Positions 1-64,000 of a stretch of 64,000 nucleotides of DNA are shown one piece after another (within the stretch, counting starts at the first letter, position 1; every line of letters begins with the position of its first letter). The stretch covers positions 1,088,001-1,152,000 of the forward strand of contig CAVTBR010000001.1 in the NCBI GenBank assembly GCA_963733055.1, read 5' to 3'. Source of the DNA: Candidatus Bathyarchaeota archaeon (lineage in GTDB: Archaea; Thermoproteota; Bathyarchaeia; 40CM-2-53-6). The notes beneath the pieces were generated by a model. That model searched no databases and was not told the DNA's origin. It saw only the letters and a list, made by a program, of their open reading frames with translations. Made by a program: the position numbers and the translations under genes.

Positions 1-2
1 AA

Positions 3-80
3 GGGACCCACGAAGTCTGGGACAAATTCGTCGCAGCACTCGAAAGAGATTACGCGCGCAAGAAAATTCGACAGAAATAA
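3..80 (+). CDS. 3' end of a gene truncated by the window edge (GTHEVWDKFVAALERDYARKKIRQK*)
   Basis: Open, protein-like reading frame ending at TAA 78-80. Confidence 0.35.
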   Translation, partial: GTHEVWDKFVAALERDYARKKIRQK

Positions 81-111
81 GCATCCACTTAGCAAAAGGT
101 CGACTCGAACT

Positions 112-177
112 CACCACGTAGACTTCATTAAGGATCCAGACGGGAATTTCATTGAGCTGTACGATCAACCCGAATAA
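112..177 (+). pseudogene. C-terminal fragment of a VOC/glyoxalase-family gene
   Basis: Translates HHVDFIKDPDGNFIELYDQPE*, the typical VOC F-x-DPDGN-x-IEL motif. The frame is open to the window start, but the upstream part does not look protein-like. Confidence 0.5.
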
Positions 178-745
178 TCTCCCCGATGGTCCGACTCCGG
201 ACCACTACTAATTCGGCTTGCAGAATCTAATTTTCGAATTGTTTAGTCATTTCAAAGAACGGGACCATCAAGAGTAAAGTCAGTTATATAGGCCGCTTGC
301 GCATTGTCCGCAACGCTAGTTGGGCGATTCTTTGCACCACGTCAATTGTTCAGAATGCGGATGCCTATTCCTTGCGGGGTCCGATGGGGATACCATCTGC
401 CTCACCTGCACCTCATTTCTTGGAGCGCAAACCTGGAGACGCTCAACCTAGATCAAGGTCTCAATTATCCTCGACGAGCCAAAGTTTCCATAAACTGCTT
501 GACTCGCGGCCGTCCTGCGGCGCAAAAGCCGGCGCTGAATAGCGATGCTCGCGCAGTCGACTTAACCTAGGTGGAGAATGCGTCCTCCGCATCTAGCACA
601 GGTCGGGACGATACTCTTGCCATCTGTCTGAGGAAGGTTCCCGTCACAGGTGCAAATTGAACGTCCTTTGCCCTCTCGTACAATCAGAACATCACGTTCC
701 TTCAATCGGGGCGTAACTGTGTCCAAGGTGGGCGTTACTTCGAGT

Positions 746-775
746 ATTATAAGAAACTCCGCATTATAAGAAACT
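746..775. repeat. 13-bp direct repeat ATTATAAGAAACT x2
   Basis: Identical copies at 746-758 and 763-775, each with a TATA-like TTATAA. Confidence 0.75.
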
Positions 776-1082
776 TTGGAATACGCGAATAGTAGTTGTG
801 CACATGACTTCGACTGTCGACTTGCTCACGATCAGATTTCAGTGAACCAGCGCAATTTCGGTGGTTCTCGTGTCATGGGTGGCTTTGGCGGTTGCCCACT
901 CGCCGCCTCCATGCCCCTTTCGAAAGACTCCTTATCTCGCCAGAGCGACAAATCCACCATCGCACTCGATCCTTCCTCTCGTAACACGAACACGTTTCAA
1001 AGTTCGACGGATGCACTTTGGCGGTGTTACATTTTAGTCAGTTAGGGAAAGAAAGTATAGTGGGCGGCCTGATTTCGATGAA

Positions 1083-1397
1083 TCATTCTTTGCTCCATGA
1101 GTGACCGCATTTTGTGCAGGTGAATCTCTCCATTGCTCTCTCCTGCCGGACGCCTGCGTGTTCGCCCGAGATGAAGCCTAGGCTGTGGAATGCTTCGTTG
1201 TTGCCGCATATTGGGCACGGTTCGTTGACTTTCATGTATTCTAGCTTCGAAGTGTCTAGAATTTCAGTTGGCCTATCGGCGGCCTTAATTTTCATCACAT
1301 CAACGATCTCAGCCTTCATCTGGTTGCCGCACTTCGAACAAACATAACCTTCCTTGGTCATCGTCATGTAACCTCCGCACTTATCGCAGAATTTCAT
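1083..1397 (-). CDS. tfs: Transcription factor S (TFS/RpoM)-family paralog with an atypical catalytic loop
   Basis: MKFCDKCG..CSKCG and CPICGNNEAF..RFTCTKCGHSW zinc ribbons. The QTRSADE loop is replaced by ISGEHAGVRQE. Start probably ATG 1397. Confidence 0.85.
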   Translation of the reverse strand: MKFCDKCGGYMTMTKEGYVCSKCGNQMKAEIVDVMKIKAADRPTEILDTSKLEYMKVNEPCPICGNNEAFHSLGFISGEHAGVRQERAMERFTCTKCGHSWSKE

Positions 1398-1525
1398 TTC
1401 ATGTTTCACTCCGACAAATCGGTTTTCTTCTCGGTCTCAGTTCTTAGACAGAGCTTGCTCCGCACTTGATGTGAGAGAATGTTCGAAGTAGGTGCTTGTG
1501 AATCATGCAGGCGCCGTAAATGGGT

Positions 1526-1765
1526 TTACCGGTGCCGGCTCAATTTGTGATCGGTTTCCGAGGACACGACCTTAGGCGAGGCTGGTCTCTCGCCGATTAT
1601 CAGTGATATCCCAATTATAGAGACGGCGATGGAAACGAAAGCAATCATCAGGGCTGTGGGATCCACGTCGGATTTCTGGACGGAAAATGAAATGAAGCAT
1701 CCAAGCAGCCCGATAGTCGTCATTGTCGCTCCTACGGAGGTTTGCAATTTGAGGTGAGCGAACAT
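1526..1765 (-). CDS. Small 2-TM membrane protein
   Basis: Two hydrophobic stretches. Confidence 0.5.
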   Translation of the reverse strand: MFAHLKLQTSVGATMTTIGLLGCFISFSVQKSDVDPTALMIAFVSIAVSIIGISLIIGERPASPKVVSSETDHKLSRHR

Positions 1766-1790
1766 TCCTTTGTAACCGTATTTATGATGT

Positions 1791-2330
1791 TCAGTCAGCC
1801 ATTTTTCCTTTACCTTTCGGTTTTCGCAGTTTTCCCGGTTTCACTATTAGCGCTAGGCCGATGACGAGGAAGAAGAGGATGATTCCGAGCCAGGGGATCC
1901 AGGGGGCGATCGCTGGGATGACCGTTATGGTCAAGGGAGTTGACACTGTCAAGTTGCCTAAGCTTGCTATGATGTTCGCTGTGAAGTTTTGCGGCGCAGC
2001 TGCCGGTGTAGCTTCAACAATTAATTGCGTACTCGTTTCGGGTTGCTGTATCTGGGTGCACTGTGGAAGGAAGGTGAGAGTGAACCCAGAGTCGGGAAAG
2101 CCTTGTTCCCCAAAACAGACTAGCCCCGACATGCCAACGCTGGTAAGGGTGAGGTTTATCGTCGCCTTATCCCCCACTTTGATTACAGCCGCTGAAGGGT
2201 TGTCTGACAAGCTAAGCTGTGACCCGGCGGCATGAACGAAGGATGTTCCGTTGGGCGTTAGGGGATAATTTAGTAGAAGTGTAACGCAGACGGTCAAGAG
2301 GCAAACGCGCAAACTAGAGCGGAAGGACAT
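1791..2330 (-). CDS. Secreted Ig-like domain protein with C-terminal TM anchor
   Basis: Signal peptide, beta-rich Thr/Ser domain, C-terminal TM followed by a Lys-rich tail. Confidence 0.75.
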   Translation of the reverse strand: MSFRSSLRVCLLTVCVTLLLNYPLTPNGTSFVHAAGSQLSLSDNPSAAVIKVGDKATINLTLTSVGMSGLVCFGEQGFPDSGFTLTFLPQCTQIQQPETSTQLIVEATPAAAPQNFTANIIASLGNLTVSTPLTITVIPAIAPWIPWLGIILFFLVIGLALIVKPGKLRKPKGKGKMAD

Positions 2331-2398
2331 GGTTGCGCATGGACGTGCGAAACCAAATAACTCTTGGTTGGCAGGCCGTGATACCGAGGATGCTAGCG

Positions 2399-2559
2399 TG
2401 AGAGCATATTTTTGTACGCTGTAGAACTATACATGAGTGTATCACAGGGTAATACCGTAATGCCGCGCCGACGTGAGTGTGTGTGCACCCATGGCCCGGT
2501 GTGTGTACACTCAGAAGAGATGATACAGGATCATGAGGGCACATTTTTGTACGCTGTAG
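2399..2559 (+). promoter_or_regulatory. Duplicated 26-bp element upstream of the trp operon, flanking a 16-bp hairpin
   Basis: TGAGAGCATATTTTTGTACGCTGTAG (2399-2424) and TGAGGGCACATTTTTGTACGCTGTAG (2534-2559) match at 24/26. Hairpin at 2474-2513. Confidence 0.75.
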
Positions 2560-2560
2560 C

Positions 2561-2568
2561 TTTAAATA
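2561..2568 (+). promoter_or_regulatory. Probable TATA box of the trp operon
   Basis: TTTAAATA immediately after the second repeat, about 50 nt upstream of the uORF/trpE start region. Confidence 0.6.
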
Positions 2569-2616
2569 ACGTATCAGTGTCACAGATGGCACAACCGTTG
2601 GATTAGTGACTGCAAA

Positions 2617-2670
2617 ATGAGGAATAGCCTTTGGGCACGGCGTTCAAACAGTCACACAAACAGACCATAG
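2617..2670 (+). CDS. Putative Trp-containing leader peptide (MRNSLWARRSNSHTNRP)
   Basis: ATG 2617 to TAG 2670 with TGG as codon 6; overlaps the open trpE frame. Confidence 0.35.
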   Translation: MRNSLWARRSNSHTNRP

Positions 2671-2671
2671 G

Positions 2672-4021
2672 CTGAAGCTCCAAAAGTTCCCGTATTCAAG
2701 AAACCCGCTCGAAACATTTCTCGCCCTCAGCACTCAAAACGACTACTGCTATCTCTTAGAATCCGCAGAAGGGCCAAGGAAACTCGCGCAATACTCATTC
2801 ATAGGTTTCTCACCTTGGAAGATTGTTGAGTTAAAGAATCGAAAATATGCCGAATCCTCTCCGACCGACAATCATTCAGAGTTTGACACTTCCGATCCGT
2901 TTCTGGCACTTCGCAGAGTTCTGGCCCAGAATTTCACAACCTATCGTGGCCTACGATTCGTTGGTGGACTCGTGGGGTACTTTTCGTATGATGCGGTACG
3001 CTACCTCGAAGCCTTACCTAAACCTCCGAAAGACGATACGGCTCTACCGGATTTCGAATTTGGAGTCTACGACGACGGAATCGTCTTCGATCACATAACC
3101 GACCAAGCGTACTACTACTGGTACAATAACAACAGAATACGAGAGGTCGAACGTTTCCGGAACCAGAAACCCGGAACAAAGAGTTTGGTCGCGAACAAAC
3201 TTCGAACAAATGTGACCCAAGAAGACTTCGAAGCCATGGTCAGAAAAGCGAAACGTTACATCAAATCCGGAGACATTTTCCAAACCGTATTGTCCAAACG
3301 GTTCGAATTCTCATTCAAAGGAGACCTCGTCGAGTTTTACCAAGCCCTGAGAGAAATCAATCCCTCCCCCTACATGTACTTCCTAAAAATGAAGGAACGG
3401 ACAATTGTCGGTTCAAGCCCGGAAATGCTAGGAAGGGTCGAGGGGAAACGTGCCGACACGTTCCCTATCGCCGGAACATGTCCCGTCGGCAAGAACCGAA
3501 ACGAAGATCAGCGTTTAGCAAAAGAACTGCTCAACGATCCCAAGGAGCGGGCGGAACACGTTATGCTTATCGACTTGGCTAGAAACGACCTAGGAAAGGT
3601 AAGTGAATTCGGTACCGTTACGGTTCCAGAATTCATGACCGTTCAAAAATATAGTCACGTGCAGCACATTGTTTCACGAGTATCAAGCCAACTAAGGCCC
3701 GACTGCGATGCTGTGGATACGTTCAAAGCTATCTTTCCAGCCGGAACAGTTTCTGGAGCGCCGAAGAAGAGGGCGATGGAGATCATTGATGAATTGGAAC
3801 CGTGCCGAAGAGGACCGTATGCAGGAGCCGTAGGATACTTCTCATACAATGGCAACGCTGATTTCGCCATAACGATTCGGACGCTGGTCGCTAATGGGAA
3901 TAGGGCGTTCATTCAGGCTGGTGCGGGTATAGTTGCGGATTCTGATCCCACACGTGAATGGTTTGAGACTGAGCAGAAGGCTAATGCGCTCTTGCACGCG
4001 TTGGGGCTTAGAGGGGTTTGA
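2672..4021 (+). CDS. trpE: Anthranilate synthase component I (start uncertain: CTG 2672, or a frameshift from 2617/2631)
   Basis: YLLESAEG..YSFIG, GGLVGYFSYD, NPSPYMY, GSSPE, PIAGT, KERAEHVMLIDLARND, AGAGIVADS. Homology extends about 100 codons upstream of the ORF-track start at 2972; the frame is open back to TGA 2618. Confidence 0.95.
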   Translation: MKLQKFPYSRNPLETFLALSTQNDYCYLLESAEGPRKLAQYSFIGFSPWKIVELKNRKYAESSPTDNHSEFDTSDPFLALRRVLAQNFTTYRGLRFVGGLVGYFSYDAVRYLEALPKPPKDDTALPDFEFGVYDDGIVFDHITDQAYYYWYNNNRIREVERFRNQKPGTKSLVANKLRTNVTQEDFEAMVRKAKRYIKSGDIFQTVLSKRFEFSFKGDLVEFYQALREINPSPYMYFLKMKERTIVGSSPEMLGRVEGKRADTFPIAGTCPVGKNRNEDQRLAKELLNDPKERAEHVMLIDLARNDLGKVSEFGTVTVPEFMTVQKYSHVQHIVSRVSSQLRPDCDAVDTFKAIFPAGTVSGAPKKRAMEIIDELEPCRRGPYAGAVGYFSYNGNADFAITIRTLVANGNRAFIQAGAGIVADSDPTREWFETEQKANALLHALGLRGV

Positions 4022-4022
4022 A

Positions 4023-4604
4023 GTGAAAGTTCTGATCATCGACAACTTCGACTCGTTTGTTTACAATCTTGCGCAGTACGTGGGGCAGCTTGGAGCGGAA
4101 CCGTTGATCCGCAGAAACAACGCAATCACAACCCGGGATGTCACAGACATGAACCCCGACCGCATAATCATCTCACCCGGCCCTGGCAGACCAGACGACC
4201 GGAAATATTTCGGCGTTTGCTTAAACGTCCTCAGGGAGATTAGCCCCCATACGCCAACTCTCGGAGTATGCTTAGGGCATCAAGGTGTAGCCTACGCCTT
4301 CGGCGGGTCGATCGTTCCGGCTAAGCGCCTAGTGCACGGGAAAACGAGTCGGATTCAACATGAGAGTGATGGTTTGTTCGAGGGCGTAGAGAACCCGCTT
4401 CAAGCCACTAGATACCATTCGTTAGTCTGTCGTAGACGCGATTTACCGAAGTGTCTGGTGGAGACGGCGACATCAATGGATGATAATGTAATCATGGGGT
4501 TGCGTCACAGGAAGTATCCCATATACGGAGTGCAATTCCACCCAGAATCCATCCTCACCTCGGAAGGTATGAAGATAATGAAGAATTTCCTAGACGGTGT
4601 ATGA
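4023..4604 (+). CDS. trpG: Anthranilate synthase component II (glutamine amidotransferase)
   Basis: IDNFDSFVYNL, SPGPG, GVCLGHQ, RYHSL, QFHPES; start GTG 4023. Confidence 0.97.
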   Translation: MKVLIIDNFDSFVYNLAQYVGQLGAEPLIRRNNAITTRDVTDMNPDRIIISPGPGRPDDRKYFGVCLNVLREISPHTPTLGVCLGHQGVAYAFGGSIVPAKRLVHGKTSRIQHESDGLFEGVENPLQATRYHSLVCRRRDLPKCLVETATSMDDNVIMGLRHRKYPIYGVQFHPESILTSEGMKIMKNFLDGV

Positions 4605-5668
4605 ACATGATCAAAGACGCCATCCACATCCTCATCGACCGCAAAGAACTCCCACTCGAAGTAGCCCGGGAATCGATGCGAGAAATCATGAGCGGAGAAG
4701 CAACACCTGCCCAAGTCGGTGCATTCCTAACCGCCCTAAGGCTGAAAGGAGAAACCGTTGAAGAGATAACTGCTTTCGCGTTGGTTATGCGCGAGAACGC
4801 CGTCAGAATAAACCCACACGTCAACGGTAGAACGGTAGACACATGCGGCACGGGCGGCGATCAAATCAAAACATTCAATGTCAGCACCACAGCGGCGCTC
4901 GTGGCGGCAGGTTCTGGGATAACGATCGCAAAACACGGCAACCGTTCCGTCACGAGCAAATGCGGCAGCGCAGATGTTCTTGAAGCCGTCGGAGTCAACT
5001 TAAACACTTCACCTCCCCTCGTACAGCGCGCGATTGAACAGGTTGGAATTGGGTTCATGTTCGCACCCGCGTTCCATCCAGCGATGAAAAACGCGATCAT
5101 CCCAAGACGAGAGATCGGCATAAGGACCGTCTTCAACATACTCGGCCCCCTGACAAACCCCGCCAACGCTAACGCCCAGGTTCTAGGCGTCTACGACTCA
5201 AACCTGATCGAGCCTCTGGCAAAAGTATTGCAGAAACTTGGGACGGAGGAAGCGCTGGTTGTACATGGGATGGATGGGCTTGATGAGATCTCAACCATTG
5301 GAAAGACGAGGTTCGCTTGGGTCAAGGATGGAGAGATAACTACGAAGGAGATTACACCTCAAGACCTGAACTTGAGACAAGCGAAACCCACCGAGATCTC
5401 CGGATTTGATGTCGCTCAAAGCGCGAGGCTAATGGTTAAAATCCTGAGCGGTAGCGAAGAACAGAGCTCAAGTCGACTTCAAATGGTGCTTGTCAATGCC
5501 GCAGCTGCGATCTTAGTCGGCGGAAAGACGAAAGACTTAGTCTCAGGAATCGATTCGGCCCGTCAGTCAATCACTAGCGGACACGCGTACGAGAAGCTGA
5601 AGGCACTGGTAGAATTCACACACGGCGACGAAACCAAGCTTGAAAGGATTGAATCGCAGAATGCCTGA
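4601..5668 (+). CDS. trpD: Anthranilate phosphoribosyltransferase
   Basis: DTCGTGGD, FNVST, KHGNRSVTSKCGSADVLE, RTVFNILGPLTNP, GLDEIS. Confidence 0.97.
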   Translation: MNMIKDAIHILIDRKELPLEVARESMREIMSGEATPAQVGAFLTALRLKGETVEEITAFALVMRENAVRINPHVNGRTVDTCGTGGDQIKTFNVSTTAALVAAGSGITIAKHGNRSVTSKCGSADVLEAVGVNLNTSPPLVQRAIEQVGIGFMFAPAFHPAMKNAIIPRREIGIRTVFNILGPLTNPANANAQVLGVYDSNLIEPLAKVLQKLGTEEALVVHGMDGLDEISTIGKTRFAWVKDGEITTKEITPQDLNLRQAKPTEISGFDVAQSARLMVKILSGSEEQSSSRLQMVLVNAAAAILVGGKTKDLVSGIDSARQSITSGHAYEKLKALVEFTHGDETKLERIESQNA

Positions 5669-6437
5669 CTTCCTCGCCAAACTCATCGAGGACGCCAAGA
5701 AGAGAATTCAGGACGGGTACTACGACATCCAGGAAGAGGTCTCTCATGGACCGGCCAGCCTCATGCGGGCCATCAAATCCGCCCAGAGGAACGCAATCAT
5801 AGCTGAGATCAAACCAATTTCTCCAGCACGTGGGCTCTTGCGTCCCGAAATTGACCCCGTTCGAGCCGCCAAACAAATGGAGGCCGGTGGGGCGGTAGCC
5901 CTTTCGGTATTGACCGAACCAAACAATTTCGGCGGCAGCTTGGGAAACCTTCGGCATGTTCGAGAAAATGTGGAACTGCCCCTGCTGATGAAGGACATAA
6001 TCATTCACGAGAAACAGGTCGAAGCCGGCAGGAAAACCGGCGCAGATAGTATTCTGCTCATTGAATCGGCTTTCTCAAACTACCCTCTCGCATCGTTAAG
6101 CAGAATGATTCGTTGCGCACACGATTCTCAGCTTGAGGTACTCCTTGAAGTGCACAATGGAGACGAACTAACGCGCGCTCTGGACAGTGAAGCCGACATA
6201 GTAGGATTGAACAACAGAGACCTCTCGACCCTCAAAACTGACCTTACAACGACTACACGGCTGATAGCCGGGGCAAGCCGGGATACTGATAAGGTCCTGA
6301 TCAGCGAAAGCGGCTTCGAATCAGCCGAGGACATACGAAAGGTGAAGACGGCAAGAGTCGACGGGTATCTGATAGGATCATCGATAATGCTGTCCGACGA
6401 TTTAGAACGCAAAGTACGAGAGTTCGTACTCGCTTAG
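5661..6437 (+). CDS. trpC: Indole-3-glycerol phosphate synthase
   Basis: IIAEIKPISP, LSVLTE, LLMKDII, LLEVH, GLNNRDL, SESG; start ATG 5661. Confidence 0.96.
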   Translation: MPDFLAKLIEDAKKRIQDGYYDIQEEVSHGPASLMRAIKSAQRNAIIAEIKPISPARGLLRPEIDPVRAAKQMEAGGAVALSVLTEPNNFGGSLGNLRHVRENVELPLLMKDIIIHEKQVEAGRKTGADSILLIESAFSNYPLASLSRMIRCAHDSQLEVLLEVHNGDELTRALDSEADIVGLNNRDLSTLKTDLTTTTRLIAGASRDTDKVLISESGFESAEDIRKVKTARVDGYLIGSSIMLSDDLERKVREFVLA

Positions 6438-6447
6438 GGGGCTCAAA

Positions 6448-7090
6448 ATGCGGGTTAAGATTTGCGGACTGACGGTTAAGTGATGTGAACGCCGCCTTGA
6501 ATGCGGGAGCGGACGCTGTGGGTTTTGTAGTTGAAAGTCCTTCATCACCGCGAAACCTGCCGTTAACCAAAGCACAAAAACTGATGAAGGCGGTCCGAGT
6601 GTTCTCGACAAAAGCAGCGGTAACTTCAGCCCACGACCCAAGGGAAATTGTTGCGATATGTTCGAAGCTGAAACCCGACGCTCTGCAGCTGCACTATTAC
6701 ACGCCACAACTCGTTCAAATGCTTAGGAAGAAACATCCTGCCACTCGCCTCATCTTAGCTACAGCAGTTCGGGACGAGTTATCATTGAAGCAAGCGAAGA
6801 GTGCGTCGAAGTATTCGGACGCGATCCTCGCGGACTCACTAAGCTCCTCAGGAATGGGAGGGACAGGTATAGCCCACGACTGGAGGCTATCAGCTCGGAT
6901 TAGAAATGCAATCCATCCTCAACCATTGATCTTAGCGGGAGGGTTAACACCGAACAATGTTGAAACCGCTATCGAGACTGTGAGACCTTTCGCGGTAGAT
7001 GTTTCGAGCGGTGTTGAGATGACGGTTGGAGTAAAGGATCACAGTAAGATCAAGGAGTTTATCATGAAAGCAAAGGAGAGTTCGTCTTAA
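6448..7090 (+). CDS. trpF: Phosphoribosylanthranilate isomerase, frameshifted near codon 9-11
   Basis: ATG 6448 gives MRVKICGLT and stops at TGA 6481. The +1 frame continues [45 protein letters not shown]. Confidence 0.93.
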
Positions 7091-8286
7091 TGGCCCAGTA
7101 TTCGTGGCCTGTCGCGGGAAAATTCGGCAAGTACGGTGGCCGTTATGTACCAGAGACGTTGATGAGCGCGCTCATCAATTTGGAGCGAGAATACCTACGA
7201 TTAAAGGACGATCTAGACTTTAGAACTCAACTCGAGTTTTATCTGAGAGAATTCGTTGGGCGCCCGACACCGCTCTACTACGCGGCTAACCTAACTCGAA
7301 AGGCGAATGGGGCAAAAATCTACATTAAACGCGAAGACTTAGCTCACGGAGGAGCTCACAAAATCAACAACACGATAGGCCAAGCCCTTCTCGCCAAGAG
7401 TATGGGAAAGAAAAGGATCATCGCCGAAACCGGAGCGGGACAACACGGAGTCGCGAGCGCTATCGCCTGCGCCGCGCTCGGGTTGAAGTGCGAGGTTTAC
7501 ATGGGTTCTGAGGATGTGGAACGCCAGAAGCTGAATGTTTTTCGAATGAACCTACTGGGCACGGAGGTACACCCAGTTCGCTCCGGTTCTAAGACCCTCA
7601 AGGATGCGATCAACGAATCTTTCCGAGACTGGGTCGCAAACGTAGAGACCACCTACTACCTCCTTGGCTCAGTGGTGGGCCCGCACCCGTATCCAATGAT
7701 GGTGAGAGATTTCCAGAGCATTATTGGACGGGAGATCAAGGATCAAATTCTCCGCATTGAGGGACGACTACCTGACGCCGTCGTAGCCTGTGTTGGAGGA
7801 GGAAGTAACTCGATGGGTGCGTTCTACCCATTCATCAGTGACGAGTCTGTTGGACTATTTGGAGTTGAGGCGGGTGGATTGGGACTTGAAACCGGGAAAC
7901 ACGCCGCGACGCTATGCGCGGGTGATGAGGGTGTCTTCCACGGGATGTTGACTTATGTTCTCCAAGACGCTGAGGGACAGATTCAGCCCACGCACAGTAT
8001 CTCGGCTGGCCTAGATTATCCAGGAGTTGGTCCGGAACATGCCTACTTGAAGGCCAGTGGGAGAGCCACGTACACTTCGGTTACTGATGAACAGGCATTG
8101 GAGGGGTTCATGGAGTTGAGCAAGGTAGAGGGCATCATTCCCGCCCTGGAACCCGCCCATGCGGTCCATTATGCAATCGGTTTAGCATCAACGATGTCTC
8201 AAGACCAGATTGTGGTGATTAACCTTTCAGGGCGCGGCGACAAGGACGTTAACGTTGTCGCAAAGAAGTTAGGTGTGAAAATATGA
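7090..8286 (+). CDS. trpB: Tryptophan synthase beta chain (TrpB1 type)
   Basis: [52 protein letters not shown]. Confidence 0.98.
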
Positions 8287-9104
8287 CCGAGATCTCAGAA
8301 ACATTCCTTGAACTAAAGGAAAGACGGGAGGCTGCTCTAATCGCCTACCTAACCGTCGGAGATCCACAGCTAAAATACACAAAAAACCTCGCCGCCGCTC
8401 TAATCGAAGGTGGAGCGGATTTAATTGAACTCGGAATTCCGTTTTCTGATCCGATCGCTGATGGGCCGACGATACAAGGAGCGGTTACACGTTCACTCAG
8501 GCATGGAGCCAAGCCGTTAGACGCACTCTATGTCGCCAAAACGATAAGGGAACAATACAACGACGTTCCCATAGTGCTGATGACGTACTTCAACCCAATC
8601 TTCAGGGTTGGATTAGAGAAATTTCTGGCTCAGTCAAAGGATGCGGGAATCTCCGGAATTATAGTGCCCGACCTTCCCGTAGAGGAGTCAGCTGATTACA
8701 AGAAGCAGTGCGCCGCGATCGGTGTTGATACCATTTTCCTCGCGGCACCTTCAACCGATCCGCCTAGGCTCAAGAAAATTCTGGATCAAACTTCAGGCTA
8801 CCTATACTTAATCTCACTTTACGGCGTAACTGGCGTCAGAGCCAACATCTCCGACGACGCGGTCAAACTAGTCAGGAGGTTCAGTTCCATGGTTGGAGGT
8901 TCGGTTCCTGTTGCCGTTGGTTTCGGAATCTCGAAGGCAGGCCACGTCAAAGCGTTGGTTGACGCAGGGGCGGATGGAGTGATTGTGGGCAGCGCGTTTG
9001 TGAAGTTGATTGGGGCGAATTCGCGAAATGTGACTCGGGCAGCGTCGAAGTTGAAGGGTCTAGCTCGGGAACTGAAGAAAGCGACTACGAATGCATCTCA
9101 TTAG
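8283..9104 (+). CDS. trpA: Tryptophan synthase alpha chain
   Basis: [41 protein letters not shown]. Confidence 0.98.
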
Positions 9105-9834
9105 GTCGGTGCGGATTCTCCAATTCAATCAATCGCTGAATCCTTCTGAGAACTCTGTCGAACATCGGTTTCGTCAATCGGCGGGTTTGGGTATTCTGTC
9201 TACTCGGGTGGTAGGAGGCGGCTAAGGCTGGGTGGGGATGCGGCGGCTTGTAGAGCGCGCCGTGGTAGAACTTGAAAGCCTTAGTATTCACGCCATAATT
9301 CCTTAGGAACTTAACATAAGTCTCGAATGCGACTCGTCCAAGCGCAAGAACGACTTGTATGTTTGGCAGGAAGCGGAGTTCCTCAGTCCAGTAGCGTTTG
9401 CAAGTTTGAATCTCCTTCAAGGTGGGCTTATTCTTCGGGGGTGGGCACCTCACAATCGCGGTCATGTAGGCATCCCTTAACTCCAGCCCGTCCTTCATGC
9501 TGACGGATGTAGGCTGGTTGGCGAAACCGAAGTCGTACAGCCGCGCCATGAGGAATTGTGCCGACCCGTCCCCGGTAAACATCCGGCCGGTTCTATTGCC
9601 CCCGTGTGCCGCGGGGGCTAGGCCGAGAATTAGCAGTCTTCCTTTCGAATCCCCGAAGCCGGATAATGGTTTACCATAGTAAGTCCAATCCATGTACTGC
9701 CTTCGCTTCGTTCTAGCGACCAAGCGTCGGTAGCGCGTTAGCCTAGGGCATAGCTCGCAGCTAACTACCTCCCTGTTGAGTTGCGCGAGTGTTCGGAAAG
9801 AGGCCTGCTGCGCAGGCAAATCGAACAACCACAA
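9085..9834 (-). CDS. udgB: Uracil-DNA glycosylase family 5 (Fe-S, UDGb type)
   Basis: CxxCPRL, GLAPAAHGGNRTGRMFTGD, CPPPKNKP, YHPSRQNTQT. Confidence 0.92.
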   Translation of the reverse strand: MWLFDLPAQQASFRTLAQLNREVVSCELCPRLTRYRRLVARTKRRQYMDWTYYGKPLSGFGDSKGRLLILGLAPAAHGGNRTGRMFTGDGSAQFLMARLYDFGFANQPTSVSMKDGLELRDAYMTAIVRCPPPKNKPTLKEIQTCKRYWTEELRFLPNIQVVLALGRVAFETYVKFLRNYGVNTKAFKFYHGALYKPPHPHPALAASYHPSRQNTQTRRLTKPMFDRVLRRIQRLIELENPHRPNEMHS

Positions 9835-9845
9835 TCAGAGATGAC

Positions 9846-10325
9846 TTAGAGACTTTCCCCGGCTAGGCTGACGACTTGGCGTACTCCTTGGTGTTGAGCG
9901 TCGCCGAAGTAGATCATCGTCAACGGCAGCCATCCTGTCCAATTCATTGGAAAGTGTATCTCAAAGTACCCGTTCTGGTCGGTGGTTGCAACTTGGGTTC
10001 TGTAAGCGCCCTGCAAATAGTATTGCACGTAAACACTTGCCCCCGCCACCGGTTGGCCGGAGGGTGTTACTAGGTAACCTTTGACTCCCATCGCAACACT
10101 TCCCTGATTAATCGGGGCTACCGAGGTGAGGACTACCACCTCCCCCGTCTTGGAGACGTTTCCTGCAGGCATCGTAACGAAATCGGAGGGACGAATCTGG
10201 AAGGTGCGGCTAACCGTTACGAGCGCGTATCCGGAGGCGATCGCGGCTAGAAGAATGATTACTAGGATCAGAGCAGTCCGTATGCTCAAGCGCCGCTTTT
10301 TTTCGGCTTCATTTACGTTAGCCAT
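9846..10325 (-). CDS. Membrane-anchored Ig-like/carboxypeptidase-regulatory-like domain protein
   Basis: N-terminal TM; GQPVAGASV..TTDQNGYF motif. Confidence 0.75.
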   Translation of the reverse strand: MANVNEAEKKRRLSIRTALILVIILLAAIASGYALVTVSRTFQIRPSDFVTMPAGNVSKTGEVVVLTSVAPINQGSVAMGVKGYLVTPSGQPVAGASVYVQYYLQGAYRTQVATTDQNGYFEIHFPMNWTGWLPLTMIYFGDAQHQGVRQVVSLAGESL

Positions 10326-10484
10326 TACTTTTCACGTTAGTGGATTTGAAAATCCTTTGCACAACGATTCTTTCAGAGTTAAAGTCTTTCCGGCGGGACG
10401 GACATCAGAGGGAGTCGCCCCGTTTCGGCGCGAGAAAAGCACTTATCTATTGCGGTTCGCATGCAACCGCGTGAGATTACCGAA

Positions 10485-12149
10485 ATGTCTGAAGGCAATA
10501 TTCCTATCCTTATTCTGAAGGAAGGTTCAACGAGGACGCGCGGCCGAGACGCGCAGCGTAACAATATTCTCGCCGCGAAAGTTGTAACGGAAACTATCCG
10601 AACCACACTCGGCCCTGAGGGTATGGATAAGATGCTGGTAGCCGGCATGGGTGATGTTGTGATAACGAACGACGGAGCCACGATCATGAAGGAGTTGGAC
10701 GTTCAACACCCAGCAGCCAAAATGTTAGTTGAGGTCGCGAAAAGCCAAGACAACGAGGTTGGGGACGGCACAACTACAGCCGTCGTTCTTACCGGCGAAT
10801 TATTGTCTAAGGCTGAGAAACTGCTCGACCAAGAAGTTCACCCCACCGTCATAGTTGAAGGTTACAAGAAAGCTTCCGAGAAGGCGCTGGAAATTCTAGA
10901 AAGTCTCGCGGTCCCTATCAAGGCTGATGACATGAAGATGCTCAAACTTGTCGCCATAACTTCGATGGCGACGAAAGCTACCGTGGGGACTAGTGATCAT
11001 CTTGCTAAGTTGGCAACCGACGCTGTTAGCCAAATCATGGAAGATCGCGCGGGAAAGGTCACCGCCGACATTGACAGAATTAAGGTTGTCAAGAAGAAAG
11101 GAGAAAGTATGGACGAAAGCGAATTAGTCAGGGGTATAGTGGTTGATAAGGAAGTCTCACACCCCCAAATGCCCAAGCAGGTCAAGAACGCAAGAATCGC
11201 TCTTCTTAACGCCAAGCTTGAAATTGAGAAAACCGAGTTCGACGCGAAAATCAACATTAACTCTCCAGACCAAATGAAACTCTTCCTCGACGAAGAGGAA
11301 TCGATGCTCAGGGAGATGACGGACAAGGTAGTGAAGAGTGGGGCCAACGTGATTTTCTGCGAGAAAGGAATCGACGACCTTGCACTCCACTTCTTATCAA
11401 AGAAGAACATCATGGCCATCAAGAACGCCAGCAGCAGCGACATGGAGAAATTAGCGAAAGCCACAGGGGGAGCTATTCTAGCGAGTACGAAGGATATCAG
11501 TGCGGACGCGCTCGGAGAGGCGAAGCTTGTAGAGGAGGTAAAGATTGGTGACGATAAGCTCGTCTATGTTCGCGACTGCAAAGACCCACGGGCTGTCACG
11601 GTGGTGATCCGTGGTGGGTCGGATCATGTTGTGGACGAGGCGGAACGATCATTCCACGATGCACTCTGCGTTGTTAGAAACGCCGTGGAGGACCAGAAGA
11701 TAGTCGCCGGAGGGGGCGCGCCGGAAGCGGAGACCGCCAAGCAATTGCGCGAGTACGCGGTGAAAGTCGGTGGCCGCGAGCAGTTGGCGATTGAAGCGTA
11801 CGCTGAGGCGTTAGAAACCATACCGATAACCATTGCCGAGAACGCCGGCTTGGACCCAATCGACATAATGGTTGCGTTAAGGTCAAGTCATGCGGAGCCG
11901 GGACACAAATGGTACGGCGTTCAGGTTAAGACCGGCAAGATCGCCGACATGTTCGCGGATAATATTATCGAACCGCTCAGAGTTAAACAGCAAGTCATCA
12001 AGTCTGCAACAGAAGCGGCGAGCATGCTACTCAGAATTGACGATGTAGTCTCTTCGAAAGGAAAGGAAGGTCCACCAAGTGGTGGAATGCCGGGAGGAAT
12101 GCCAGGCGGCATGGGCGGAATGGGCGGCATGCCACCAGGCATGATGTAA
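10485..12149 (+). CDS. ths: Thermosome (group II chaperonin) subunit
   Basis: [33 protein letters not shown]-repeat tail; start probably ATG 10485. Confidence 0.98.
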
Positions 12150-12180
12150 ACTAACTAAGCCCACAAATTTTGGTGGCGCA

Positions 12181-12570
12181 ATGCCCGCCAAACTCGACGA
12201 GAAAGCTATCAGACTAATCGAAGCGAAGAATTTCGCCTTCCTAGGCACCCTCCTTCCAGACGGGTCGCCCCACGTTGCTCCGGTATGGATAGACCATGAC
12301 GGAGACATGGTTCTTGTCAATACTGAGATGGGCCGAGTCAAACAGAAGAATACGGCGAGGGACCCAAGAGTTTCTATCTCCGTCGCGGACCAGAACAACA
12401 TGTACGACAGGGTCGTAATTCAGGGCCGTGTGGTCTCACAGAGTTTCGACGGAGCGGAAGCGCACATAGACAAACTCACCAACAAGTACACGGGCGCCAA
12501 GAAGTATCAACGCTCCACGCAGAAAGAGAAACGGGTCATTATCAAGATTCAGCCCGTTAAGATAAGTTGA
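12181..12570 (+). CDS. PPOX-class (F420-dependent) oxidoreductase family protein
   Basis: LGTLLPDGSPHVAPVW, K.KN..RDPRVSISV motifs. Confidence 0.88.
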   Translation: MPAKLDEKAIRLIEAKNFAFLGTLLPDGSPHVAPVWIDHDGDMVLVNTEMGRVKQKNTARDPRVSISVADQNNMYDRVVIQGRVVSQSFDGAEAHIDKLTNKYTGAKKYQRSTQKEKRVIIKIQPVKIS

Positions 12571-12644
12571 GATAATCGCCCACGGGAATTTCGAATCAAT
12601 TTAACCGATCAAAAGTAGTACGGACTCGAACCGGTGGATCGTAA

Positions 12645-13328
12645 TTGAAGTATTGCCGGAATTGTGGAACTGAACTAGGCGACCAGGCGATATTTTGCCA
12701 CGAGTGCGGAGCCTCCTATGCACCGGGGGCTGATTCCTCGCCGCCAGCGCAGTCTGGGCAGCCGTTGACGTTGTCGAAGGAGGTTTTCTACGTCGTGATT
12801 ATCGCGCTCGTCTTAATGGGGATCTTAGTAGCCGGTCTAGCTATTCGCGGCCCTGGGGGGTCGGTGGCGCAGACTCAAACGAATTACGTTACAAATTACG
12901 TAACGCAGATGCAGTACACAACCCTTAGCGCCGGTTTCACCTCAAGCACGACTACGACTCAGGCCTATACGGTGACGGTGGCTTCGTTTACGACGTTGGC
13001 CTCAGGGCCGCCGCCGAGTTGGTTCAGCCAACAGTATTGTGGCTACCCGTTCAACCCGTACGTCTGCAACGAAGGCCCCCCGGTTACTGTTACGGGGTTT
13101 TTGACTGGGGATTCATCCTGTTTGGATTTGTACGTTGCGACGGGGGTGACGTATGTTGTTTGGAATTTGCCTAATTCTACGAAGTACCTGAACAATGCCG
13201 TTCAGGTGTACGGGTTTGTTTACCCTAGCTGGCCGCAGGTTCAGCCCTTCCCGCCGTACCCGTTTCAGAAGACTCTCTGTGTTGGGATTCCGATGTGGTC
13301 GATAGCACCCTACATCCAAATCGCGTAA
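12645..13328 (+). CDS. Zinc-ribbon + TM + Thr-rich linker + Cys-containing extracellular domain protein
   Basis: YCRNCG..FCHECG at the N-terminus, one TM, Thr-rich stretch. Confidence 0.8.
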   Translation: MKYCRNCGTELGDQAIFCHECGASYAPGADSSPPAQSGQPLTLSKEVFYVVIIALVLMGILVAGLAIRGPGGSVAQTQTNYVTNYVTQMQYTTLSAGFTSSTTTTQAYTVTVASFTTLASGPPPSWFSQQYCGYPFNPYVCNEGPPVTVTGFLTGDSSCLDLYVATGVTYVVWNLPNSTKYLNNAVQVYGFVYPSWPQVQPFPPYPFQKTLCVGIPMWSIAPYIQIA

Positions 13329-13491
13329 GGTTTTGTTTGAGGAAGACCAATGTTCTACGTGACTTTTTCTACTTGTGACCCCTGGGGGGGCATAGTTTTC
13401 TATGGCGCGGAGTTTGGGGGTTTGACTGTTGAGTGGGGTTGGGTTTGTGATTCTGAGTGTTCGGGTTTGCAGGGAAAGTTGACCACAAGCA

Positions 13492-13713
13492 TCAGCCTTC
13501 TGCCCGCATCTTGTCGAGTAGTTTGACAGCCTCTTCTTTTGTTAGCTTACTCGTTCCAGCCAAGTCAAAAATGGAAGGAGCCTTTGTGAGAATGACCCTG
13601 TCGCCTTCTCCCTCCGCCCTCAGCCTGGAACCTTCCTTGAGCCTCAACTTCTTTCTAACGTCCACAGGTATTGTGATCCGACTTCGCCTGTTGACCACCG
13701 GTTCCTTGGCCAT
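13492..13713 (-). CDS. AbrB/MazE/SpoVT-family antitoxin or regulator (orphan)
   Basis: RSRITIPVDVRKKLRLKEGSRL signature. Confidence 0.85.
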   Translation of the reverse strand: MAKEPVVNRRSRITIPVDVRKKLRLKEGSRLRAEGEGDRVILTKAPSIFDLAGTSKLTKEEAVKLLDKMRAEG

Positions 13714-13746
13714 GACATCCCTGCGTTGTTCACTAATAATAAGAGA

Positions 13747-13790
13747 ATTCCTACGGCCGCCCCATTCCTACCGACCCACATATCCTACCG
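13747..13790. promoter_or_regulatory. Three short direct repeats (core TCCTAC) upstream of AbrB; putative operator
   Basis: ATTCCTACGG 13747, ATTCCTACCG 13764, ATCCTACCG 13782. Confidence 0.55.
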
Positions 13791-13916
13791 TCGGCTTGAA
13801 CACCTCATAAGCTATTCAAAATGGGTCAGGACTCTTCCCCACCACCCAAACCTAACCAGGAACCCGTTTGTTGAGGCGGACGATTAGCCTTTAATGCCAA
13901 GGAGCCGGTTCTTGGC

Positions 13917-14645
13917 TTGGGTTCCAAATTGTCAGATAACAATGCCGAGGTCATGCTTGCGCAGGAGCAGGGGGTTGTCATGCGCGAGGCGGGGGCGGCG
14001 AAGGAGTTGGAAGGACAACTCGGGGGCGAATTAGAAGGCACACTCCTGTTAACCAATCATCGATTGCTATTCGTTTGTAGCAACGAACAGGAGGATGACG
14101 TTAGAGGGGGACTAGGGACGATGCGGTTGGTATACTCAGATGTGGAGGACTTAGCCTCCATCCCAGGCGGGGAGAACAACGTGTTCATCGAACTAACCTC
14201 CATCTCATCCGTGAAAGGCCACACGGGACACGTAACGAAGCCGAGCCTCGAGGTCAAATGGCAAGAAGGAACGGGCGAGAAGGGGAGAGTATTCATCGAA
14301 CATTTGACCGGCCGGAGTAGACGAAGAAATCTGAATGACTGGGCGAAGGTAATGGAACGGTTGAAGACAGGTGAACAGAAACTAGTCCAACTGCCACAAC
14401 CTCCCACAACAGATACGCTCGACGGGAAGGTTTACCGTGTTCTAGCCGATATGCAGAGGAAAGGTGTCTTCGAGATTGAGGAGGAGGCCGAGAAGCAGTT
14501 CGGTTCCAAGCTTGACCCAGATGACGTTCAAGCAGCTTGCGATAGACTAGTGAATAGTGGGCTTCTGAAGAAGATTCCCGACCCCAGTGGGGATAATTAT
14601 TATCAAAAGTGTTCTCCGCTTGGCGAGGACGAATTGAACTCCTAA
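13917..14645 (+). CDS. PH/GRAM-like domain plus C-terminal winged-helix protein
   Basis: GTLLLTNHRLLF..IELTSISSV..W helix (PH-like), then DVQAACDRLVNSGLLKK (wHTH-like). Confidence 0.7.
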   Translation: MGSKLSDNNAEVMLAQEQGVVMREAGAAKELEGQLGGELEGTLLLTNHRLLFVCSNEQEDDVRGGLGTMRLVYSDVEDLASIPGGENNVFIELTSISSVKGHTGHVTKPSLEVKWQEGTGEKGRVFIEHLTGRSRRRNLNDWAKVMERLKTGEQKLVQLPQPPTTDTLDGKVYRVLADMQRKGVFEIEEEAEKQFGSKLDPDDVQAACDRLVNSGLLKKIPDPSGDNYYQKCSPLGEDELNS

Positions 14646-14737
14646 AATCTCGAAAGCTGATCTGTTTTCTGGTTGCCTGCCCCTGACAACGGATTTGGCA
14701 ACTCCAAGAAGTGCCTCGTGGGGTGAAGGATTAGACA

Positions 14738-15877
14738 ATGCCAGCGACCCCGAACCCCTCAAGCCCAGTCGATATTCTGCGCAGACTAATTGAATTCCCC
14801 ACTTACGAAAAAAGCGGGATGCAGAAGTGCGCTGAATTTCTAGCGGCTGAAATGCAACGGGTGGGGTTTAGGGTTGAGGTTGACGAACTCAACAGCGTCT
14901 TCGCTGAACGAACCTACGAGGGCGGGGAAGGGGCTTTCCTCATTAACTGCCATTTCGACACGGTCCCATCCACGCCAAGATGGACCAAGGACCCGCTTCA
15001 TGCGTCGTTTGAAGGGGATAGGTTGTATGGGCTTGGGTCGTCGGATGATAAGGGCTCCGCGGCCTCAATCCTGCACGTCTTAGCCACGTTGAAGGCTTCT
15101 CGGTTTCGGAAGCTTGAGGTACTGTTTTCGAACTATGAGGACAACAACACGGTCTTCGAAGGTCAAACCTGGCTTGGGACGCCCTACTTTCTAAAACACC
15201 ACCACCTCGAATCAAAGTCCGGCATCAACGTTGAGGGAACAGTCGAGAAGGGCCGGCTGATGGTTTCACTGGGGTGCGGAGGGAGGGTAGGGTTTACGGT
15301 TAAGACGATTGGTAAGGAAGCGCACTCGTCTGATCCGCGGAGGGGCAGGAATGCGATCTATGACATGGTCAAGGTGGTGGAGGCGTTGCGAAAACTTCCC
15401 CCCGTCCGCATGACGCTGGACGGACGTGAGGCATACACGGAACTCAACGTGAGCATGATACGGGGTGGTATAGCGCTAAACATTGTTCCGGGTGAGTGTG
15501 AGATAACTTGTGAACGGCGAGTGTTGCCGAACGAGGAATGGGCCACGGTGAAGGAACAAGTGCAAGGCGCCTTGGATACGGTGAAGGGGGTGGAGTTTCG
15601 AGTCTCATACATGAACCGCCAAAATTCATACGTCATACCACGAGACCACCCAGCCGTCACCCTCGCAACGGACTCGACAAGGCAGGTGCTCGGGTATTCT
15701 CCGGAATTCAAAGTTGAATCAGGCAGAACAGACTCAACCTACCTCAACGAAGCCGGCATCAAAACCGTAATCATCGGACCTGGCGAAGTGGCGCACATAG
15801 CCGACGAATACATCAACGTGAAAAGGCTCGAAGAATTCACCCAAGTAGTCTACCGTATGTTATCAGAAAGAGACTAA
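14738..15877 (+). CDS. M20-family metallopeptidase/deacylase (ArgE/DapE-like)
   Basis: HFDTVP, LYGLGSSDDKG, GKEAHSS, NIVPG, GRTD, AHIADEY. Confidence 0.92.
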   Translation: MPATPNPSSPVDILRRLIEFPTYEKSGMQKCAEFLAAEMQRVGFRVEVDELNSVFAERTYEGGEGAFLINCHFDTVPSTPRWTKDPLHASFEGDRLYGLGSSDDKGSAASILHVLATLKASRFRKLEVLFSNYEDNNTVFEGQTWLGTPYFLKHHHLESKSGINVEGTVEKGRLMVSLGCGGRVGFTVKTIGKEAHSSDPRRGRNAIYDMVKVVEALRKLPPVRMTLDGREAYTELNVSMIRGGIALNIVPGECEITCERRVLPNEEWATVKEQVQGALDTVKGVEFRVSYMNRQNSYVIPRDHPAVTLATDSTRQVLGYSPEFKVESGRTDSTYLNEAGIKTVIIGPGEVAHIADEYINVKRLEEFTQVVYRMLSERD

Positions 15878-15958
15878 CTGTACCGCTTAGTATCGTGGGT
15901 ACAATTCACCCCACGTCAACGACTCTCCGGCTCATTAGTCCAAATGAGTTAGCCAGCG

Positions 15959-16186
15959 CTAGAGCAACTTCAGAAATTCGTCTTTGGAGATTCCTGCTTC
16001 AGCTATGATCTCCATTAGCAGTCCCTTTCCAATCGGATCGTGTCTTGGGACACTAATGCGATTTCCCCCTTGGTTCCGAAGAATTATGTGACTGCCAGAC
16101 TGTCTTACCGGTACAAAACCCATTTTTCTAAGGGCCTTGAGAATGTCTCTCCAAGATAGGCTTGGAAGCTTAGAGGAATTAGGCAA
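15959..16186 (-). CDS. hicA: HicA-family mRNA interferase toxin
   Basis: GFVPVRQSGSHIIL..ISVPRH..IGKGLL. Confidence 0.92.
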   Translation of the reverse strand: MPNSSKLPSLSWRDILKALRKMGFVPVRQSGSHIILRNQGGNRISVPRHDPIGKGLLMEIIAEAGISKDEFLKLL

Positions 16187-16396
16187 CTACACGGTTACCT
16201 GGACAAGCTTAGCCTTCTTCTCCTTGGCCTCCGCCTCAACGTCCTCCAAATAGAGCTTTATGGCATCTTGAATGTTCTTGAGCGCCTCCGCCTCTGTCTT
16301 GCCTTCGCTGAGACAGCCAGGCAGCTCGATGCATCTCGCAACAAAGCCCTCCCCGCGTTGGCGTTTGAGGAATACATGATAGTTTCTAGCTTCCAT
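16187..16396 (-). CDS. hicB: HicB-family antitoxin
   Basis: ELPGCLSEGKTEAEALKNIQDAI. Confidence 0.92.
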   Translation of the reverse strand: MEARNYHVFLKRQRGEGFVARCIELPGCLSEGKTEAEALKNIQDAIKLYLEDVEAEAKEKKAKLVQVTV

Positions 16397-16557
16397 GGAC
16401 AGATTTCAATTAGCCCCCGTATTTATTCACGCCGTTCTTTTTTCGAACAACAAAGGGCGGACACGTAATCTAGTGATGCCCAGAGTGATTGTTTGAGGCG
16501 GCTACACGTCAAGTCAGCATCTCAGTGATCTTCTAGTCGAGCCTGTGAACCCCAAAG

Positions 16558-16590
16558 TGGTGGGGCCGGTGGGATACGAACCCTCGACCT
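16558..16590 (-). pseudogene. Degenerate tRNA 3'-end fragment (T-arm, acceptor strand, CCA); probable att-site scar
   Basis: Minus strand reads AGGTCGAGGGTTCGTATCCCACCGGCCCCACCA; no 5' half is visible upstream. Confidence 0.75.
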
Positions 16591-16639
16591 AGTGTGGAAA
16601 CAGACCTCTGAACAGAAGCGTTCTGGCGCTGCTTCGAGA

Positions 16640-17086
16640 TTAGCAGAAGTTTGGTTCTGAGTTTTCAGGAACGGGCGGCTCTGGCTCAGCGTAGAGTTTG
16701 GGGTTGCCTTTCACGCAAAGGAACGTGAATGGTTCGTCCTTGTTGTTACTGAATTGGTGGATGGCGTTTGAGGGGATGAAGAGCGTGTCCCCTGCCTTGA
16801 GGGTTCGCAGAGATGCGTTTGGTTGTTTTGATTGTCTCAACAACCCCTCCCCACTCATTACGTATACGTGATGTTCGTACGGGTGTTGGTCGAGCGGCGT
16901 ATGCCCTCCCTTCTGAACAATGTAGAGGCGCAGGGCGAATCGGTCAGAACCCTGCCGATCATCAACCAAGTATTGCACTTGAGTCTTTTCCGCACCCTTC
17001 TTGTCCAAGACTTCTATTGGAACGTTCGTAGTGTTGACCAGGAATATTCGTTTCTCCTGCTCCGCTTCCTGTCCCACATTGGTCAC
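16640..17086 (-). CDS. Cupin domain protein
   Basis: GHTPLDQHPYEHHVYVMSGEG..GDTLFIPSNAIHQF. Confidence 0.9.
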   Translation of the reverse strand: MTNVGQEAEQEKRIFLVNTTNVPIEVLDKKGAEKTQVQYLVDDRQGSDRFALRLYIVQKGGHTPLDQHPYEHHVYVMSGEGLLRQSKQPNASLRTLKAGDTLFIPSNAIHQFSNNKDEPFTFLCVKGNPKLYAEPEPPVPENSEPNFC

Positions 17087-18711
17087 TACTTGTTTACGAT
17101 CCAGCGTGATTGTTCGCGCATGAATTGTGGCACGTAGTTTGGACCCAACCCACTCTTGCCTGTCGAGCCGCTGCCCTTCCAGCCTCCGAATGAGTTGATG
17201 CCAGGCCAGGCTCCGGTGGTAGCTCCCGCACGCCTATTCGCGTACGTAACGCCGGCTTCGACGTGGTCGAAGAAAGTTGCAAGCTCCTTTCTGTCCTTGC
17301 TATAGATGCCCGCACATAACCCATATTCTGAATCATTTGCCAACTCCAACGCCTCATCGAGGGAACCCACCCCACCGATCACAAGGAATGGAACGAATAA
17401 CTCGTCTCTGAAGAGACGATGGGTTAGGGGAAGGTTGTCAACGATCGCGGGCTCGACGAAATATCCATTCTCGAACCCATCCCGTTTTACTTGGTTGCCC
17501 CCGGACAGGAAATTTCCCTTACCATTTCTCGCTTCCTCAGCCGCCTGCAGGTAAGTTTCCACCGCGCCTTTGTTGATGAGCGGGCCGAGGAACGTTTCCT
17601 TCTTGATCGGGTCGCCTAATCTCACGAGTTTCTCAGTGTAATTCTTCAATGAGGCCGTTAACTTGTCCTTGACCGATTGCTCCACGTAGACGCGGGAGCA
17701 GGCGCTGCATTTTTGTCCTCCGAACCCGAACGCTGCGCGGACGATTCCTTCCGCGGCTTGGTCGATGTCGGCTTCGCTGGTGACTATTGCTGGGTTTTTG
17801 CCGCCCATCTCGGTTATGACGGGTTTGGGGTAGTCTTTCGCGAAGTGATGGTATAACCCGATTCCAACGTCCTTGGAGCCGGTGAAAATCATCCCATCCA
17901 CATCCCTGTTCTCTTGCAGCTCAGCGCCGACAGTTCCGCCCGGGCCGGTGACAAAGTTGAAGACACCTCGCGGAATTCCGGCGTCGACGTAGGCTCGGGT
18001 CAGCTCGTGGCCGAGTACGGAGGATTCGCTTGAAGGCTTGAAGACCACAGTATTCCCCGCTGTCATAGCGCCCGCGGTCATGCCCGTAGACAACGCGAGG
18101 GGGAAGTTCCACGGAGCGATTACCGCCCAAACCCCGTAGGGTCTAAGAACGCTCACCGTCTCCTGTCCGGGGCCGGGGGATTCGAGTGGTTTCACGTAAC
18201 CCCTGTTCAGGTCCATTTGATCGCAATAGTACCGTATCAGTTCCGCAGCCTCGTTCACCTCTGCCAATGATTCGGCTCGGTTCTTGCCGACCTCAAACGC
18301 CATCCACGCCGACAACTCATAACGCCTCGCGACAATGATGTCCGCAGCCTTACGCAGAATTTTCAAACGTTCTTTGTATGGCGTCTCGCTCCATTTCGTG
18401 TAAGCCTCCTGTGCCGCATCTATCGCCGCATTCGCGTCGTCGCGTGTGCCCTTCGGGAAATGACTCACCGTAATGCCTGTGTTGATGGGGCTTTGGTGGG
18501 GGATCTCTTCCCCTGTTCCGACCCATTTTTCGCCGTTAACGTACATCGCGAAATGTCCGCCAAGCTCCGCCCGCACTTTTTCAACGGCGTGATCGTACGC
18601 CCTGTCGTCGTCGGGTGTGATCTTCATCGTAGCGTAGGTAATTCGCAGTACCTTACCCTTTTTCGGGGAAGTTTTCGTCGGTTTCTTCCTAACTTTCTTT
18701 GAAGAAGGCAT
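17086..18711 (-). CDS. Aldehyde dehydrogenase, 1-pyrroline-5-carboxylate dehydrogenase-like
   Basis: PWNFP, FTGS, EMGGKN, AFGFGGQKCSACSR, ELFVP, YGL, FGGWKGSG; start probably ATG 18711. Confidence 0.9.
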   Translation of the reverse strand: MPSSKKVRKKPTKTSPKKGKVLRITYATMKITPDDDRAYDHAVEKVRAELGGHFAMYVNGEKWVGTGEEIPHQSPINTGITVSHFPKGTRDDANAAIDAAQEAYTKWSETPYKERLKILRKAADIIVARRYELSAWMAFEVGKNRAESLAEVNEAAELIRYYCDQMDLNRGYVKPLESPGPGQETVSVLRPYGVWAVIAPWNFPLALSTGMTAGAMTAGNTVVFKPSSESSVLGHELTRAYVDAGIPRGVFNFVTGPGGTVGAELQENRDVDGMIFTGSKDVGIGLYHHFAKDYPKPVITEMGGKNPAIVTSEADIDQAAEGIVRAAFGFGGQKCSACSRVYVEQSVKDKLTASLKNYTEKLVRLGDPIKKETFLGPLINKGAVETYLQAAEEARNGKGNFLSGGNQVKRDGFENGYFVEPAIVDNLPLTHRLFRDELFVPFLVIGGVGSLDEALELANDSEYGLCAGIYSKDRKELATFFDHVEAGVTYANRRAGATTGAWPGINSFGGWKGSGSTGKSGLGPNYVPQFMREQSRWIVNK

Positions 18712-19275
18712 AGGAAACTTCTCTACTCCGCGCCGTGTTTCCACGCGGGTATTTAGGATTACGCACAAATTTCGACGTGGACGAGTGAAACAGCCCTCGT
18801 CAAAATGCCTGCCGACGGATCGGGTTCAAATCGAACGGTACTGCGTGTGGCTTGGCGCCTTGACGGAAAATTCTGGTGTGGTTAGACGATGAATCGGAGT
18901 AGTCGAATTAGCGACATGTAGTCTCCGGTCGCGAAGAAGACTATCGCCATGAGGAGTGGAAGGTGTTTTCGCCATCTTCCAACTGCGTCCGTAGTCATAG
19001 CCATCAACATGATTCTAGGCGGGGTGGTAAACAAGAGTGAGTGCAAACAACCAACGCAAAACCCAACCCAGCCAGAAGTCATAACGGGTAGGATCGTTTG
19101 CATGGGTTTGCTTGGGGACCCGCGAATACATGCCAATTGAAACCTCCGAGATCCTCCTCCTTTTCTGGGATTGCACGTGACACAAGATTGAGTCAAGAAA
19201 TAGCCCTTGGCGGATCAATGTTGCATATGTGTGAGTACATGCGGTTGCGCACTCGGGGTACCAGGTAGGAAGGTA

Positions 19276-19314
19276 GGGTGTGCCACACCCCCTCTGAAAG
19301 GGTGGGCCACACCC
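19276..19314. repeat. Two tandem 15-bp palindromic units
   Basis: GGGTGTGCCACACCC (19276-19290) and GGGTGGGCCACACCC (19300-19314). Confidence 0.75.
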
Positions 19315-19497
19315 GGGAATAGTAAACAGCAGACTTGACTTAAGCGAGCCCTGGGATTGTTTACGCGGTTAAAATAGTTCTAAGTGACGGCGCAATTTTC
19401 GCGCCTTCAGCAGTCGCCGGACAAGTCACCGGCGAGACAGGCGTACCCTAACTAGTCATAGGCCGCGATTCAATTCTTGCGATGGCTGCAGGAGTGT

Positions 19498-20118
19498 CTA
19501 TGACTTGACCGCTTCAACTCGCCTAACGATTTCTTCAAGCATGCCTTTAACACCCGCGGCCTCCGCCCTCTTCCACAAATATTTCTGATCGAGCTTTCCT
19601 TCTTGTCTGGCTAAGACCGAAGCAGCATCTCCCTCATCCTGAGCGCGCCTATCTGATCGAGCTAGTTTGTTCACGATGAAATCCTCAGGGCCAATCACGA
19701 ACACTTGAAAGGTAGGATCATCCTCGAAAGGACACACTTTCCAGCGTCTACCCAAGAGTCCTCGGTCAAAGGATACGCCGTCGGGCTTGGTCCAAATCTC
19801 GACCTCTACCATTCTCTCAAGGTCCGTCACAACAAATACAGGAGCGTCCGGATGAGGGGGAGACGCCAATTGAAAGCCCGTCTTTTGAAGTTCGGCCTGA
19901 AACTTTAACGAGGAGTTGAAGTTTGCGGCTATTGCCAAATCAACGTCCTGCGTCGCCCTGATCTGACCGTAGGCGGGAAGCGCGAGACCGCCAATTAGCA
20001 TGTAGGGAATGGATTGGCTATCGAGCAGCTGTATTACGTTGCGCAGCGTTAGAGATATTCCTCGCAAGTTCGACAATCTCGTTGAATCGGGTGTATGGAG
20101 ATATACCTGACTCTTCAA
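19498..20118 (-). CDS. Nucleotidyltransferase (DUF6036/AbiEii-like); true start probably near 20066
   Basis: YMLIGGLAL..RATQDVD, PEDFIVNKL..R.QD..D. Confidence 0.85.
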   Translation of the reverse strand: MKSQVYLHTPDSTRLSNLRGISLTLRNVIQLLDSQSIPYMLIGGLALPAYGQIRATQDVDLAIAANFNSSLKFQAELQKTGFQLASPPHPDAPVFVVTDLERMVEVEIWTKPDGVSFDRGLLGRRWKVCPFEDDPTFQVFVIGPEDFIVNKLARSDRRAQDEGDAASVLARQEGKLDQKYLWKRAEAAGVKGMLEEIVRRVEAVKS

Positions 20119-20389
20119 GTCGTTTCGCTAGTTCGGCTTGGTGAACGGCCGCCCTGATGTCGCTCAAATTGCTTCGCAGCTGCAATTTCATCAGCCGTTT
20201 ATACCCTTGAATGAAGTGTTCGCCAAGAGTCGTGGTCTCCATGATGCATTGAGGGCGCCCTCGTCTCTGTTTTTGTTCACGTCGCGTCAGTAACCCACCC
20301 ATCTCTAGTTCCTTAAACAGATCTAGCAAGTCTTCGTGGCTTCCCTCGATCTTGCTTACGAGCTGTGAGACTGAAGACGGATATTTCAT
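20018..20389 (-). CDS. Winged-helix protein, probable partner/antitoxin of the nucleotidyltransferase
   Basis: ELEMGGLL..RGRP..TTLG wHTH pattern; the frame extends to a CTG 13 codons upstream. Confidence 0.7.
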   Translation of the reverse strand: MKYPSSVSQLVSKIEGSHEDLLDLFKELEMGGLLTRREQKQRRGRPQCIMETTTLGEHFIQGYKRLMKLQLRSNLSDIRAAVHQAELAKRLEESGISPYTRFNEIVELARNISNAAQRNTAAR

Positions 20390-20765
20390 GCATGTTGAAA
20401 GGATTTTGGCAGCTCGATCGGTCTGCAGCTCTCACAGCCTCCAACACTTTATTCTGAATAAGGAATTAATTAACTATGTGCTCAAATTTGTTTGAACGGT
20501 TAGCGGTTCCATGACGCAGGTTTAGATTATCCACAACGAGTGGACCAGTCTGGCTTTGACGTTGGTTTCGTAAATTCTAGCATTTCGTGTTGGGATAGGG
20601 TGGGTTTGGGTGTCAACGGGCTGAGGAAACTAAGGGGACACAGCAAAGTTGCGCACGTATCCCTTTGTTGTGAGTTCCACTTTGTGGAACTACCTCGCAG
20701 AATGTGAATGATTCTACTTACCGCTATAGTCGTTTCCATACTTTACGCGGCTTAGTGGAGCTTCA

Positions 20766-21515
20766 ATGAGAACCGCCATGTTTGTAGCCCTAATCCTACT
20801 ATCCCCCGTAACCCTACTTCTTCCGTTCTCGAATTCTGCGCCCGTTGCAACGACCTACGTAACATCGGAACGAACAGCTACCGTCACTTACACCTCGACC
20901 GCTTTCGAGACGACTGTCGACTCAACGACTGGAACCGTGATGCTTCAGTCACCACTGAGCATCCCTCCACAGGTAGTAGGGTTCATGACCCCAAAAGGCA
21001 GGTGCAGTCAGGACATTATTCCTCTGAACGTAAACGTTGGATCGAACCTTAACCTAGAATTAACATCCACTAACCCCGCAAACCTCTACCTGCTTTCAAC
21101 AGCCCAATACCAAACTTCCCCCAACGGATGCGACCTAATCGGCAGCTCCCTGTTAGCTGAGAACAATTTCACCTCCTACACTCTAAAGTGGAGCGCGACT
21201 GAGGATAGCGAGGTGTACCTCTTGCTGACTGGGCCAAATACGATAATCATGCTGAGGAATCACGGAAGCATAGAATCTTTGAAACAACTCGCAACGGTAA
21301 CCCGCACGAGTACAGAAGCAAACCTCAACGTCTATTCGTTAACAAAAGTTGCAAACTATACAACATCCACGACAAGCGCCTCTCAGCCTTACCTTCCACC
21401 CTTGTTAGGTTCGAAAGTATCATTCGTCGCATTCCTCCTCGCACTTCTAGGCCCCCTCGTCCTACTCTCATCCACCAAGAGGCTTGCGAAGCTGAAAGGT
21501 CACGAAGCAAGTTGA
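20766..21515 (+). CDS. Secreted Thr-rich protein with C-terminal TM
   Basis: Signal peptide, Thr-rich linkers, beta domain, TM. Confidence 0.75.
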   Translation: MRTAMFVALILLSPVTLLLPFSNSAPVATTYVTSERTATVTYTSTAFETTVDSTTGTVMLQSPLSIPPQVVGFMTPKGRCSQDIIPLNVNVGSNLNLELTSTNPANLYLLSTAQYQTSPNGCDLIGSSLLAENNFTSYTLKWSATEDSEVYLLLTGPNTIIMLRNHGSIESLKQLATVTRTSTEANLNVYSLTKVANYTTSTTSASQPYLPPLLGSKVSFVAFLLALLGPLVLLSSTKRLAKLKGHEAS

Positions 21516-21705
21516 CAGGATGTGTGTGGGCCTAGTGATGCGCACCGCCCCCAAAAAACAAACAAACTAAGAACCGGTTCAAATTTGGACGGTCGAAATA
21601 TTAGAAATCGAATGTTTCTAACCTCATCGAGTCAGGAGTGGCTATTAGCACAATGAGGGTAACAAGTAAATACTCCTCGGCTTCCCGATTAGGGTCGGTG
21701 TTTTT

Positions 21706-21909
21706 GTGGATAAGGCAATCGTCTCGGCAGGGATTTTCTTATTTCTCGCTGGCCTAACCGGATTGATTTACGGTGTGGGCGTAAACCTTCAAGGAATGCT
21801 AGCTAGAGGTGCGTCTGATTACTCATTCATTAGCGCTTACATAACTCAATGGACGCTTGTCCTGCTCGCAGGAGTGACATTGATCGTAGCAGGAAGCAAA
21901 AGGAAATAG
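21706..21909 (+). CDS. Small 2-TM membrane protein
   Basis: Two hydrophobic helices with a basic C-terminus. Confidence 0.65.
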   Translation: MDKAIVSAGIFLFLAGLTGLIYGVGVNLQGMLARGASDYSFISAYITQWTLVLLAGVTLIVAGSKRK

Positions 21910-22107
21910 AACTTTCTCACTAGGGCGCACTTCTTTTAGTGATCCTGTGTCTCAGTAGCGACCGAGGACGTCGAGTGCATAGCCAATAAACGTGGTCTGT
22001 ACACGTTTTCTTAATTCACTTTAATGATGAGATCCTAGACACCAGGGTGCCTTTAGGCGAGGTACGCACCTTTTATTATGCCCACTAGTTGCTATGAAAA
22101 ACTGATC

Positions 22108-22549
22108 GTGGTCGAAGCCTACGCAACTAAAACCTCAAGAGATCTTCGATAAATACCCTGAAGTCAGATGGGCAGCTCTAATCACCGGTAAGGGAAATGT
22201 GCTTTTCTCCGTCATGAGACAAGGCTTGCAGTCACTCGTACCCGAGAATGAAATTACAGGTTTCATGGAAGCGAACAGATCAAGATCCATTCTCAAGGCA
22301 GCCGAGGGCCTAAGCAAGTGGGCTGGTAAGGTAGAAGGCGCCCTAGTCCGATATGAGAAAGTTTTCCTGTACGTGATTCAACTTCAAGCCGATGTCCTAG
22401 TATTGAGCATTGACAGAGGAACGCCCTTCGAGCGGATAGCACAAATCGCAGGAATCCGTACTCCATCACCTGCAAATAGCGTAGGTGTTCCATCACCCGA
22501 CGATTTGTGGTTAGGTCCGTTAGCGAATCTGTCAACAAGAAATGTTTAG
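22108..22549 (+). CDS. Profilin/roadblock-like (DUF6659-like) small protein, frameshifted near 22130
   Basis: GTG 22108 gives MVEAYATK; the +1 frame continues QEIFDKYPEVRWAALITGKGNVL..LVRYEKV..VLVLSID. Confidence 0.6.
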
Positions 22550-22723
22550 AATATCGTGAATTGTCGAACTAAATCGGGGGTTTTCAAATTGCCAGGTTGT
22601 AACTCGGGGAAGGATGCTTGAGTCACACTGGTAATAATTGCGTGGCCGCGTTTCTGATGGGGACAGGAATAAGTGGGCCTGACATGATTACGGGCGCGGA
22701 GGGATTGTTTGACTATCCAGGAA

Positions 22724-22876
22724 TTGGAGGCTAAACCCGTCCTCTGCCCGCCCTGTTTGAAACAGGAGGAAGCTCTGAGAAAGCTCTGGTCTCAGATCCA
22801 AGACCGTCCCCATCCTACGGTCTTCAATTGGCACTGTGCTATTTGCGGCCAGGAACGCAAGTTGGTCCTAGACTGA
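22724..22876 (+). CDS. 50-aa zinc-finger microprotein, missing from the ORF track
   Basis: TTG start; MEAKPVLCPPCLK..WHCAICGQERKLVLD*. Confidence 0.6.
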   Translation: MEAKPVLCPPCLKQEEALRKLWSQIQDRPHPTVFNWHCAICGQERKLVLD

Positions 22877-22924
22877 GAGCGGTTTGTTCTCTCCATTTGC
22901 TTAGGTCTGGTTGAAGAGCCTGAT

Positions 22925-24973
22925 CTAGGGCTTATGTTTTCTCCGCCTAGTCGAGATTGTCACGATTGCCCAGATCAGTATCCCTATGGGTATTAGTGCG
23001 CCTACGATGCCCGCGATGATCAGCTGTTGCGATATGACTCTCGAAGAAGGAATAACCTTGAGCGCATACGCGTCCATTGCCTGCCCCGCGTTCCCGTAGC
23101 GGTCAACGGCGTTGAAGGAGAACGTGAAGTTTCCCTGCTCGGGGGTCTGGAAGTACATGTGCCAGGTACTGTTGGTGGCATTGTATGCGAGCGGAAGAAA
23201 GAATGTGTACCCCGTAGAGTTTTGGTAGGAACCCGTAACGTTGCCTAAGCTAACGTTGCCGAAAGTGCTTCTTAGACCCGTTCCGTTTGGGTACGTAACA
23301 ATCACGGGAAGGTCTAGGTTGCTGAATGCGCTTAAAGTGGAATTGTTTGATTTGAGCAGAAACATGAACTGCGCGGGGATCAGCTGAGTCGTAGAGTTGA
23401 TGCTCCCCATGTTCCCATATTGATCCTGTTCCGACCAGGTAACGTTGTATGGGCCGAGTGTCGTGTTCTGGTCGAAGTAGTGGGACGCGGACCAGGTTAA
23501 GGTTGTTGAGTTGAAACTGAGGTTCGGTACAATAGTTTGGTTTCCATGCGAAATTACTAGAGTGAGTGTTTTGTTGATTGGGGTTCCGTCTGGATAGGAG
23601 ACTTTGGTTGTGACGTTCAGAGATGTTGTACGTTGAGTCGTTGGAGGCGTGTTCAATTGAAAAACGGGTACGGCCAGCAAGACTTGGAACGTGAATTTGC
23701 CAGATGCCCCGTTACCCCAGGGATCCCGCATGCTCCAAGTACCGGTCCAATTGCCGAGCGTCGCGTTGACGGGGATTTTGAAGGTGGCGACTGGACTGGT
23801 GCCATTCAGTGACATCGTAGTTTTTGTGTGCGTCCCGCCGGGTTGAGTGACGTTGACGGTTACTTGGGTGAGGTTTGCGACGTTTGCTCCGTTATGGTAG
23901 GTGGCCATGAACCCAATCGTGACGTTTTGTGTGCGCTGCCAGGAGGGCTGTGTTTGTATGGTTGGTTGAAGTTTCGCTAAGACTACGCCGAACCCGTTTG
24001 AGGCCACGGGGGAACCCGCACCGCTGTTTCCGTAAGGATCCGTTAGACCTGTTGGGTTGAGTTGGAAGTGGTATGTGGTAATGTTTGCGGATGGAGGCGG
24101 AACCCAGGAGGCTACCCATTCGCCGATCGTAGCGTTGAGAGGAGTCAAAGGTACGCTGATTAGTTTCTGGCCGCCTGAGAGGATATCAACCGTGCCGGTT
24201 ACGTTCGTAACGGCAGATGCGTCTGGGTAAGAGAGGATGTAGGTCGCGTTGACCTGGGCCGTTCTCTCGATTTGGAGCGGCAACGTGTTGTTTGATCTTA
24301 CGCTGATCGTTGCGGGTGCGATAATGAATTCGGAGCTAACAGTTGTAGCTTGGTGCTTGTCGAAGGTCAGCCCGGTTTCGGTTGCTTTGAAGGTTCCGTC
24401 AGGGGCGGATGGCGAGAGTTTGAAAGTGTACTTGTACTCTCCAGTGGCTCCAGCTGTAATGTTCATTGGGAATCCTGGAAAAGTCTTGTTCGCTCCCGCA
24501 ACCTCCAACGCGATTGAGGAATTGGCCGCGAAGCCCCCACCCGCAACTACTACCGTTCTCGTTCTCTCGTATGATTGCGAATCCGTTCCTGAAACCCCGA
24601 AGTGTACCGTGGCTTCTTTTGTATCTGTTATTGGAGAGGTCGATAGGGTGAGATCGTAGGTTCCCGGAGGGTCCGATGAGGCTATGGTCAACTGGACCGG
24701 GGGTACGGAGGCGCCGTTTACGGAGGTGAAATGAACACCCAAGGCGTAGGGTAGGAGTTGCGTTGGTTTTTCGAGCCAGAGGTAATAGGTGACATTTGTC
24801 GCGAGATTCTGAAAGGTAACCCTGACCGTCCCGCCAACCCCCCATATGGGATAAATGGCCTGATCCGTGGAGATTTGCCCAGACACGGCCTTAACATGCT
24901 GACCGCTCCCAAAGAGCATTGTAACATAGATGAATGCAACAAGGCAGGCCGAAATAGCTCTCATTTTCTTCAT
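22925..24973 (-). CDS. Large surface glycoprotein with repeated Ig-like domains and C-terminal TM anchor
   Basis: Signal peptide, repeated YPDG..G.W..D.(Y/W)GN.G units, many NxT/S sequons, TM followed by RRRKHKP. Confidence 0.85.
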   Translation of the reverse strand: MKKMRAISACLVAFIYVTMLFGSGQHVKAVSGQISTDQAIYPIWGVGGTVRVTFQNLATNVTYYLWLEKPTQLLPYALGVHFTSVNGASVPPVQLTIASSDPPGTYDLTLSTSPITDTKEATVHFGVSGTDSQSYERTRTVVVAGGGFAANSSIALEVAGANKTFPGFPMNITAGATGEYKYTFKLSPSAPDGTFKATETGLTFDKHQATTVSSEFIIAPATISVRSNNTLPLQIERTAQVNATYILSYPDASAVTNVTGTVDILSGGQKLISVPLTPLNATIGEWVASWVPPPSANITTYHFQLNPTGLTDPYGNSGAGSPVASNGFGVVLAKLQPTIQTQPSWQRTQNVTIGFMATYHNGANVANLTQVTVNVTQPGGTHTKTTMSLNGTSPVATFKIPVNATLGNWTGTWSMRDPWGNGASGKFTFQVLLAVPVFQLNTPPTTQRTTSLNVTTKVSYPDGTPINKTLTLVISHGNQTIVPNLSFNSTTLTWSASHYFDQNTTLGPYNVTWSEQDQYGNMGSINSTTQLIPAQFMFLLKSNNSTLSAFSNLDLPVIVTYPNGTGLRSTFGNVSLGNVTGSYQNSTGYTFFLPLAYNATNSTWHMYFQTPEQGNFTFSFNAVDRYGNAGQAMDAYALKVIPSSRVISQQLIIAGIVGALIPIGILIWAIVTISTRRRKHKP

Positions 24974-25037
24974 AGAGACGGCAACGTGCCCGGTGCGGTG
25001 ACGGATTACTTATATTTGCTGTGACTCACGCGATGCA

Positions 25038-26225
25038 ATGAGACGATCACGAGTGCCTTCTAGTGAGCCGGCCGTTGACCCTCTAGGCGACATAGAGGCA
25101 TTGACGCACGAGCTCGCTAGCCTTGAGGTTCAAATGAATTCTCGGAAGATAAGCAACCAAGAGTACGAGACTGCCTCAAAGCGGCTACGAGAGCGAATTT
25201 CCCAATCTGAAGCTATGGCGTATTCGATGGCGAAGACAAACGAATCGATCGCCGAAAAACTGAGAGGTAGGAATTACGGCCTTCCCGAAGTCCAACAGTT
25301 GTGCAATCATTTCATCTACGGTTCAAGAAGGGCGCTTGACCCTGAATTTGGTGCAGACCGTGTTCCCAAGTATTTTGTGGAAGCCGAAGGAGGAGCTAAA
25401 GCTCTCATGGACACCGCTCTTCTTGAGCGGATGGTCGACATTGGCATTCTGAAAGCCTCATTATTCGAGAAGATACTCGTTTGCCCGAAGTGCGGTACGC
25501 CCTCGAACGTTTTTGCGCGATTCAAATGTACGAATTGTGCCTCCATCGATATTGCGATTAACCGGATGCTTGAGCATCTTGCATGCGGAACTATCCATAA
25601 TGAGAAATCGTTTCGCGTCGGCCGTAGCATGATATGCCCGACGTGCAAGAAGTCGCTTCAGAAACCAGAGGAACAGCGGCTCATTGGGCTCGTCTGCACT
25701 TGTAACAAGTGCGGTGCCCACTTCGAGGATCCGGCGCAGAGTTTCTATTGCAGAAAATGCGAAACTGATTTCAACCTTCAAACAGGCATCATCACAGACA
25801 TCCAAGTTTACGATATGAACGAGAAGATAATTGGCGAGATTCGATCACAACTGGGTGTGCCCATAATCGCCGATATGCTCGAAAAGAATAATTTCCAACT
25901 GGACATCCCCGGACGACTTGCTGGAAAGGGAAGGAACGTTCAGTTCTCGATTGTTGCACGAAAGGATGCGTCTGTTGCAGCCATAGATTTGGCTTCGAGC
26001 GATTCCGAGATCTCCGTCGGACCCGTCCTGGAATTCTACGTGAAATTACTGGAGGCAAAGCCGAGCTTTGCTATTTTCGGAGCAATTCCGCGACTGTCGG
26101 AGCAGGCTAAAGATGTTGCCGAGACCAATAGAATATCTGTCGCGGAAGGCGCGACAGCCGAAATACTTGCACGGAATATTCTCGAGGTCTTCGGCGAAGG
26201 CGTGTTTCAAAAGGTGACCAAGTAG
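25038..26225 (+). CDS. Coiled-coil + Cys-rich TackOD1-like domain + degenerate Mrr-like (PD-D/ExK fold) domain protein
   Basis: CPKCG..CTNCAS..EHLACG..CPTCKK..CNKCG..CRKCE; C-terminal FSIVA..AAIDL..A.DVA..I.V.EG. Confidence 0.75.
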   Translation: MRRSRVPSSEPAVDPLGDIEALTHELASLEVQMNSRKISNQEYETASKRLRERISQSEAMAYSMAKTNESIAEKLRGRNYGLPEVQQLCNHFIYGSRRALDPEFGADRVPKYFVEAEGGAKALMDTALLERMVDIGILKASLFEKILVCPKCGTPSNVFARFKCTNCASIDIAINRMLEHLACGTIHNEKSFRVGRSMICPTCKKSLQKPEEQRLIGLVCTCNKCGAHFEDPAQSFYCRKCETDFNLQTGIITDIQVYDMNEKIIGEIRSQLGVPIIADMLEKNNFQLDIPGRLAGKGRNVQFSIVARKDASVAAIDLASSDSEISVGPVLEFYVKLLEAKPSFAIFGAIPRLSEQAKDVAETNRISVAEGATAEILARNILEVFGEGVFQKVTK

Positions 26226-26236
26226 GAGGCATCAAG

Positions 26237-27733
26237 ATGACTGCAACTCGATTGAGCGAACCAACTCAGTCCCGTGAGGCTGTGGTGGGCCATGTGATCT
26301 TCGATGAGGGTTTAGCGAAGGGTGAGAGCAATTATTGTTACATGGAATGCGAACATTCGAAGCCCCCCCGCGGCGTCTATGTGCAGGTGAATGATCCGTC
26401 GGGCCCAGTTTTTGTTGCTAGAATTGTCGACGGACCCTTCTACCCCAAAGGATCGCGGTCAACCTATTTCGCGTTAGAGTTGAGTGCAATGATAGTGGGC
26501 GGGCGAAAGACAGCCATCCAAAGTCGGCCCCAACCCGAAAGCGCAGTCACGTTACTCGATGCCGAAAGCACCCAAGACTACCTTGGAGCTACAGGCGACT
26601 TGAAACTGGGACGGTTGCTGGGCCAACCTGGAGTCAACGTCTCACTCCACTCAACCTCCCTGGTCAGACATGTTGGCATCTTCGGGACAACTGGAAGCGG
26701 AAAATCAAACACCCTCCAAGTTATCGTCGAACAGACAATTCAAACAGGACGGGGAGTTCTGATCTTCGATATCGAGGGCGAGTACGTCAGGATGAACGAA
26801 CCTACAGGAGAACTAGTCACAACGCTCGCTGAATTCGGCGAGAAACCCGAGGGAGTCAAAGACCTTCGCGTCTACGTACCCGCCCCGAACAGCAGCCTCA
26901 ACCCCGACGCAAAGAAGTTCGGTATTCCCTTCTCAGAGCTAGACTTGGAGATATTCTCCGAAGTTCTAGGTTTAACACCTTTCGAGCGCGTCTATTTCCT
27001 CGACATCGCGAAAAAGACCAAGGACATGTCGGGGAGCTTCCAAGCCTACGCCCTGAGCAGCGTATTGAGTACGTTGAAGAAGCGGATTGAGGGACAGATC
27101 GATAAGGCAACTGTCCCAGAGGTCGTGGCTGAAGCCCACATGGGCCTCTTCACCAAACTCTCCCTCGCAGACCGAACCGGAATCATCGACGCCCCATACG
27201 AGAAGATCACGGCCGAGATGCTGTGCGTTCCGGGAAGAATCTCGGTTATCGATGTAAGCGAATCCTCAGACCTTTTGCGAAACCTCTGCGTTGCCCATTA
27301 CCTTAGGGAAGTTTTCAAGTACAAAACAAACCACCCACAATCACCCCCGCTCATGCTCTTCGTTGAAGAAATTCACACATTCATCAGTAAAGGAAAGAGC
27401 GACCGCATGCTCGCGACAATCTCGATGCTTACCGAGATGGCGCGGCAAGGAAGGAAGAGAGGATTGGGACTAGGAATCGTTTCACAACAGCCAGCCCTTC
27501 TCCCGTCGGAACTGATAGAATTATGCAACACCCGATTCGTTCACAAGTTGGGATCAACCCCGAACCTACAAGCCCTACGCCAATCTACAGGAAACGTATC
27601 AGATTCGTTATGGGCTCTTCTACCCTCCTTGGGGAAGGGTGAAGTGTTGCTTGCATCTCCGGAATTCGAGCAGGCTATCGTAGCGGTGATTAGACCCAAC
27701 AAATCAAAGCGACTTCGAGTTGAGTTTGGATGA
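26237..27733 (+). CDS. herA: HerA/FtsK-superfamily ATPase (DUF87/HerA-like)
   Basis: RHVGIFGTTGSGKS (Walker A), IFDIEGEY, LFVEEIH (Walker B), ARQGRKRGLGLGIVSQQP. Confidence 0.88.
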   Translation: MTATRLSEPTQSREAVVGHVIFDEGLAKGESNYCYMECEHSKPPRGVYVQVNDPSGPVFVARIVDGPFYPKGSRSTYFALELSAMIVGGRKTAIQSRPQPESAVTLLDAESTQDYLGATGDLKLGRLLGQPGVNVSLHSTSLVRHVGIFGTTGSGKSNTLQVIVEQTIQTGRGVLIFDIEGEYVRMNEPTGELVTTLAEFGEKPEGVKDLRVYVPAPNSSLNPDAKKFGIPFSELDLEIFSEVLGLTPFERVYFLDIAKKTKDMSGSFQAYALSSVLSTLKKRIEGQIDKATVPEVVAEAHMGLFTKLSLADRTGIIDAPYEKITAEMLCVPGRISVIDVSESSDLLRNLCVAHYLREVFKYKTNHPQSPPLMLFVEEIHTFISKGKSDRMLATISMLTEMARQGRKRGLGLGIVSQQPALLPSELIELCNTRFVHKLGSTPNLQALRQSTGNVSDSLWALLPSLGKGEVLLASPEFEQAIVAVIRPNKSKRLRVEFG

Positions 27734-28502
27734 ATCGAGGAATGGAAGAAGGGTTGAAGAATTGAGTGCGACTGCGCGAGCCAAAACTGGAATTACAGGC
27801 TTAGACGAGGCGCTGGAGGGAGGGCTGCTAAGAAACTACGCCTATTCAATCATAGGCGCCCCAGGGACCGGAAAAACGACTTTGGCTGCACAATTTATTT
27901 TCAGGGGAGCAACGCAGCACGGCGAGAGCGGCGTTTACGCCTCGCTTGAAGAACAACCATTCGTCATAGCCAATAATATGATGCGTTTCAATTTCAACCT
28001 GTTCGACTTGGAAAGCCAAGGAAGACTCGTGCTACTAGACGCGGCCCCATACCAAGAACGGCCTGGTGCAGAGCTGAAGATTCGGGGCGGCGTTCTGGCG
28101 AGCGAGTCGTTCAACTTGGATGGCCTTCTCGGGGCGATAGCGAGCGCGCGAAAGAGGGTAGCGGCGAAGAGATGCGTGATTGACTCCCTGGACGCCATCG
28201 CCGGTGTCTACAAAACCAAGTCCGAGTACAGGTTCAAGCTGCTCCAATTCTTCCGCGCACTCTCCGAACTAGAACTGACAACTCTTGTCCTAACCGACAC
28301 GACGACTCCTACTGTTGAGAAGTTCGGGGTCGAGACGATGCTAGCTAGCGGTTGCTTCGTACTCCACGACGCCGAGAATAAGGACGCTCAGGCTCGGGTC
28401 ATGGAAATCCAGAAGATACGTGGGATCCGAGTTGCGAAGCGGATGCTCGGTTACAGGATTACACCAGACGGCTTCGAGGTTAGCCTACAGACAACAACAT
28501 AG
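27720..28502 (+). CDS. Single-domain KaiC/RAD55-like ATPase
   Basis: TGITGLD..GGL, GAPGTGKT, SLEE, VIDSL, IQKIRG. Confidence 0.92.
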   Translation: MSLDESRNGRRVEELSATARAKTGITGLDEALEGGLLRNYAYSIIGAPGTGKTTLAAQFIFRGATQHGESGVYASLEEQPFVIANNMMRFNFNLFDLESQGRLVLLDAAPYQERPGAELKIRGGVLASESFNLDGLLGAIASARKRVAAKRCVIDSLDAIAGVYKTKSEYRFKLLQFFRALSELELTTLVLTDTTTPTVEKFGVETMLASGCFVLHDAENKDAQARVMEIQKIRGIRVAKRMLGYRITPDGFEVSLQTTT

Positions 28503-28504
28503 GG

Positions 28505-29530
28505 TTGAGCGAGTTGGTTGTGGCGAGTGAAGTAAAGGAAACGGCTCCGACTGGAATTTACGCGAAACCTGAGGCACGGAAGCTTCTGGAATTTCTACTC
28601 GAATTCCCTCAAACCATACTGACGGCAACGCTACTTCCCTCGGACGAGTTCAGATTCGAGCAGGTCGAAAAAATCCTAGGCGAAACCTCTACAGATGTCG
28701 TTCAATTGCTTGACGAAATGACCTCCGCCAACGTCCTAATCTCTCAGCTCGTCGACAAGGTCCCCGCCTGTCCGAACTGTGACTCAACGCAGGTGAGTAC
28801 ACGTTATTTCTGCCCGCAATGCGCCTCGCACGATATCAACCGTACACACCTTTTCGAGCACCTGAAGTGCGGTAAAGTGGGGAACGAGGAGAGCTTCAGG
28901 AAAGGGGAGCAGATAATCTGCCCCAAGTGCCAAACCGTACTCCATGATTTCGGGGTGGAGTACAGGGCTATCGGTGTCTGGTATGAATGTAATAAGTGCA
29001 AGAACTCGTTCAACAACCCAAACCACTCACACTTCTGCAGACCAAAACACCACGAGTTCCCAACCGAGCGCGTAACTCTCGTCCCAGTCTACCAATACGA
29101 GCTTAACAGAGACTTGATGGACAGCATCAGGCGAGAAGTGCTCGTTTACGCGGACGCAATCGCGTACCTAGAAAACTTAGGCTTGACCGTGAAAGCACCA
29201 TACTCGCTTGTGGGTAAATCGGGTCAGTCCCATTCTTTCAATATCGTGCTGACCTTGGCAAAGAAAGGTTGGAGGGGCGAAGAAAGAACCGTCGCGATCG
29301 ATGTGATCGTCAAAGGTTACGCAACAGAACCGGACGTTTTCAAGAATTACATCGCCAAAGCGAGAGACGTGAAACCTTCCCAAGCATATCTTATCGCTAC
29401 GCCTGCCTTACCGGAAGACACCAAGGCGCTGCTTAAGGACGCAAAACTACCATTCTTCGAGGGACCATCACTTAGGGAGGCTATGCAAGCCTTCTGCGAC
29501 GGAAGCGTACTGAAGGAACACTTGACCTAA
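28505..29530 (+). CDS. Second TackOD1-like Cys-rich + degenerate Mrr-like domain protein
   Basis: CPNCDS..CPQCAS..EHLKCG..CPKCQ..CNKCK..C; GKSGQSHSFNIV..VAIDV. Confidence 0.78.
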   Translation: MSELVVASEVKETAPTGIYAKPEARKLLEFLLEFPQTILTATLLPSDEFRFEQVEKILGETSTDVVQLLDEMTSANVLISQLVDKVPACPNCDSTQVSTRYFCPQCASHDINRTHLFEHLKCGKVGNEESFRKGEQIICPKCQTVLHDFGVEYRAIGVWYECNKCKNSFNNPNHSHFCRPKHHEFPTERVTLVPVYQYELNRDLMDSIRREVLVYADAIAYLENLGLTVKAPYSLVGKSGQSHSFNIVLTLAKKGWRGEERTVAIDVIVKGYATEPDVFKNYIAKARDVKPSQAYLIATPALPEDTKALLKDAKLPFFEGPSLREAMQAFCDGSVLKEHLT

Positions 29531-29556
29531 GCCAGGTCCCCGGAGGCCAACTGAAG

Positions 29557-30039
29557 ATGTTAGGGCGCAGAGGAGCTTCCGAAATCATAGCCGCTATGCT
29601 ATTGATTCTGATAACCGTAGCGGCGGCAGTTCTATTGTACGCTTACTCCTCAGGCCTCATGGGACGCCTCCAAGGCGCAGCCGTTTCACAACCGTACCTA
29701 GAACAGGTCTCATTAGACTACTACGATTGGACCTCTTGCAACTCCAACCCTTGCCCCCCCTTAACCACCCAGCTGAACCTAACTCTCAGAAACGTTGGAG
29801 CAGCTAAGGTGACGATGTCCGATTTCTACATCTCAGGAACCAGAAATACAACCGCCCTCAAGTTTGGGACCGGATGCAAGTCGCCACAAGGCGTGTTGAA
29901 CGTGCAAGGGACATGCTGGGTGTCTTTCCCGTTACCGACCGGCTTCTCGGCCAGTCCCGGTATCGCCTATACGGTGAAGATCGTATCAAGGGACGGCGCA
30001 ATCTTCTCCTATTCTTGTATCGCTGGACAAGCAGCGTAA
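29557..30039 (+). CDS. Archaeal type IV pilin
   Basis: Class III signal peptide RRG|ASEIIAAMLLILITVAAA; YDW..LRNVG..YTVKIVSRDG head domain. Confidence 0.9.
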   Translation: MLGRRGASEIIAAMLLILITVAAAVLLYAYSSGLMGRLQGAAVSQPYLEQVSLDYYDWTSCNSNPCPPLTTQLNLTLRNVGAAKVTMSDFYISGTRNTTALKFGTGCKSPQGVLNVQGTCWVSFPLPTGFSASPGIAYTVKIVSRDGAIFSYSCIAGQAA

Positions 30040-30157
30040 CTCAAGGAGAATCGCCGTATGCTTTGCTGACTGCAAATCCAGTTGTTGGACTTATTGGTCA
30101 CTCAAATCTGAATATAACTTTTTTATAGCTATTCGTTATACATTCGCCAGATGCGAA

Positions 30158-30415
30158 ATGACCCAGGAAAAGCTTCTGCTAAGGCTAAGTGGAACAACTG
30201 CTGAAATTCTTAACGAGCTCGTTCAGAGAGGTTACTTTGGCACAAAATCAGAGGCCCTCCGAGCCGGGATCCTGAAGCTCGGCGAATCTTACGGGCTGAT
30301 CAGGCCTGCAAGCGACTACTGGAAGCAACTCGGCGAAGCGGTCAGCAGAAGTGGCAAGAAACTGTCCCACGCGGAAATCACTCGGGCGTTGAGAAGACTT
30401 GAGCAAGAGGCCTAG
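30158..30415 (+). CDS. Ribbon-helix-helix antitoxin (VapB/CopG-like)
   Basis: LNELVQRGYFGTKSEALRAGI. Confidence 0.82.
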   Translation: MTQEKLLLRLSGTTAEILNELVQRGYFGTKSEALRAGILKLGESYGLIRPASDYWKQLGEAVSRSGKKLSHAEITRALRRLEQEA

Positions 30416-30839
30416 CGTGGCCTTCCTCGACTCCAACGTTTTCATTTATGGGCGTCTGGAAGCCTGCAATTCGAGGTTGGTCATACTTCTCGCGCAGCTG
30501 GGAGAATTCGAGGTGGTTGTTTCGGACCTCGTTGTAGAGGAAGTTGAGCGCTTCTTCAGGGAGGAAGTGAGCAGAGAAGCGGCATACCTCGCCAGACGGT
30601 TTATTGAAACCCTTGCCCAGAGAATAGTCCACCGCGAAATCACGTCGCGGAAAATGAGAGAGTTGAAGGGCACAATTAAGGAAAAAGACCTTGAAAACCT
30701 TGTCGCGTTGAGACATCTCAAGCTCGAGTACCTCGTCTCCTTCGACGAAGATTACAAGAAGGCTCGTGTAAGAGAATACATCACCCCGAAGGAGTTTGTA
30801 AAACTGTTCAGCATGGAGCCCTATCCGACCTACTATTGA
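30399..30839 (+). CDS. vapC: PIN-domain toxin
   Basis: FLDSNVF, E, KD, LVSFDED. Confidence 0.88.
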   Translation: MSKRPSVAFLDSNVFIYGRLEACNSRLVILLAQLGEFEVVVSDLVVEEVERFFREEVSREAAYLARRFIETLAQRIVHREITSRKMRELKGTIKEKDLENLVALRHLKLEYLVSFDEDYKKARVREYITPKEFVKLFSMEPYPTYY

Positions 30840-31089
30840 ACGAGAGGGAAGGATTCTGGGTACCAGAGATTCGTGATATCTCAGGCTCTCTTAGGAATGA
30901 TCTTTTTCGAGAGGGACCCTCGTCTCAGAAGCCGCCGTCCTCACGTGCCTTCTTCGCTGACTGAACGCTTATCTACATTGCGGATGCATGATCGAAGTTT
31001 AGTCGTGATCTCAGATATTTCTTGGTAACTCGTATTCTTCTCACAGCTTATTGCCAAGACGTTATTCTCAATCGTCGTAATATAGAGTG

Positions 31090-32313
31090 TCAAGGAGTGA
31101 ATGTGGCGCAGGGTCGCGCGTAGAGGCCGGCTGTAAATCCGAGAAGTGATGAATATCCGATGCCTGGCGCTGCATTGTTTATGGCTATGCTGCCCACGAA
31201 TATCGCCCCGTTCGGTACTCCGCCGCTGGAAAGACTTTGGTCATACGTTGCCAGTTGAAATAGCGCTATGAATGTGCCATTCATTCCACTGGCTGCGTTT
31301 GGGTTCAAGGGGTCTATTGTTGCGGTCGCACTTAGAGTGGGTGAAGTGACGGGGTAGTATGCCCCGACATAGGGACCGCCGATGAAGTACATCTTTGAAT
31401 TCGACCCTGAGTCGGCTGCCTCTAGAATGATCGTGCCGTGGCTCACTTGGAGAGTGCCTCCGGAGGTATTGTTCAGTCTGACATAAACATAAATGAGTTC
31501 AGAGGGGCTGCTCGCAGCAGCATTCTGGATGATTGTAGGATCAACCCAGGGGTTCACGAAATAGAGGGTCCCCACGGAGCTCGGTCCGGATCGGGGCTCA
31601 GGGGCTTCGGCATGGCATGTAGATGACTGACTACTGTCAACGGGAAGAGAACAATTTGAGGAGGTACACCAAGCGATCTTAGTATCTCCTCTGATTAGGT
31701 TCGGTACAAAGCCGGGGATGGCCAGGGGGTTCGCCGCGAAAGGAAATTGGAAATTGAAGATTCGCCCTCTCGAGGTAACAATCCAGAGAGTGTTAGCGGG
31801 AGAGGAAGGTCCCTGGAGGCCGGAGTTCGGCAAATTGAAGGGTAGCCAGAAACGGACAGTATGGTTAAACTCCCCCGCGTTGAGATAAGAGTCGCTTTGG
31901 CTGAACCTGAAGTTGGCGGGCAAATTCGCTAGAGGGGCTGGTCCCAAAGCACACGGTCCTATGTTTCCTGTTGGAGGAGCAAAAGTGCACCCCGCAGCCC
32001 CCCCTATTGTTGTATTAATATACACTTGCACGATCTGAATGGCCACACCACCCTGATTGCTTAACAACATATCGTATTGACATACCGTACACAGACTAGG
32101 ACTGATTTGGATCAGTCCGGGATATACGGCCGTGAGATTCTCGGATAAGCGGTCAATGTTCTGCTGATTCATACCATAATTGAGATTTTCGTAGATGTCG
32201 TATTGCCGACCGATTAATACCAGACTAGTGAACGCACTGAGAAACAGGGTGAGAATTATGATTCCGCCGAGGATGCTGCTGACCGCCCGCCTCCGAAACC
32301 GTACTCGGTGCAA
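31090..32313 (-). CDS. Large pilin-like adhesin 3 (class III signal peptide)
   Basis: RRRA|VSSILGGIIIL; paralog of the next two genes. Confidence 0.85.
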   Translation of the reverse strand: MHRVRFRRRAVSSILGGIIILTLFLSAFTSLVLIGRQYDIYENLNYGMNQQNIDRLSENLTAVYPGLIQISPSLCTVCQYDMLLSNQGGVAIQIVQVYINTTIGGAAGCTFAPPTGNIGPCALGPAPLANLPANFRFSQSDSYLNAGEFNHTVRFWLPFNLPNSGLQGPSSPANTLWIVTSRGRIFNFQFPFAANPLAIPGFVPNLIRGDTKIAWCTSSNCSLPVDSSQSSTCHAEAPEPRSGPSSVGTLYFVNPWVDPTIIQNAAASSPSELIYVYVRLNNTSGGTLQVSHGTIILEAADSGSNSKMYFIGGPYVGAYYPVTSPTLSATATIDPLNPNAASGMNGTFIALFQLATYDQSLSSGGVPNGAIFVGSIAINNAAPGIGYSSLLGFTAGLYARPCATFTP

Positions 32314-32333
32314 TTAGACATTACCCGCCTTAC

Positions 32334-33584
32334 TTAGCAGCCGCTGCTCCGGACATAGAGGCCGTCCACAGCAATCACGAAGCCTTGGTATCCACCACCT
32401 ATTGTACCAGAGGCGGCGCCATAGGCTGGGCCTAGGTTGTTTACGGTTGCGGTACCAGTAAACATGTCTCCTGATCCGGAAGGCGAATAACTTTTCGGGT
32501 TCGGATAATCGGAGAACATTATTTTGAATATTAGGTAGAAAGTTTGACCGGGTTGTACAACCACGTTAGTTCCGTATGGGTAAAACTGATTGTTCACGAC
32601 CGTACCAACGTAGGGTCCGCCGAGAAAGAGTTGATCTCCATTTGAGGTCGAGCTAGCTGTCAGGATCGTCATTTGCCCCCAACTGAAGCTTATTGGGTTA
32701 CTGAGAGTGTTCGCGCTGTAGACCGAGACGAAAAAGCACTGTGCGCAAGGCGGGGAGAATGACTGGGAGAGTTGGGCTGACTTTGGAATAGTAATTGAGT
32801 ATACAATCGTGGGAGTTGTCCACGGGTTCAAGAAGTAGAGTGGGCCCGTCCCTCCCGCAGTCAACGGTTGGGGTGTCTCCTTATGGCACGGGTCGTTCTG
32901 GCTGTTGTACGCGCCGGTCGTGCCATTATAGGCGATCTTCATTGACCCGGCCTCGATGTTTAGTGGAGTGCCGGTGCCGCCTACCCCTTGACTTGTTGCC
33001 GGGAAGGGCCAGTTGAATGAAAATACTCGTCCTCGACTCGTGACTATCCAGATGCTATCGCTAGGAGTGAGAGTTACATTCGGAAGAGGCGTGATGCTTT
33101 GAGGGAGCCACAAACGCACGACGTGGTTGAACTCCCCTGACGAAATAAAGGAGTCGCTCTGGGCAAAGCTGAAGGATGTGATGCTACCGCTCGGATTGAG
33201 CACGCAAGGTCCGGGCGGAGTAATCGATGTTGTGCAACCATTTTGGCTCGGCTGACTAGATTGGGCCGTTGAGTTTATGTAGACTCTCGCGATTTGAACT
33301 CCGACCCCACCCTCATTCGCGAGAGACATGTTATACTGGTTGAGGTTGCACCCGGTACCGCATTTGGCTGGAAACCCGCCTACTAGTCCAGGATAAAGGG
33401 CCACGACCGCTTCAGAGGCGCGGTTGACATCCTTCTGCGCCATCGTCTCAGCAAGGTTCTCGTATGCATCATACCGTTGATTGACGACTACCGTCGTCGT
33501 TAAGCTAAAGATGATGATGGACAAGGCAATGATACCGCCAAGTATGTTACTGACGGCGCGACGCCCAAACCGAAGACTAAGCAA
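32334..33584 (-). CDS. Large pilin-like adhesin 2 (class III signal peptide)
   Basis: GRRA|VSNILGGIIAL; shared YPGL, WIVTSRGR, CH.E, NPW and GGPYVG motifs. Confidence 0.85.
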   Translation of the reverse strand: MLSLRFGRRAVSNILGGIIALSIIIFSLTTTVVVNQRYDAYENLAETMAQKDVNRASEAVVALYPGLVGGFPAKCGTGCNLNQYNMSLANEGGVGVQIARVYINSTAQSSQPSQNGCTTSITPPGPCVLNPSGSITSFSFAQSDSFISSGEFNHVVRLWLPQSITPLPNVTLTPSDSIWIVTSRGRVFSFNWPFPATSQGVGGTGTPLNIEAGSMKIAYNGTTGAYNSQNDPCHKETPQPLTAGGTGPLYFLNPWTTPTIVYSITIPKSAQLSQSFSPPCAQCFFVSVYSANTLSNPISFSWGQMTILTASSTSNGDQLFLGGPYVGTVVNNQFYPYGTNVVVQPGQTFYLIFKIMFSDYPNPKSYSPSGSGDMFTGTATVNNLGPAYGAASGTIGGGYQGFVIAVDGLYVRSSGC

Positions 33585-33605
33585 ACAATCTCGCCCGCAT
33601 TTACA

Positions 33606-34778
33606 TTAAGTGCAACCAGTTCTCACGTAGAGGCCGTTCAGGAAGACGTCTATTTGCCGGAAGCTGGCATCTTCACCCGAAGCCCCATATCCGTTGTTCA
33701 TGGCGGCCGTCCCTGAGAACGAGTCTCCCGGAGGGGTAGGCGTCTTTGGCGACAGATTTTGTTGCGTTATTTGAAAGATTAGGTAGTAGTCGTTGCCGGG
33801 GTTTATGGCCACATTCGTTCCCCTGGCAGCGAAGTGACGAACTCCCGATTGATTGTACACTATTCCTACATAGGGACCGCCAATGTACCATGGTTTAGAT
33901 GAAGAGGCGGCATCAGCTGTTAGAATTACCATCCCTCCCCAGCTGAAGGTTACCGGCACGCTCAAAGAATTAGAGGAGTACACGGCGACGTAGAGATCCG
34001 TGCTACCCGCCGCCAGGTCACTCATCACAGTTGATGTAATCCAAGGATTTACGTAGTGAAGTGTGGTACTCGCTCCTCCGGCGGGCAATGTGGTTCCTTT
34101 TTCAGTATGACAAGCGTCCGATGCGCTATTGTCAGTCCCGTTATATGCGACAGCCATAACTCCCGCGTAGATCGTTGGCGGACTTCCGGCTCCTGGAACG
34201 CCTTGGCCTGCGGGTGGGAAGGGCCAGTTGAATGAGAAGACTCGGCCGCGATTTGTTACGATCCAGATGCTGTTGCTTGGTGTGAGAGTCACGTTTGGAA
34301 GAGTAACCGTCTGAGGAAGCCACAAGCGAACAATATGGTTAGTTTCTCCCGGGTTAATGTAGGAATCATACGAGTCGAAGCCGAAGGGTGTAGGGCTTGA
34401 TTGTGGAGTCAGAATGCATAGGCTCTTGATTTTGGTGTTCGTTGGTGTGCACCCCGGAGGCTGCGCGGTCGAGTTGATGTAAATTCGAGCGAGCTGAACG
34501 GCAATATTGCCAATGTTGGCTAGTGACATATTGTACTGATTACATGTACTGCAGCCGCTTGCCTGAAATCCTCCCTTCAGACCCGGATAAACCGGCTGGA
34601 TTTTCTCTGCGTTGCGGTTGATGTCTAGCTGCGACATTGAGTCGACAGTACTTTGATAGGTATCGAATTGTTGAGTGAAAGCGACCATCGCGCCGAGCGC
34701 TATTAGGAAGAGGGCAAGGACAATGATGCCACTTATCATGTTACTGACGGCCCTGCGACCTACCCGCAACTTTCCCAA
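33606..34778 (-). CDS. Large pilin-like adhesin 1 (class III signal peptide)
   Basis: TTG 34778, MGKLRVGRRA|VSNMISGIIVL; same shared motifs. Confidence 0.85.
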   Translation of the reverse strand: MGKLRVGRRAVSNMISGIIVLALFLIALGAMVAFTQQFDTYQSTVDSMSQLDINRNAEKIQPVYPGLKGGFQASGCSTCNQYNMSLANIGNIAVQLARIYINSTAQPPGCTPTNTKIKSLCILTPQSSPTPFGFDSYDSYINPGETNHIVRLWLPQTVTLPNVTLTPSNSIWIVTNRGRVFSFNWPFPPAGQGVPGAGSPPTIYAGVMAVAYNGTDNSASDACHTEKGTTLPAGGASTTLHYVNPWITSTVMSDLAAGSTDLYVAVYSSNSLSVPVTFSWGGMVILTADAASSSKPWYIGGPYVGIVYNQSGVRHFAARGTNVAINPGNDYYLIFQITQQNLSPKTPTPPGDSFSGTAAMNNGYGASGEDASFRQIDVFLNGLYVRTGCT

Positions 34779-34791
34779 GGTATCTTGTCCC

Positions 34792-35307
34792 CTATGGCCC
34801 GCGAGCCGTGGCCATGACTTGATTACCGCGCTGGGTCGCAACAATGATCGTGAAGACTGTCCCTGAAGTCCAAGTACTTCCATAATTCAAGTTGAATTCA
34901 ACTACTTGCTGAACTCCGAGATCAAGCTTGGTGCTGGATGTAGGCGGGACTGGGCAAGGGTTCATGTTCAGGCAGAGCCAAGGTTGGGGTGGGCCAAAGG
35001 ATAGCCCCGGATTCCCATTAACGTAAATGGCCGAGATTACTACGTCTATTAAACCCACGTTTCTCACAAAAATCATTATGTTATGATTGGTCCCCGTCGA
35101 GTTGAAGAACACCTCCTCAATGACGAATCTTTCCTGAAGCGCTTGGCCCCTCTGCGAGAAGAAGAGTTGGGAGCCGCTACTGAACGCCCCAAACGATGTA
35201 CCAGCCCACGCCACCAATATCGCCGCAAGTGACATAGTTATCAGAATCATCAGCATGTTCGCGATTACAGTACTAACGCCTAATCTATTCCTCCATTTTC
35301 TTCTCAT
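34792..35307 (-). CDS. Minor type IV pilin
   Basis: NRLG|VSTVIANMLMILIT; ERFVIE..VRNVG..IYVNG..VATQRGN. Confidence 0.88.
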   Translation of the reverse strand: MRRKWRNRLGVSTVIANMLMILITMSLAAILVAWAGTSFGAFSSGSQLFFSQRGQALQERFVIEEVFFNSTGTNHNIMIFVRNVGLIDVVISAIYVNGNPGLSFGPPQPWLCLNMNPCPVPPTSSTKLDLGVQQVVEFNLNYGSTWTSGTVFTIIVATQRGNQVMATARGP

Positions 35308-35573
35308 GCACCTGCCCTCCGACCGGGAGCCTTGTCATGAATCTGGTTGGCGGATGAAAGGCCGTGCGGTTGAGTCCTGAGCCCATTGTAGTCGATTAGT
35401 ATGAGATCCATAGCGTTATCCGGAATCAGCACATCTATTGATTCGTTGAGCTTTACAGGCCCAATCCTTTGCGTCAAGTCCGACCCGCAGCCGAGAAGTT
35501 TAGCTAATGCTTTGCATATGCTTGCTGTACCCTCAATTGCCGCCTTACGGTAACAGCTGAGAGTCGTCGACAT
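35304..35573 (-). CDS. Small hypothetical protein within the pilus operon
   Basis: Fills the gap between methyltransferase and pilin; ATGA overlap with the pilin start. Confidence 0.4.
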   Translation of the reverse strand: MSTTLSCYRKAAIEGTASICKALAKLLGCGSDLTQRIGPVKLNESIDVLIPDNAMDLILIDYNGLRTQPHGLSSANQIHDKAPGRRAGA

Positions 35574-35610
35574 TGATGCTCCTCAAGTACTGCTGGTCAT
35601 AAGACCGATT

Positions 35611-36138
35611 TTATCGTTTTATGTAGAGATGAGTCCAGAAATGGCCGGTTTTCGCCCTAGCGGTCTCGGGGAGGTTGAAGGTATGATCAGCTGATATAAT
35701 CCTAGTTCCGTCCCTCAATTCCTTGCGAAGTTTAGGTTCGAGCTTGCAGTTTATCTTTCGGGAAAGGTAGGCCGTAACTATTGTTGCTTGTGACAAATCT
35801 TGCCCAAAGAAATCCGCGTTTACTATGCGGACTCTATTTTGCACTCCGTTCTCTTTGATCGCCATCTTGCTCAACCATGCGAGGATCCTGCTCTTCTCTA
35901 TCCCGACAGCTTGGGTTCCGTAGTTCTTGGCCGCGGCGATCACAACCCTCCCATTCCCGCTCCCCAAATCAAAAAGCAAATCGTCAGGTCTTGCGTCCGC
36001 CATTCTCAACATTTTGTCGATCGTTTTCTGCGATAAAGGTATGAAAACCGCTTGGTTCCTAGCGAGCAGGGCGAAGAAATAGGCGAGGATAACAAGCGCT
36101 AGCCCAGTGGCAATGGTGAGGATTAGAGGCAGAGCCAT
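35611..36138 (-). CDS. Membrane-anchored class I SAM methyltransferase (FAM173/aKMT-like protein methyltransferase)
   Basis: N-terminal TM; FIP..DLGSGNGRVV..ATIVTAYL..LEPKL..GTRIIS. Confidence 0.88.
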   Translation of the reverse strand: MALPLILTIATGLALVILAYFFALLARNQAVFIPLSQKTIDKMLRMADARPDDLLFDLGSGNGRVVIAAAKNYGTQAVGIEKSRILAWLSKMAIKENGVQNRVRIVNADFFGQDLSQATIVTAYLSRKINCKLEPKLRKELRDGTRIISADHTFNLPETARAKTGHFWTHLYIKR

Positions 36139-36177
36139 ATTCGATCGCCCACCGCGGCAACGTGTTTTCTCAATCTT

Positions 36178-37059
36178 CTACAAACCCCAGACGAAGATGA
36201 AGAACGCCATGAACGTGATGAGGAGCAAGGCGACCGTGTGCTTCAAGCCAGCGCCAAGTTTTCCCTCGCTCATCTTGCCCGCGATTAGACCTCCGAAGAT
36301 CGCTTGTATGATGGTGGCGTGGAAGAGTATTGTTTTCAGAAGTGCGATGTTGATGCTTCCTATCCCGCCGAACACGCTGCCACCGCCACCTGCGGTTTGG
36401 AGAACGCTGGCCTGCATATTGACGATCTGCGTGAAGAATGTCTGGATTAGCATGATATCTGTGAATAGGAAGACGCCAAAAGCGATGTAGACGACGACTG
36501 CGTAAGGCCTCATCTGGGCGTATCTTTCTCGGTCTATGGTCTGTAGTTCACCAATGTGTTTGTTCACCTGCTCCATTATCTCTTGCGTGTCCCCGCCAGA
36601 CCTCGCGACCTCGGTAATCAATGTGGCCGTTCTTTGTGCGAGTTTCGTTCTTGCCCGCGTCGCGAACGCCCGCATTGCCTCATCGAGGGTTGCGCCCCAG
36701 GAGAGCTGGGCTAGGAGCCGTTTCAGTTCCGGAGTTAACGGGCCGTAGTCCCTCTCGGAAGAAACCTCAATTGCTCTAGTCAGAGTCAAACCAGTTCTGC
36801 CTGACTCCGCTATCTCTCGCAAAAGTCTTGGGATGTTCCTGTCTATTCCACGCTGCCACCTCAGGTCGAGGTATTCAACGGTCGCGGGCGGGAACAGGCA
36901 TATGATCAATCCGAACACGAGAAGTTGGTCCCATTTCAACGGCAGGGTTACACCTCGAAACAGAATGAGAGTTGCAATGGTAGCTATCACTATCAAAGCC
37001 CCTAGGGAGCCAGAGACGATTGCAACCAGTCGTTTCTCTCTAGGTTCGATCTTTGGCAT
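36178..37059 (-). CDS. tadC: Type IV pilus membrane platform protein (TadC/T2SSF)
   Basis: T2SSF domain; GLIAGKMSEG..AGLKH C-terminus. Confidence 0.9.
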   Translation of the reverse strand: MPKIEPREKRLVAIVSGSLGALIVIATIATLILFRGVTLPLKWDQLLVFGLIICLFPPATVEYLDLRWQRGIDRNIPRLLREIAESGRTGLTLTRAIEVSSERDYGPLTPELKRLLAQLSWGATLDEAMRAFATRARTKLAQRTATLITEVARSGGDTQEIMEQVNKHIGELQTIDRERYAQMRPYAVVVYIAFGVFLFTDIMLIQTFFTQIVNMQASVLQTAGGGGSVFGGIGSINIALLKTILFHATIIQAIFGGLIAGKMSEGKLGAGLKHTVALLLITFMAFFIFVWGL

Positions 37060-37060
37060 A

Positions 37061-37982
37061 CTAATCCTCCACCAAGATGCCGTCGAGCATCACGATAACG
37101 ACGGCCGCACATATCGGAATGATTCCATAAGTCACAAGCGTCATCATGGTAATGACAGAAAATCCTCCAAGCCCACCTCCAATCATGGCCATGACCGAGA
37201 ACATCACAATGATCAGCAGCGGGAATACCACGAGTAGAGTAACATAGACCTCGGCAAAGGCAGCGAGGCCTTCAAGCAGTTGTTTCGCCGCCACCCGGCG
37301 CAGGTCCATCATGACGCGAGTCGCATCGAGCAGGTAGCCCTTCATGTTCCCCCCCGACCGAATCGTCGCCACTAAGCCCTCCAAAACTTCGGCGAAAACT
37401 TTGGACGGAGAACGTTCCCGCTCGGCCTCTAGAGCGGTGATAACGTCGTTTCCTAGTATCTCCACATCCCTCACTATCTCGTTCGATTCAGAGGCGACTT
37501 CAGGCGTGGTTCGTGAATCTTCGAGAAGTTTGAACATGCGCGCCGGTGGCATTCCGGCGGCAGCTAGAATTGACAGGTGGCTTGTCACGTACGGGAGTTC
37601 TAAGTCCATTCTCTTGCGACGGCTAGTAGCGAGGAAGCCTGGAAGCCCATAGAGCATCCCGAAGACGAGAGCGCCTGAAAGAATACTCGCCCCAAAACGC
37701 GAACAAAATTGCCAGGAAGATAGGAAGGCCAAACACGATCGCCACAGCTAGAGTGGCCGAGAAACCCGTAATGAACGATAGAGCCGATAACAGCACGGTC
37801 ATGCTTGCGTATGAATGCAGGCTGATTTTGATTCCTGCCTTCTGGAGGTTTGACCCGAGGTCGGCGAAATGCGGGAGATACTTTTGCATCCTTGTTCCGA
37901 GGTACTGGAAAGCAAGCAACCAAGGCGCTCTGAGGGCTGATACGGTGCCTTCCTGAGTCGCCTTCTTCGGAGTCTTGGTCAT
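37061..37982 (-). CDS. tadB: Type IV pilus platform protein (TadB/T2SSF), split by a +1 frameshift at about 37692
   Basis: ORFs 37623-37982 (NLQKAGI..Y) and 37061-37732 (ELPY..AAAG..G.D..AL..SPS) join at GCG TTT TGG GGC. Confidence 0.88.
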
Positions 37983-37985
37983 GTT

Positions 37986-39572
37986 CTAATCACTCAACAA
38001 CGCTAGCCTCGCGCGTTCGTACGTCTTCGACGTATCCGCGTAGTAGTCTCGGATGACTGCGCCGACTTCCCTATACCTGCGAATGTTCTTCTTCACAAGA
38101 TAATCCAAAACAGTCTTACGGCGTTGAATTTCCTCTCTCGCGGTTTCCAGAGTAGCCCCTGCCCTCTCCGCGAGCCTTTCGATCGTTTGGCTTCGGCCAG
38201 AATACGTGAAAGAATCCGTCCGAGGTTCCCATTTATAGAGGTCGTTAAGGTCGAGTTCGCCGGAACTCGGGTCTATACCCAAGATTTCAGTAAGCTGCAC
38301 CAGTCTCCGAGCCGGCCTGCCATTTATCCTCAACCGTGATTGGACTCCGATCAAATGGAGGGTTGGTAGAAGTGTTCGTGGGATATTCAGCGGAGCTGAT
38401 TCAAGCCTTCGGACGGCTGCCCTGACCGAATCGGCGTGCAGGCTGGATAGGCCACCGTGACCCGTCGCCATTGCTTGAAAGAGAGTGAAGGCTTCCTCAC
38501 CCCTGACCTCACCGACTATAACGTAGTCCGGCCTTTGTCGCATGGCTGCCTTTAACAAGTCGAATGTGGAAATCTCGGCGCTGCTTCCAACTGACCCGAA
38601 GCCTACGCGTGCGATTGAAGCTATCCAGTTTTCGTGTGGAATGTTCATCTCTGGCGTATCTTCAATCGTGATGACCTTATCGTCGGGCATGATGAACATG
38701 GAGATGCAGTTCAGGAGAGTGGTCTTTCCAGACGCGGTTCCGCCGCCGACAAGTATGCAGGCTTTCTTCTCGATTGCATACCACAGATAGGCTCCGATAT
38801 CGGAGGTTATCGTGTTGAATGTGATCATGTCGGTTATTGTGAGTGGGTCCGCTTTGAATCGTCTAATTGTGAAGCTACTGCCGCGTCGGGTCACTTCTTT
38901 GCTGTAGGTAAGTTGAATTCGGCTGCCGTCCGGGAGGCCTCCGTCAACCATAGGTGAGGCGATTGAGACGTGTTTGTTGCATAGGTAAGCCAGTTTCACG
39001 ACAAAGTTGTCTAGTTCTTTGGGGTTTTCGAATCTTATGTTCGTTGGGATGGATTCGAACTGGCGGTGCCAAACGTAAATTGGACCCCCTGGTCCATCGC
39101 AACTTATGTCTTCAATCATGTGGTCGCGCATTATGGGTTCTATGCGACCTAGGTTTACGAGGTCCCTTGCCAAGTAGTACATGAGTTTGTCGAGGGTTTC
39201 AGCAGCGATTTTGAACTTGTATTCCTTAACTCTCTTCTCAACTTCCTTTCTCAGGAATTTCGCCGCTTCTTCTAACGAGCCGATTTTTCTTGCATCCACG
39301 TCCAGCTCTTCGACCAGTATGCTGTGGATTTTCTTGTACAGCACTTTTTCTTCTTCGAGCAGCGTAGGTTCGATGACGAAATACAGCATGCCGCCTGTCG
39401 TCGGCTCGCGGGCTATGGCAGCGTAAGCGTAGGGTTCGATTAGCGGGTATACTTCCTTGAAACTTGAGGGGACTTCCGCTACAGGAGGCGCAGCTATGAC
39501 CTCAAGCACAGCCTTGGCTACGGGAGCGTGCTTCCCCGGTCGCGATAGGCGCGAGGGGAGCTTGAGGTCCAT
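37986..39572 (-). CDS. Type IV pilus assembly ATPase (VirB11/CpaF/ArlI family)
   Basis: IEDISCDG, GSSFTIRRF, GGTASGKTT, IEDTPE, RQRPDYVIVGEVRG.EA, TGHG..SLHA. Confidence 0.95.
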   Translation of the reverse strand: MDLKLPSRLSRPGKHAPVAKAVLEVIAAPPVAEVPSSFKEVYPLIEPYAYAAIAREPTTGGMLYFVIEPTLLEEEKVLYKKIHSILVEELDVDARKIGSLEEAAKFLRKEVEKRVKEYKFKIAAETLDKLMYYLARDLVNLGRIEPIMRDHMIEDISCDGPGGPIYVWHRQFESIPTNIRFENPKELDNFVVKLAYLCNKHVSIASPMVDGGLPDGSRIQLTYSKEVTRRGSSFTIRRFKADPLTITDMITFNTITSDIGAYLWYAIEKKACILVGGGTASGKTTLLNCISMFIMPDDKVITIEDTPEMNIPHENWIASIARVGFGSVGSSAEISTFDLLKAAMRQRPDYVIVGEVRGEEAFTLFQAMATGHGGLSSLHADSVRAAVRRLESAPLNIPRTLLPTLHLIGVQSRLRINGRPARRLVQLTEILGIDPSSGELDLNDLYKWEPRTDSFTYSGRSQTIERLAERAGATLETAREEIQRRKTVLDYLVKKNIRRYREVGAVIRDYYADTSKTYERARLALLSD

Positions 39573-39598
39573 CTTCGTGGCTTCGCCCTCCAGTTGGA

Positions 39599-39829
39599 CT
39601 ATCTGTCACTAGCTACTTTTGACGGAACTATAGCTATCTCACCGGTCAAGTTCAACGGCTTCGAGCCTGGCTTTCGAACCGCGTAAATGAGGAAAAATTC
39701 CTCTCCAGTGTTTTGAAGCCTTAGAGTTACATCAGCTTCCCCATCTATCCCTATGAGGTCCGCGATGTCATTGGGGATTCTAACGTAGATTGATTTGTTC
39801 AACCTCACCGGCCGAATCTTAAGCGCCAA
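39599..39829 (-). CDS. AbrB-like regulator heading the pilus operon
   Basis: NKSIYVRIPNDIADLIGI. Confidence 0.75.
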   Translation of the reverse strand: MALKIRPVRLNKSIYVRIPNDIADLIGIDGEADVTLRLQNTGEEFFLIYAVRKPGSKPLNLTGEIAIVPSKVASDR

Positions 39830-39888
39830 TCGAATCAGCTGGAAGGCTGTTTAGCTTCTGCTTTGGATATTCTTCGTGTCCCCTTAGT

Positions 39889-40416
39889 TTGAGTAAAACG
39901 GTGACGGCACTCTTTCTAGCGTGCCACACCGAATTCTCCCTAGCCATTGCTAGGGGTGGCTTGGATATGCATGGTCAAGAGACGCGTAGACTCCTGTGTT
40001 CAATATTCCTGTTGATGGCAGCTACCACCGGTCTCGCTTCCGTGACCGCGGGTGATTCTCAATCCATCCATTGGCACTCACCAACGAAAACGTATCAAGG
40101 CTACATTTCAGTGGTATACTATGGAATTTACCATTATGTCACGACTAGTCCACAATGTGGTCAGGCACTCCTATGCCTATATTCAGACGAGGTCGTATTT
40201 TATCTGGAAACTGACTCTGGGTCCCTAATTCGACTAATCTTCACGTGTGGACTAGACGACTGTAGGCAAAGCAACCAACTGCCACTGTCGCAAGGATCTC
40301 GCATGTACGTTAAAGGGACGTTAATTGAACCTTCACAATGGCAACCTGGGCTATCTCAACCGTACCTCTACTTCGTCGCGGACATGTACGTCTTACAATA
40401 CTCCAAGATTACCTGA
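39889..40416 (+). CDS. Secreted Cys-containing beta (OB-like) protein; start probably ATG about 39967
   Basis: Signal peptide; FYLETDSG..RLIF..G.RMYVKGTL. Confidence 0.6.
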   Translation: MSKTVTALFLACHTEFSLAIARGGLDMHGQETRRLLCSIFLLMAATTGLASVTAGDSQSIHWHSPTKTYQGYISVVYYGIYHYVTTSPQCGQALLCLYSDEVVFYLETDSGSLIRLIFTCGLDDCRQSNQLPLSQGSRMYVKGTLIEPSQWQPGLSQPYLYFVADMYVLQYSKIT

Positions 40417-40870
40417 CCCGAACTCGCCAAGTTTTCTTTGTAGCAGATAAAGGAGACCTCACTAGCCCATGTCACACGTGCGACAACTTGTCGGCGCAGT
40501 CACGCCGATTCTGGCGTCTTTCTGCTGACGTTCTGCATCGTTTGGGCGCGCTGTCCGGCGTTTTGCTGATGTTCTCCGCTGATTTGGTTGCGAAGATCCG
40601 CCTTATGCGCGAAATATTCCTTCATCTATTCGCGTCTCACCGTTCCTCCTCGCGTTAAGTCGCGAAATATGGCGAAAATCATCCTTCTTCGCTTCAACAC
40701 TCCCCAAACACCGTGCAAACATCATCCAAATACCATTCAAACGCTGTTTGTGTTGCAGGTCAAAGATCGTACGACTACTGGGGTATGATTGCGATGTGTC
40801 TTGGAAACTTCTAGGACAGTGTGGCTCGATGGTACTTTTGCTTGTAGTTAATCACGCTAATGATTATTGA

Positions 40871-40909
40871 GAAAAAGAAAGAGAGGAAGGAGGGTTTTGA
40901 TTCCTTCCT
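40871..40909 (-). terminator. Hairpin plus U-tract terminator after the major pilin
   Basis: Minus strand AGGAAGGA..TCCTTCCT followed by CTCTTTCTTTTTC, directly after the stop codon. Confidence 0.7.
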
Positions 40910-41392
40910 TTAACTGGCCTGTCCGGCTATTGCGGTGTATGAGAAGACCCCACCGTCTGGCAACACCAGTTTAACTGCGTATGCAGACCCCGCAGTGACG
41001 TCACCTGCGAGTGAGCCTGTGGCTTGAACTGTTAGCGTTTCTTGGCATGTCGCAGCTCCAGGCGTCACAACTGGGGTAGCGCAGTCCCCCACCGCTGATG
41101 CTTTAACTCCGTTCACAAAATAGTCAGCGCTGGCGCCAGCTAAGTTAACTGTTGAAGAGCCAACGTTCTTGAGATTGAGAATGAGTTTAGCCGACCCGCT
41201 CCAGTCGTATGCCTCGAGGATTACTTGGTCTTTGGTTTGTTGGCCTCCGCTGCTGCCTAAGCTTCCCATTAGTCCGATGGAGAAAACGTAGAGTAGTACG
41301 GCGGCTGCGACGGCTATGGCGATGAGGAGAAGTGCGGCGATGATGACTGAAACTCCGCGCCTGCTGAATTGTTTACCCATGATAGTCATCAT
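40910..41392 (-). CDS. Probable major type IV pilin
   Basis: SRRG|VSVIIAALLLIAIAVAAAV; strong SD GGAGGTGA (41402-41409); own terminator. Confidence 0.92.
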   Translation of the reverse strand: MMTIMGKQFSRRGVSVIIAALLLIAIAVAAAVLLYVFSIGLMGSLGSSGGQQTKDQVILEAYDWSGSAKLILNLKNVGSSTVNLAGASADYFVNGVKASAVGDCATPVVTPGAATCQETLTVQATGSLAGDVTAGSAYAVKLVLPDGGVFSYTAIAGQAS

Positions 41393-41669
41393 TTAGATGT
41401 TTCACCTCCCCCAAACTTCAACAGGCTTAGCAAATGTTTAGTGATGGTAATGGTGCTGCTGTCACCGTGTTTGCGCTTGGAAGGTTACGCCATTCTATTC
41501 AGGCGTGGTAAGGCAATTTGCTTCTAAAATGGTCTATCCACGTGAGGACTGTTTCGACATTTTCAACCTGATTATCGATTCTCGCTAATCTCTAAACGCG
41601 CTAGGTCATTGCAGTTTATCTCGGCCAAAAAAGTAAGGTGTGCTTCATTATTTCGCGATCGGGATTGAG

Positions 41670-41936
41670 CTACTCTGTAATCTTTCGGTCTCTCTTTGTA
41701 ATGAGAAGTCCTAAGGCTAGGCCGCCAGCGAAGACCAAGAGCATCAGTGTTAAGAGCGATTTCATGAATCCAGTCGCATCAATAGCGAAGTCTGTGCTGC
41801 CGTTGGTATACTCATTCAAGATCACAAACTGACTGTGCAGTGCAAACTTGCTGATCGTAGACGCAGTTAAGGCCAAACCAGACATTATGCCAACAGAAAT
41901 GGCTGTCGAAATCCTGCTAAGGGTCAGGAAACTCAT
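41670..41936 (-). CDS. Small 2-TM membrane protein
   Basis: Two hydrophobic helices with a charged tail. Confidence 0.6.
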   Translation of the reverse strand: MSFLTLSRISTAISVGIMSGLALTASTISKFALHSQFVILNEYTNGSTDFAIDATGFMKSLLTLMLLVFAGGLALGLLITKRDRKITE

Positions 41937-42129
41937 CCATCAAACCCCAGATAGGAGTCATTCCCGTTCGCTAATATGGTTTTGCTAAAACTTAGCAGCC
42001 GTTAAGCCGGCTGGACGGCTCATTTATGCTTGAACGCTTGGCTAAATGATCTAGCGGCCCTGTAACCACGTAGGCGGTTCGCGGGTTACACCACTCTATT
42101 CCGGCGTGGTCTCTCTCATTGCTTGATTT

Positions 42130-42420
42130 GTGGAGAAGCCACACGACAGTCTCATGGGAGGGTTAAAGATGGGTGTCCGCAATTCGGCGAAGGAAAGAAT
42201 CCGGGAGGTTCTCAAGAAGTCAGAGATTCCCATGGACGTTGAGAATGTCCGCGTGAAGGCTGGGCTCAAGAACTGGGAGTCAACGAAAGCCATACTCCTA
42301 GAAATGGTTCTTCAGGGTTCCGCTCTCGGCCAGAAAACAACGAAGTCATGGATCTTCTGGGTCAACACGCCAGTCGCAATGTCCCAACAATTAAGGCGTG
42401 AGCGGAAAGGAGTTGTCTAA
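42130..42420 (+). CDS. Small winged-helix protein
   Basis: RIREVL..MDVENVR..W.STKAILLEM..G..G.KT.KSWIF. Confidence 0.65.
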   Translation: MEKPHDSLMGGLKMGVRNSAKERIREVLKKSEIPMDVENVRVKAGLKNWESTKAILLEMVLQGSALGQKTTKSWIFWVNTPVAMSQQLRRERKGVV

Positions 42421-42462
42421 CCAAAGATGACAGTTCGCGCGAATACCTCCACGGCACAGTCG

Positions 42463-43068
42463 CTAGAGGCCAACAATTACCTCGATTATTGCAGAAACGA
42501 GGAGGCCGACTAAACTAATGAGAAGCAGCTTCAAGTCTCCTTGCAAAGATGCGATAATTCGTCTGCCGACAATTCGTTCTCTTGCAATCCTAAGCGGTTC
42601 CGCCACGCAAATCAACACAAACAGGAACTCGAGAGGGGCGTGGATCCACGACGTCGCCAGCAAACGATTCACTAATGTCAAGCCTCTGATTTCCGATGCG
42701 AGCATCAAGGTGGCCCCGAGGTCAAAGAATCCAAGCAAACCCCCAGTCAACAATGAAAACACGGCCAACAAACGCACCCTAGTCCCGCCGCGAATGCGGG
42801 GCTCCCATCGAACCTTGGCTAAGATCGCTGGGTACAGGAAGGAGAGTAGGACTGGGACGCAATTATTCAAGAACACGAGCAGCGTGACCGCGACAAGACC
42901 TAGGGTAGTTGCAGCACGCAGAGGGCTGATGGCTCGCGTCGTAATCAAGAACATCATAAGTTCACGAAGCGTGGCGGAGAATGCAATCAGCAAAGCCCCC
43001 GTCACAGAGCCGACAGCGAAAGCAAGCAGTGTTTCTCCGAATGCTCTATCAACGAATCTCATGGCCAA
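42463..43068 (-). CDS. SpoIIM/DUF95-like membrane protein
   Basis: FLNN, HAPLE, LLVSAIIEV motifs; multiple TMs. Confidence 0.7.
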   Translation of the reverse strand: MAMRFVDRAFGETLLAFAVGSVTGALLIAFSATLRELMMFLITTRAISPLRAATTLGLVAVTLLVFLNNCVPVLLSFLYPAILAKVRWEPRIRGGTRVRLLAVFSLLTGGLLGFFDLGATLMLASEIRGLTLVNRLLATSWIHAPLEFLFVLICVAEPLRIARERIVGRRIIASLQGDLKLLLISLVGLLVSAIIEVIVGL

Positions 43069-43109
43069 CCCTACAATTTCCGCGCCGCTTAATCAAGGAG
43101 TCGAGCAGA

Positions 43110-43856
43110 ATGGCGTTTGACATTCTGCTAACCACCGTCAACCTCCTCTCCGTCCTAGCTACGGCAGCCTTAGTCTTCTTAACCGCGAAACCATGCCGTG
43201 AGTCTCGCGTCCCGTATCTGCTCGCGATCCCCGCAGGGTTCGGCCTCATGGCCGTTGCATTCATTGTAGAATCTGTCGAGCCTTTTCTAGTTTCAACTTC
43301 CTCGCTTCTGGGCCTCCCTGTGACCGCTCTCTCCCTGCTAACGCAAACCTACGGCATATTATTCCTCGCCCTCACCTACGCCCGCCGAACCGGGCTTCGG
43401 CTACTCGGGCAATCAACATTCGCGGATCTACTCGCAGCCGCCCTGGTAACCGTCGGACTCTTCGGAACCATATTCGTTACACAAGCGCTAGGCGCGCCAA
43501 GCATCATGTCCTCAAGTGCGGAGCTCTTCTTGAGGGCCGTAATTATCGCAGCCACGATTTACCTTATGTACGAAACTCTCAGGAACTGGTCCCTCACCCA
43601 CAGGGCTTCGGAAGGCTTCGTGACAATCGGTTTCACTTTCCTGCTGGTAGAACAATTTGGCTTCACCCTGGCGCTCGCAAACCTAGGATCGGTGGCGGCC
43701 TTCTTAGCGTATGAAGGTAGGCTCTTAGGTCTCTTCGTGCTCAACGCGGTACTAATCGTGGGCGTCAAGAAAGCCGATCAGCTAATCCCCCTGAAGAGAC
43801 TCGGCTTGGGGGCGCCAGCTCACACTCGCGCTCAGCCGTTACTGATCCAACAGTAG
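43110..43856 (+). CDS. Polytopic (about 7 TM) membrane protein, sensor-like
   Basis: Internally repeated helical pattern (YLL..P.GF / EGFVTIGF); ATG 43110 after GGAG. Confidence 0.7.
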   Translation: MAFDILLTTVNLLSVLATAALVFLTAKPCRESRVPYLLAIPAGFGLMAVAFIVESVEPFLVSTSSLLGLPVTALSLLTQTYGILFLALTYARRTGLRLLGQSTFADLLAAALVTVGLFGTIFVTQALGAPSIMSSSAELFLRAVIIAATIYLMYETLRNWSLTHRASEGFVTIGFTFLLVEQFGFTLALANLGSVAAFLAYEGRLLGLFVLNAVLIVGVKKADQLIPLKRLGLGAPAHTRAQPLLIQQ

Positions 43857-43891
43857 GAAAACACCGAGAAGACGGGCACCAAACAGCAGCG

Positions 43892-44689
43892 CTAATGACG
43901 AAGCATTAGGAAGATTCCGGCGAAGACGGGGTCCCCTACAATCAATGTAATTGCTACGGCGATTAGTATGAAGACTAGAAGCGGTAATCCAGGCGTTACC
44001 CAGACCAAGTTTCGTGGGCTCACTTTTCTGAGAGATTCTGTGAACTCGGATACAACCTGTTCTCTGTCAACATCGACGTTAGAATACATCTGGAGGGTTC
44101 GGTGTGCCCCATTTCCGTTCTCGACAACTTTCTCCATAGGGTACAGGTAAAAGGTTGAATTCAGTTTAGCGACCGAGGTTGGAAACCCGGTGATGACAGC
44201 TAACACCTTTTTCCACGGGGGCTCACGCTCCAACCCCGCGAACATTTCCGATTTCAAGCGTACCATTGAGATCAGATTTCTTCCTAACATCCAAAACGCA
44301 ACCGAAATCGAACAAACATATGCGGTGACCAGCACGACGATTGGGAAGAAGGGGTGGACGAAGCCGAGTATTGGATTCACGATACCGGGGGGAAGGGGCA
44401 GTGTTACGCCGAGGCACATCAGCGCCTTTGCGTCAGCCCCGCCAGCCAAGCCGAAGAACACGAGTCCAAACGCGAGCAAGATTGACAAACCCATTGAAAC
44501 AGCCGTGAAAAACCAAACTGAGGGGTCTACGTAAATCCGGTAGATAGTGAGCGCGAGGCCGATAGGCCCATAGGCTAACCAGACCTTGTCCGGTACTTCG
44601 CGGGTCTTGAGGTCGGAAATCGCAGCGATCGTGAGGAAGACTAGAGTGATGGAGACGGACGCGTACTCGGAGACGCTGAGTGGATCCAT
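43892..44689 (-). CDS. pibD: Prepilin/prearchaellin peptidase (A24, FlaK/PibD)
   Basis: SDLKTREV.D, GGADAKAL, VWVTPGLP. Confidence 0.93.
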   Translation of the reverse strand: MDPLSVSEYASVSITLVFLTIAAISDLKTREVPDKVWLAYGPIGLALTIYRIYVDPSVWFFTAVSMGLSILLAFGLVFFGLAGGADAKALMCLGVTLPLPPGIVNPILGFVHPFFPIVVLVTAYVCSISVAFWMLGRNLISMVRLKSEMFAGLEREPPWKKVLAVITGFPTSVAKLNSTFYLYPMEKVVENGNGAHRTLQMYSNVDVDREQVVSEFTESLRKVSPRNLVWVTPGLPLLVFILIAVAITLIVGDPVFAGIFLMLRH

Positions 44690-44735
44690 CTCTAAAACTC
44701 ACTCTCATGCTCTTCGGCAGGTCATCAGAGCTTTG

Positions 44736-45155
44736 TCACTCGTGTACTCTCCGGGCGTCTTCGAAACGGTCAAAGTGCTTGTCAAAACTATAAATTTCCT
44801 TGATCTCGTTTTCTTTCATTAGAACATAGGCGACCGCGTCGTTCAAACCAACGATGGCTTCTTCGGCTATCTGGATCGCGTCGACGTAGTCATCTCTACT
44901 TGGTTCGAGCAATAGAATTGTAGGTGAGTGAATTAGGTCGTAGATTATTGGGTGGCTATCTTGAATCGGCATCGAAGCTTCGAGGATATTCGCAACATCC
45001 GAGAGATGAGTCAAACTTGTTGCAACCCTTTCACCAGAATTTATTCGCTTCACAATTGACTTTGCAGCCCTCTTCACCTCGGCAACCTCATCCGATATCA
45101 CTTTTCTCGGCTTCAGGTAAGCGTAAAGGAAAACGGAAGCGTCAACGAATCTCAT
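44736..45155 (-). CDS. vapC: PIN-domain toxin
   Basis: FVDASVF, NDA, IYSFDKHFD. Confidence 0.9.
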   Translation of the reverse strand: MRFVDASVFLYAYLKPRKVISDEVAEVKRAAKSIVKRINSGERVATSLTHLSDVANILEASMPIQDSHPIIYDLIHSPTILLLEPSRDDYVDAIQIAEEAIVGLNDAVAYVLMKENEIKEIYSFDKHFDRFEDARRVHE

Positions 45156-45397
45156 TTACCGCGTCTCCCCAGGACCGCTTTCTTCAACCTAGAGTAATCA
45201 GCGAAGTCAACAGGATTCACGCTCACCTCGACTGAGTCGAAATGCCTAGTTAAGTCAGGCTTCACCCTCGGCCTGACAAGCAGCGAATCCCCTTTCTCGA
45301 TAACTATGACCTCACCTGAGTTGTGAAGCCTCTCGTTCCTCCACCGCGCCGGCAAGGAAATCCTGCCCTGGGAATCCACTTTCTTGATCTCTGCCAA
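45152..45397 (-). CDS. AbrB/MraZ-like antitoxin
   Basis: TTG 45397, MAEIKKVDSQGRISLPARWR; overlaps the PIN start. Confidence 0.85.
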   Translation of the reverse strand: MAEIKKVDSQGRISLPARWRNERLHNSGEVIVIEKGDSLLVRPRVKPDLTRHFDSVEVSVNPVDFADYSRLKKAVLGRRGK

Positions 45398-45404
45398 ACG
45401 ATAT

Positions 45405-45454
45405 TTCCCCAATATACGACCTAATTCCCCATATTTGTGTATATTCCCCATATT
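45405..45454. promoter_or_regulatory. Three TTCCCCA(A)TAT direct repeats; putative TA operator
   Basis: Copies at about 45405, 45424 and 45443, directly upstream of the antitoxin start. Confidence 0.65.
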
Positions 45455-45710
45455 CTCAGTAGGCTGAGAATCGAGGCTTGGAATCTGGTCAGTCGTGCCT
45501 AAGTCAATGCCCACATCACGACCTTGCCGCTATATGGTCTTCTTGAGCCTTGACTCGAAAGGCTTGAACAAATTGATGACAAACTCGACCGTCGCCATAC
45601 AATCGATTTTCGTTGAAGAGTGGTAGCTGCTGCCTGTCCGGAGGGCACGTATTTAGGCGGCGGAGAGGCGGAAACGTCACGAAAATACTGAGAATCTGGA
45701 GAAATGGGGT

Positions 45711-46538
45711 TTGTCTGCGGAGGAACGTGTGGAAGACGGGCAGATTAACGCCTTACAACGTTTGGGTCTTACGGAGTACGAGGCTAGAATTTACTTGACG
45801 CTAGCCTCGAAGGGGCCCATCAAAGCCAGTGAACTAAGCTTCTTCGGCCAAATACCCCGAACCAAGACCTACGGTGCAATTAACGAGCTCGAACGGAAGG
45901 GGTTGCTCCGGATAATCCCGGGAAAACCCGAGGTGTATTCCCCAGCCTCGCCGGGCGAGGTTCTGATGCCGATGGTGAACAAACTCAGCCGTCAATTGGC
46001 TGAGGCAGAATCGGTCGTCGAGGGTCTCATGTTGACATTTGAATCCAATAGGTTCGTGAAACGTGATGTCCCTAAGGAGGCGGATGAGTTCTGGGAGGTT
46101 CAAGGACGATCGGGCATAATCAACAAGATGAACCAGATATTCAGCGATGCCACGAAGAGCATAAACTACTGCACAAGCGCGGAGGGCCTGATACGGGTGT
46201 ACAAGGCTCAGTGTGACATACTAGAGAAGGCGAACGAGCGAGGAGCGGAGGTACGTATACTCTCACTGGTCAATTCGGGGAACGCTGCGGTAGCGCGCGA
46301 AGTCGCGGAAGTGCTGAAGTTCAAGGTTCTCGACAAACCCTTCGGACAGAATTTCGTCACGGTCGATTCTCGCCAACTTATTGCGATAGAGGCGACCCCT
46401 GAAGACCTGCGAACCGACCAAGGTGCTGACAAGGGAATATGGACCACAAATAGGCTTCTCGTGGAATTGCACGACCAACTCTTCGAGAGGTTGTGGAATA
46501 CCTTCCCCGCTCGCAAAGCGATCCCACAGACCGTGTGA
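45711..46538 (+). CDS. trmB: TrmB-family transcriptional regulator
   Basis: LGLTEYEARIYLTL..IPRTKTY..LERKGL; C-terminal PLD-like effector domain. Confidence 0.9.
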   Translation: MSAEERVEDGQINALQRLGLTEYEARIYLTLASKGPIKASELSFFGQIPRTKTYGAINELERKGLLRIIPGKPEVYSPASPGEVLMPMVNKLSRQLAEAESVVEGLMLTFESNRFVKRDVPKEADEFWEVQGRSGIINKMNQIFSDATKSINYCTSAEGLIRVYKAQCDILEKANERGAEVRILSLVNSGNAAVAREVAEVLKFKVLDKPFGQNFVTVDSRQLIAIEATPEDLRTDQGADKGIWTTNRLLVELHDQLFERLWNTFPARKAIPQTV

Positions 46539-46827
46539 ATTGCTTTACCTGTTAAGATCACATGCGAATGATGGAATTATTCGGTGTAACCTAGTCAATT
46601 CTGAACTTATCTACGTCTATAGTGAGCATAAGAACGTTCAAAAAAACCATTTGCCGCCGCCTAATGCCTTACCGTTAGAGGCATCGGCTCTGTATGGTCT
46701 TGACCGAAACTGCCAATCTTGCGGTTATTAGATGGCACTTTCCGTCACCCAGTCCGACGACTAAGGGTAACACACCATCTATCGCCCGTGTATACTTCCT
46801 TACTTTCCTACAGATGGGGATTCCTGC

Positions 46828-46989
46828 ATGAAGAGGCTAGGCGACTCCAAGGTGACTGGAAAGTATCAGGCAACTATCCCACGCCCTGTTAGAGAACTTC
46901 TCAGACTGACATCCGGAGATAGAGTTGTCTTTCTAACAGAACGCGGCAACGTCTTAGTGAAAAAGGGCAGAGTGGAAATTCAAAGTTGA
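46828..46989 (+). CDS. 53-aa AbrB-family regulator, missing from the ORF track
   Basis: MKRLGDSKVTGKYQATIPRPVRELLRLTSGDRVVF. Confidence 0.85.
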   Translation: MKRLGDSKVTGKYQATIPRPVRELLRLTSGDRVVFLTERGNVLVKKGRVEIQS

Positions 46990-47033
46990 CTGAGCCGGGA
47001 GACAACTCAGTCCAGCCGTAGGAGCGGCGAAGC

Positions 47034-50000
47034 GTGGGCAAGCGGTGCTCGAGGGGAGGTAGGTACTGGCTCAGAGTACCGCTGATATCGTTTCTACTAG
47101 CATCTATCATCCTGAGCACAATCTTGCCCAACACCATTCCATTCGTTCACGCTCAAAGTTCGTCCTCCGTCGGAAGCATAACGCCATCAACAGATGCGCT
47201 TCTCTTCGGTTCGTCGGGCAACGTGAGGATTGATATTCCCAAACCTGGTATCGCGGTTCGCATAGAGGTTCCCAGAGAGTTCCTCCAGGGCGTAGTTTCG
47301 GGAGAGAACGACACACACTTCATCACGAGCAACATCAGAAACGATTACTACTATTACAATGTCGTAGATGAATCACTCCACTGGACCTATAACTGGCAGG
47401 ATAACGCAAGCGACGGCCCCTGCTTCAAACCCAACTTCTCATACTACGACCCCAATGCTCCGTACTGCGTTGAGATCTGGAACTATCTCAATCCCTTACC
47501 CCAACCATTCCTGAAGCCGCAACAGTACAATGTAACACCGGGTGCGGGTCCAGGTCCTAATCCTCCTCACCGGTACACTTTCGACTACAATGACTCGGTG
47601 GGGATAGATTACTGTCAGGCTCCTAACCTCGGGAAATTCGTATTTGGTTGCTTCAGCCCACCCAAGTTTGTATTGTTTCAGAACCTAGTGTCCCCAAAGC
47701 TTGCTGGGCTCTACAACTTTACACTCTTCGTGGCGAACCGCACTAACATACTAGGGTACCCCGACTTCGTACACGCATGGACTACAACTCTATTCGTTCC
47801 CGTGAGCATGGCTTACAACGCCGGCGCGATCTCTGGAAATATCTGCGACGCCGGTAGCAGCCCTTCGTGCAATCCAATTCACGCGAAGGGGATTGTGTAC
47901 GCACAGAGCGTCTCAACGCGGTCGATCGTGGCCAGGGCCTACGTTAATCAGTCGCTGTGTAGTGTCGGGACGTGCGGCGTATTCAAACTGACTGGGTTGG
48001 CACCGGGCAACTACTACGTCGAGGGTTCCGCGGGCGTTGACCTAGATGGGGCAGCCTACTCGCTAACCTATCTTGGCTCCCAGTTGGCTCCAACCGTAGT
48101 CAATGTGTCTCCGAATTTACCAACCGGCATGGGTCACCTACCGCTACTGCGGGCACCTCTCTTTTGTGGGATGATCAACTATGAGCCTAACGGCGGCCTC
48201 ACAACTATTCCTTCCCTAACCGGTGCTACGAACCTTCTGAATGCCGGCTTCGAAAAGTTCATTGAACCACCACCATGGCTCAGTACGAACGCGTTTGAGC
48301 TAAACATCACGGTTGAAGCGACTGACGGTTTAGGCCACGTGTTCAGGTTTCGCGGCGTTGCCAGCGGCACGTCTTCTGACTCGTTCGAAATCATTACCGG
48401 CACTGGTGTTAATTATGTTGGAAGTGACCCGTACGGAACGGAGTTTGCTGGACTTCCGTCCTTTGACGACGTTAGTCCATCGGGTTACAGTTTAGCGGTT
48501 AAGGTCTTCGTTTCGGGTTATGTTCAACATGCGCCTGCGACAGCTACTGTTTTTGGGCCGACTGATTCTGGTCTCCCGCCAAGCTGCTCAAATCAAGTGG
48601 GAGTCAACTTTGGTCCGAGTCCAGTCGAGATGTGGGTGGGCGGTCTCATCAGTGGTACGTTGCAATTCTGCAATACTCAACCTCTCCAACCTTGCCAGCT
48701 TGGAGAGTCGCCGCACGACGCGGAAGCTTCTCTCCCCATCGGCGTAGTCACCGACTCCTTGTTCGGTGGAAACGTCGTTGTCGAAGCGTTTGACAATCTA
48801 GGCATCCTGAGAGGCCTGACCGTCATCAATGGAACTATGCCAAACGGAAAGACGGGCTATAAGTCTTGCAACTTCACTGATACTTGTGCGTCGGTCCCCT
48901 TTTTCATAACCGGTTTCTCGGAATACTTCAACCACAGCCTGTCGGGTACCTGGCGAGAAAAAGACTACGGTTTTCCTGACGGGACGTACTCTCTTCAAAT
49001 GTACGTGAGGGGGTATCAGTTAACGTCTACTAACGTCATCTCAATATTTAACGGAAGCGACCAAACGGCTTCCGTTTATTTGACTCGTGGCGGCGCTTTC
49101 CAAGTTGACGTTTCGTCTGCCGATAACCGTTTCGGCACGAGGGCGATTCAGGCTCGTTTGCAATGGCGTTTTCTGAACTCAACAATACCAGTTCGCGCAC
49201 GGGTCTATTTCTACTCTGCAAGCGGCATCACGGTGGGTTATGTTGAGGCGCTTTTGGAGATAGGGTCGGGCATCACCAATGAGTTAGGTGTTATCTCCTT
49301 TACGACGACCGACTTCAAGGTGATCTTCGCGGGTCAGAATTGGAGCTTACGCGAAATCTGGTTCTACGGCGATATTCCTACCCACGTTACAAATGACACG
49401 TATACGATTAAGGCGTATACGTTGGGGTATGTGCGACAATTCCAGAACGGTATCCTTGTCCAAAACCAACTCGTCGGTTTCAACCAAGGTCTAATCACGT
49501 TGTTCATCGGTAATGAGCTGGACACAACGGTTCCGCTCTTCAGCAGTCCCCAGAGCTTCACCCCAACGCCCGAATACGATCATGTAATCGGGCAGGTATT
49601 CTCGGCAGGGCTGTCGGGGGCTGAGATGGCAAATCTAACTGCGGGAGTGCCAACGCTTCAGTTTAATGTCTTCGGCTTCGGGGGAATGGAGCTTAGCAAT
49701 TCGGGAATCTGTAACACGAACGTGCTGCTTGTAGGAAAAATGAAAATCTGTGGGCAGGGGCATTTCTTCTACGTCGCCCCCGACGGCACTCAGTATTCCG
49801 ATTACGGGTTGGACCTTGGAACCTACACGTCCAAAGTACCAGAGTTCGGCTTCACGGCTCATTTCATGCAACCATCCACTCCCGTCCCAGTGAAATTCGC
49901 GGATCTACTTCTTCAAACCGGGATTGTTGTTAAGGCTTTACGGATGGCGTTGATCATGCAGGGTTCGGGCTCTTTCGTGTTAGGCTACAACGATCACCTC

Positions 50001-50267
50001 CCATGCCCGGTTCAGTTGTGCGTCGTTCCGTTATCCTGGGCTCAGGTTACCGCTGGCAACTATACGTACTCGCGGAGAGTGCCGACGGTTGATGGGACGT
50101 ATGATGGCGTTGACGCACTTTTTCTTCCGGCGGGCATTTACAATATCACCTTTAGTGACCTGCAGTACCAGTCGCAAACCTTGGTCAACTTCCCAGTGGG
50201 GTGGGGTAACCCATACTCGGTCCTTCCACCCCAAGAATACCTCTGCCCTGTTGGCTTTACGTGCTGA
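47034..50267 (+). CDS. Very large secreted Cys-rich beta-sandwich protein (carboxypeptidase-regulatory-like repeats)
   Basis: Signal peptide; G.ISG.I, GLAPGNY, PDGTYSL and LPAGIY motifs; no C-terminal TM. Confidence 0.8.
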   Translation: MGKRCSRGGRYWLRVPLISFLLASIILSTILPNTIPFVHAQSSSSVGSITPSTDALLFGSSGNVRIDIPKPGIAVRIEVPREFLQGVVSGENDTHFITSNIRNDYYYYNVVDESLHWTYNWQDNASDGPCFKPNFSYYDPNAPYCVEIWNYLNPLPQPFLKPQQYNVTPGAGPGPNPPHRYTFDYNDSVGIDYCQAPNLGKFVFGCFSPPKFVLFQNLVSPKLAGLYNFTLFVANRTNILGYPDFVHAWTTTLFVPVSMAYNAGAISGNICDAGSSPSCNPIHAKGIVYAQSVSTRSIVARAYVNQSLCSVGTCGVFKLTGLAPGNYYVEGSAGVDLDGAAYSLTYLGSQLAPTVVNVSPNLPTGMGHLPLLRAPLFCGMINYEPNGGLTTIPSLTGATNLLNAGFEKFIEPPPWLSTNAFELNITVEATDGLGHVFRFRGVASGTSSDSFEIITGTGVNYVGSDPYGTEFAGLPSFDDVSPSGYSLAVKVFVSGYVQHAPATATVFGPTDSGLPPSCSNQVGVNFGPSPVEMWVGGLISGTLQFCNTQPLQPCQLGESPHDAEASLPIGVVTDSLFGGNVVVEAFDNLGILRGLTVINGTMPNGKTGYKSCNFTDTCASVPFFITGFSEYFNHSLSGTWREKDYGFPDGTYSLQMYVRGYQLTSTNVISIFNGSDQTASVYLTRGGAFQVDVSSADNRFGTRAIQARLQWRFLNSTIPVRARVYFYSASGITVGYVEALLEIGSGITNELGVISFTTTDFKVIFAGQNWSLREIWFYGDIPTHVTNDTYTIKAYTLGYVRQFQNGILVQNQLVGFNQGLITLFIGNELDTTVPLFSSPQSFTPTPEYDHVIGQVFSAGLSGAEMANLTAGVPTLQFNVFGFGGMELSNSGICNTNVLLVGKMKICGQGHFFYVAPDGTQYSDYGLDLGTYTSKVPEFGFTAHFMQPSTPVPVKFADLLLQTGIVVKALRMALIMQGSGSFVLGYNDHLPCPVQLCVVPLSWAQVTAGNYTYSRRVPTVDGTYDGVDALFLPAGIYNITFSDLQYQSQTLVNFPVGWGNPYSVLPPQEYLCPVGFTC

Positions 50268-51423
50268 CAGAATCATGTGTCTCGACTATGGTGATTCCTC
50301 GTTCATGTAATGCTTTGAAGAATGGTGGTGGGTCGATGCAGGTTTCGGGTGGGAGAACTCCCCTATGTTTTATTTCTCCGGAGGCGAGCCATTGAGCGGT
50401 TATTGAGGGTGGGGAGCCTGTTCCGACGGTTCCTCCACCAATCTGCCACGTTGTATTGGGGTTGCAGACTGCGTCTATGGTGATGGTTGCAGGTCTTCCG
50501 TTTCTTGTTCCCGATGCCTCGACTCTTTGGATGTCGGTGTCGAGTTCGGAGCGCGGGGGTTTTGGTTGGGAGTCGATGAGTGAGGCTAGGAAGTCGTAAG
50601 GAGAGATTTCTAATCCCCTGACCTTTACGGGTGTCTTGCTAGCTAATCCTAACCTCACGAGCAGGGCTAGGGTTTCGGTGAATTGGGGCGGGTACGTGAC
50701 TATGAAGTCCATGTTCCTGACCCCCTTCCCCAACGTACTGGGCATGGTTGCCAGTTCGGAGTGTAGGGTATAGTAGCCCTCCACTTGGCCGACGGGGTCG
50801 GGCATGGTGAATCGTTGCTTTTGGGTGAGCGGTTCTATTTCACGTATTTTTCCATCCCGCAGGATTATCGGGGGGATCGTGAATTCGTCGAGGATCGTGC
50901 GGATCGAGAAAGACGGTGTGAGGCCGTGGCCCGTTTCTTTGGTCGCGGTTGATGCGCTGCGTAGCTTCATTGTTTCAACGGTATCTAGGAGGCTCGCCGC
51001 GTGGGCGCCTATTACATTCATTATTCCAGGGGAACTTCCCATTCCGAGAACACAGCACACATCAGCGTCCTTAGCCTGCCCGTCCATTTCCAGTTGTTTC
51101 TTGGTCATGTGGTATAGGCCGCCGAGGTCAACGTAGTGAACCCCCGCCTTTATCGCGGACTCCATCACGAGGAGGTTAAGCTTGTACCAGGCCGAATTGA
51201 TGACAACATCCCAATCTCCTAGCGCCTTTGTCAATGAATGAGGGTCTTGGGCATCGACTGTTACTGGGACCGCACGTTCGTCCCCGAGGCTTTTGGCCGC
51301 CGCCTTGGCTTTCTCACCCGCCATATCTGCAACCCCTACGCTATCCACCTTGGGGTTCTCGAGTAGGTCCCTCAATGTAACCTGGGCCATAGCCCCCGCC
51401 CCACCCAACACGAACACTTTCAT
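50257..51423 (-). CDS. Saccharopine dehydrogenase/carboxynorspermidine synthase-family oxidoreductase
   Basis: VLGGAGAM, HYVDLGG, GMGSSPG, HSE, GVLPPE. Confidence 0.88.
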   Translation of the reverse strand: MKVFVLGGAGAMAQVTLRDLLENPKVDSVGVADMAGEKAKAAAKSLGDERAVPVTVDAQDPHSLTKALGDWDVVINSAWYKLNLLVMESAIKAGVHYVDLGGLYHMTKKQLEMDGQAKDADVCCVLGMGSSPGIMNVIGAHAASLLDTVETMKLRSASTATKETGHGLTPSFSIRTILDEFTIPPIILRDGKIREIEPLTQKQRFTMPDPVGQVEGYYTLHSELATMPSTLGKGVRNMDFIVTYPPQFTETLALLVRLGLASKTPVKVRGLEISPYDFLASLIDSQPKPPRSELDTDIQRVEASGTRNGRPATITIDAVCNPNTTWQIGGGTVGTGSPPSITAQWLASGEIKHRGVLPPETCIDPPPFFKALHERGITIVETHDSVST

Positions 51424-51478
51424 TCGAAGCCCTAGTCTCCGCTAGCGTTAACCTGGGTTCGTCCTATTGAAATGAATT

Positions 51479-53104
51479 TTATTCCGGTGGGATCAGTTGG
51501 AATGCTTTCTCGAAGGGGAGGCCGGATTTCCTTCTGTACCAGGCGGCAATGTAGAACCAGGCTACGCAAGCTACGAAGAGGCCGATCAGGGCTGCGAGGA
51601 AGGGGAAGTAGAGGTTGGCCGCAAGGGTGCCTGCTCCGAAGTAGAAGATGTAATCGTAGCTGTAATATCCGATCGTGGCGAGGCTGTAAATTAGGGAAAT
51701 CAGCCCAAGCCAGACAATCACAGGGACCCCGAGTATTTTCCTCCTAATAGGGCATGAGGTTTCGTAGAGCTCTTTCCTTCGGTATGGGAATAATATCGCC
51801 GAGATCGAAAGAAAGACGAACGTCAACCCAATCGCGGCGAGTCCTGCGTATGAGTAGAATAGGAAGGCGGTGGAAGCTGTGGCTGGGCCTACCAATCCGC
51901 TGAGGAAGACTAGGAAGACTTCTCCTCCCGCGGCGGAGATCAGGATTGCGTTGACTGGGCTATGCAATCTGTCATTGACGTCCGCAACGAAAGCTGGTGT
52001 GAGCCTATCAAATGCGTAGGCAAACAGTTGCCTTGACTGCGCGAAAATACTCTGGGGTGCAACCAGCAGGAAGCCCGCGACCACGCCTATGCCGATGAAC
52101 CAGACGAGAATGGGGTTGTTTGTGAGAATGCCCGCGAACAAAGTCAGGTTAGGAATAACCGGTAATGGATTCGATGCGTAGCCGAGGCCGTAGTAACCGG
52201 CGCCCGCAAGAAAATCAGCGCCCAATGTTCTGTACGCAATTCCTAGAACCAGAAGTGTCGGAACGAAGACTACGAGGAAACTTCCAAAGAGTGCGAACCC
52301 TCCATTCTTTCTAATCTGCTTCGTCTCTCCCGCCAAATAGTTAGAGCCGTAAACCCAGAAGAGAACGGTGAACCACAACGGAATCAACACGAAGGTATAG
52401 GGTCCCAGCGGATCGGTTGGAACTGAACCACCCCAGTACGTACGTCCTGCCATCGTGAAATTTTCATATGCGCTCTGCACGCCTTGCTTGGCCGCGTAGC
52501 TATCAAAGGCGTTCGCGAAGGAAGTTGGGTTAGTTGTTAGGAAGAGGATGATGGCAATGGCTACCCCAAGCATCGCCACGATCATTGCAACGTTCTGAAT
52601 CCTGAAGTATAGGCGGGTGCTGAAAATTACGATCAGGGTGAATGCAACGATTGCAACGGTGCCAACGAGGAAGGTGGTGAGGGGGTTGAAGGCGCTGGCG
52701 GCGTTGGTCGCCCACTGCTGGCCGGTAAGCGAGCCGTAAACGCTCAGGGTCTGGGCCAAGCCTTGGCTTGAGAATAAAGCGGCGGCATCTCCGATCCAAA
52801 ACCAATTGAAGAAAGCGTAGCCCGCAAAGTTCGCCGCTAACCCGATGGACGGGTTGATTACCCTACTCATGAACACGTAATCGCCCCCGGTCCTCGGCAT
52901 GCTGCTCTGGAAGATGTGGTAGACTCCGAGAAGCGCCAAAACCCCGGGAGCAGTAATTATCAGGCTTGTAATTGGATCGCCGCCGTACAACGGCGCGTAT
53001 TCCAATGCGTAAATGATGGACCACGCGGCTCCGAAGGAGACAACGTTAAACCACATCATATCGAAGCCCGAAAACGACCTGACGAGGCCGGTCGCTTCCC
53101 TCAC
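51479..53104 (-). CDS. APC-family amino acid/polyamine permease (true start probably GTG 53142, across an indel)
   Basis: FVREATGLVR, MPRTGGDYVF.SR, R.LFAYAFDR..P; about 12 TMs. Confidence 0.92.
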   Translation of the reverse strand: MREATGLVRSFSGFDMMWFNVVSFGAAWSIIYALEYAPLYGGDPITSLIITAPGVLALLGVYHIFQSSMPRTGGDYVFMSRVINPSIGLAANFAGYAFFNWFWIGDAAALFSSQGLAQTLSVYGSLTGQQWATNAASAFNPLTTFLVGTVAIVAFTLIVIFSTRLYFRIQNVAMIVAMLGVAIAIILFLTTNPTSFANAFDSYAAKQGVQSAYENFTMAGRTYWGGSVPTDPLGPYTFVLIPLWFTVLFWVYGSNYLAGETKQIRKNGGFALFGSFLVVFVPTLLVLGIAYRTLGADFLAGAGYYGLGYASNPLPVIPNLTLFAGILTNNPILVWFIGIGVVAGFLLVAPQSIFAQSRQLFAYAFDRLTPAFVADVNDRLHSPVNAILISAAGGEVFLVFLSGLVGPATASTAFLFYSYAGLAAIGLTFVFLSISAILFPYRRKELYETSCPIRRKILGVPVIVWLGLISLIYSLATIGYYSYDYIFYFGAGTLAANLYFPFLAALIGLFVACVAWFYIAAWYRRKSGLPFEKAFQLIPPE

Positions 53105-53386
53105 GAAGACCGGATACTTTTGACCCGTAGAGTTTCCCCCACAAAAATCCTGGTCAAGAGGTCTTAAGCCTTGCGAAACTCTAACCGGATACGGTAGATA
53201 GCCCCGGAAAGATTCAGGAAGCGATCCGAAACAAATTTGCTTGGGTATTGCTGAAGAGTGGTCTTGTTAGAGGGCCCAGCTCTCGTTTCCGGTCTCTTTC
53301 ATGCAGGAAGCATTTTCGGGCGCCCTGTTTGGAGCAGAGATGCCGAACTTAACAGCGGGGATACCGACTCTGCATCCCAACATGAC

Positions 53387-53866
53387 TCATTGACGCCGAC
53401 GAACGCTGACTTCGAAAGCATGGTCGCGGTCTAAGATGGGTTGATCTCTACCGCAAGTTTTCGTGTTGGATCTCTCCGCTTGTTCTAAGATGTTTTCAAT
53501 GAGTTGAAGGTGTTCCTTGAGTCCGGTGTTGGGGGCGTCAACGAATTTTAAGCCCGATTTGGCGTAGATCTTTCGTGCGATGAGTCTTTCAAGGGTCGCG
53601 CCGCCTCTTCCAAAAGTTCCCTCTAGGAGTTTAGAGAATTCGTCGAGGTGTGTCGGTATCTCTTCCCTAGCGAGTGAACTTTGGCGGGCCAGATGGTCGT
53701 ATATGGCTTCTCGGACTCTACAGCCGAGCACCTCAGTTAAGACGGCGTCAATGCTTTCGAGCAGGTGTTGGTGAGGCTGCCTGGGGGCATACGGTCCTTG
53801 AATTGGCCCCCCAAGGATGGGTTTCTGGTCGGTTGGGGTGTACCTCAGGCGGGGGTCAACTGACAT
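53387..53866 (-). CDS. DUF3227/NitrOD5-like protein
   Basis: ESIDAVL..LG..EAIY..L..EEIP..F..LE..FG.G..LE..IA. Confidence 0.75.
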   Translation of the reverse strand: MSVDPRLRYTPTDQKPILGGPIQGPYAPRQPHQHLLESIDAVLTEVLGCRVREAIYDHLARQSSLAREEIPTHLDEFSKLLEGTFGRGGATLERLIARKIYAKSGLKFVDAPNTGLKEHLQLIENILEQAERSNTKTCGRDQPILDRDHAFEVSVRRRQ

Positions 53867-53963
53867 ATCGAGTCTCGATACATAGGTGTACCATGTAAGG
53901 TATATTAGTGTTTCACACAGTTGAGCTTACGCTCAACAGCTGCACAACCACTCAAGAAAGTAC

Positions 53964-54317
53964 TCAGTCAGCCAGCGGCTCGACATCATCCAACCGTCTG
54001 GATGTCATTTCAACATAATCAACGAGGGCGAAATGTGGCGATTCGACCGGTTCTATTCCCAGATGGGTGCAAAGTCGTTTCGCGATCTCCCTTCCTATAA
54101 CTCCAGCACCTCTCCCGAATTTGTCCTCCAGAAAGGAATCGAATACGGGCAGGTTCTCGGCAAGCCGATACCGCGGCACTCCATGTTTTTCTAGGTACCC
54201 ATAGATTACCTGTGTAGCGTGTTCTCCTAGAAGATCTCTCATGGTTTCATCGATCGACTCTGATAGGAGAGTTGAAAGGCCGTCATCAGCTTCACTCAAT
54301 TCCGACGGTGAGTCCAT
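53964..54317 (-). CDS. DUF3227/NitrOD5-like protein
   Basis: ESIDETM..LLG..IY.YLE..F..FLE..FG.GA.VI.REIA. Confidence 0.75.
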   Translation of the reverse strand: MDSPSELSEADDGLSTLLSESIDETMRDLLGEHATQVIYGYLEKHGVPRYRLAENLPVFDSFLEDKFGRGAGVIGREIAKRLCTHLGIEPVESPHFALVDYVEMTSRRLDDVEPLAD

Positions 54318-54563
54318 TCGTCTTCAGTCACAAAGGCGCTTTCTTTCGTCATCAACCTAGGTGGAGAGGGTGGAATCAAGAGGGCGAGAGTGGAATTAGT
54401 CGTCGAAAGTTGGTGTGCGCTCACACAACTGGTCAAACGGATTGGGCAGCATCCGGAGTTCTCTACAACCAATTGCTCATAATAAGTTGCAGTAACCCGC
54501 TCTCTGCTACGTACAGAACAGCTACGTTATGCCGTTGCGAACCATACTCTCCATTATGGTCGC

Positions 54564-56711
54564 TTGACAGGGGTGGGCCGATTGCTTCCAGTGCCCTCCA
54601 GTAATCAGCGAAGGTTCCTACGCGTGATCATGACCGCTGTATTTCTCTCGGCACTAATTTCACAGAATGCGACGATGGCCAAAGCGAATGGTGGCGGGTT
54701 GACTCAAAATCCATCGAGCTCGTCAACGCTTCGGTTGAATCGTTCCATGCAGGAGTATAATGAAATCTTGACAATCACATTCTATGATTGGACTGATCCT
54801 TGCAATCTGAAGTTTGGTGTTGCGAACCAGGGGCTTAGTTCTGTGATCATCACGAGCGTTAGCGTTAGTGATTTGATACATGAAGGATCCGGATTAGGTC
54901 TTAATTCTACAATAAGCCCTGGCGCAGAGCGCGACTATGCGATCGGTACGTGTGGTTCTTCCGCCTTCCACCCTGGTGTACAATACACGCTGCAAGTAAT
55001 TACAGCAGCAGGCAGCCACCTCACATTCCCAGTCTTTATCCAACATCCCGCCGTCACTCTTACATGCGATTGGAATATTCCCCCGCTCTTGTCTTGTCCG
55101 ACAAAGAGCATCAGCCAGAGTGGTGCGGCACAGTACACCATAGGGATTTCTGGAGCACCAAACACCGAGTATGAATTGAGTTTGGAAAGCCTTCAAACTT
55201 TGGGCAACTCGTTTACGCCCAACCCCGTGGTGACGGATAATGCCGGATCTGCTAGGGTGACTTTAAACATAGATCTAAGCGCAAACCCCGCCTACCAGTC
55301 CTACGCCTCGCCCTCTTGTCCCGGTGTCTACTCGTTCACTATAGTGGCTACAAGTCGATTAGGTTCCGGTGCAATAAGTGGTGTTCTTACTGTTATTCAG
55401 GTGGACGCCCCGCCTCAAGCCAGCATCACCACCAACAAACCCGAATACACGGCAGGGGACACGGTGGTCATACAGATTTGGCTAGCCCAATCAGCGCAAG
55501 GATTTCTAACGATTACTCCACCAGCAGGGCAGCCCGTAACATACACACTATTCGCTATGGCAGGGACTCAAGTTATTCTCGAAAAATCTATCACGGCTTC
55601 AAAACCGTACGGTGTCTGGACGGCGAGCATTCAGCTGAATGACTACTGCGCTCAGAGCGACGCCGCAGTAACTACGTTCACGGTGAAAGAGAAGACCTAC
55701 GATGTCCGAGTGGTTCTTTCTGGATTGTCTCCATCTGCCAGTACTAGGCTTCAGGTTGACGGAATAGACTCGATGGTCATCACTGGGGCGCAAACTGTCA
55801 ATGTGCCCCTCCCAGCCGATACGCCACACACAATCTCAGTCGACACATACTCCTCAAACGAAGCCGGTATGCGATATTATTGCCCTCATAATACGTGGCC
55901 AGTGAATTACGAGAGCAGACACACATTCAACTACCAACCCCAATACGAGTTATCGGTGACCACAGATCCGGCAAACATAACCACTGCAACAAGCGACGGT
56001 TGGTTCGACGCAAATGCCTCCGCGCAGACATTTCAAGCCAATGAAACCCTCCAGCGTCCCGGCGCGCAATACACGTTTGAAGGATGGGCAGTCGACGGTG
56101 CGTTGCAGACGGAAAACCAAGTTTCCCTCGTCATGGACAAGCCACACACGGCCGTCGCGAAGTACGACGCTCGGTACGAACTGACGGTTGACTCTCCGAA
56201 CGGGCTTGGGAATCCTCAGGGCTCGAGATATTACGAGGCTGGGTCAACAGCCAACTTCTCAGTTGAGACGCCGATCGGTTTTCTGATTGAACAAGTCTTC
56301 GTCCGATGGAATGGCGATTACAATGGCACCTCAAGCGAGGCTTCAATTGTAATGAGCAAGCCCATGGTGGTTCATGCGACTTGGACCACAAGCTACCTGC
56401 AGTTATACATCATGGCAGGATTAGCTGCCGTTGCGATAGCCACCGTAGTTCTCGTAGTCAGACATAAACACGGAAATCCACCACCAAAATACGAAAAGAC
56501 CAACGAAAATCTGGAGGCTAAGGCTGCATTCAATCATCCAAAAGTTGAGAGGACCGGGCTTGGTATGGAAAGCCATGCACCTACCACCCAACTTCCGGGT
56601 ACATCAACCATGCATCCCACGTCCGGAAGGCAATGTCGTTACTGCGGCGCGGAAGTGCGCCCAGACAAGGCAATTTGCGACAAATGCGGCATGCCCGCGG
56701 GTTACCTATAG
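54564..56711 (+). CDS. Surface protein: pilin-like head + Ig-like domains + TM + C-terminal zinc ribbon
   Basis: FYDW..VANQG..GVQYTLQVIT..GS; F.GW.VDG and F.RW.GD repeats; CRYCG..CDKCGMPAGYL. Confidence 0.8.
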   Translation: MTGVGRLLPVPSSNQRRFLRVIMTAVFLSALISQNATMAKANGGGLTQNPSSSSTLRLNRSMQEYNEILTITFYDWTDPCNLKFGVANQGLSSVIITSVSVSDLIHEGSGLGLNSTISPGAERDYAIGTCGSSAFHPGVQYTLQVITAAGSHLTFPVFIQHPAVTLTCDWNIPPLLSCPTKSISQSGAAQYTIGISGAPNTEYELSLESLQTLGNSFTPNPVVTDNAGSARVTLNIDLSANPAYQSYASPSCPGVYSFTIVATSRLGSGAISGVLTVIQVDAPPQASITTNKPEYTAGDTVVIQIWLAQSAQGFLTITPPAGQPVTYTLFAMAGTQVILEKSITASKPYGVWTASIQLNDYCAQSDAAVTTFTVKEKTYDVRVVLSGLSPSASTRLQVDGIDSMVITGAQTVNVPLPADTPHTISVDTYSSNEAGMRYYCPHNTWPVNYESRHTFNYQPQYELSVTTDPANITTATSDGWFDANASAQTFQANETLQRPGAQYTFEGWAVDGALQTENQVSLVMDKPHTAVAKYDARYELTVDSPNGLGNPQGSRYYEAGSTANFSVETPIGFLIEQVFVRWNGDYNGTSSEASIVMSKPMVVHATWTTSYLQLYIMAGLAAVAIATVVLVVRHKHGNPPPKYEKTNENLEAKAAFNHPKVERTGLGMESHAPTTQLPGTSTMHPTSGRQCRYCGAEVRPDKAICDKCGMPAGYL

Positions 56712-56764
56712 GCGCGCGAAGGTTAGGTCTCGAACTCAGCAAGAGAGTGGGTTATGCGATTATC

Positions 56765-58570
56765 TTGAAACATGTAGTCAAATTGACAACCATTGTTTTG
56801 ATACTGCTATCTCTGATGGTTTCGATCAAAACGCAAGACGTTATGGGGGCTGGCGCGCCTGATTTCACATTGCCAGTTGTGGGTCCCAACGGGCTCACCG
56901 GTCAAACCGTAACTCTCTCATCGTTTCGGGATAAGGTGGTCCTTTTGGAGTTCATGGAACCTTGGTGCCCACACTGCCAGAACATGGCTCCGATCATCGA
57001 ACAGTTGAACGGCCAGTACGGAAGCGACGTAGTTTTCATCTCGGTTTCAGGCCCATGGAACGGCGCGACTGCCGATGGCACTGCCAAGTTCATATTGAGT
57101 TATGGTTCTACGTGGACGTACGTTTACGATTCATCTGGTACGGTATTCAGCGGCTACGGTGTCAATTCAACCCCCACATTCTACGTGATCGGAACCGATG
57201 GGTCCATTGCAAACACGTTCACGGGCGAACAATCGTACGAGGCTTTGGCGGCGAGTTTGACCTCGGCTCTACGCCCTAATCAAATTACTGTAGCAACCTC
57301 CACGACCGCGACAACTAACAGCCCTCAACCTCAAACCACGACCTCATCGCAAAACGTAACTCTAGTTGTTCCCCCACGGTATGAGTATTACTTCGGGTTT
57401 GATATGAATCCGGGTGATACCGCGATCTTTTCTTTTTCGGTATCGTCATGGCGTGGATCAGACGATGTTGGCTTTACGATAATTAGTTCAACTGGGACTG
57501 CTCTTCAAGCTGGAGGCACCGTTAGCAAATACTCGGGTAACCATACAGCACTGTTCCCGGGTAGATATTATCTCAGATTCGACAATAGCTATTCCATTTT
57601 CACGACCAAGACCATTTCGCTCTCTTACGCGATAATTCCTCCGACTGTAAGGATTGAAGAATACTGGTGGAATGGAAACACGATCACAGGTTACATTAGA
57701 AACTATGACACGTCGACCATCTACACGAACAATGCACAGGTATCGTTGAGTGGAGAGACTGTCGGAAGCCTCGAAGGCGCTTGTGGTCAGGCGCCTGTTG
57801 GTCCCGGTGAGAGCTGCGCCTTCTCAATTGAAGTTCCCAACGGTACTTGGACAATGGGAACCCCGTACATGCTCAAACTCGCGACTCCTAGCCACGACTA
57901 CTACTTTCCTGTAGTGGCTGGTGAAAATTCCGCGAGCGGAATCCAACCACAACCAAATCTCGTAACGTTCCAAACTGTGAGCGCTCAATCAATGACCCCA
58001 CAATCCGGGAACCAGACAATATTCTACGCAGACTATTTCGTGAGGAACGCATATGAGATGATCGGAGTAATCGCAGGCGGGGTTCTGCTAATCGCGGCTA
58101 TTGCCGGACTGGGAGCAATCTCTGTTGCTACCAGCAACATTGAGAAGAAACTCTACGAAGAACGAAGAACGAGAACTAGGGACCAACGAAGATATGTTCC
58201 GCTCTTGATAATGGTTAGCTTAGCTGCGCTCGGCATCATAATCCTCTCCATTGTTCTGCCATCACTCACAAGTTTTGACTTTGTCTCAAGAATCCCGTAT
58301 CTGCTTCCAGGAGTCTTGGTGCTAGTCCTAATCGCTTCAGTCGTCGCTCTGCTTGGACTGACAACTTCGATTCTTCGCGGGCGAAGGAGAAACCTGGGTG
58401 GTCTGGAAAGGAGTGAGGTAGAGCCGACCATCTCAATGGAGCCGCGCAAACCCGATCAGACCCCAATTCAACCTCAACAAGTTGAGAGGAGATGCCGTTA
58501 CTGCGGCGCGGAGGTAAACCCGGACAGGGTAACTTGCGACAAATGTCGGATGCCCGCAGGTTACCTTTAG
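56765..58570 (+). CDS. Membrane protein: TlpA-like thioredoxin + GOLD-like + pilin-like head + 3 TM + zinc ribbon
   Basis: APDFTL..WCPHC..TPT; GRYYLRFDNSYS..K; YWW..YIRN..GTPYMLKLAT; CRYCG..CDKCRMPAGYL; start probably TTG 56765. Confidence 0.82.
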   Translation: MKHVVKLTTIVLILLSLMVSIKTQDVMGAGAPDFTLPVVGPNGLTGQTVTLSSFRDKVVLLEFMEPWCPHCQNMAPIIEQLNGQYGSDVVFISVSGPWNGATADGTAKFILSYGSTWTYVYDSSGTVFSGYGVNSTPTFYVIGTDGSIANTFTGEQSYEALAASLTSALRPNQITVATSTTATTNSPQPQTTTSSQNVTLVVPPRYEYYFGFDMNPGDTAIFSFSVSSWRGSDDVGFTIISSTGTALQAGGTVSKYSGNHTALFPGRYYLRFDNSYSIFTTKTISLSYAIIPPTVRIEEYWWNGNTITGYIRNYDTSTIYTNNAQVSLSGETVGSLEGACGQAPVGPGESCAFSIEVPNGTWTMGTPYMLKLATPSHDYYFPVVAGENSASGIQPQPNLVTFQTVSAQSMTPQSGNQTIFYADYFVRNAYEMIGVIAGGVLLIAAIAGLGAISVATSNIEKKLYEERRTRTRDQRRYVPLLIMVSLAALGIIILSIVLPSLTSFDFVSRIPYLLPGVLVLVLIASVVALLGLTTSILRGRRRNLGGLERSEVEPTISMEPRKPDQTPIQPQQVERRCRYCGAEVNPDRVTCDKCRMPAGYL

Positions 58571-58798
58571 GCACACTAACGGTAGACTTCGAATCCGCTT
58601 GAGAAGAGAAAAGGAGCGGCAGACTCTCGATTCAACGCTCCGGTATGGGCGAGTCTGAGATTTACATAGGAAATGGCAAGGTTTTCCATGATTTCTGCTT
58701 AGGAATCCCTTAGCAGGGGCTAATGGAAATTTATTTGTTTTTGTCAATTCGCTCTAGGCATTTATAGGGTCACTTCAGGCAACAAATCTCGATCCACC

Positions 58799-59218
58799 TT
58801 GCATCCAAACGAGCTTGATGAGATATTACAACGATCCTCCGAGAAGTCGGAACCATTGACCTTCAACGCTAAGACTCTGGATGAGTTGGTTTGGGAATCA
58901 CTTGATGAGGTCCTGAATGGGCTTATCGGAAAGAAACCTACCGAAGCCATCTATGACCGATTGGAAAGGCACTTCTCAATTGCAAGGGACGACATTCCAC
59001 AAAATACGGAAACCCTCTTTGGCCTGGTGAAAGAGCTTTTCGGACAGAAGGGTAGCATGGTCATCTCTCGGTGCATCGCGAAACGGGTCTTCGAAAACCT
59101 CGGCTGGGAATTCACACAGGTTGAAGGGTTCGGGTTTTCGGATTACGTTGAAATGGCGAGGTCTCGCATCGCAAGAGAGCTGGCTCAAAAAGCAAGAACC
59201 CCTGTCGAAGAAAGGTAA
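58799..59218 (+). CDS. DUF3227/NitrOD5-like protein
   Basis: ESLDEVL..LIG..EAIY..LE..DDIP..LFG.KG..VI..CIA. Confidence 0.75.
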   Translation: MHPNELDEILQRSSEKSEPLTFNAKTLDELVWESLDEVLNGLIGKKPTEAIYDRLERHFSIARDDIPQNTETLFGLVKELFGQKGSMVISRCIAKRVFENLGWEFTQVEGFGFSDYVEMARSRIARELAQKARTPVEER

Positions 59219-59228
59219 CATCCTCACG

Positions 59229-59978
59229 TTATCCTCTAGTAAGGGTTGAAATCAACCAGACAAGAAAGATCAGCGTGCCGACAACTACGCCAAGTCCTGC
59301 AATTAATGGCGCTAGGGACCCTCTCGGCGTAGAGGAAAAGCCTATGACGGCACCGGTCTCCGCGTCAAGTTGAAGCTGAAACTGTTTCGATCGAGACAAG
59401 GAGGAGGAACGGTGCGAGCCGCGAATCTCCCACATTCGCCTTAACTGGTTGAGAGTAACCTCGTTCAAAAACACTTGCGGTGATCTGCTCACTCTCGCAA
59501 CATAAGTCCTAGCAATCTCTTCAGCTCCTTCCGCCGATTTCACATAGCCAACAAATGTTAGTGGTGGTGTGAACTCTCTGATAAGAGTGGGGAGGGATCC
59601 GTTCAATGTCTGCAGAGCCTCGTGAAAGCGTGAAGCCGTAGTGCATACTGCGAGAAATCTGGTTTCACCTATTTCGGCAAAAATCACGCCTCCGTTTGCA
59701 TAGAGAAACCCGACAAGCTCCAATACGCTCGAGTTCTTGTTGAATTCGGTTGCAGCACCGAGAATAACTAGGGGAGTCAGTGCTCCGCTTTTGAGCGATT
59801 CATCGATCTCAAAGGCCACCTCCTCGCTACCGGCCTTCACAGCTTCCTCGACCACAACGAGTTTGCCGTCTCTTTCCTCGAGCGTGAAGACTTTCAGAAT
59901 GCTCGGGTGAAGAACAAGAATCTCGTCAGTTAACCTCACCGAATATGGCCCGGGGTGTTCTTGGTGCAATGCGGCCAT
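59229..59978 (-). CDS. Profilin/roadblock-like + PepSY-like domain protein with C-terminal TM
   Basis: N-terminus resembles the 22108 protein; AEEIA..W..LDAETGAVIG; tail anchor. Confidence 0.55.
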   Translation of the reverse strand: MAALHQEHPGPYSVRLTDEILVLHPSILKVFTLEERDGKLVVVEEAVKAGSEEVAFEIDESLKSGALTPLVILGAATEFNKNSSVLELVGFLYANGGVIFAEIGETRFLAVCTTASRFHEALQTLNGSLPTLIREFTPPLTFVGYVKSAEGAEEIARTYVARVSRSPQVFLNEVTLNQLRRMWEIRGSHRSSSLSRSKQFQLQLDAETGAVIGFSSTPRGSLAPLIAGLGVVVGTLIFLVWLISTLTRG

Positions 59979-60152
59979 GAAATGGAGAAGATGCAGGGCT
60001 TTTATCTGTTTCCAGCCAAGGCTGGGCCCCGATTTTGAGGCCCTGAGAACCGCCGTCCAGGAGTTCTGACCCTTGAATCCGAATTTTGCTGGTCCCTAGT
60101 TTCAAAAATCTTGGCTGCTACAGATAATCTGCACTCGAGGTGTTGCCTTCGC

Positions 60153-61457
60153 TCAGCCCACGCCTTTCGGCATTTCACGCAATCTCCCGACTGGGCCGAA
60201 GCGTATCATGAACGCGGCTAAGAGCGCGATCAGTGCACCGGCCGTCATTGCGGTAAGAATTCCGTATTGTGCCCCTATTATTCCTCCGATCAGCGCGCCG
60301 AGGGTCGCAGCACCATACCCAAATGTTCTCATGGTCGCGTTCATCCTCCCCTGAAGCTTGTCAGCGACAAGCATTTGGCGGAAGCTCACCTGATTGATGT
60401 TGTAGATTGGCAGTCCAATATTTGCTATTAACCAGAGCGAAGCCAAAAGAACTGCCGCCGGCCCATACATCGCCGCCTGAACCGCAAGCAGCCCTAGCCC
60501 GTTGATCACGAGAGCCGCTGTGAGCGATGATCCGAGGCCCATAAATTTGAGGAGTCTTGGGGCGGTTACTGCGCCGACTACGACGCCTATGCTTCCTACG
60601 CCGAGCGTGATACCGGCTATCACAGGGGTCATCTTCAGCTGATCGTAAATGAAGAGGTAGAAGACCGCGTAGAACATGGTGTTACCGATATTGAGGATTG
60701 AGGTGGATGCTACAAGGTTGCGCAACGTCGGGGTTTTCGCGACTACCCTCACGCCGTCCTTGAGTTCCCCCCAGAAGTGGCGCTCCATGGAGGGTGGTGT
60801 GGGCGGTTCAGGTTTCTTTATCGAAAGTATTGCGACTGCCGCGAACAAGGTGCCTAGCGCGTCCACCGCGATTGAGGGTGCCGCGCCAAGGATTTGAATT
60901 AGTCCTCCGGCAATCGGTGGGCCGACAACGGTCGCAGCCGAGAAGCTGGTTTCTAGCTTCGAGTTTCCCTCCACGAGGTCCTCCCTGGCGATCAGGGTTG
61001 GTAGGTAAGCCGTGTAAGCTACGTTGAAGAAAACTATGGTTACGCTCATGACCAGTGTTACGATGAAAAGCTGGTAGAGGCTTAGAATGCGGAGAAAGAA
61101 GGCTGCGGGAATGGACGCGAGTGCAATGACCTGGATTATGTTTGCCCAGATTAGCACGGGTCTGCGTCGCCACCTGTCGACCATGACTCCCGCGAAAAGC
61201 CCCAGGACGGGATAACCAACGTTATTGAACGCGTTCAAGAGCCCCATCTCGAGGGGGCCGGCGTTGAAGATCAGGATCGCTATAGTAGGCACGGCCAGGC
61301 TTGTAATTGAGTCACTAACCCACTCAACCGTCTCTCCCCCCCATAATCGAACGAAGTCCCCATGCCTCCATAACTTCCCCACAATGCTTCCCCCATTCCG
61401 CGAGGCTGTTCTCTTCGAATGTAGATGCCTCAGAAGATAAGATAGTGGAATTAGCAC
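60153..61457 (-). CDS. MFS transporter (MFS_3/DHA3-like)
   Basis: GVMVDRWRRR motif, GNSKLE, LQGRMNA; about 12 TMs. Confidence 0.92.
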   Translation of the reverse strand: MLIPLSYLLRHLHSKRTASRNGGSIVGKLWRHGDFVRLWGGETVEWVSDSITSLAVPTIAILIFNAGPLEMGLLNAFNNVGYPVLGLFAGVMVDRWRRRPVLIWANIIQVIALASIPAAFFLRILSLYQLFIVTLVMSVTIVFFNVAYTAYLPTLIAREDLVEGNSKLETSFSAATVVGPPIAGGLIQILGAAPSIAVDALGTLFAAVAILSIKKPEPPTPPSMERHFWGELKDGVRVVAKTPTLRNLVASTSILNIGNTMFYAVFYLFIYDQLKMTPVIAGITLGVGSIGVVVGAVTAPRLLKFMGLGSSLTAALVINGLGLLAVQAAMYGPAAVLLASLWLIANIGLPIYNINQVSFRQMLVADKLQGRMNATMRTFGYGAATLGALIGGIIGAQYGILTAMTAGALIALLAAFMIRFGPVGRLREMPKGVG

Positions 61458-61780
61458 GGGCTTGGAATAACGTCACATTCTTCGGTAGGGCGCAATTGCG
61501 CGGTACTCCTGTGGGTTAATCTTGAAAACTTAACCACGATCGCACTGTTCAGTTATTAGCCCAGAAAGGTGGTATCCTGGCACGTAGGGTTGAAGAGGAC
61601 TTAATCCTTAACCGTTAATTCGTTGACCCTCTAGAGCTAACCGACATGCCGTTTCAATTCCTGTTGACAAACCATGCGTCTTTCGGGGTTCTGAGGGGTG
61701 AGTTTCTGTTACCTTGGTTGCCGCTACCCAGTTACAGTATGGCTATGCATAGCGGAGTGTTACATAAGTCGTGAATCGCC

Positions 61781-62335
61781 TTGACAGACGTCAAAACTAT
61801 GCTTGATGAAGTAGAGCAGACCGTTAAGCCAGAGGTTGAAGGTGCAGACCAATTTCCAACAGGTTTGGATAGGCTCACCAAGAAGACTGTGAAAGTGCTT
61901 CGGCTGCTGTGCGAAAGCGGCAACCCAACGACGGTCCTCGCCTCCAGTATTACCCAACGTGACCTGGCAAGGAAGCTGCATGTGACGCGGCAAGCACTCA
62001 GCATACACATAACGAGGCTGGCCGATGCAGGGTTGATTCAGGCCGGCCGGGGTTTCGTTAATGTCACCGAGAGCGGGTTGAAAGCGACGGGGTATCACTA
62101 TAACCCTGCAATATTGATGGTGCGTGTTGCGCCGCAGCACCAGCGTGAGGCCTTTGAGAAGATTAAGGGGATCCGGGCTTTTGAAATATTTCGAGTTGCA
62201 GGCGACGCGGACTTTACCCTCGTTGTGGACCAGCGAGACCTGGACAAGGTGTTGCAGGAGTTGTACGCGATACAAGGAATCGTTGAGACAAGATCACTGA
62301 TAGCAACTGAAACCGTCAGACAAACGCCACACTAA
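61781..62335 (+). CDS. Lrp/AsnC-like regulator (wHTH + RAM domain)
   Basis: TQRDLARKLHVTRQALS; FRVAGDADF..I.GIVETRS. Confidence 0.85.
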   Translation: MTDVKTMLDEVEQTVKPEVEGADQFPTGLDRLTKKTVKVLRLLCESGNPTTVLASSITQRDLARKLHVTRQALSIHITRLADAGLIQAGRGFVNVTESGLKATGYHYNPAILMVRVAPQHQREAFEKIKGIRAFEIFRVAGDADFTLVVDQRDLDKVLQELYAIQGIVETRSLIATETVRQTPH

Positions 62336-62702
62336 GAAAACCCGCCTTTTACTCGAACTAAAACGCAGCAATAGTGCTTCGGTTAATCTCCGGTACCGGT
62401 AGTTCCTTTACCCACTCTACTTGTCACCGCCCTAAGTCTTTGATCACGCAAGCAAAAGCCATGCGAGCATCTAGCTTGCAGTCATGAACGGCAGGTATAT
62501 TTTTGTGTTTTGCAAGTGTTTCATATATACGCGTAAAGATGTCAATTGCGCTGGCTTAGCCGAAAATTACCTGACCGATTTATTTACAAGTTTTGTACAT
62601 AAGTTTGGTAAGGAAAGAGGAAGAAATTGGACATGTGTGAACACTGCGACGCAATTAGACAAGTGCTGACGGAACTCACTCGTAACTTGGCTGGCTTCGA
62701 CG

Positions 62703-63740
62703 ATGGCTGAGGTTGGGCCCAGGAACCTACTCGAGGTTTCGAGGCTCACGGGAATTCCGTTCACAACCATCTATCACCGGATTTCTAAAATTGAATCGAA
62801 GGCGGGGAAGCTGGTTACTCTCATATCCAATGTTGCTAAGCTGGGTATGGTTAGGTTGGTGGTTTTAGTTGCCTCGAAGCCTGGCTTGGAGGACATCGTG
62901 ACCCAGGCGTTGAGGATTCCCAACTATTGGAGAGTTATTGAACGGTGCGAGGGGGCGTTCACGCATCATTCGATTCAAACCGTACCCGTGAAGTTTCTGA
63001 AGACATTCAGGGAGTACATTTCAACCATGTACGCCATGAACCTAATCAAGAGCTTCAGAATCATCCAAACTTCCGACTCATGCTCGATCTTTGCTGACTT
63101 CTCAAGCTACAATTCAGCTTCGGGCGAATGGACTTTTCATTGGGACCAATGGTTGCACGAGCTAACAATGAGCACGCCACGAAGTACAATTCAAGACCCG
63201 AGAGGCGAACAGGTGAGAGTCGCAAAGGTTGATGTGGAAATCATCTCGGAACTTGAGATAAACGGACGCATGAACTTTGCCGAGATCGCCAAGAGAATCA
63301 ATACCTCACCACAGGCCGTCAAGTATCATTACGACAATAAACTAGTCCCTGGCGGGCTGGTGGAACAGTTCCACTTCGCTGTTGCACCATACCCTGTAGA
63401 GCTATCCGCCTACCATGAATTCATGCTCGAATTCCCCAATAGCATTACTATGAATCGCTTCTTCTCATTGTCCAAGAGGCTGTTCTTCGTGGACCACGTT
63501 TCGAAGGCGCTTCGTAAGACTACTCTCATCGTAAGGACGCGAATGATCAACTCGCAGGTCGAGAGTATGTTCGCGTTCTTCTCAGAAATGGTGAATGTGG
63601 GACTCCTCACGTCCTACTCTGCCGTAAGGTTGAACTTGAACAGCAGGTTGCATCAAACCATTTCCTGTGAATTATTCGACGATCCCGAAGGATGGCAATG
63701 GGACGTCTACAACGTCCTTCTGCAACTTAACAAACTCTGA
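62703..63740 (+). CDS. Tandem (duplicated) Lrp/AsnC-type HTH protein
   Basis: Two HTHs, EVSRLTGIPFTTIYHRI and DVEIISELEINGR..EIAKRI..VKYHY. Confidence 0.8.
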   Translation: MAEVGPRNLLEVSRLTGIPFTTIYHRISKIESKAGKLVTLISNVAKLGMVRLVVLVASKPGLEDIVTQALRIPNYWRVIERCEGAFTHHSIQTVPVKFLKTFREYISTMYAMNLIKSFRIIQTSDSCSIFADFSSYNSASGEWTFHWDQWLHELTMSTPRSTIQDPRGEQVRVAKVDVEIISELEINGRMNFAEIAKRINTSPQAVKYHYDNKLVPGGLVEQFHFAVAPYPVELSAYHEFMLEFPNSITMNRFFSLSKRLFFVDHVSKALRKTTLIVRTRMINSQVESMFAFFSEMVNVGLLTSYSAVRLNLNSRLHQTISCELFDDPEGWQWDVYNVLLQLNKL

Positions 63741-63814
63741 CAGAGTCGTTTCGAATATCGGCAAACAGCCCTAATGGTGCGCGGCCGAGAGAATCGACGG
63801 ACGAAAGAGCCGCC

Positions 63815-64000
63815 TCAATTAGTCGATGTCGGCGTTATCAGTTCTTGTGTTACAGGTGTTTTCGTGGTCAGGTCGAAGGCGTAGATCCGTTTTGAGGCTC
63901 TTTGCGGGTAGGCGAATTCTACTCGCTTTACTGTTTTTCCGATCATCCCTTCAAGGATGCCTGATGCTGTTTCGGCGGAGAAGACGCAGTCTAAGAGAAA
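63815..64000 (-). CDS. 3' end of a gene truncated by the window edge
   Basis: Open 62-codon frame FLLDCVFSAE..ITPTSTN*. Confidence 0.5.
   Translation of the reverse strand, partial: FLLDCVFSAETASGILEGMIGKTVKRVEFAYPQRASKRIYAFDLTTKTPVTQELITPTSTN

Follow-up and report, generated by a model that had tools for sequence, protein, structure and literature searches.

A distinct HerA-clade ATPase linked to type IV pilus genes within a single bathyarchaeial order

Within a single order of Bathyarchaeia, an ATPase of the HerA clade whose ATPase motifs are intact is co-inherited with type IV pilus (T4P) genes. What is new is this distinct motor ATPase of the HerA type, which lies directly behind the pilus platform genes in related genomes, and the conserved feature is this link between HerA and the pilus, rather than the five-gene order in which the ATPase was first seen. 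The five genes are very probably the cytoplasmic accessory part of the single T4P island detected in the genome, at about 22.9 to 44.7 kb of the window; this approximate estimate covers the anatomy, that is, what the genes are and how they are arranged. As for function, HerA may have been recruited to the pilus as a motor that handles DNA, with two TackOD1 proteins and a KaiC-like ATPase as regulators, a reading that is preferred tentatively.

The window is a stretch of 64,000 nucleotides, and its host is a soil Bathyarchaeia archaeon. Five co-oriented open reading frames occupy positions 25038-30039 of the plus strand, with gaps of 11 nt before the second, 2 nt before the fourth and 26 nt before the fifth; the second and third overlap by 14 nt. 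The ORF list and family profile matches agree with the initial annotation of a packed block encoding TackOD1, HerA, KaiC, TackOD1 and pilin, and the TackOD1, DUF87/HerA and KaiC profiles each matched the expected protein. The first gene (25038-26225) encodes a TackOD1 protein of 395 aa (PF18551, 79.9 bits against a cut-off of 32, 2.3e-22), and the second (26237-27733) the pilus-linked ATPase, a predicted soluble protein of 498 aa (DUF87/HerA, 97.2 bits). These are followed by a single-domain KaiC-like ATPase of 260 aa from a TTG start (27720-28502; PF06745, 171.9 bits, 1.8e-50), a second TackOD1 protein of 341 aa (28505-29530; PF18551, 125.7 bits, cut-off 32, 2.1e-36) and a pilin of 160 aa with a class III signal peptide (29557-30039; TIGR02537, 29.9 bits against a cut-off of 20). 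The pilin also matches UpsA weakly (3.3e-9), and its N-terminus reads RRG-ASEII before a hydrophobic stretch. The overlap between HerA and KaiC follows from the TTG start assigned to the latter. In relatives, KaiC has 245-252 aa and starts 19-52 nt past HerA, and the true length here is probably about 245-250 aa, judging from these sequences.

The block converges, as had been proposed, on a T4P operon on the minus strand. Divergent from the first TackOD1 gene lies a gene (22925-24973, minus strand) for a 682 aa surface protein with a signal peptide and a C-terminal membrane anchor, hydrophobic at both termini (MG2, 30.5 bits, below cut-off); the same two genes adjoin in L044-L047, L108, L110 and L111. 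A VapB/PIN-like pair (30158-30839, plus strand; PIN 2.9e-4, 21.9 bits, below the Pfam cut-off of 23.6) sits between the two convergent blocks and is not a member of the island. The closest relative, L044, lacks the pair, and its blocks are separated by 59 nt.

The remaining island genes all lie on the minus strand. The PilB/FlaI-type assembly ATPase (37986-39572, 528 aa; T2SSE 1.4e-36) gave one match in the whole genome when used as a tblastn query (E up to 1e-8). The TadC-type platform protein is encoded by a first half-gene (37061-37982; T2SSF 3.2e-16) and a second half-gene of 293 aa (36178-37059; T2SSF 9.5e-19). In relatives the first TadC is a single ORF of 306-308 aa, which the window DNA matches across two frames, with a frameshift near 37695 at a TTTT GGGG run. 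Therefore, unless this is an assembly error, the pilus may be non-functional in this genome. An ORF of 89 aa and a gene resembling protein-lysine methyltransferases (35304-36138; NF041081, 106.8 bits, short of its cut-off of 200) come next; they lie between TadC and the pilins in some relatives only, L110 included, and are not among the matches in L044-L046. A small pilin of 171 aa (34792-35307; UpsA 1.7e-5) comes after TadC in relatives across the class. Three large pilin-like paralogues of 407, 416 and 425 aa (31090-34883), which carry RRAVS and then a hydrophobic N-terminus, share 35-47% identity and have homologues in relatives. A second small pilin (40910-41392; UpsA 5.5e-11; TIGR02537 26.3 bits) is a paralogue of the pilin at 29557, with 40% identity, and an archaeal prepilin peptidase is encoded at 43892-44689 (Peptidase_A24 41.9 bits; Arc_PepC_II 53 bits). 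Among the genes annotated in the island, none stood out as a candidate membrane DNA channel.

HerA orthologues were sought class-wide in 301 genomes. The scores are two-humped, with orthologues at 40-77% identity (E <= 6.7e-55) and the other 47 matching genomes at 1e-21 to 1e-27. Orthologues occur in G000 and 21 further genomes, every one of the same genus or order, and their distribution within the order is patchy; for instance, 6 of the 12 other genomes of the window's genus have one. Gene context was compared over 24 distinct orthologue loci (19 plus 5 added; at least 40% identity, all labelled Bathyarchaeia-type). T4P genes are present in 22 of these. In 15, HerA is the next gene after PilB-TadC-TadC in the same orientation, and it overlaps TadC by up to 130 nt or starts up to 147 nt beyond it. 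The suggestion of a module wired to the pilus is thereby upheld. It is very improbable that this adjacency is functionally meaningless, as might be argued from the orthologue in L122 (42% identity), which has ribonucleotide reductase, aldehyde oxidoreductase and kinase genes as neighbours and no pilus genes within 6 kb, given that the link is kept in 22 of 24 loci, down to 40% identity and through several rearrangements.

The five-gene order fared differently from the HerA-T4P adjacency when neighbourhood conservation was assessed. Among the loci examined it is found in the window's genus only, where it is intact in three of seven loci (L044, L108 and L111) and interrupted by a 4.2 kb insertion in L047. 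In the other three (L045, L046 and L110), HerA-KaiC-TackOD1 extends the pilus operon, with the remaining TackOD1 gene encoded on the other strand. KaiC accompanies HerA in all seven same-genus loci and in L052, where it lies upstream of PilB and away from HerA; it is absent from 14 of 15 HerA loci of other genera, nor is any seen in a sixteenth such locus, L117, on a contig of 3.6 kb. In other genera the TackOD1 gene pair does not stand beside HerA in one operon, except convergently. Since the order is confined to one genus, KaiC is mostly absent elsewhere and TackOD1 proteins occur elsewhere without HerA, the block is not the discrete system initially described. Tight spacing, shared orientation and the identical order in L044, L108 and L111 (with L047 differing by its insertion) would suit an autonomous nucleic-acid-sensing signalling system, but the rearranged loci, the loss of KaiC beyond the genus and the separation of the TackOD1 pair from HerA make this improbable. 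Rather, in the window's genus the block has been rearranged and has gained the KaiC-like ATPase, and in this genome it faces the pilus operon in convergent orientation.

The two TackOD1 proteins are paralogues (30% identity over 273 aa) and members of a phylum-wide family of pilus-locus proteins. The first has five CxxC pairs and an HxxC, and the second has four CxxC, an HxxC and a lone C178. Both carry the EHxxCG motif noted at the outset, and ten cysteines, H119 and G123 are invariant in an alignment of 32 relatives. Neither has a REC domain by domain profile search, in agreement with the initial annotation. Protein 1 begins with a stretch that looks coiled-coil-like by eye, followed by a zinc-ribbon array, and its C-terminal domain aligns with the nuclease-like domain of protein 2. 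The structure model of protein 2 (pLDDT 88.3) predicts a winged-helix-like N-terminus, zinc ribbons and a restriction-endonuclease-like C-terminal domain. Residues 210-333 match AF1548 (Z 10.7, rmsd 3.8, 115 aligned), further matches are Bax1 (Z 9.4) and NucS (Z 8.5), and the N-terminal part resembles MarR- and Phr-type regulators (Z about 7). These model matches back the proposed nuclease-type fold; the canonical nuclease motif is not kept. Of 401 genomes of the phylum, 231 have a PF18551 match; among 20 high-scoring loci picked from different genomes across the phylum, 12 have it beside PilB or TadC. None of these 20 loci has a HerA match. Therefore, TackOD1 proteins are tied to the pilus locus generally and not to HerA, and HerA is dispensable for such a pilus.

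The HerA model (pLDDT 86.8) indicates a complete HerA with a HAS barrel and RecA-like core. Its best Foldseek match is Sulfolobus solfataricus HerA 4d2i (5.7e-30, TMq 0.69-0.71), Walker A and B do not vary among 17 aligned orthologues, and no membrane segment is predicted. The HerAs linked to pili group in a single clade (19 rows, SH-aLRT 98), separate from Bathyarchaeia repair HerAs (support 100; 8 rows, with flanking NurA and Mre11-type genes checked for 3), Sulfolobales HerA (100) and CedD (98). The tree thus sets the protein apart from repair HerAs without placing it with CedD, and CedB gave no match to it at E up to 1e-3. The window has no NurA, in agreement with the initial annotation; the three NurA matches in the genome each adjoin another HerA paralogue far away, so this HerA is not the housekeeping NurA-linked type.

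The nearest non-orthologous relatives (134-150 bits, versus 85-99 bits for repair HerAs) lie in defence or mobile-element islands (L007, L125, L167 and L163), among genes for an IrrE-like peptidase, a protein of about 400 aa, Cas12b/Cas1-Cas4, an OLD-family nuclease, McrBC-like proteins and methylases. PADLOC HerA models score close to repair HerA models (98 and 102.6 bits), and solved defence HerAs have nuclease or Sir2 partners, according to PDB titles. Perhaps with the nuclease-like TackOD1 proteins, HerA could accordingly belong to a defence or DNA-surveillance module at the pilus, acting for example on viruses that enter at pili or degrading incoming DNA. This is rather unlikely, given that Sir2, DUF4297 and other PADLOC partners are unmatched in all five proteins, that TackOD1 proteins lack the canonical motif and accompany pili without HerA, and that partners of bacterial HerA relatives are unlike TackOD1 (hhalign probability 0.2). 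Moreover, the HerA tree broadly tracks genome groupings (the window's genus is one clade; families f4 and f5 are not each monophyletic), so the pattern looks vertical, not island-like.

Alternatively, HerA might be an accessory or regulatory pilus ATPase that does not act on DNA and serves assembly, retraction or export of neighbouring surface proteins. Its place in the core operon straight after TadC in 15 of 24 loci would fit, as would a protein of about 500 aa, secreted and membrane-anchored, whose gene comes after HerA in the same orientation in five complete loci (L054, L055, L056, L059 and L061), with truncated copies at contig ends in L058 and L060, and the statement in PMC4858521 that archaea encode no PilT-family ATPase. 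However, the modelled fold is that of a complete HerA and not of a PilT/VirB11-type ATPase, the characterised HerA-clade proteins considered all act on DNA, and relatives build the same type of locus without HerA. This role is also judged doubtful, on a par with defence.

The preferred reading is that HerA would be a hexameric DNA translocase, as is every characterised HerA, recruited to the pilus machine on its cytoplasmic side, where it would move or process DNA brought in or handed over by the pilus. Uptake or cell-to-cell exchange of DNA would then be the function of the locus; this motor mechanism is held as tentatively as the whole, or slightly more so. Counting against it are the patchy distribution of HerA and its absence from the 20 sampled TackOD1 loci, the pilus-free setting of L122, the lack of grouping with CedD or of a match to CedB, the defence and mobile-element surroundings of the nearest relatives, the absence of a noticed DNA channel candidate and the frameshifted TadC gene. 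The TackOD1 proteins, with winged helix, zinc ribbons and nuclease-like domain, may bind DNA, a role suggested by the DNA-associated modules in the predicted fold of protein 2, and would most likely regulate the genes for the pilin and the pilus. KaiC may be a genus-specific ATP-dependent switch that acts on the TackOD1 proteins, filling the slot held by the REC domain in response-regulator forms of TackOD1.

Links to T4P have been published for TackOD1 (arCOG06883) and likewise for KaiC, as described in PMC4858521 and PMC5847659. The KaiC-like ATPase of the window falls below the family cut-offs for both circadian KaiC (144.5 against 408) and ArlH (40.8 against 215). For a pilus-linked HerA, precedents are offered by HerA-clade or HerA-like proteins of DNA transfer. 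DNA import alongside Ups pili in Sulfolobales is reported to require HerA-clade CedB and CedD (PMC11823120, PMC11868833). TdtA of Thermus is described as a HerA-like hexamer that is detected in soluble and envelope fractions and that the donor needs in order to donate DNA (PMC5365140).

Five genes lie in tight, co-oriented order on the forward strand of the window (25038-30039), and both their open reading frames and their Pfam and NCBIfam profile matches agree with the gene order given in the initial annotation. A first TackOD1 protein (25038-26225, +; Pfam TackOD1 PF18551, 79.9 bits, cut-off 32) is followed by a HerA-like ATPase (26237-27733, +; DUF87/HerA, 97.2 bits), a KaiC-like ATPase of 260 aa (27720-28502, +; one KaiC ATPase domain, PF06745, 171.9 bits, cut-off 26.6), a second TackOD1 protein, here called TackOD1 protein 4 (28505-29530, +; PF18551, 125.7 bits, cut-off 32), and a pilin (29557-30039, +; archaeal pilin N-terminal domain, 29.9 bits, cut-off 20, with a weak UpsA match). 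The first two frames are 11 nt apart, HerA and KaiC overlap by 14 nt, and the two remaining gaps measure 2 nt and 26 nt. A pilus block on the reverse strand converges on these genes, and contains a PilB-type ATPase (37986-39572, -), two TadC-type genes (36178-37982, -), a small pilin with three large pilin-like proteins (31090-35307, -), a further pilin (40910-41392, -) and a prepilin peptidase (43892-44689, -). The parts of an archaeal type IV pilus (T4P) are therefore all present, namely a PilB-type ATPase, a TadC-type platform, pilins with class III signal peptides and a prepilin peptidase, with the first TadC frameshifted. The two blocks form one pilus island, and a search with PilB as query finds one pilus ATPase in the whole genome, that of the window.

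A frameshift near 37695, coinciding with a TTTT GGGG run, breaks the first TadC gene (37061-37982, -) in two; TadC is a single ORF of 306-308 aa in the corresponding loci L044, from the closest relative, and L045. Either the assembly is wrong at this point, or the only pilus platform detected in this genome has truly been inactivated. Exactly between the two convergent blocks lies a VapB/PIN-like pair (30158-30839, +; PIN match below cut-off), which looks like a recent insertion, since L044 has only 59 nt at this position. Between TadC and the pilins (35304-36138, -) stand an 89 aa ORF and a gene resembling protein-lysine methyltransferases (NF041081, 106.8 bits, below cut-off); both also occur in L110, a locus of the same genus, and are absent among the matches in L044-L046. 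The methyltransferase-like gene could encode a pilin-modifying enzyme. A scan of the window for bacterial promoters and terminators gave counts close to the shuffled expectation, its consensus being bacterial and not applicable to archaea. Among sequencing runs, a single soil DNA run contained 0.24 of the sampled sequence words, and no RNA run was listed.

The predicted structure of the window HerA (pLDDT 86.8, pTM 0.86) has the HAS-barrel N-terminus and RecA-like ATPase core of the HerA clade. Foldseek matches it over its whole length to Sulfolobus solfataricus HerA (4d2i, 5.7e-30, TMq 0.69-0.71), and also pairs it with the HerA of the HerA-NurA, SIR2-HerA and DUF4297-HerA complexes. Walker A and B (GTTGSGKS and EE) and many other positions are invariant among 17 orthologues, and no membrane segment is predicted on the window protein. 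None of the curated HerA and Ced models claims it: it scores 102.6 bits against HerA_Thermprot (NF040937, cut-off 800), 90.8 bits against the repair HerA model NF040819 (cut-off 970), 97 bits against CedD (cut-off 600), 57 and 54 bits against two antiphage HerA models (cut-offs 850 and 800) and 15.6 bits against CedB (cut-off 700).

A HerA tree, which the initial annotation had proposed, was built from 43 rows and 513 columns by a quick IQ-TREE search with SH-aLRT support only. Absent from it are L062 (ORF off contig), L097 (less than 380 aa), and L068 and four CedB loci, for which phmmer gave no match at E up to 1e-3. All 19 HerAs linked to pili group in a single clade (98), apart from eight other Bathyarchaeia HerAs (100), Sulfolobales HerA (100) and CedD (98), and the tree broadly tracks genome groupings. 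Three members of the eight-protein group were checked, and have as neighbours NurA and a calcineurin-type phosphoesterase of the Mre11 kind. The window's own genome, G000, encodes three divergent HerA paralogues, each next to NurA (G000:C1:242054-244059, C1:1559701-1561791 and C3:359640-360964); these three NurA matches all lie outside the window, from which NurA had indeed been reported missing. When the genome was searched with the window HerA, no match at E up to 1e-20 was a canonical repair-type HerA like those of other Bathyarchaeia. The window HerA was rejected as a housekeeping repair helicase, given that the NurA genes pair with other paralogues and that it belongs to a separate clade. 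It was likewise rejected as CedD or CedB, with scores far below the cut-offs, a clade apart from CedD and no phmmer match to CedB at E up to 1e-3.

The sister of the pilus-linked clade is a Pelagibius protein (97), whose placement is unsure because of its long branch. This protein and two other bacterial relatives, L125 and L167 (134-150 bits), lie in defence or mobile-element surroundings, and a Thermoplasmatales relative (L163) is found among McrBC-like, methylase and OLD-type genes. The position of these nearest outside relatives in defence islands favours a reading of HerA as a defence or surveillance module at the pilus. The PADLOC search of the five window proteins finds no Sir2 or DUF4297 partner beside HerA, leaves the TackOD1 proteins and the pilin unmatched and gives KaiC a weak mad8 match (9.7e-5); unlike the anti-phage HerA systems, the pilus-linked HerA has a conserved pilus context, and a defence role appears unlikely.

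The bacterial islands have features of their own. HerA-like proteins of about 620 aa recur there with an IrrE-like M78 peptidase (L007 4452-8428, L125 3464-7434, L167 3563-7638), preceded in at least L007 and L167 by an unknown protein of about 400 aa, and the islands include Cas12b/Cas1-Cas4, relaxase and helicase-nuclease genes. The IrrE-like peptidase, the ~400 aa protein and the HerA-like protein may be a conserved three-gene module. Comparison of the TackOD1 proteins with the uncharacterised partner proteins of these bacterial relatives showed no likeness.

Searching 301 genomes of the class with the window HerA gave a two-humped distribution. Matches of 40-77% identity (E 6.7e-55 or lower) occur in G000 and in 21 more genomes, each from the same genus or order, and 47 further genomes match at 24-29% identity (E 1e-21 to 1e-27). 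Nineteen strong loci were fetched and the window proteins mapped onto them; G239 (a 2.8 kb contig) and G152 (the last 123 residues only, at a contig end) were left out. Five more distinct loci (L108, L110, L111, L117 and L122) came from scanning species-representative genomes with the orthologue alignment, which makes 24 orthologue loci with at least 40% identity to the window HerA. The next best matches reach at most 33%. Public entries name these orthologues only "DNA helicase HerA-like ATPase", "ATP-binding protein" or "hypothetical protein", and matches of at least 40% identity are labelled Bathyarchaeia or Bathyarchaeota, but for one Nitrososphaerota contig and one 2.8 kb Methylomirabilota contig. 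The latter two (L122, 42% identity, and L004, 60%) carry a HerA of the Bathyarchaeia pilus-linked type, and their labels may be binning or naming problems.

Pilus genes are present in 22 of the 24 orthologue loci. Of the other two, L047 is cut by a contig edge but encodes a prepilin peptidase and a TrmB-type regulator. PilB, two TadC genes and HerA follow one another on one strand in 15 of the 24 (L048-L052, L054-L062 and L117), with HerA overlapping TadC by as much as 130 nt or following it by as much as 147 nt. The pilus island and a HerA clade of its own are inherited together, the HerA gene usually lying inside the core operon. That HerA and the pilus genes are adjacent by chance could be argued from L122, which has zero pilus genes within 6 kb of HerA and housekeeping genes as neighbours; set beside the 22 loci with pilus genes, coincidence is very improbable. 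A family of 12 proteins of about 500-550 aa was also seen, whose members share the motif "LILTGNITV" and have a signal peptide and, at the C-terminus, a membrane anchor. It is encoded directly after HerA on the same strand in L054, L055, L056, L059 and L061, which represent several families of the order, with copies cut short by the contig end in L058 and L060 and further members in L049-L053. Three members had no Pfam match, and a fourth (L052) had only a weak Ig-like hit.

The initial annotation had proposed a five-gene system, a nucleic-acid-sensing or DNA-translocating signalling module wired to the pilus. The neighbourhood comparison upholds the link to the pilus and not the fixed set of five genes, the order of which varies even within the genus. 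In L045, L046 and L110, the order is PilB-TadC-TadC-pilins-HerA-KaiC-TackOD1, with the other TackOD1 gene and the surface protein gene on the opposite strand; L045 and L046 have the pilin gene after TackOD1 and in its direction, and L110 has it on the opposite strand. In the window, L044, L108 and L111, the HerA block is inverted, such that the first TackOD1 gene lies upstream of HerA. L047 has the order of the window, but with a 4.2 kb insertion between HerA and KaiC; this insertion (1498-5747) encodes a Pol-beta-type nucleotidyltransferase. A KaiC gene accompanies HerA in all seven same-genus loci (L044-L047, L108, L110 and L111), and is found outside the genus in one locus only (L052), upstream of PilB and with 36% identity. 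KaiC is thus a genus-level addition. The five genes do stand in tight order in the window; taken with their variable arrangement, a self-contained system of this kind is improbable.

The KaiC protein has a Walker A motif (GAPGTGKT) and an EE pair visible in its sequence. It was rejected both as circadian KaiC and as ArlH, scoring 144.5 bits against a cut-off of 408 for the former and 40.8 bits against a cut-off of 215 for the latter, and having one domain where KaiC proper has two.

The two TackOD1 proteins of the window share 30% identity over 273 aa. The published cysteine pattern, five CxxC and HxxC (PMC5847659), is that of TackOD1 protein 1, and TackOD1 protein 4 has four CxxC, HxxC and a lone Cys. 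TackOD1 also occurs as a response-regulator output (PMC5847659), and profile searches confirm that neither window protein has a REC domain. PF18551 is found in 231 of 401 sampled genomes of the phylum. Among 20 high-scoring matches from different genomes, a hand-picked and non-random sample, PilB and/or TadC are encoded in the fetched stretch in 12, a KaiC homologue in four and a HerA homologue in none. In three of these loci (L079, L086 and L091) the TackOD1 gene converges on the end of a TadC gene. Pili of this kind are generally accompanied by TackOD1 proteins, and HerA is optional for them. The association of TackOD1 and KaiC with T4P is already published (PMC4858521, PMC5847659), and the sample extends the published statement on TackOD1 across classes. 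A third TackOD1 gene of the window's genome (G000:C1:143271-144218, -; 467 aa open frame) is remote from the pilus locus, and tblastn places no PilB near it. In L048, an actin-family, crenactin-like gene (15084-16358, +) adjoins the TackOD1 gene of a Bathyarchaeia genome.

A model of TackOD1 protein 4, made from a 32-sequence alignment (pLDDT 88.3), falls into four regions: the N-terminus is helical, residues 78-200 make up beta-rich zinc ribbons, and a long helix comes before the C-terminal domain (~208-341). The N-terminus resembles MarR- and Phr-type winged-helix regulators with Z about 7, a weak match, since middling Z values are common. The C-terminal domain matches AF1548 (Z 10.7, rmsd 3.8, 115 aligned), Bax1 (Z 9.4), NucS (Z 8.5) and XPF/Mus81 (Z 7.5-8), and Foldseek returns Cdn1 (2.2e-5) and NucS (8.2e-5) for the protein, as well as Can2 and AF1548. 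In the model, this domain has a restriction-endonuclease-like (PD-(D/E)xK) fold, a match that is consistent across many nuclease families. With columns assigned to catalytic positions by reading of the model rather than by superposition, the position of the first Asp (column 246) holds D in 17 of the 32 sequences, with N in TackOD1 protein 4 and S in TackOD1 protein 1; an acidic residue occupies column 266 in 28 of 32, with no Lys two positions on; and the next helix has K285 in 30 of 32 and D/E288 in all 32. By this reading of the sequences, the canonical D...(D/E)xK catalytic pattern is not kept. The "dead nuclease" of the initial annotation thus gains a nuclease-like fold from the model, and its inactivity is possible on this reading of the sequences. 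TackOD1 function is described as obscure in PMC4858521 and PMC5847659, the available text of which mentions neither a winged helix nor a nuclease-like C-terminal domain.

A DNA-moving or DNA-processing role of HerA at the pilus is the likeliest single reading, if a tentative one. It is suggested by the action on DNA of the HerA-clade proteins characterised in the cited papers, and by two precedents for a HerA-like ATPase in cell-to-cell DNA transfer that also uses pili, CedB/CedD with Ups (PMC11823120, PMC11868833) and TdtA (PMC5365140). HerA would move or process DNA at the pilus, the TackOD1 proteins would be DNA-binding regulators of pilus genes, and KaiC might take the place of the REC domain relative to TackOD1. 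The TackOD1 proteins are read as putative regulators because they are response-regulator outputs elsewhere (PMC5847659) and have DNA-associated modules in the model. In a more specific and more doubtful form, the pilus would have a built-in DNA pump, with a HerA hexamer docking at PilB/TadC to drive DNA uptake or exchange and TackOD1 handling DNA or gating. Counted against a DNA motor are that HerA is optional, that L122 has no pilus link, that the clade is distant from CedD with its nearest outside relatives in defence islands, that no membrane channel was noticed in the island, and that the genome's first TadC is frameshifted, which may be an assembly error. HerA might instead be a non-DNA accessory ATPase, an optional part of the pilus; set against the characterised members of its clade, this reading too seems unlikely. 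Should HerA be no more than an accessory or a defence add-on, the result would extend the list of genes at pilus loci only modestly. Methanogens undergo natural transformation by pili, and no DNA-moving motor is known at a type IV pilus outside the Ced system. Pilus-dependent DNA uptake or exchange is known in archaea from Ups and Ced (PMC11823120, PMC11868833). The DNA pump, if true, would be a cytoplasmic motor for pilus-dependent DNA transfer in archaea outside Ced, and a concrete, testable candidate for such a motor is the putative HerA-clade translocase encoded within the core pilus operon of this lineage, which is widespread in soil and sediment. The TackOD1 proteins gain a structural reading, as putatively DNA-associated proteins tied to pili across the phylum.

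What is new is that a HerA-clade ATPase is built into an archaeal T4P locus. Full-text searches of the literature returned no account of HerA being encoded within a pilus operon of an archaeon; the supplementary neighbourhood tables of PMC4858521, outside the search, may list such a gene. The arCOG06883/TackOD1 T4P loci (Makarova, Koonin and Albers 2016, PMC4858521; Galperin et al. 2018, PMC5847659) resemble the window in having PilB, TadC, pilins and a Cys-rich cytoplasmic TackOD1 beside the operon, whereas the window type has HerA behind TadC, two TackOD1 paralogues and, in this genus, KaiC. Single-domain KaiC-like ATPases are likewise found in archaeal T4P and archaellum loci (ArlH/FlaH; PMC4858521), but the KaiC gene here lies between HerA and a TackOD1 gene, in one genus only. 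The HerA-NurA end-resection complex shares the overall fold and ATPase motifs of the window HerA, which has no NurA in the window and belongs to a separate clade. The anti-phage SIR2-HerA and DUF4297-HerA systems share the HerA scaffold, with similar profile scores (up to 98 bits against the PADLOC HerA models, compared with 102.6 bits against HerA_Thermprot), and the nearest outgroup relatives of the pilus-linked clade lie in defence islands.

In Thermus, the natural competence system is built on type IV pili, and the operon of TdtA lies on a mobile element. TdtA of Thermus thermophilus is a HerA-like hexameric ATPase found in soluble and envelope fractions that functions in DNA transfer between cells (transjugation), for which the partner cell uses its own natural competence system (PMC5365140). 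Unlike the window HerA, it is bacterial and is encoded outside any pilus operon, sharing its own operon with a restriction enzyme, a methylase and a NurA-like nuclease (PMC5365140). The conjugation modules of thaumarchaeal integrative elements combine FtsK-HerA superfamily ATPases with TadC, FlaI-type ATPases, prepilin peptidase and pilins, as here, and have in addition VirB4, VirD4, VirB6/VirB3, TFIIB and ParB homologues on mobile elements (PMC6563490). In contrast to such modules, the window HerA belongs to a tree that broadly follows genome groupings, and a scan of the window finds zero tRNA genes, so no tRNA marks an integration site there. The Ups and Ced genes of Sulfolobales lie apart in the genome. 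Ups pili and Ced (CedB, CedD) are described as two separate systems, the HerA-clade ATPases being needed for DNA import alongside the T4P (PMC11823120, PMC11868833); here, the pilins are weak UpsA matches and the ATPase belongs to the pilus operon. The N-terminus of the window HerA is a HAS barrel like that of repair HerA, whereas CedB and CedD are described as having VirB4-like N-terminal domains.
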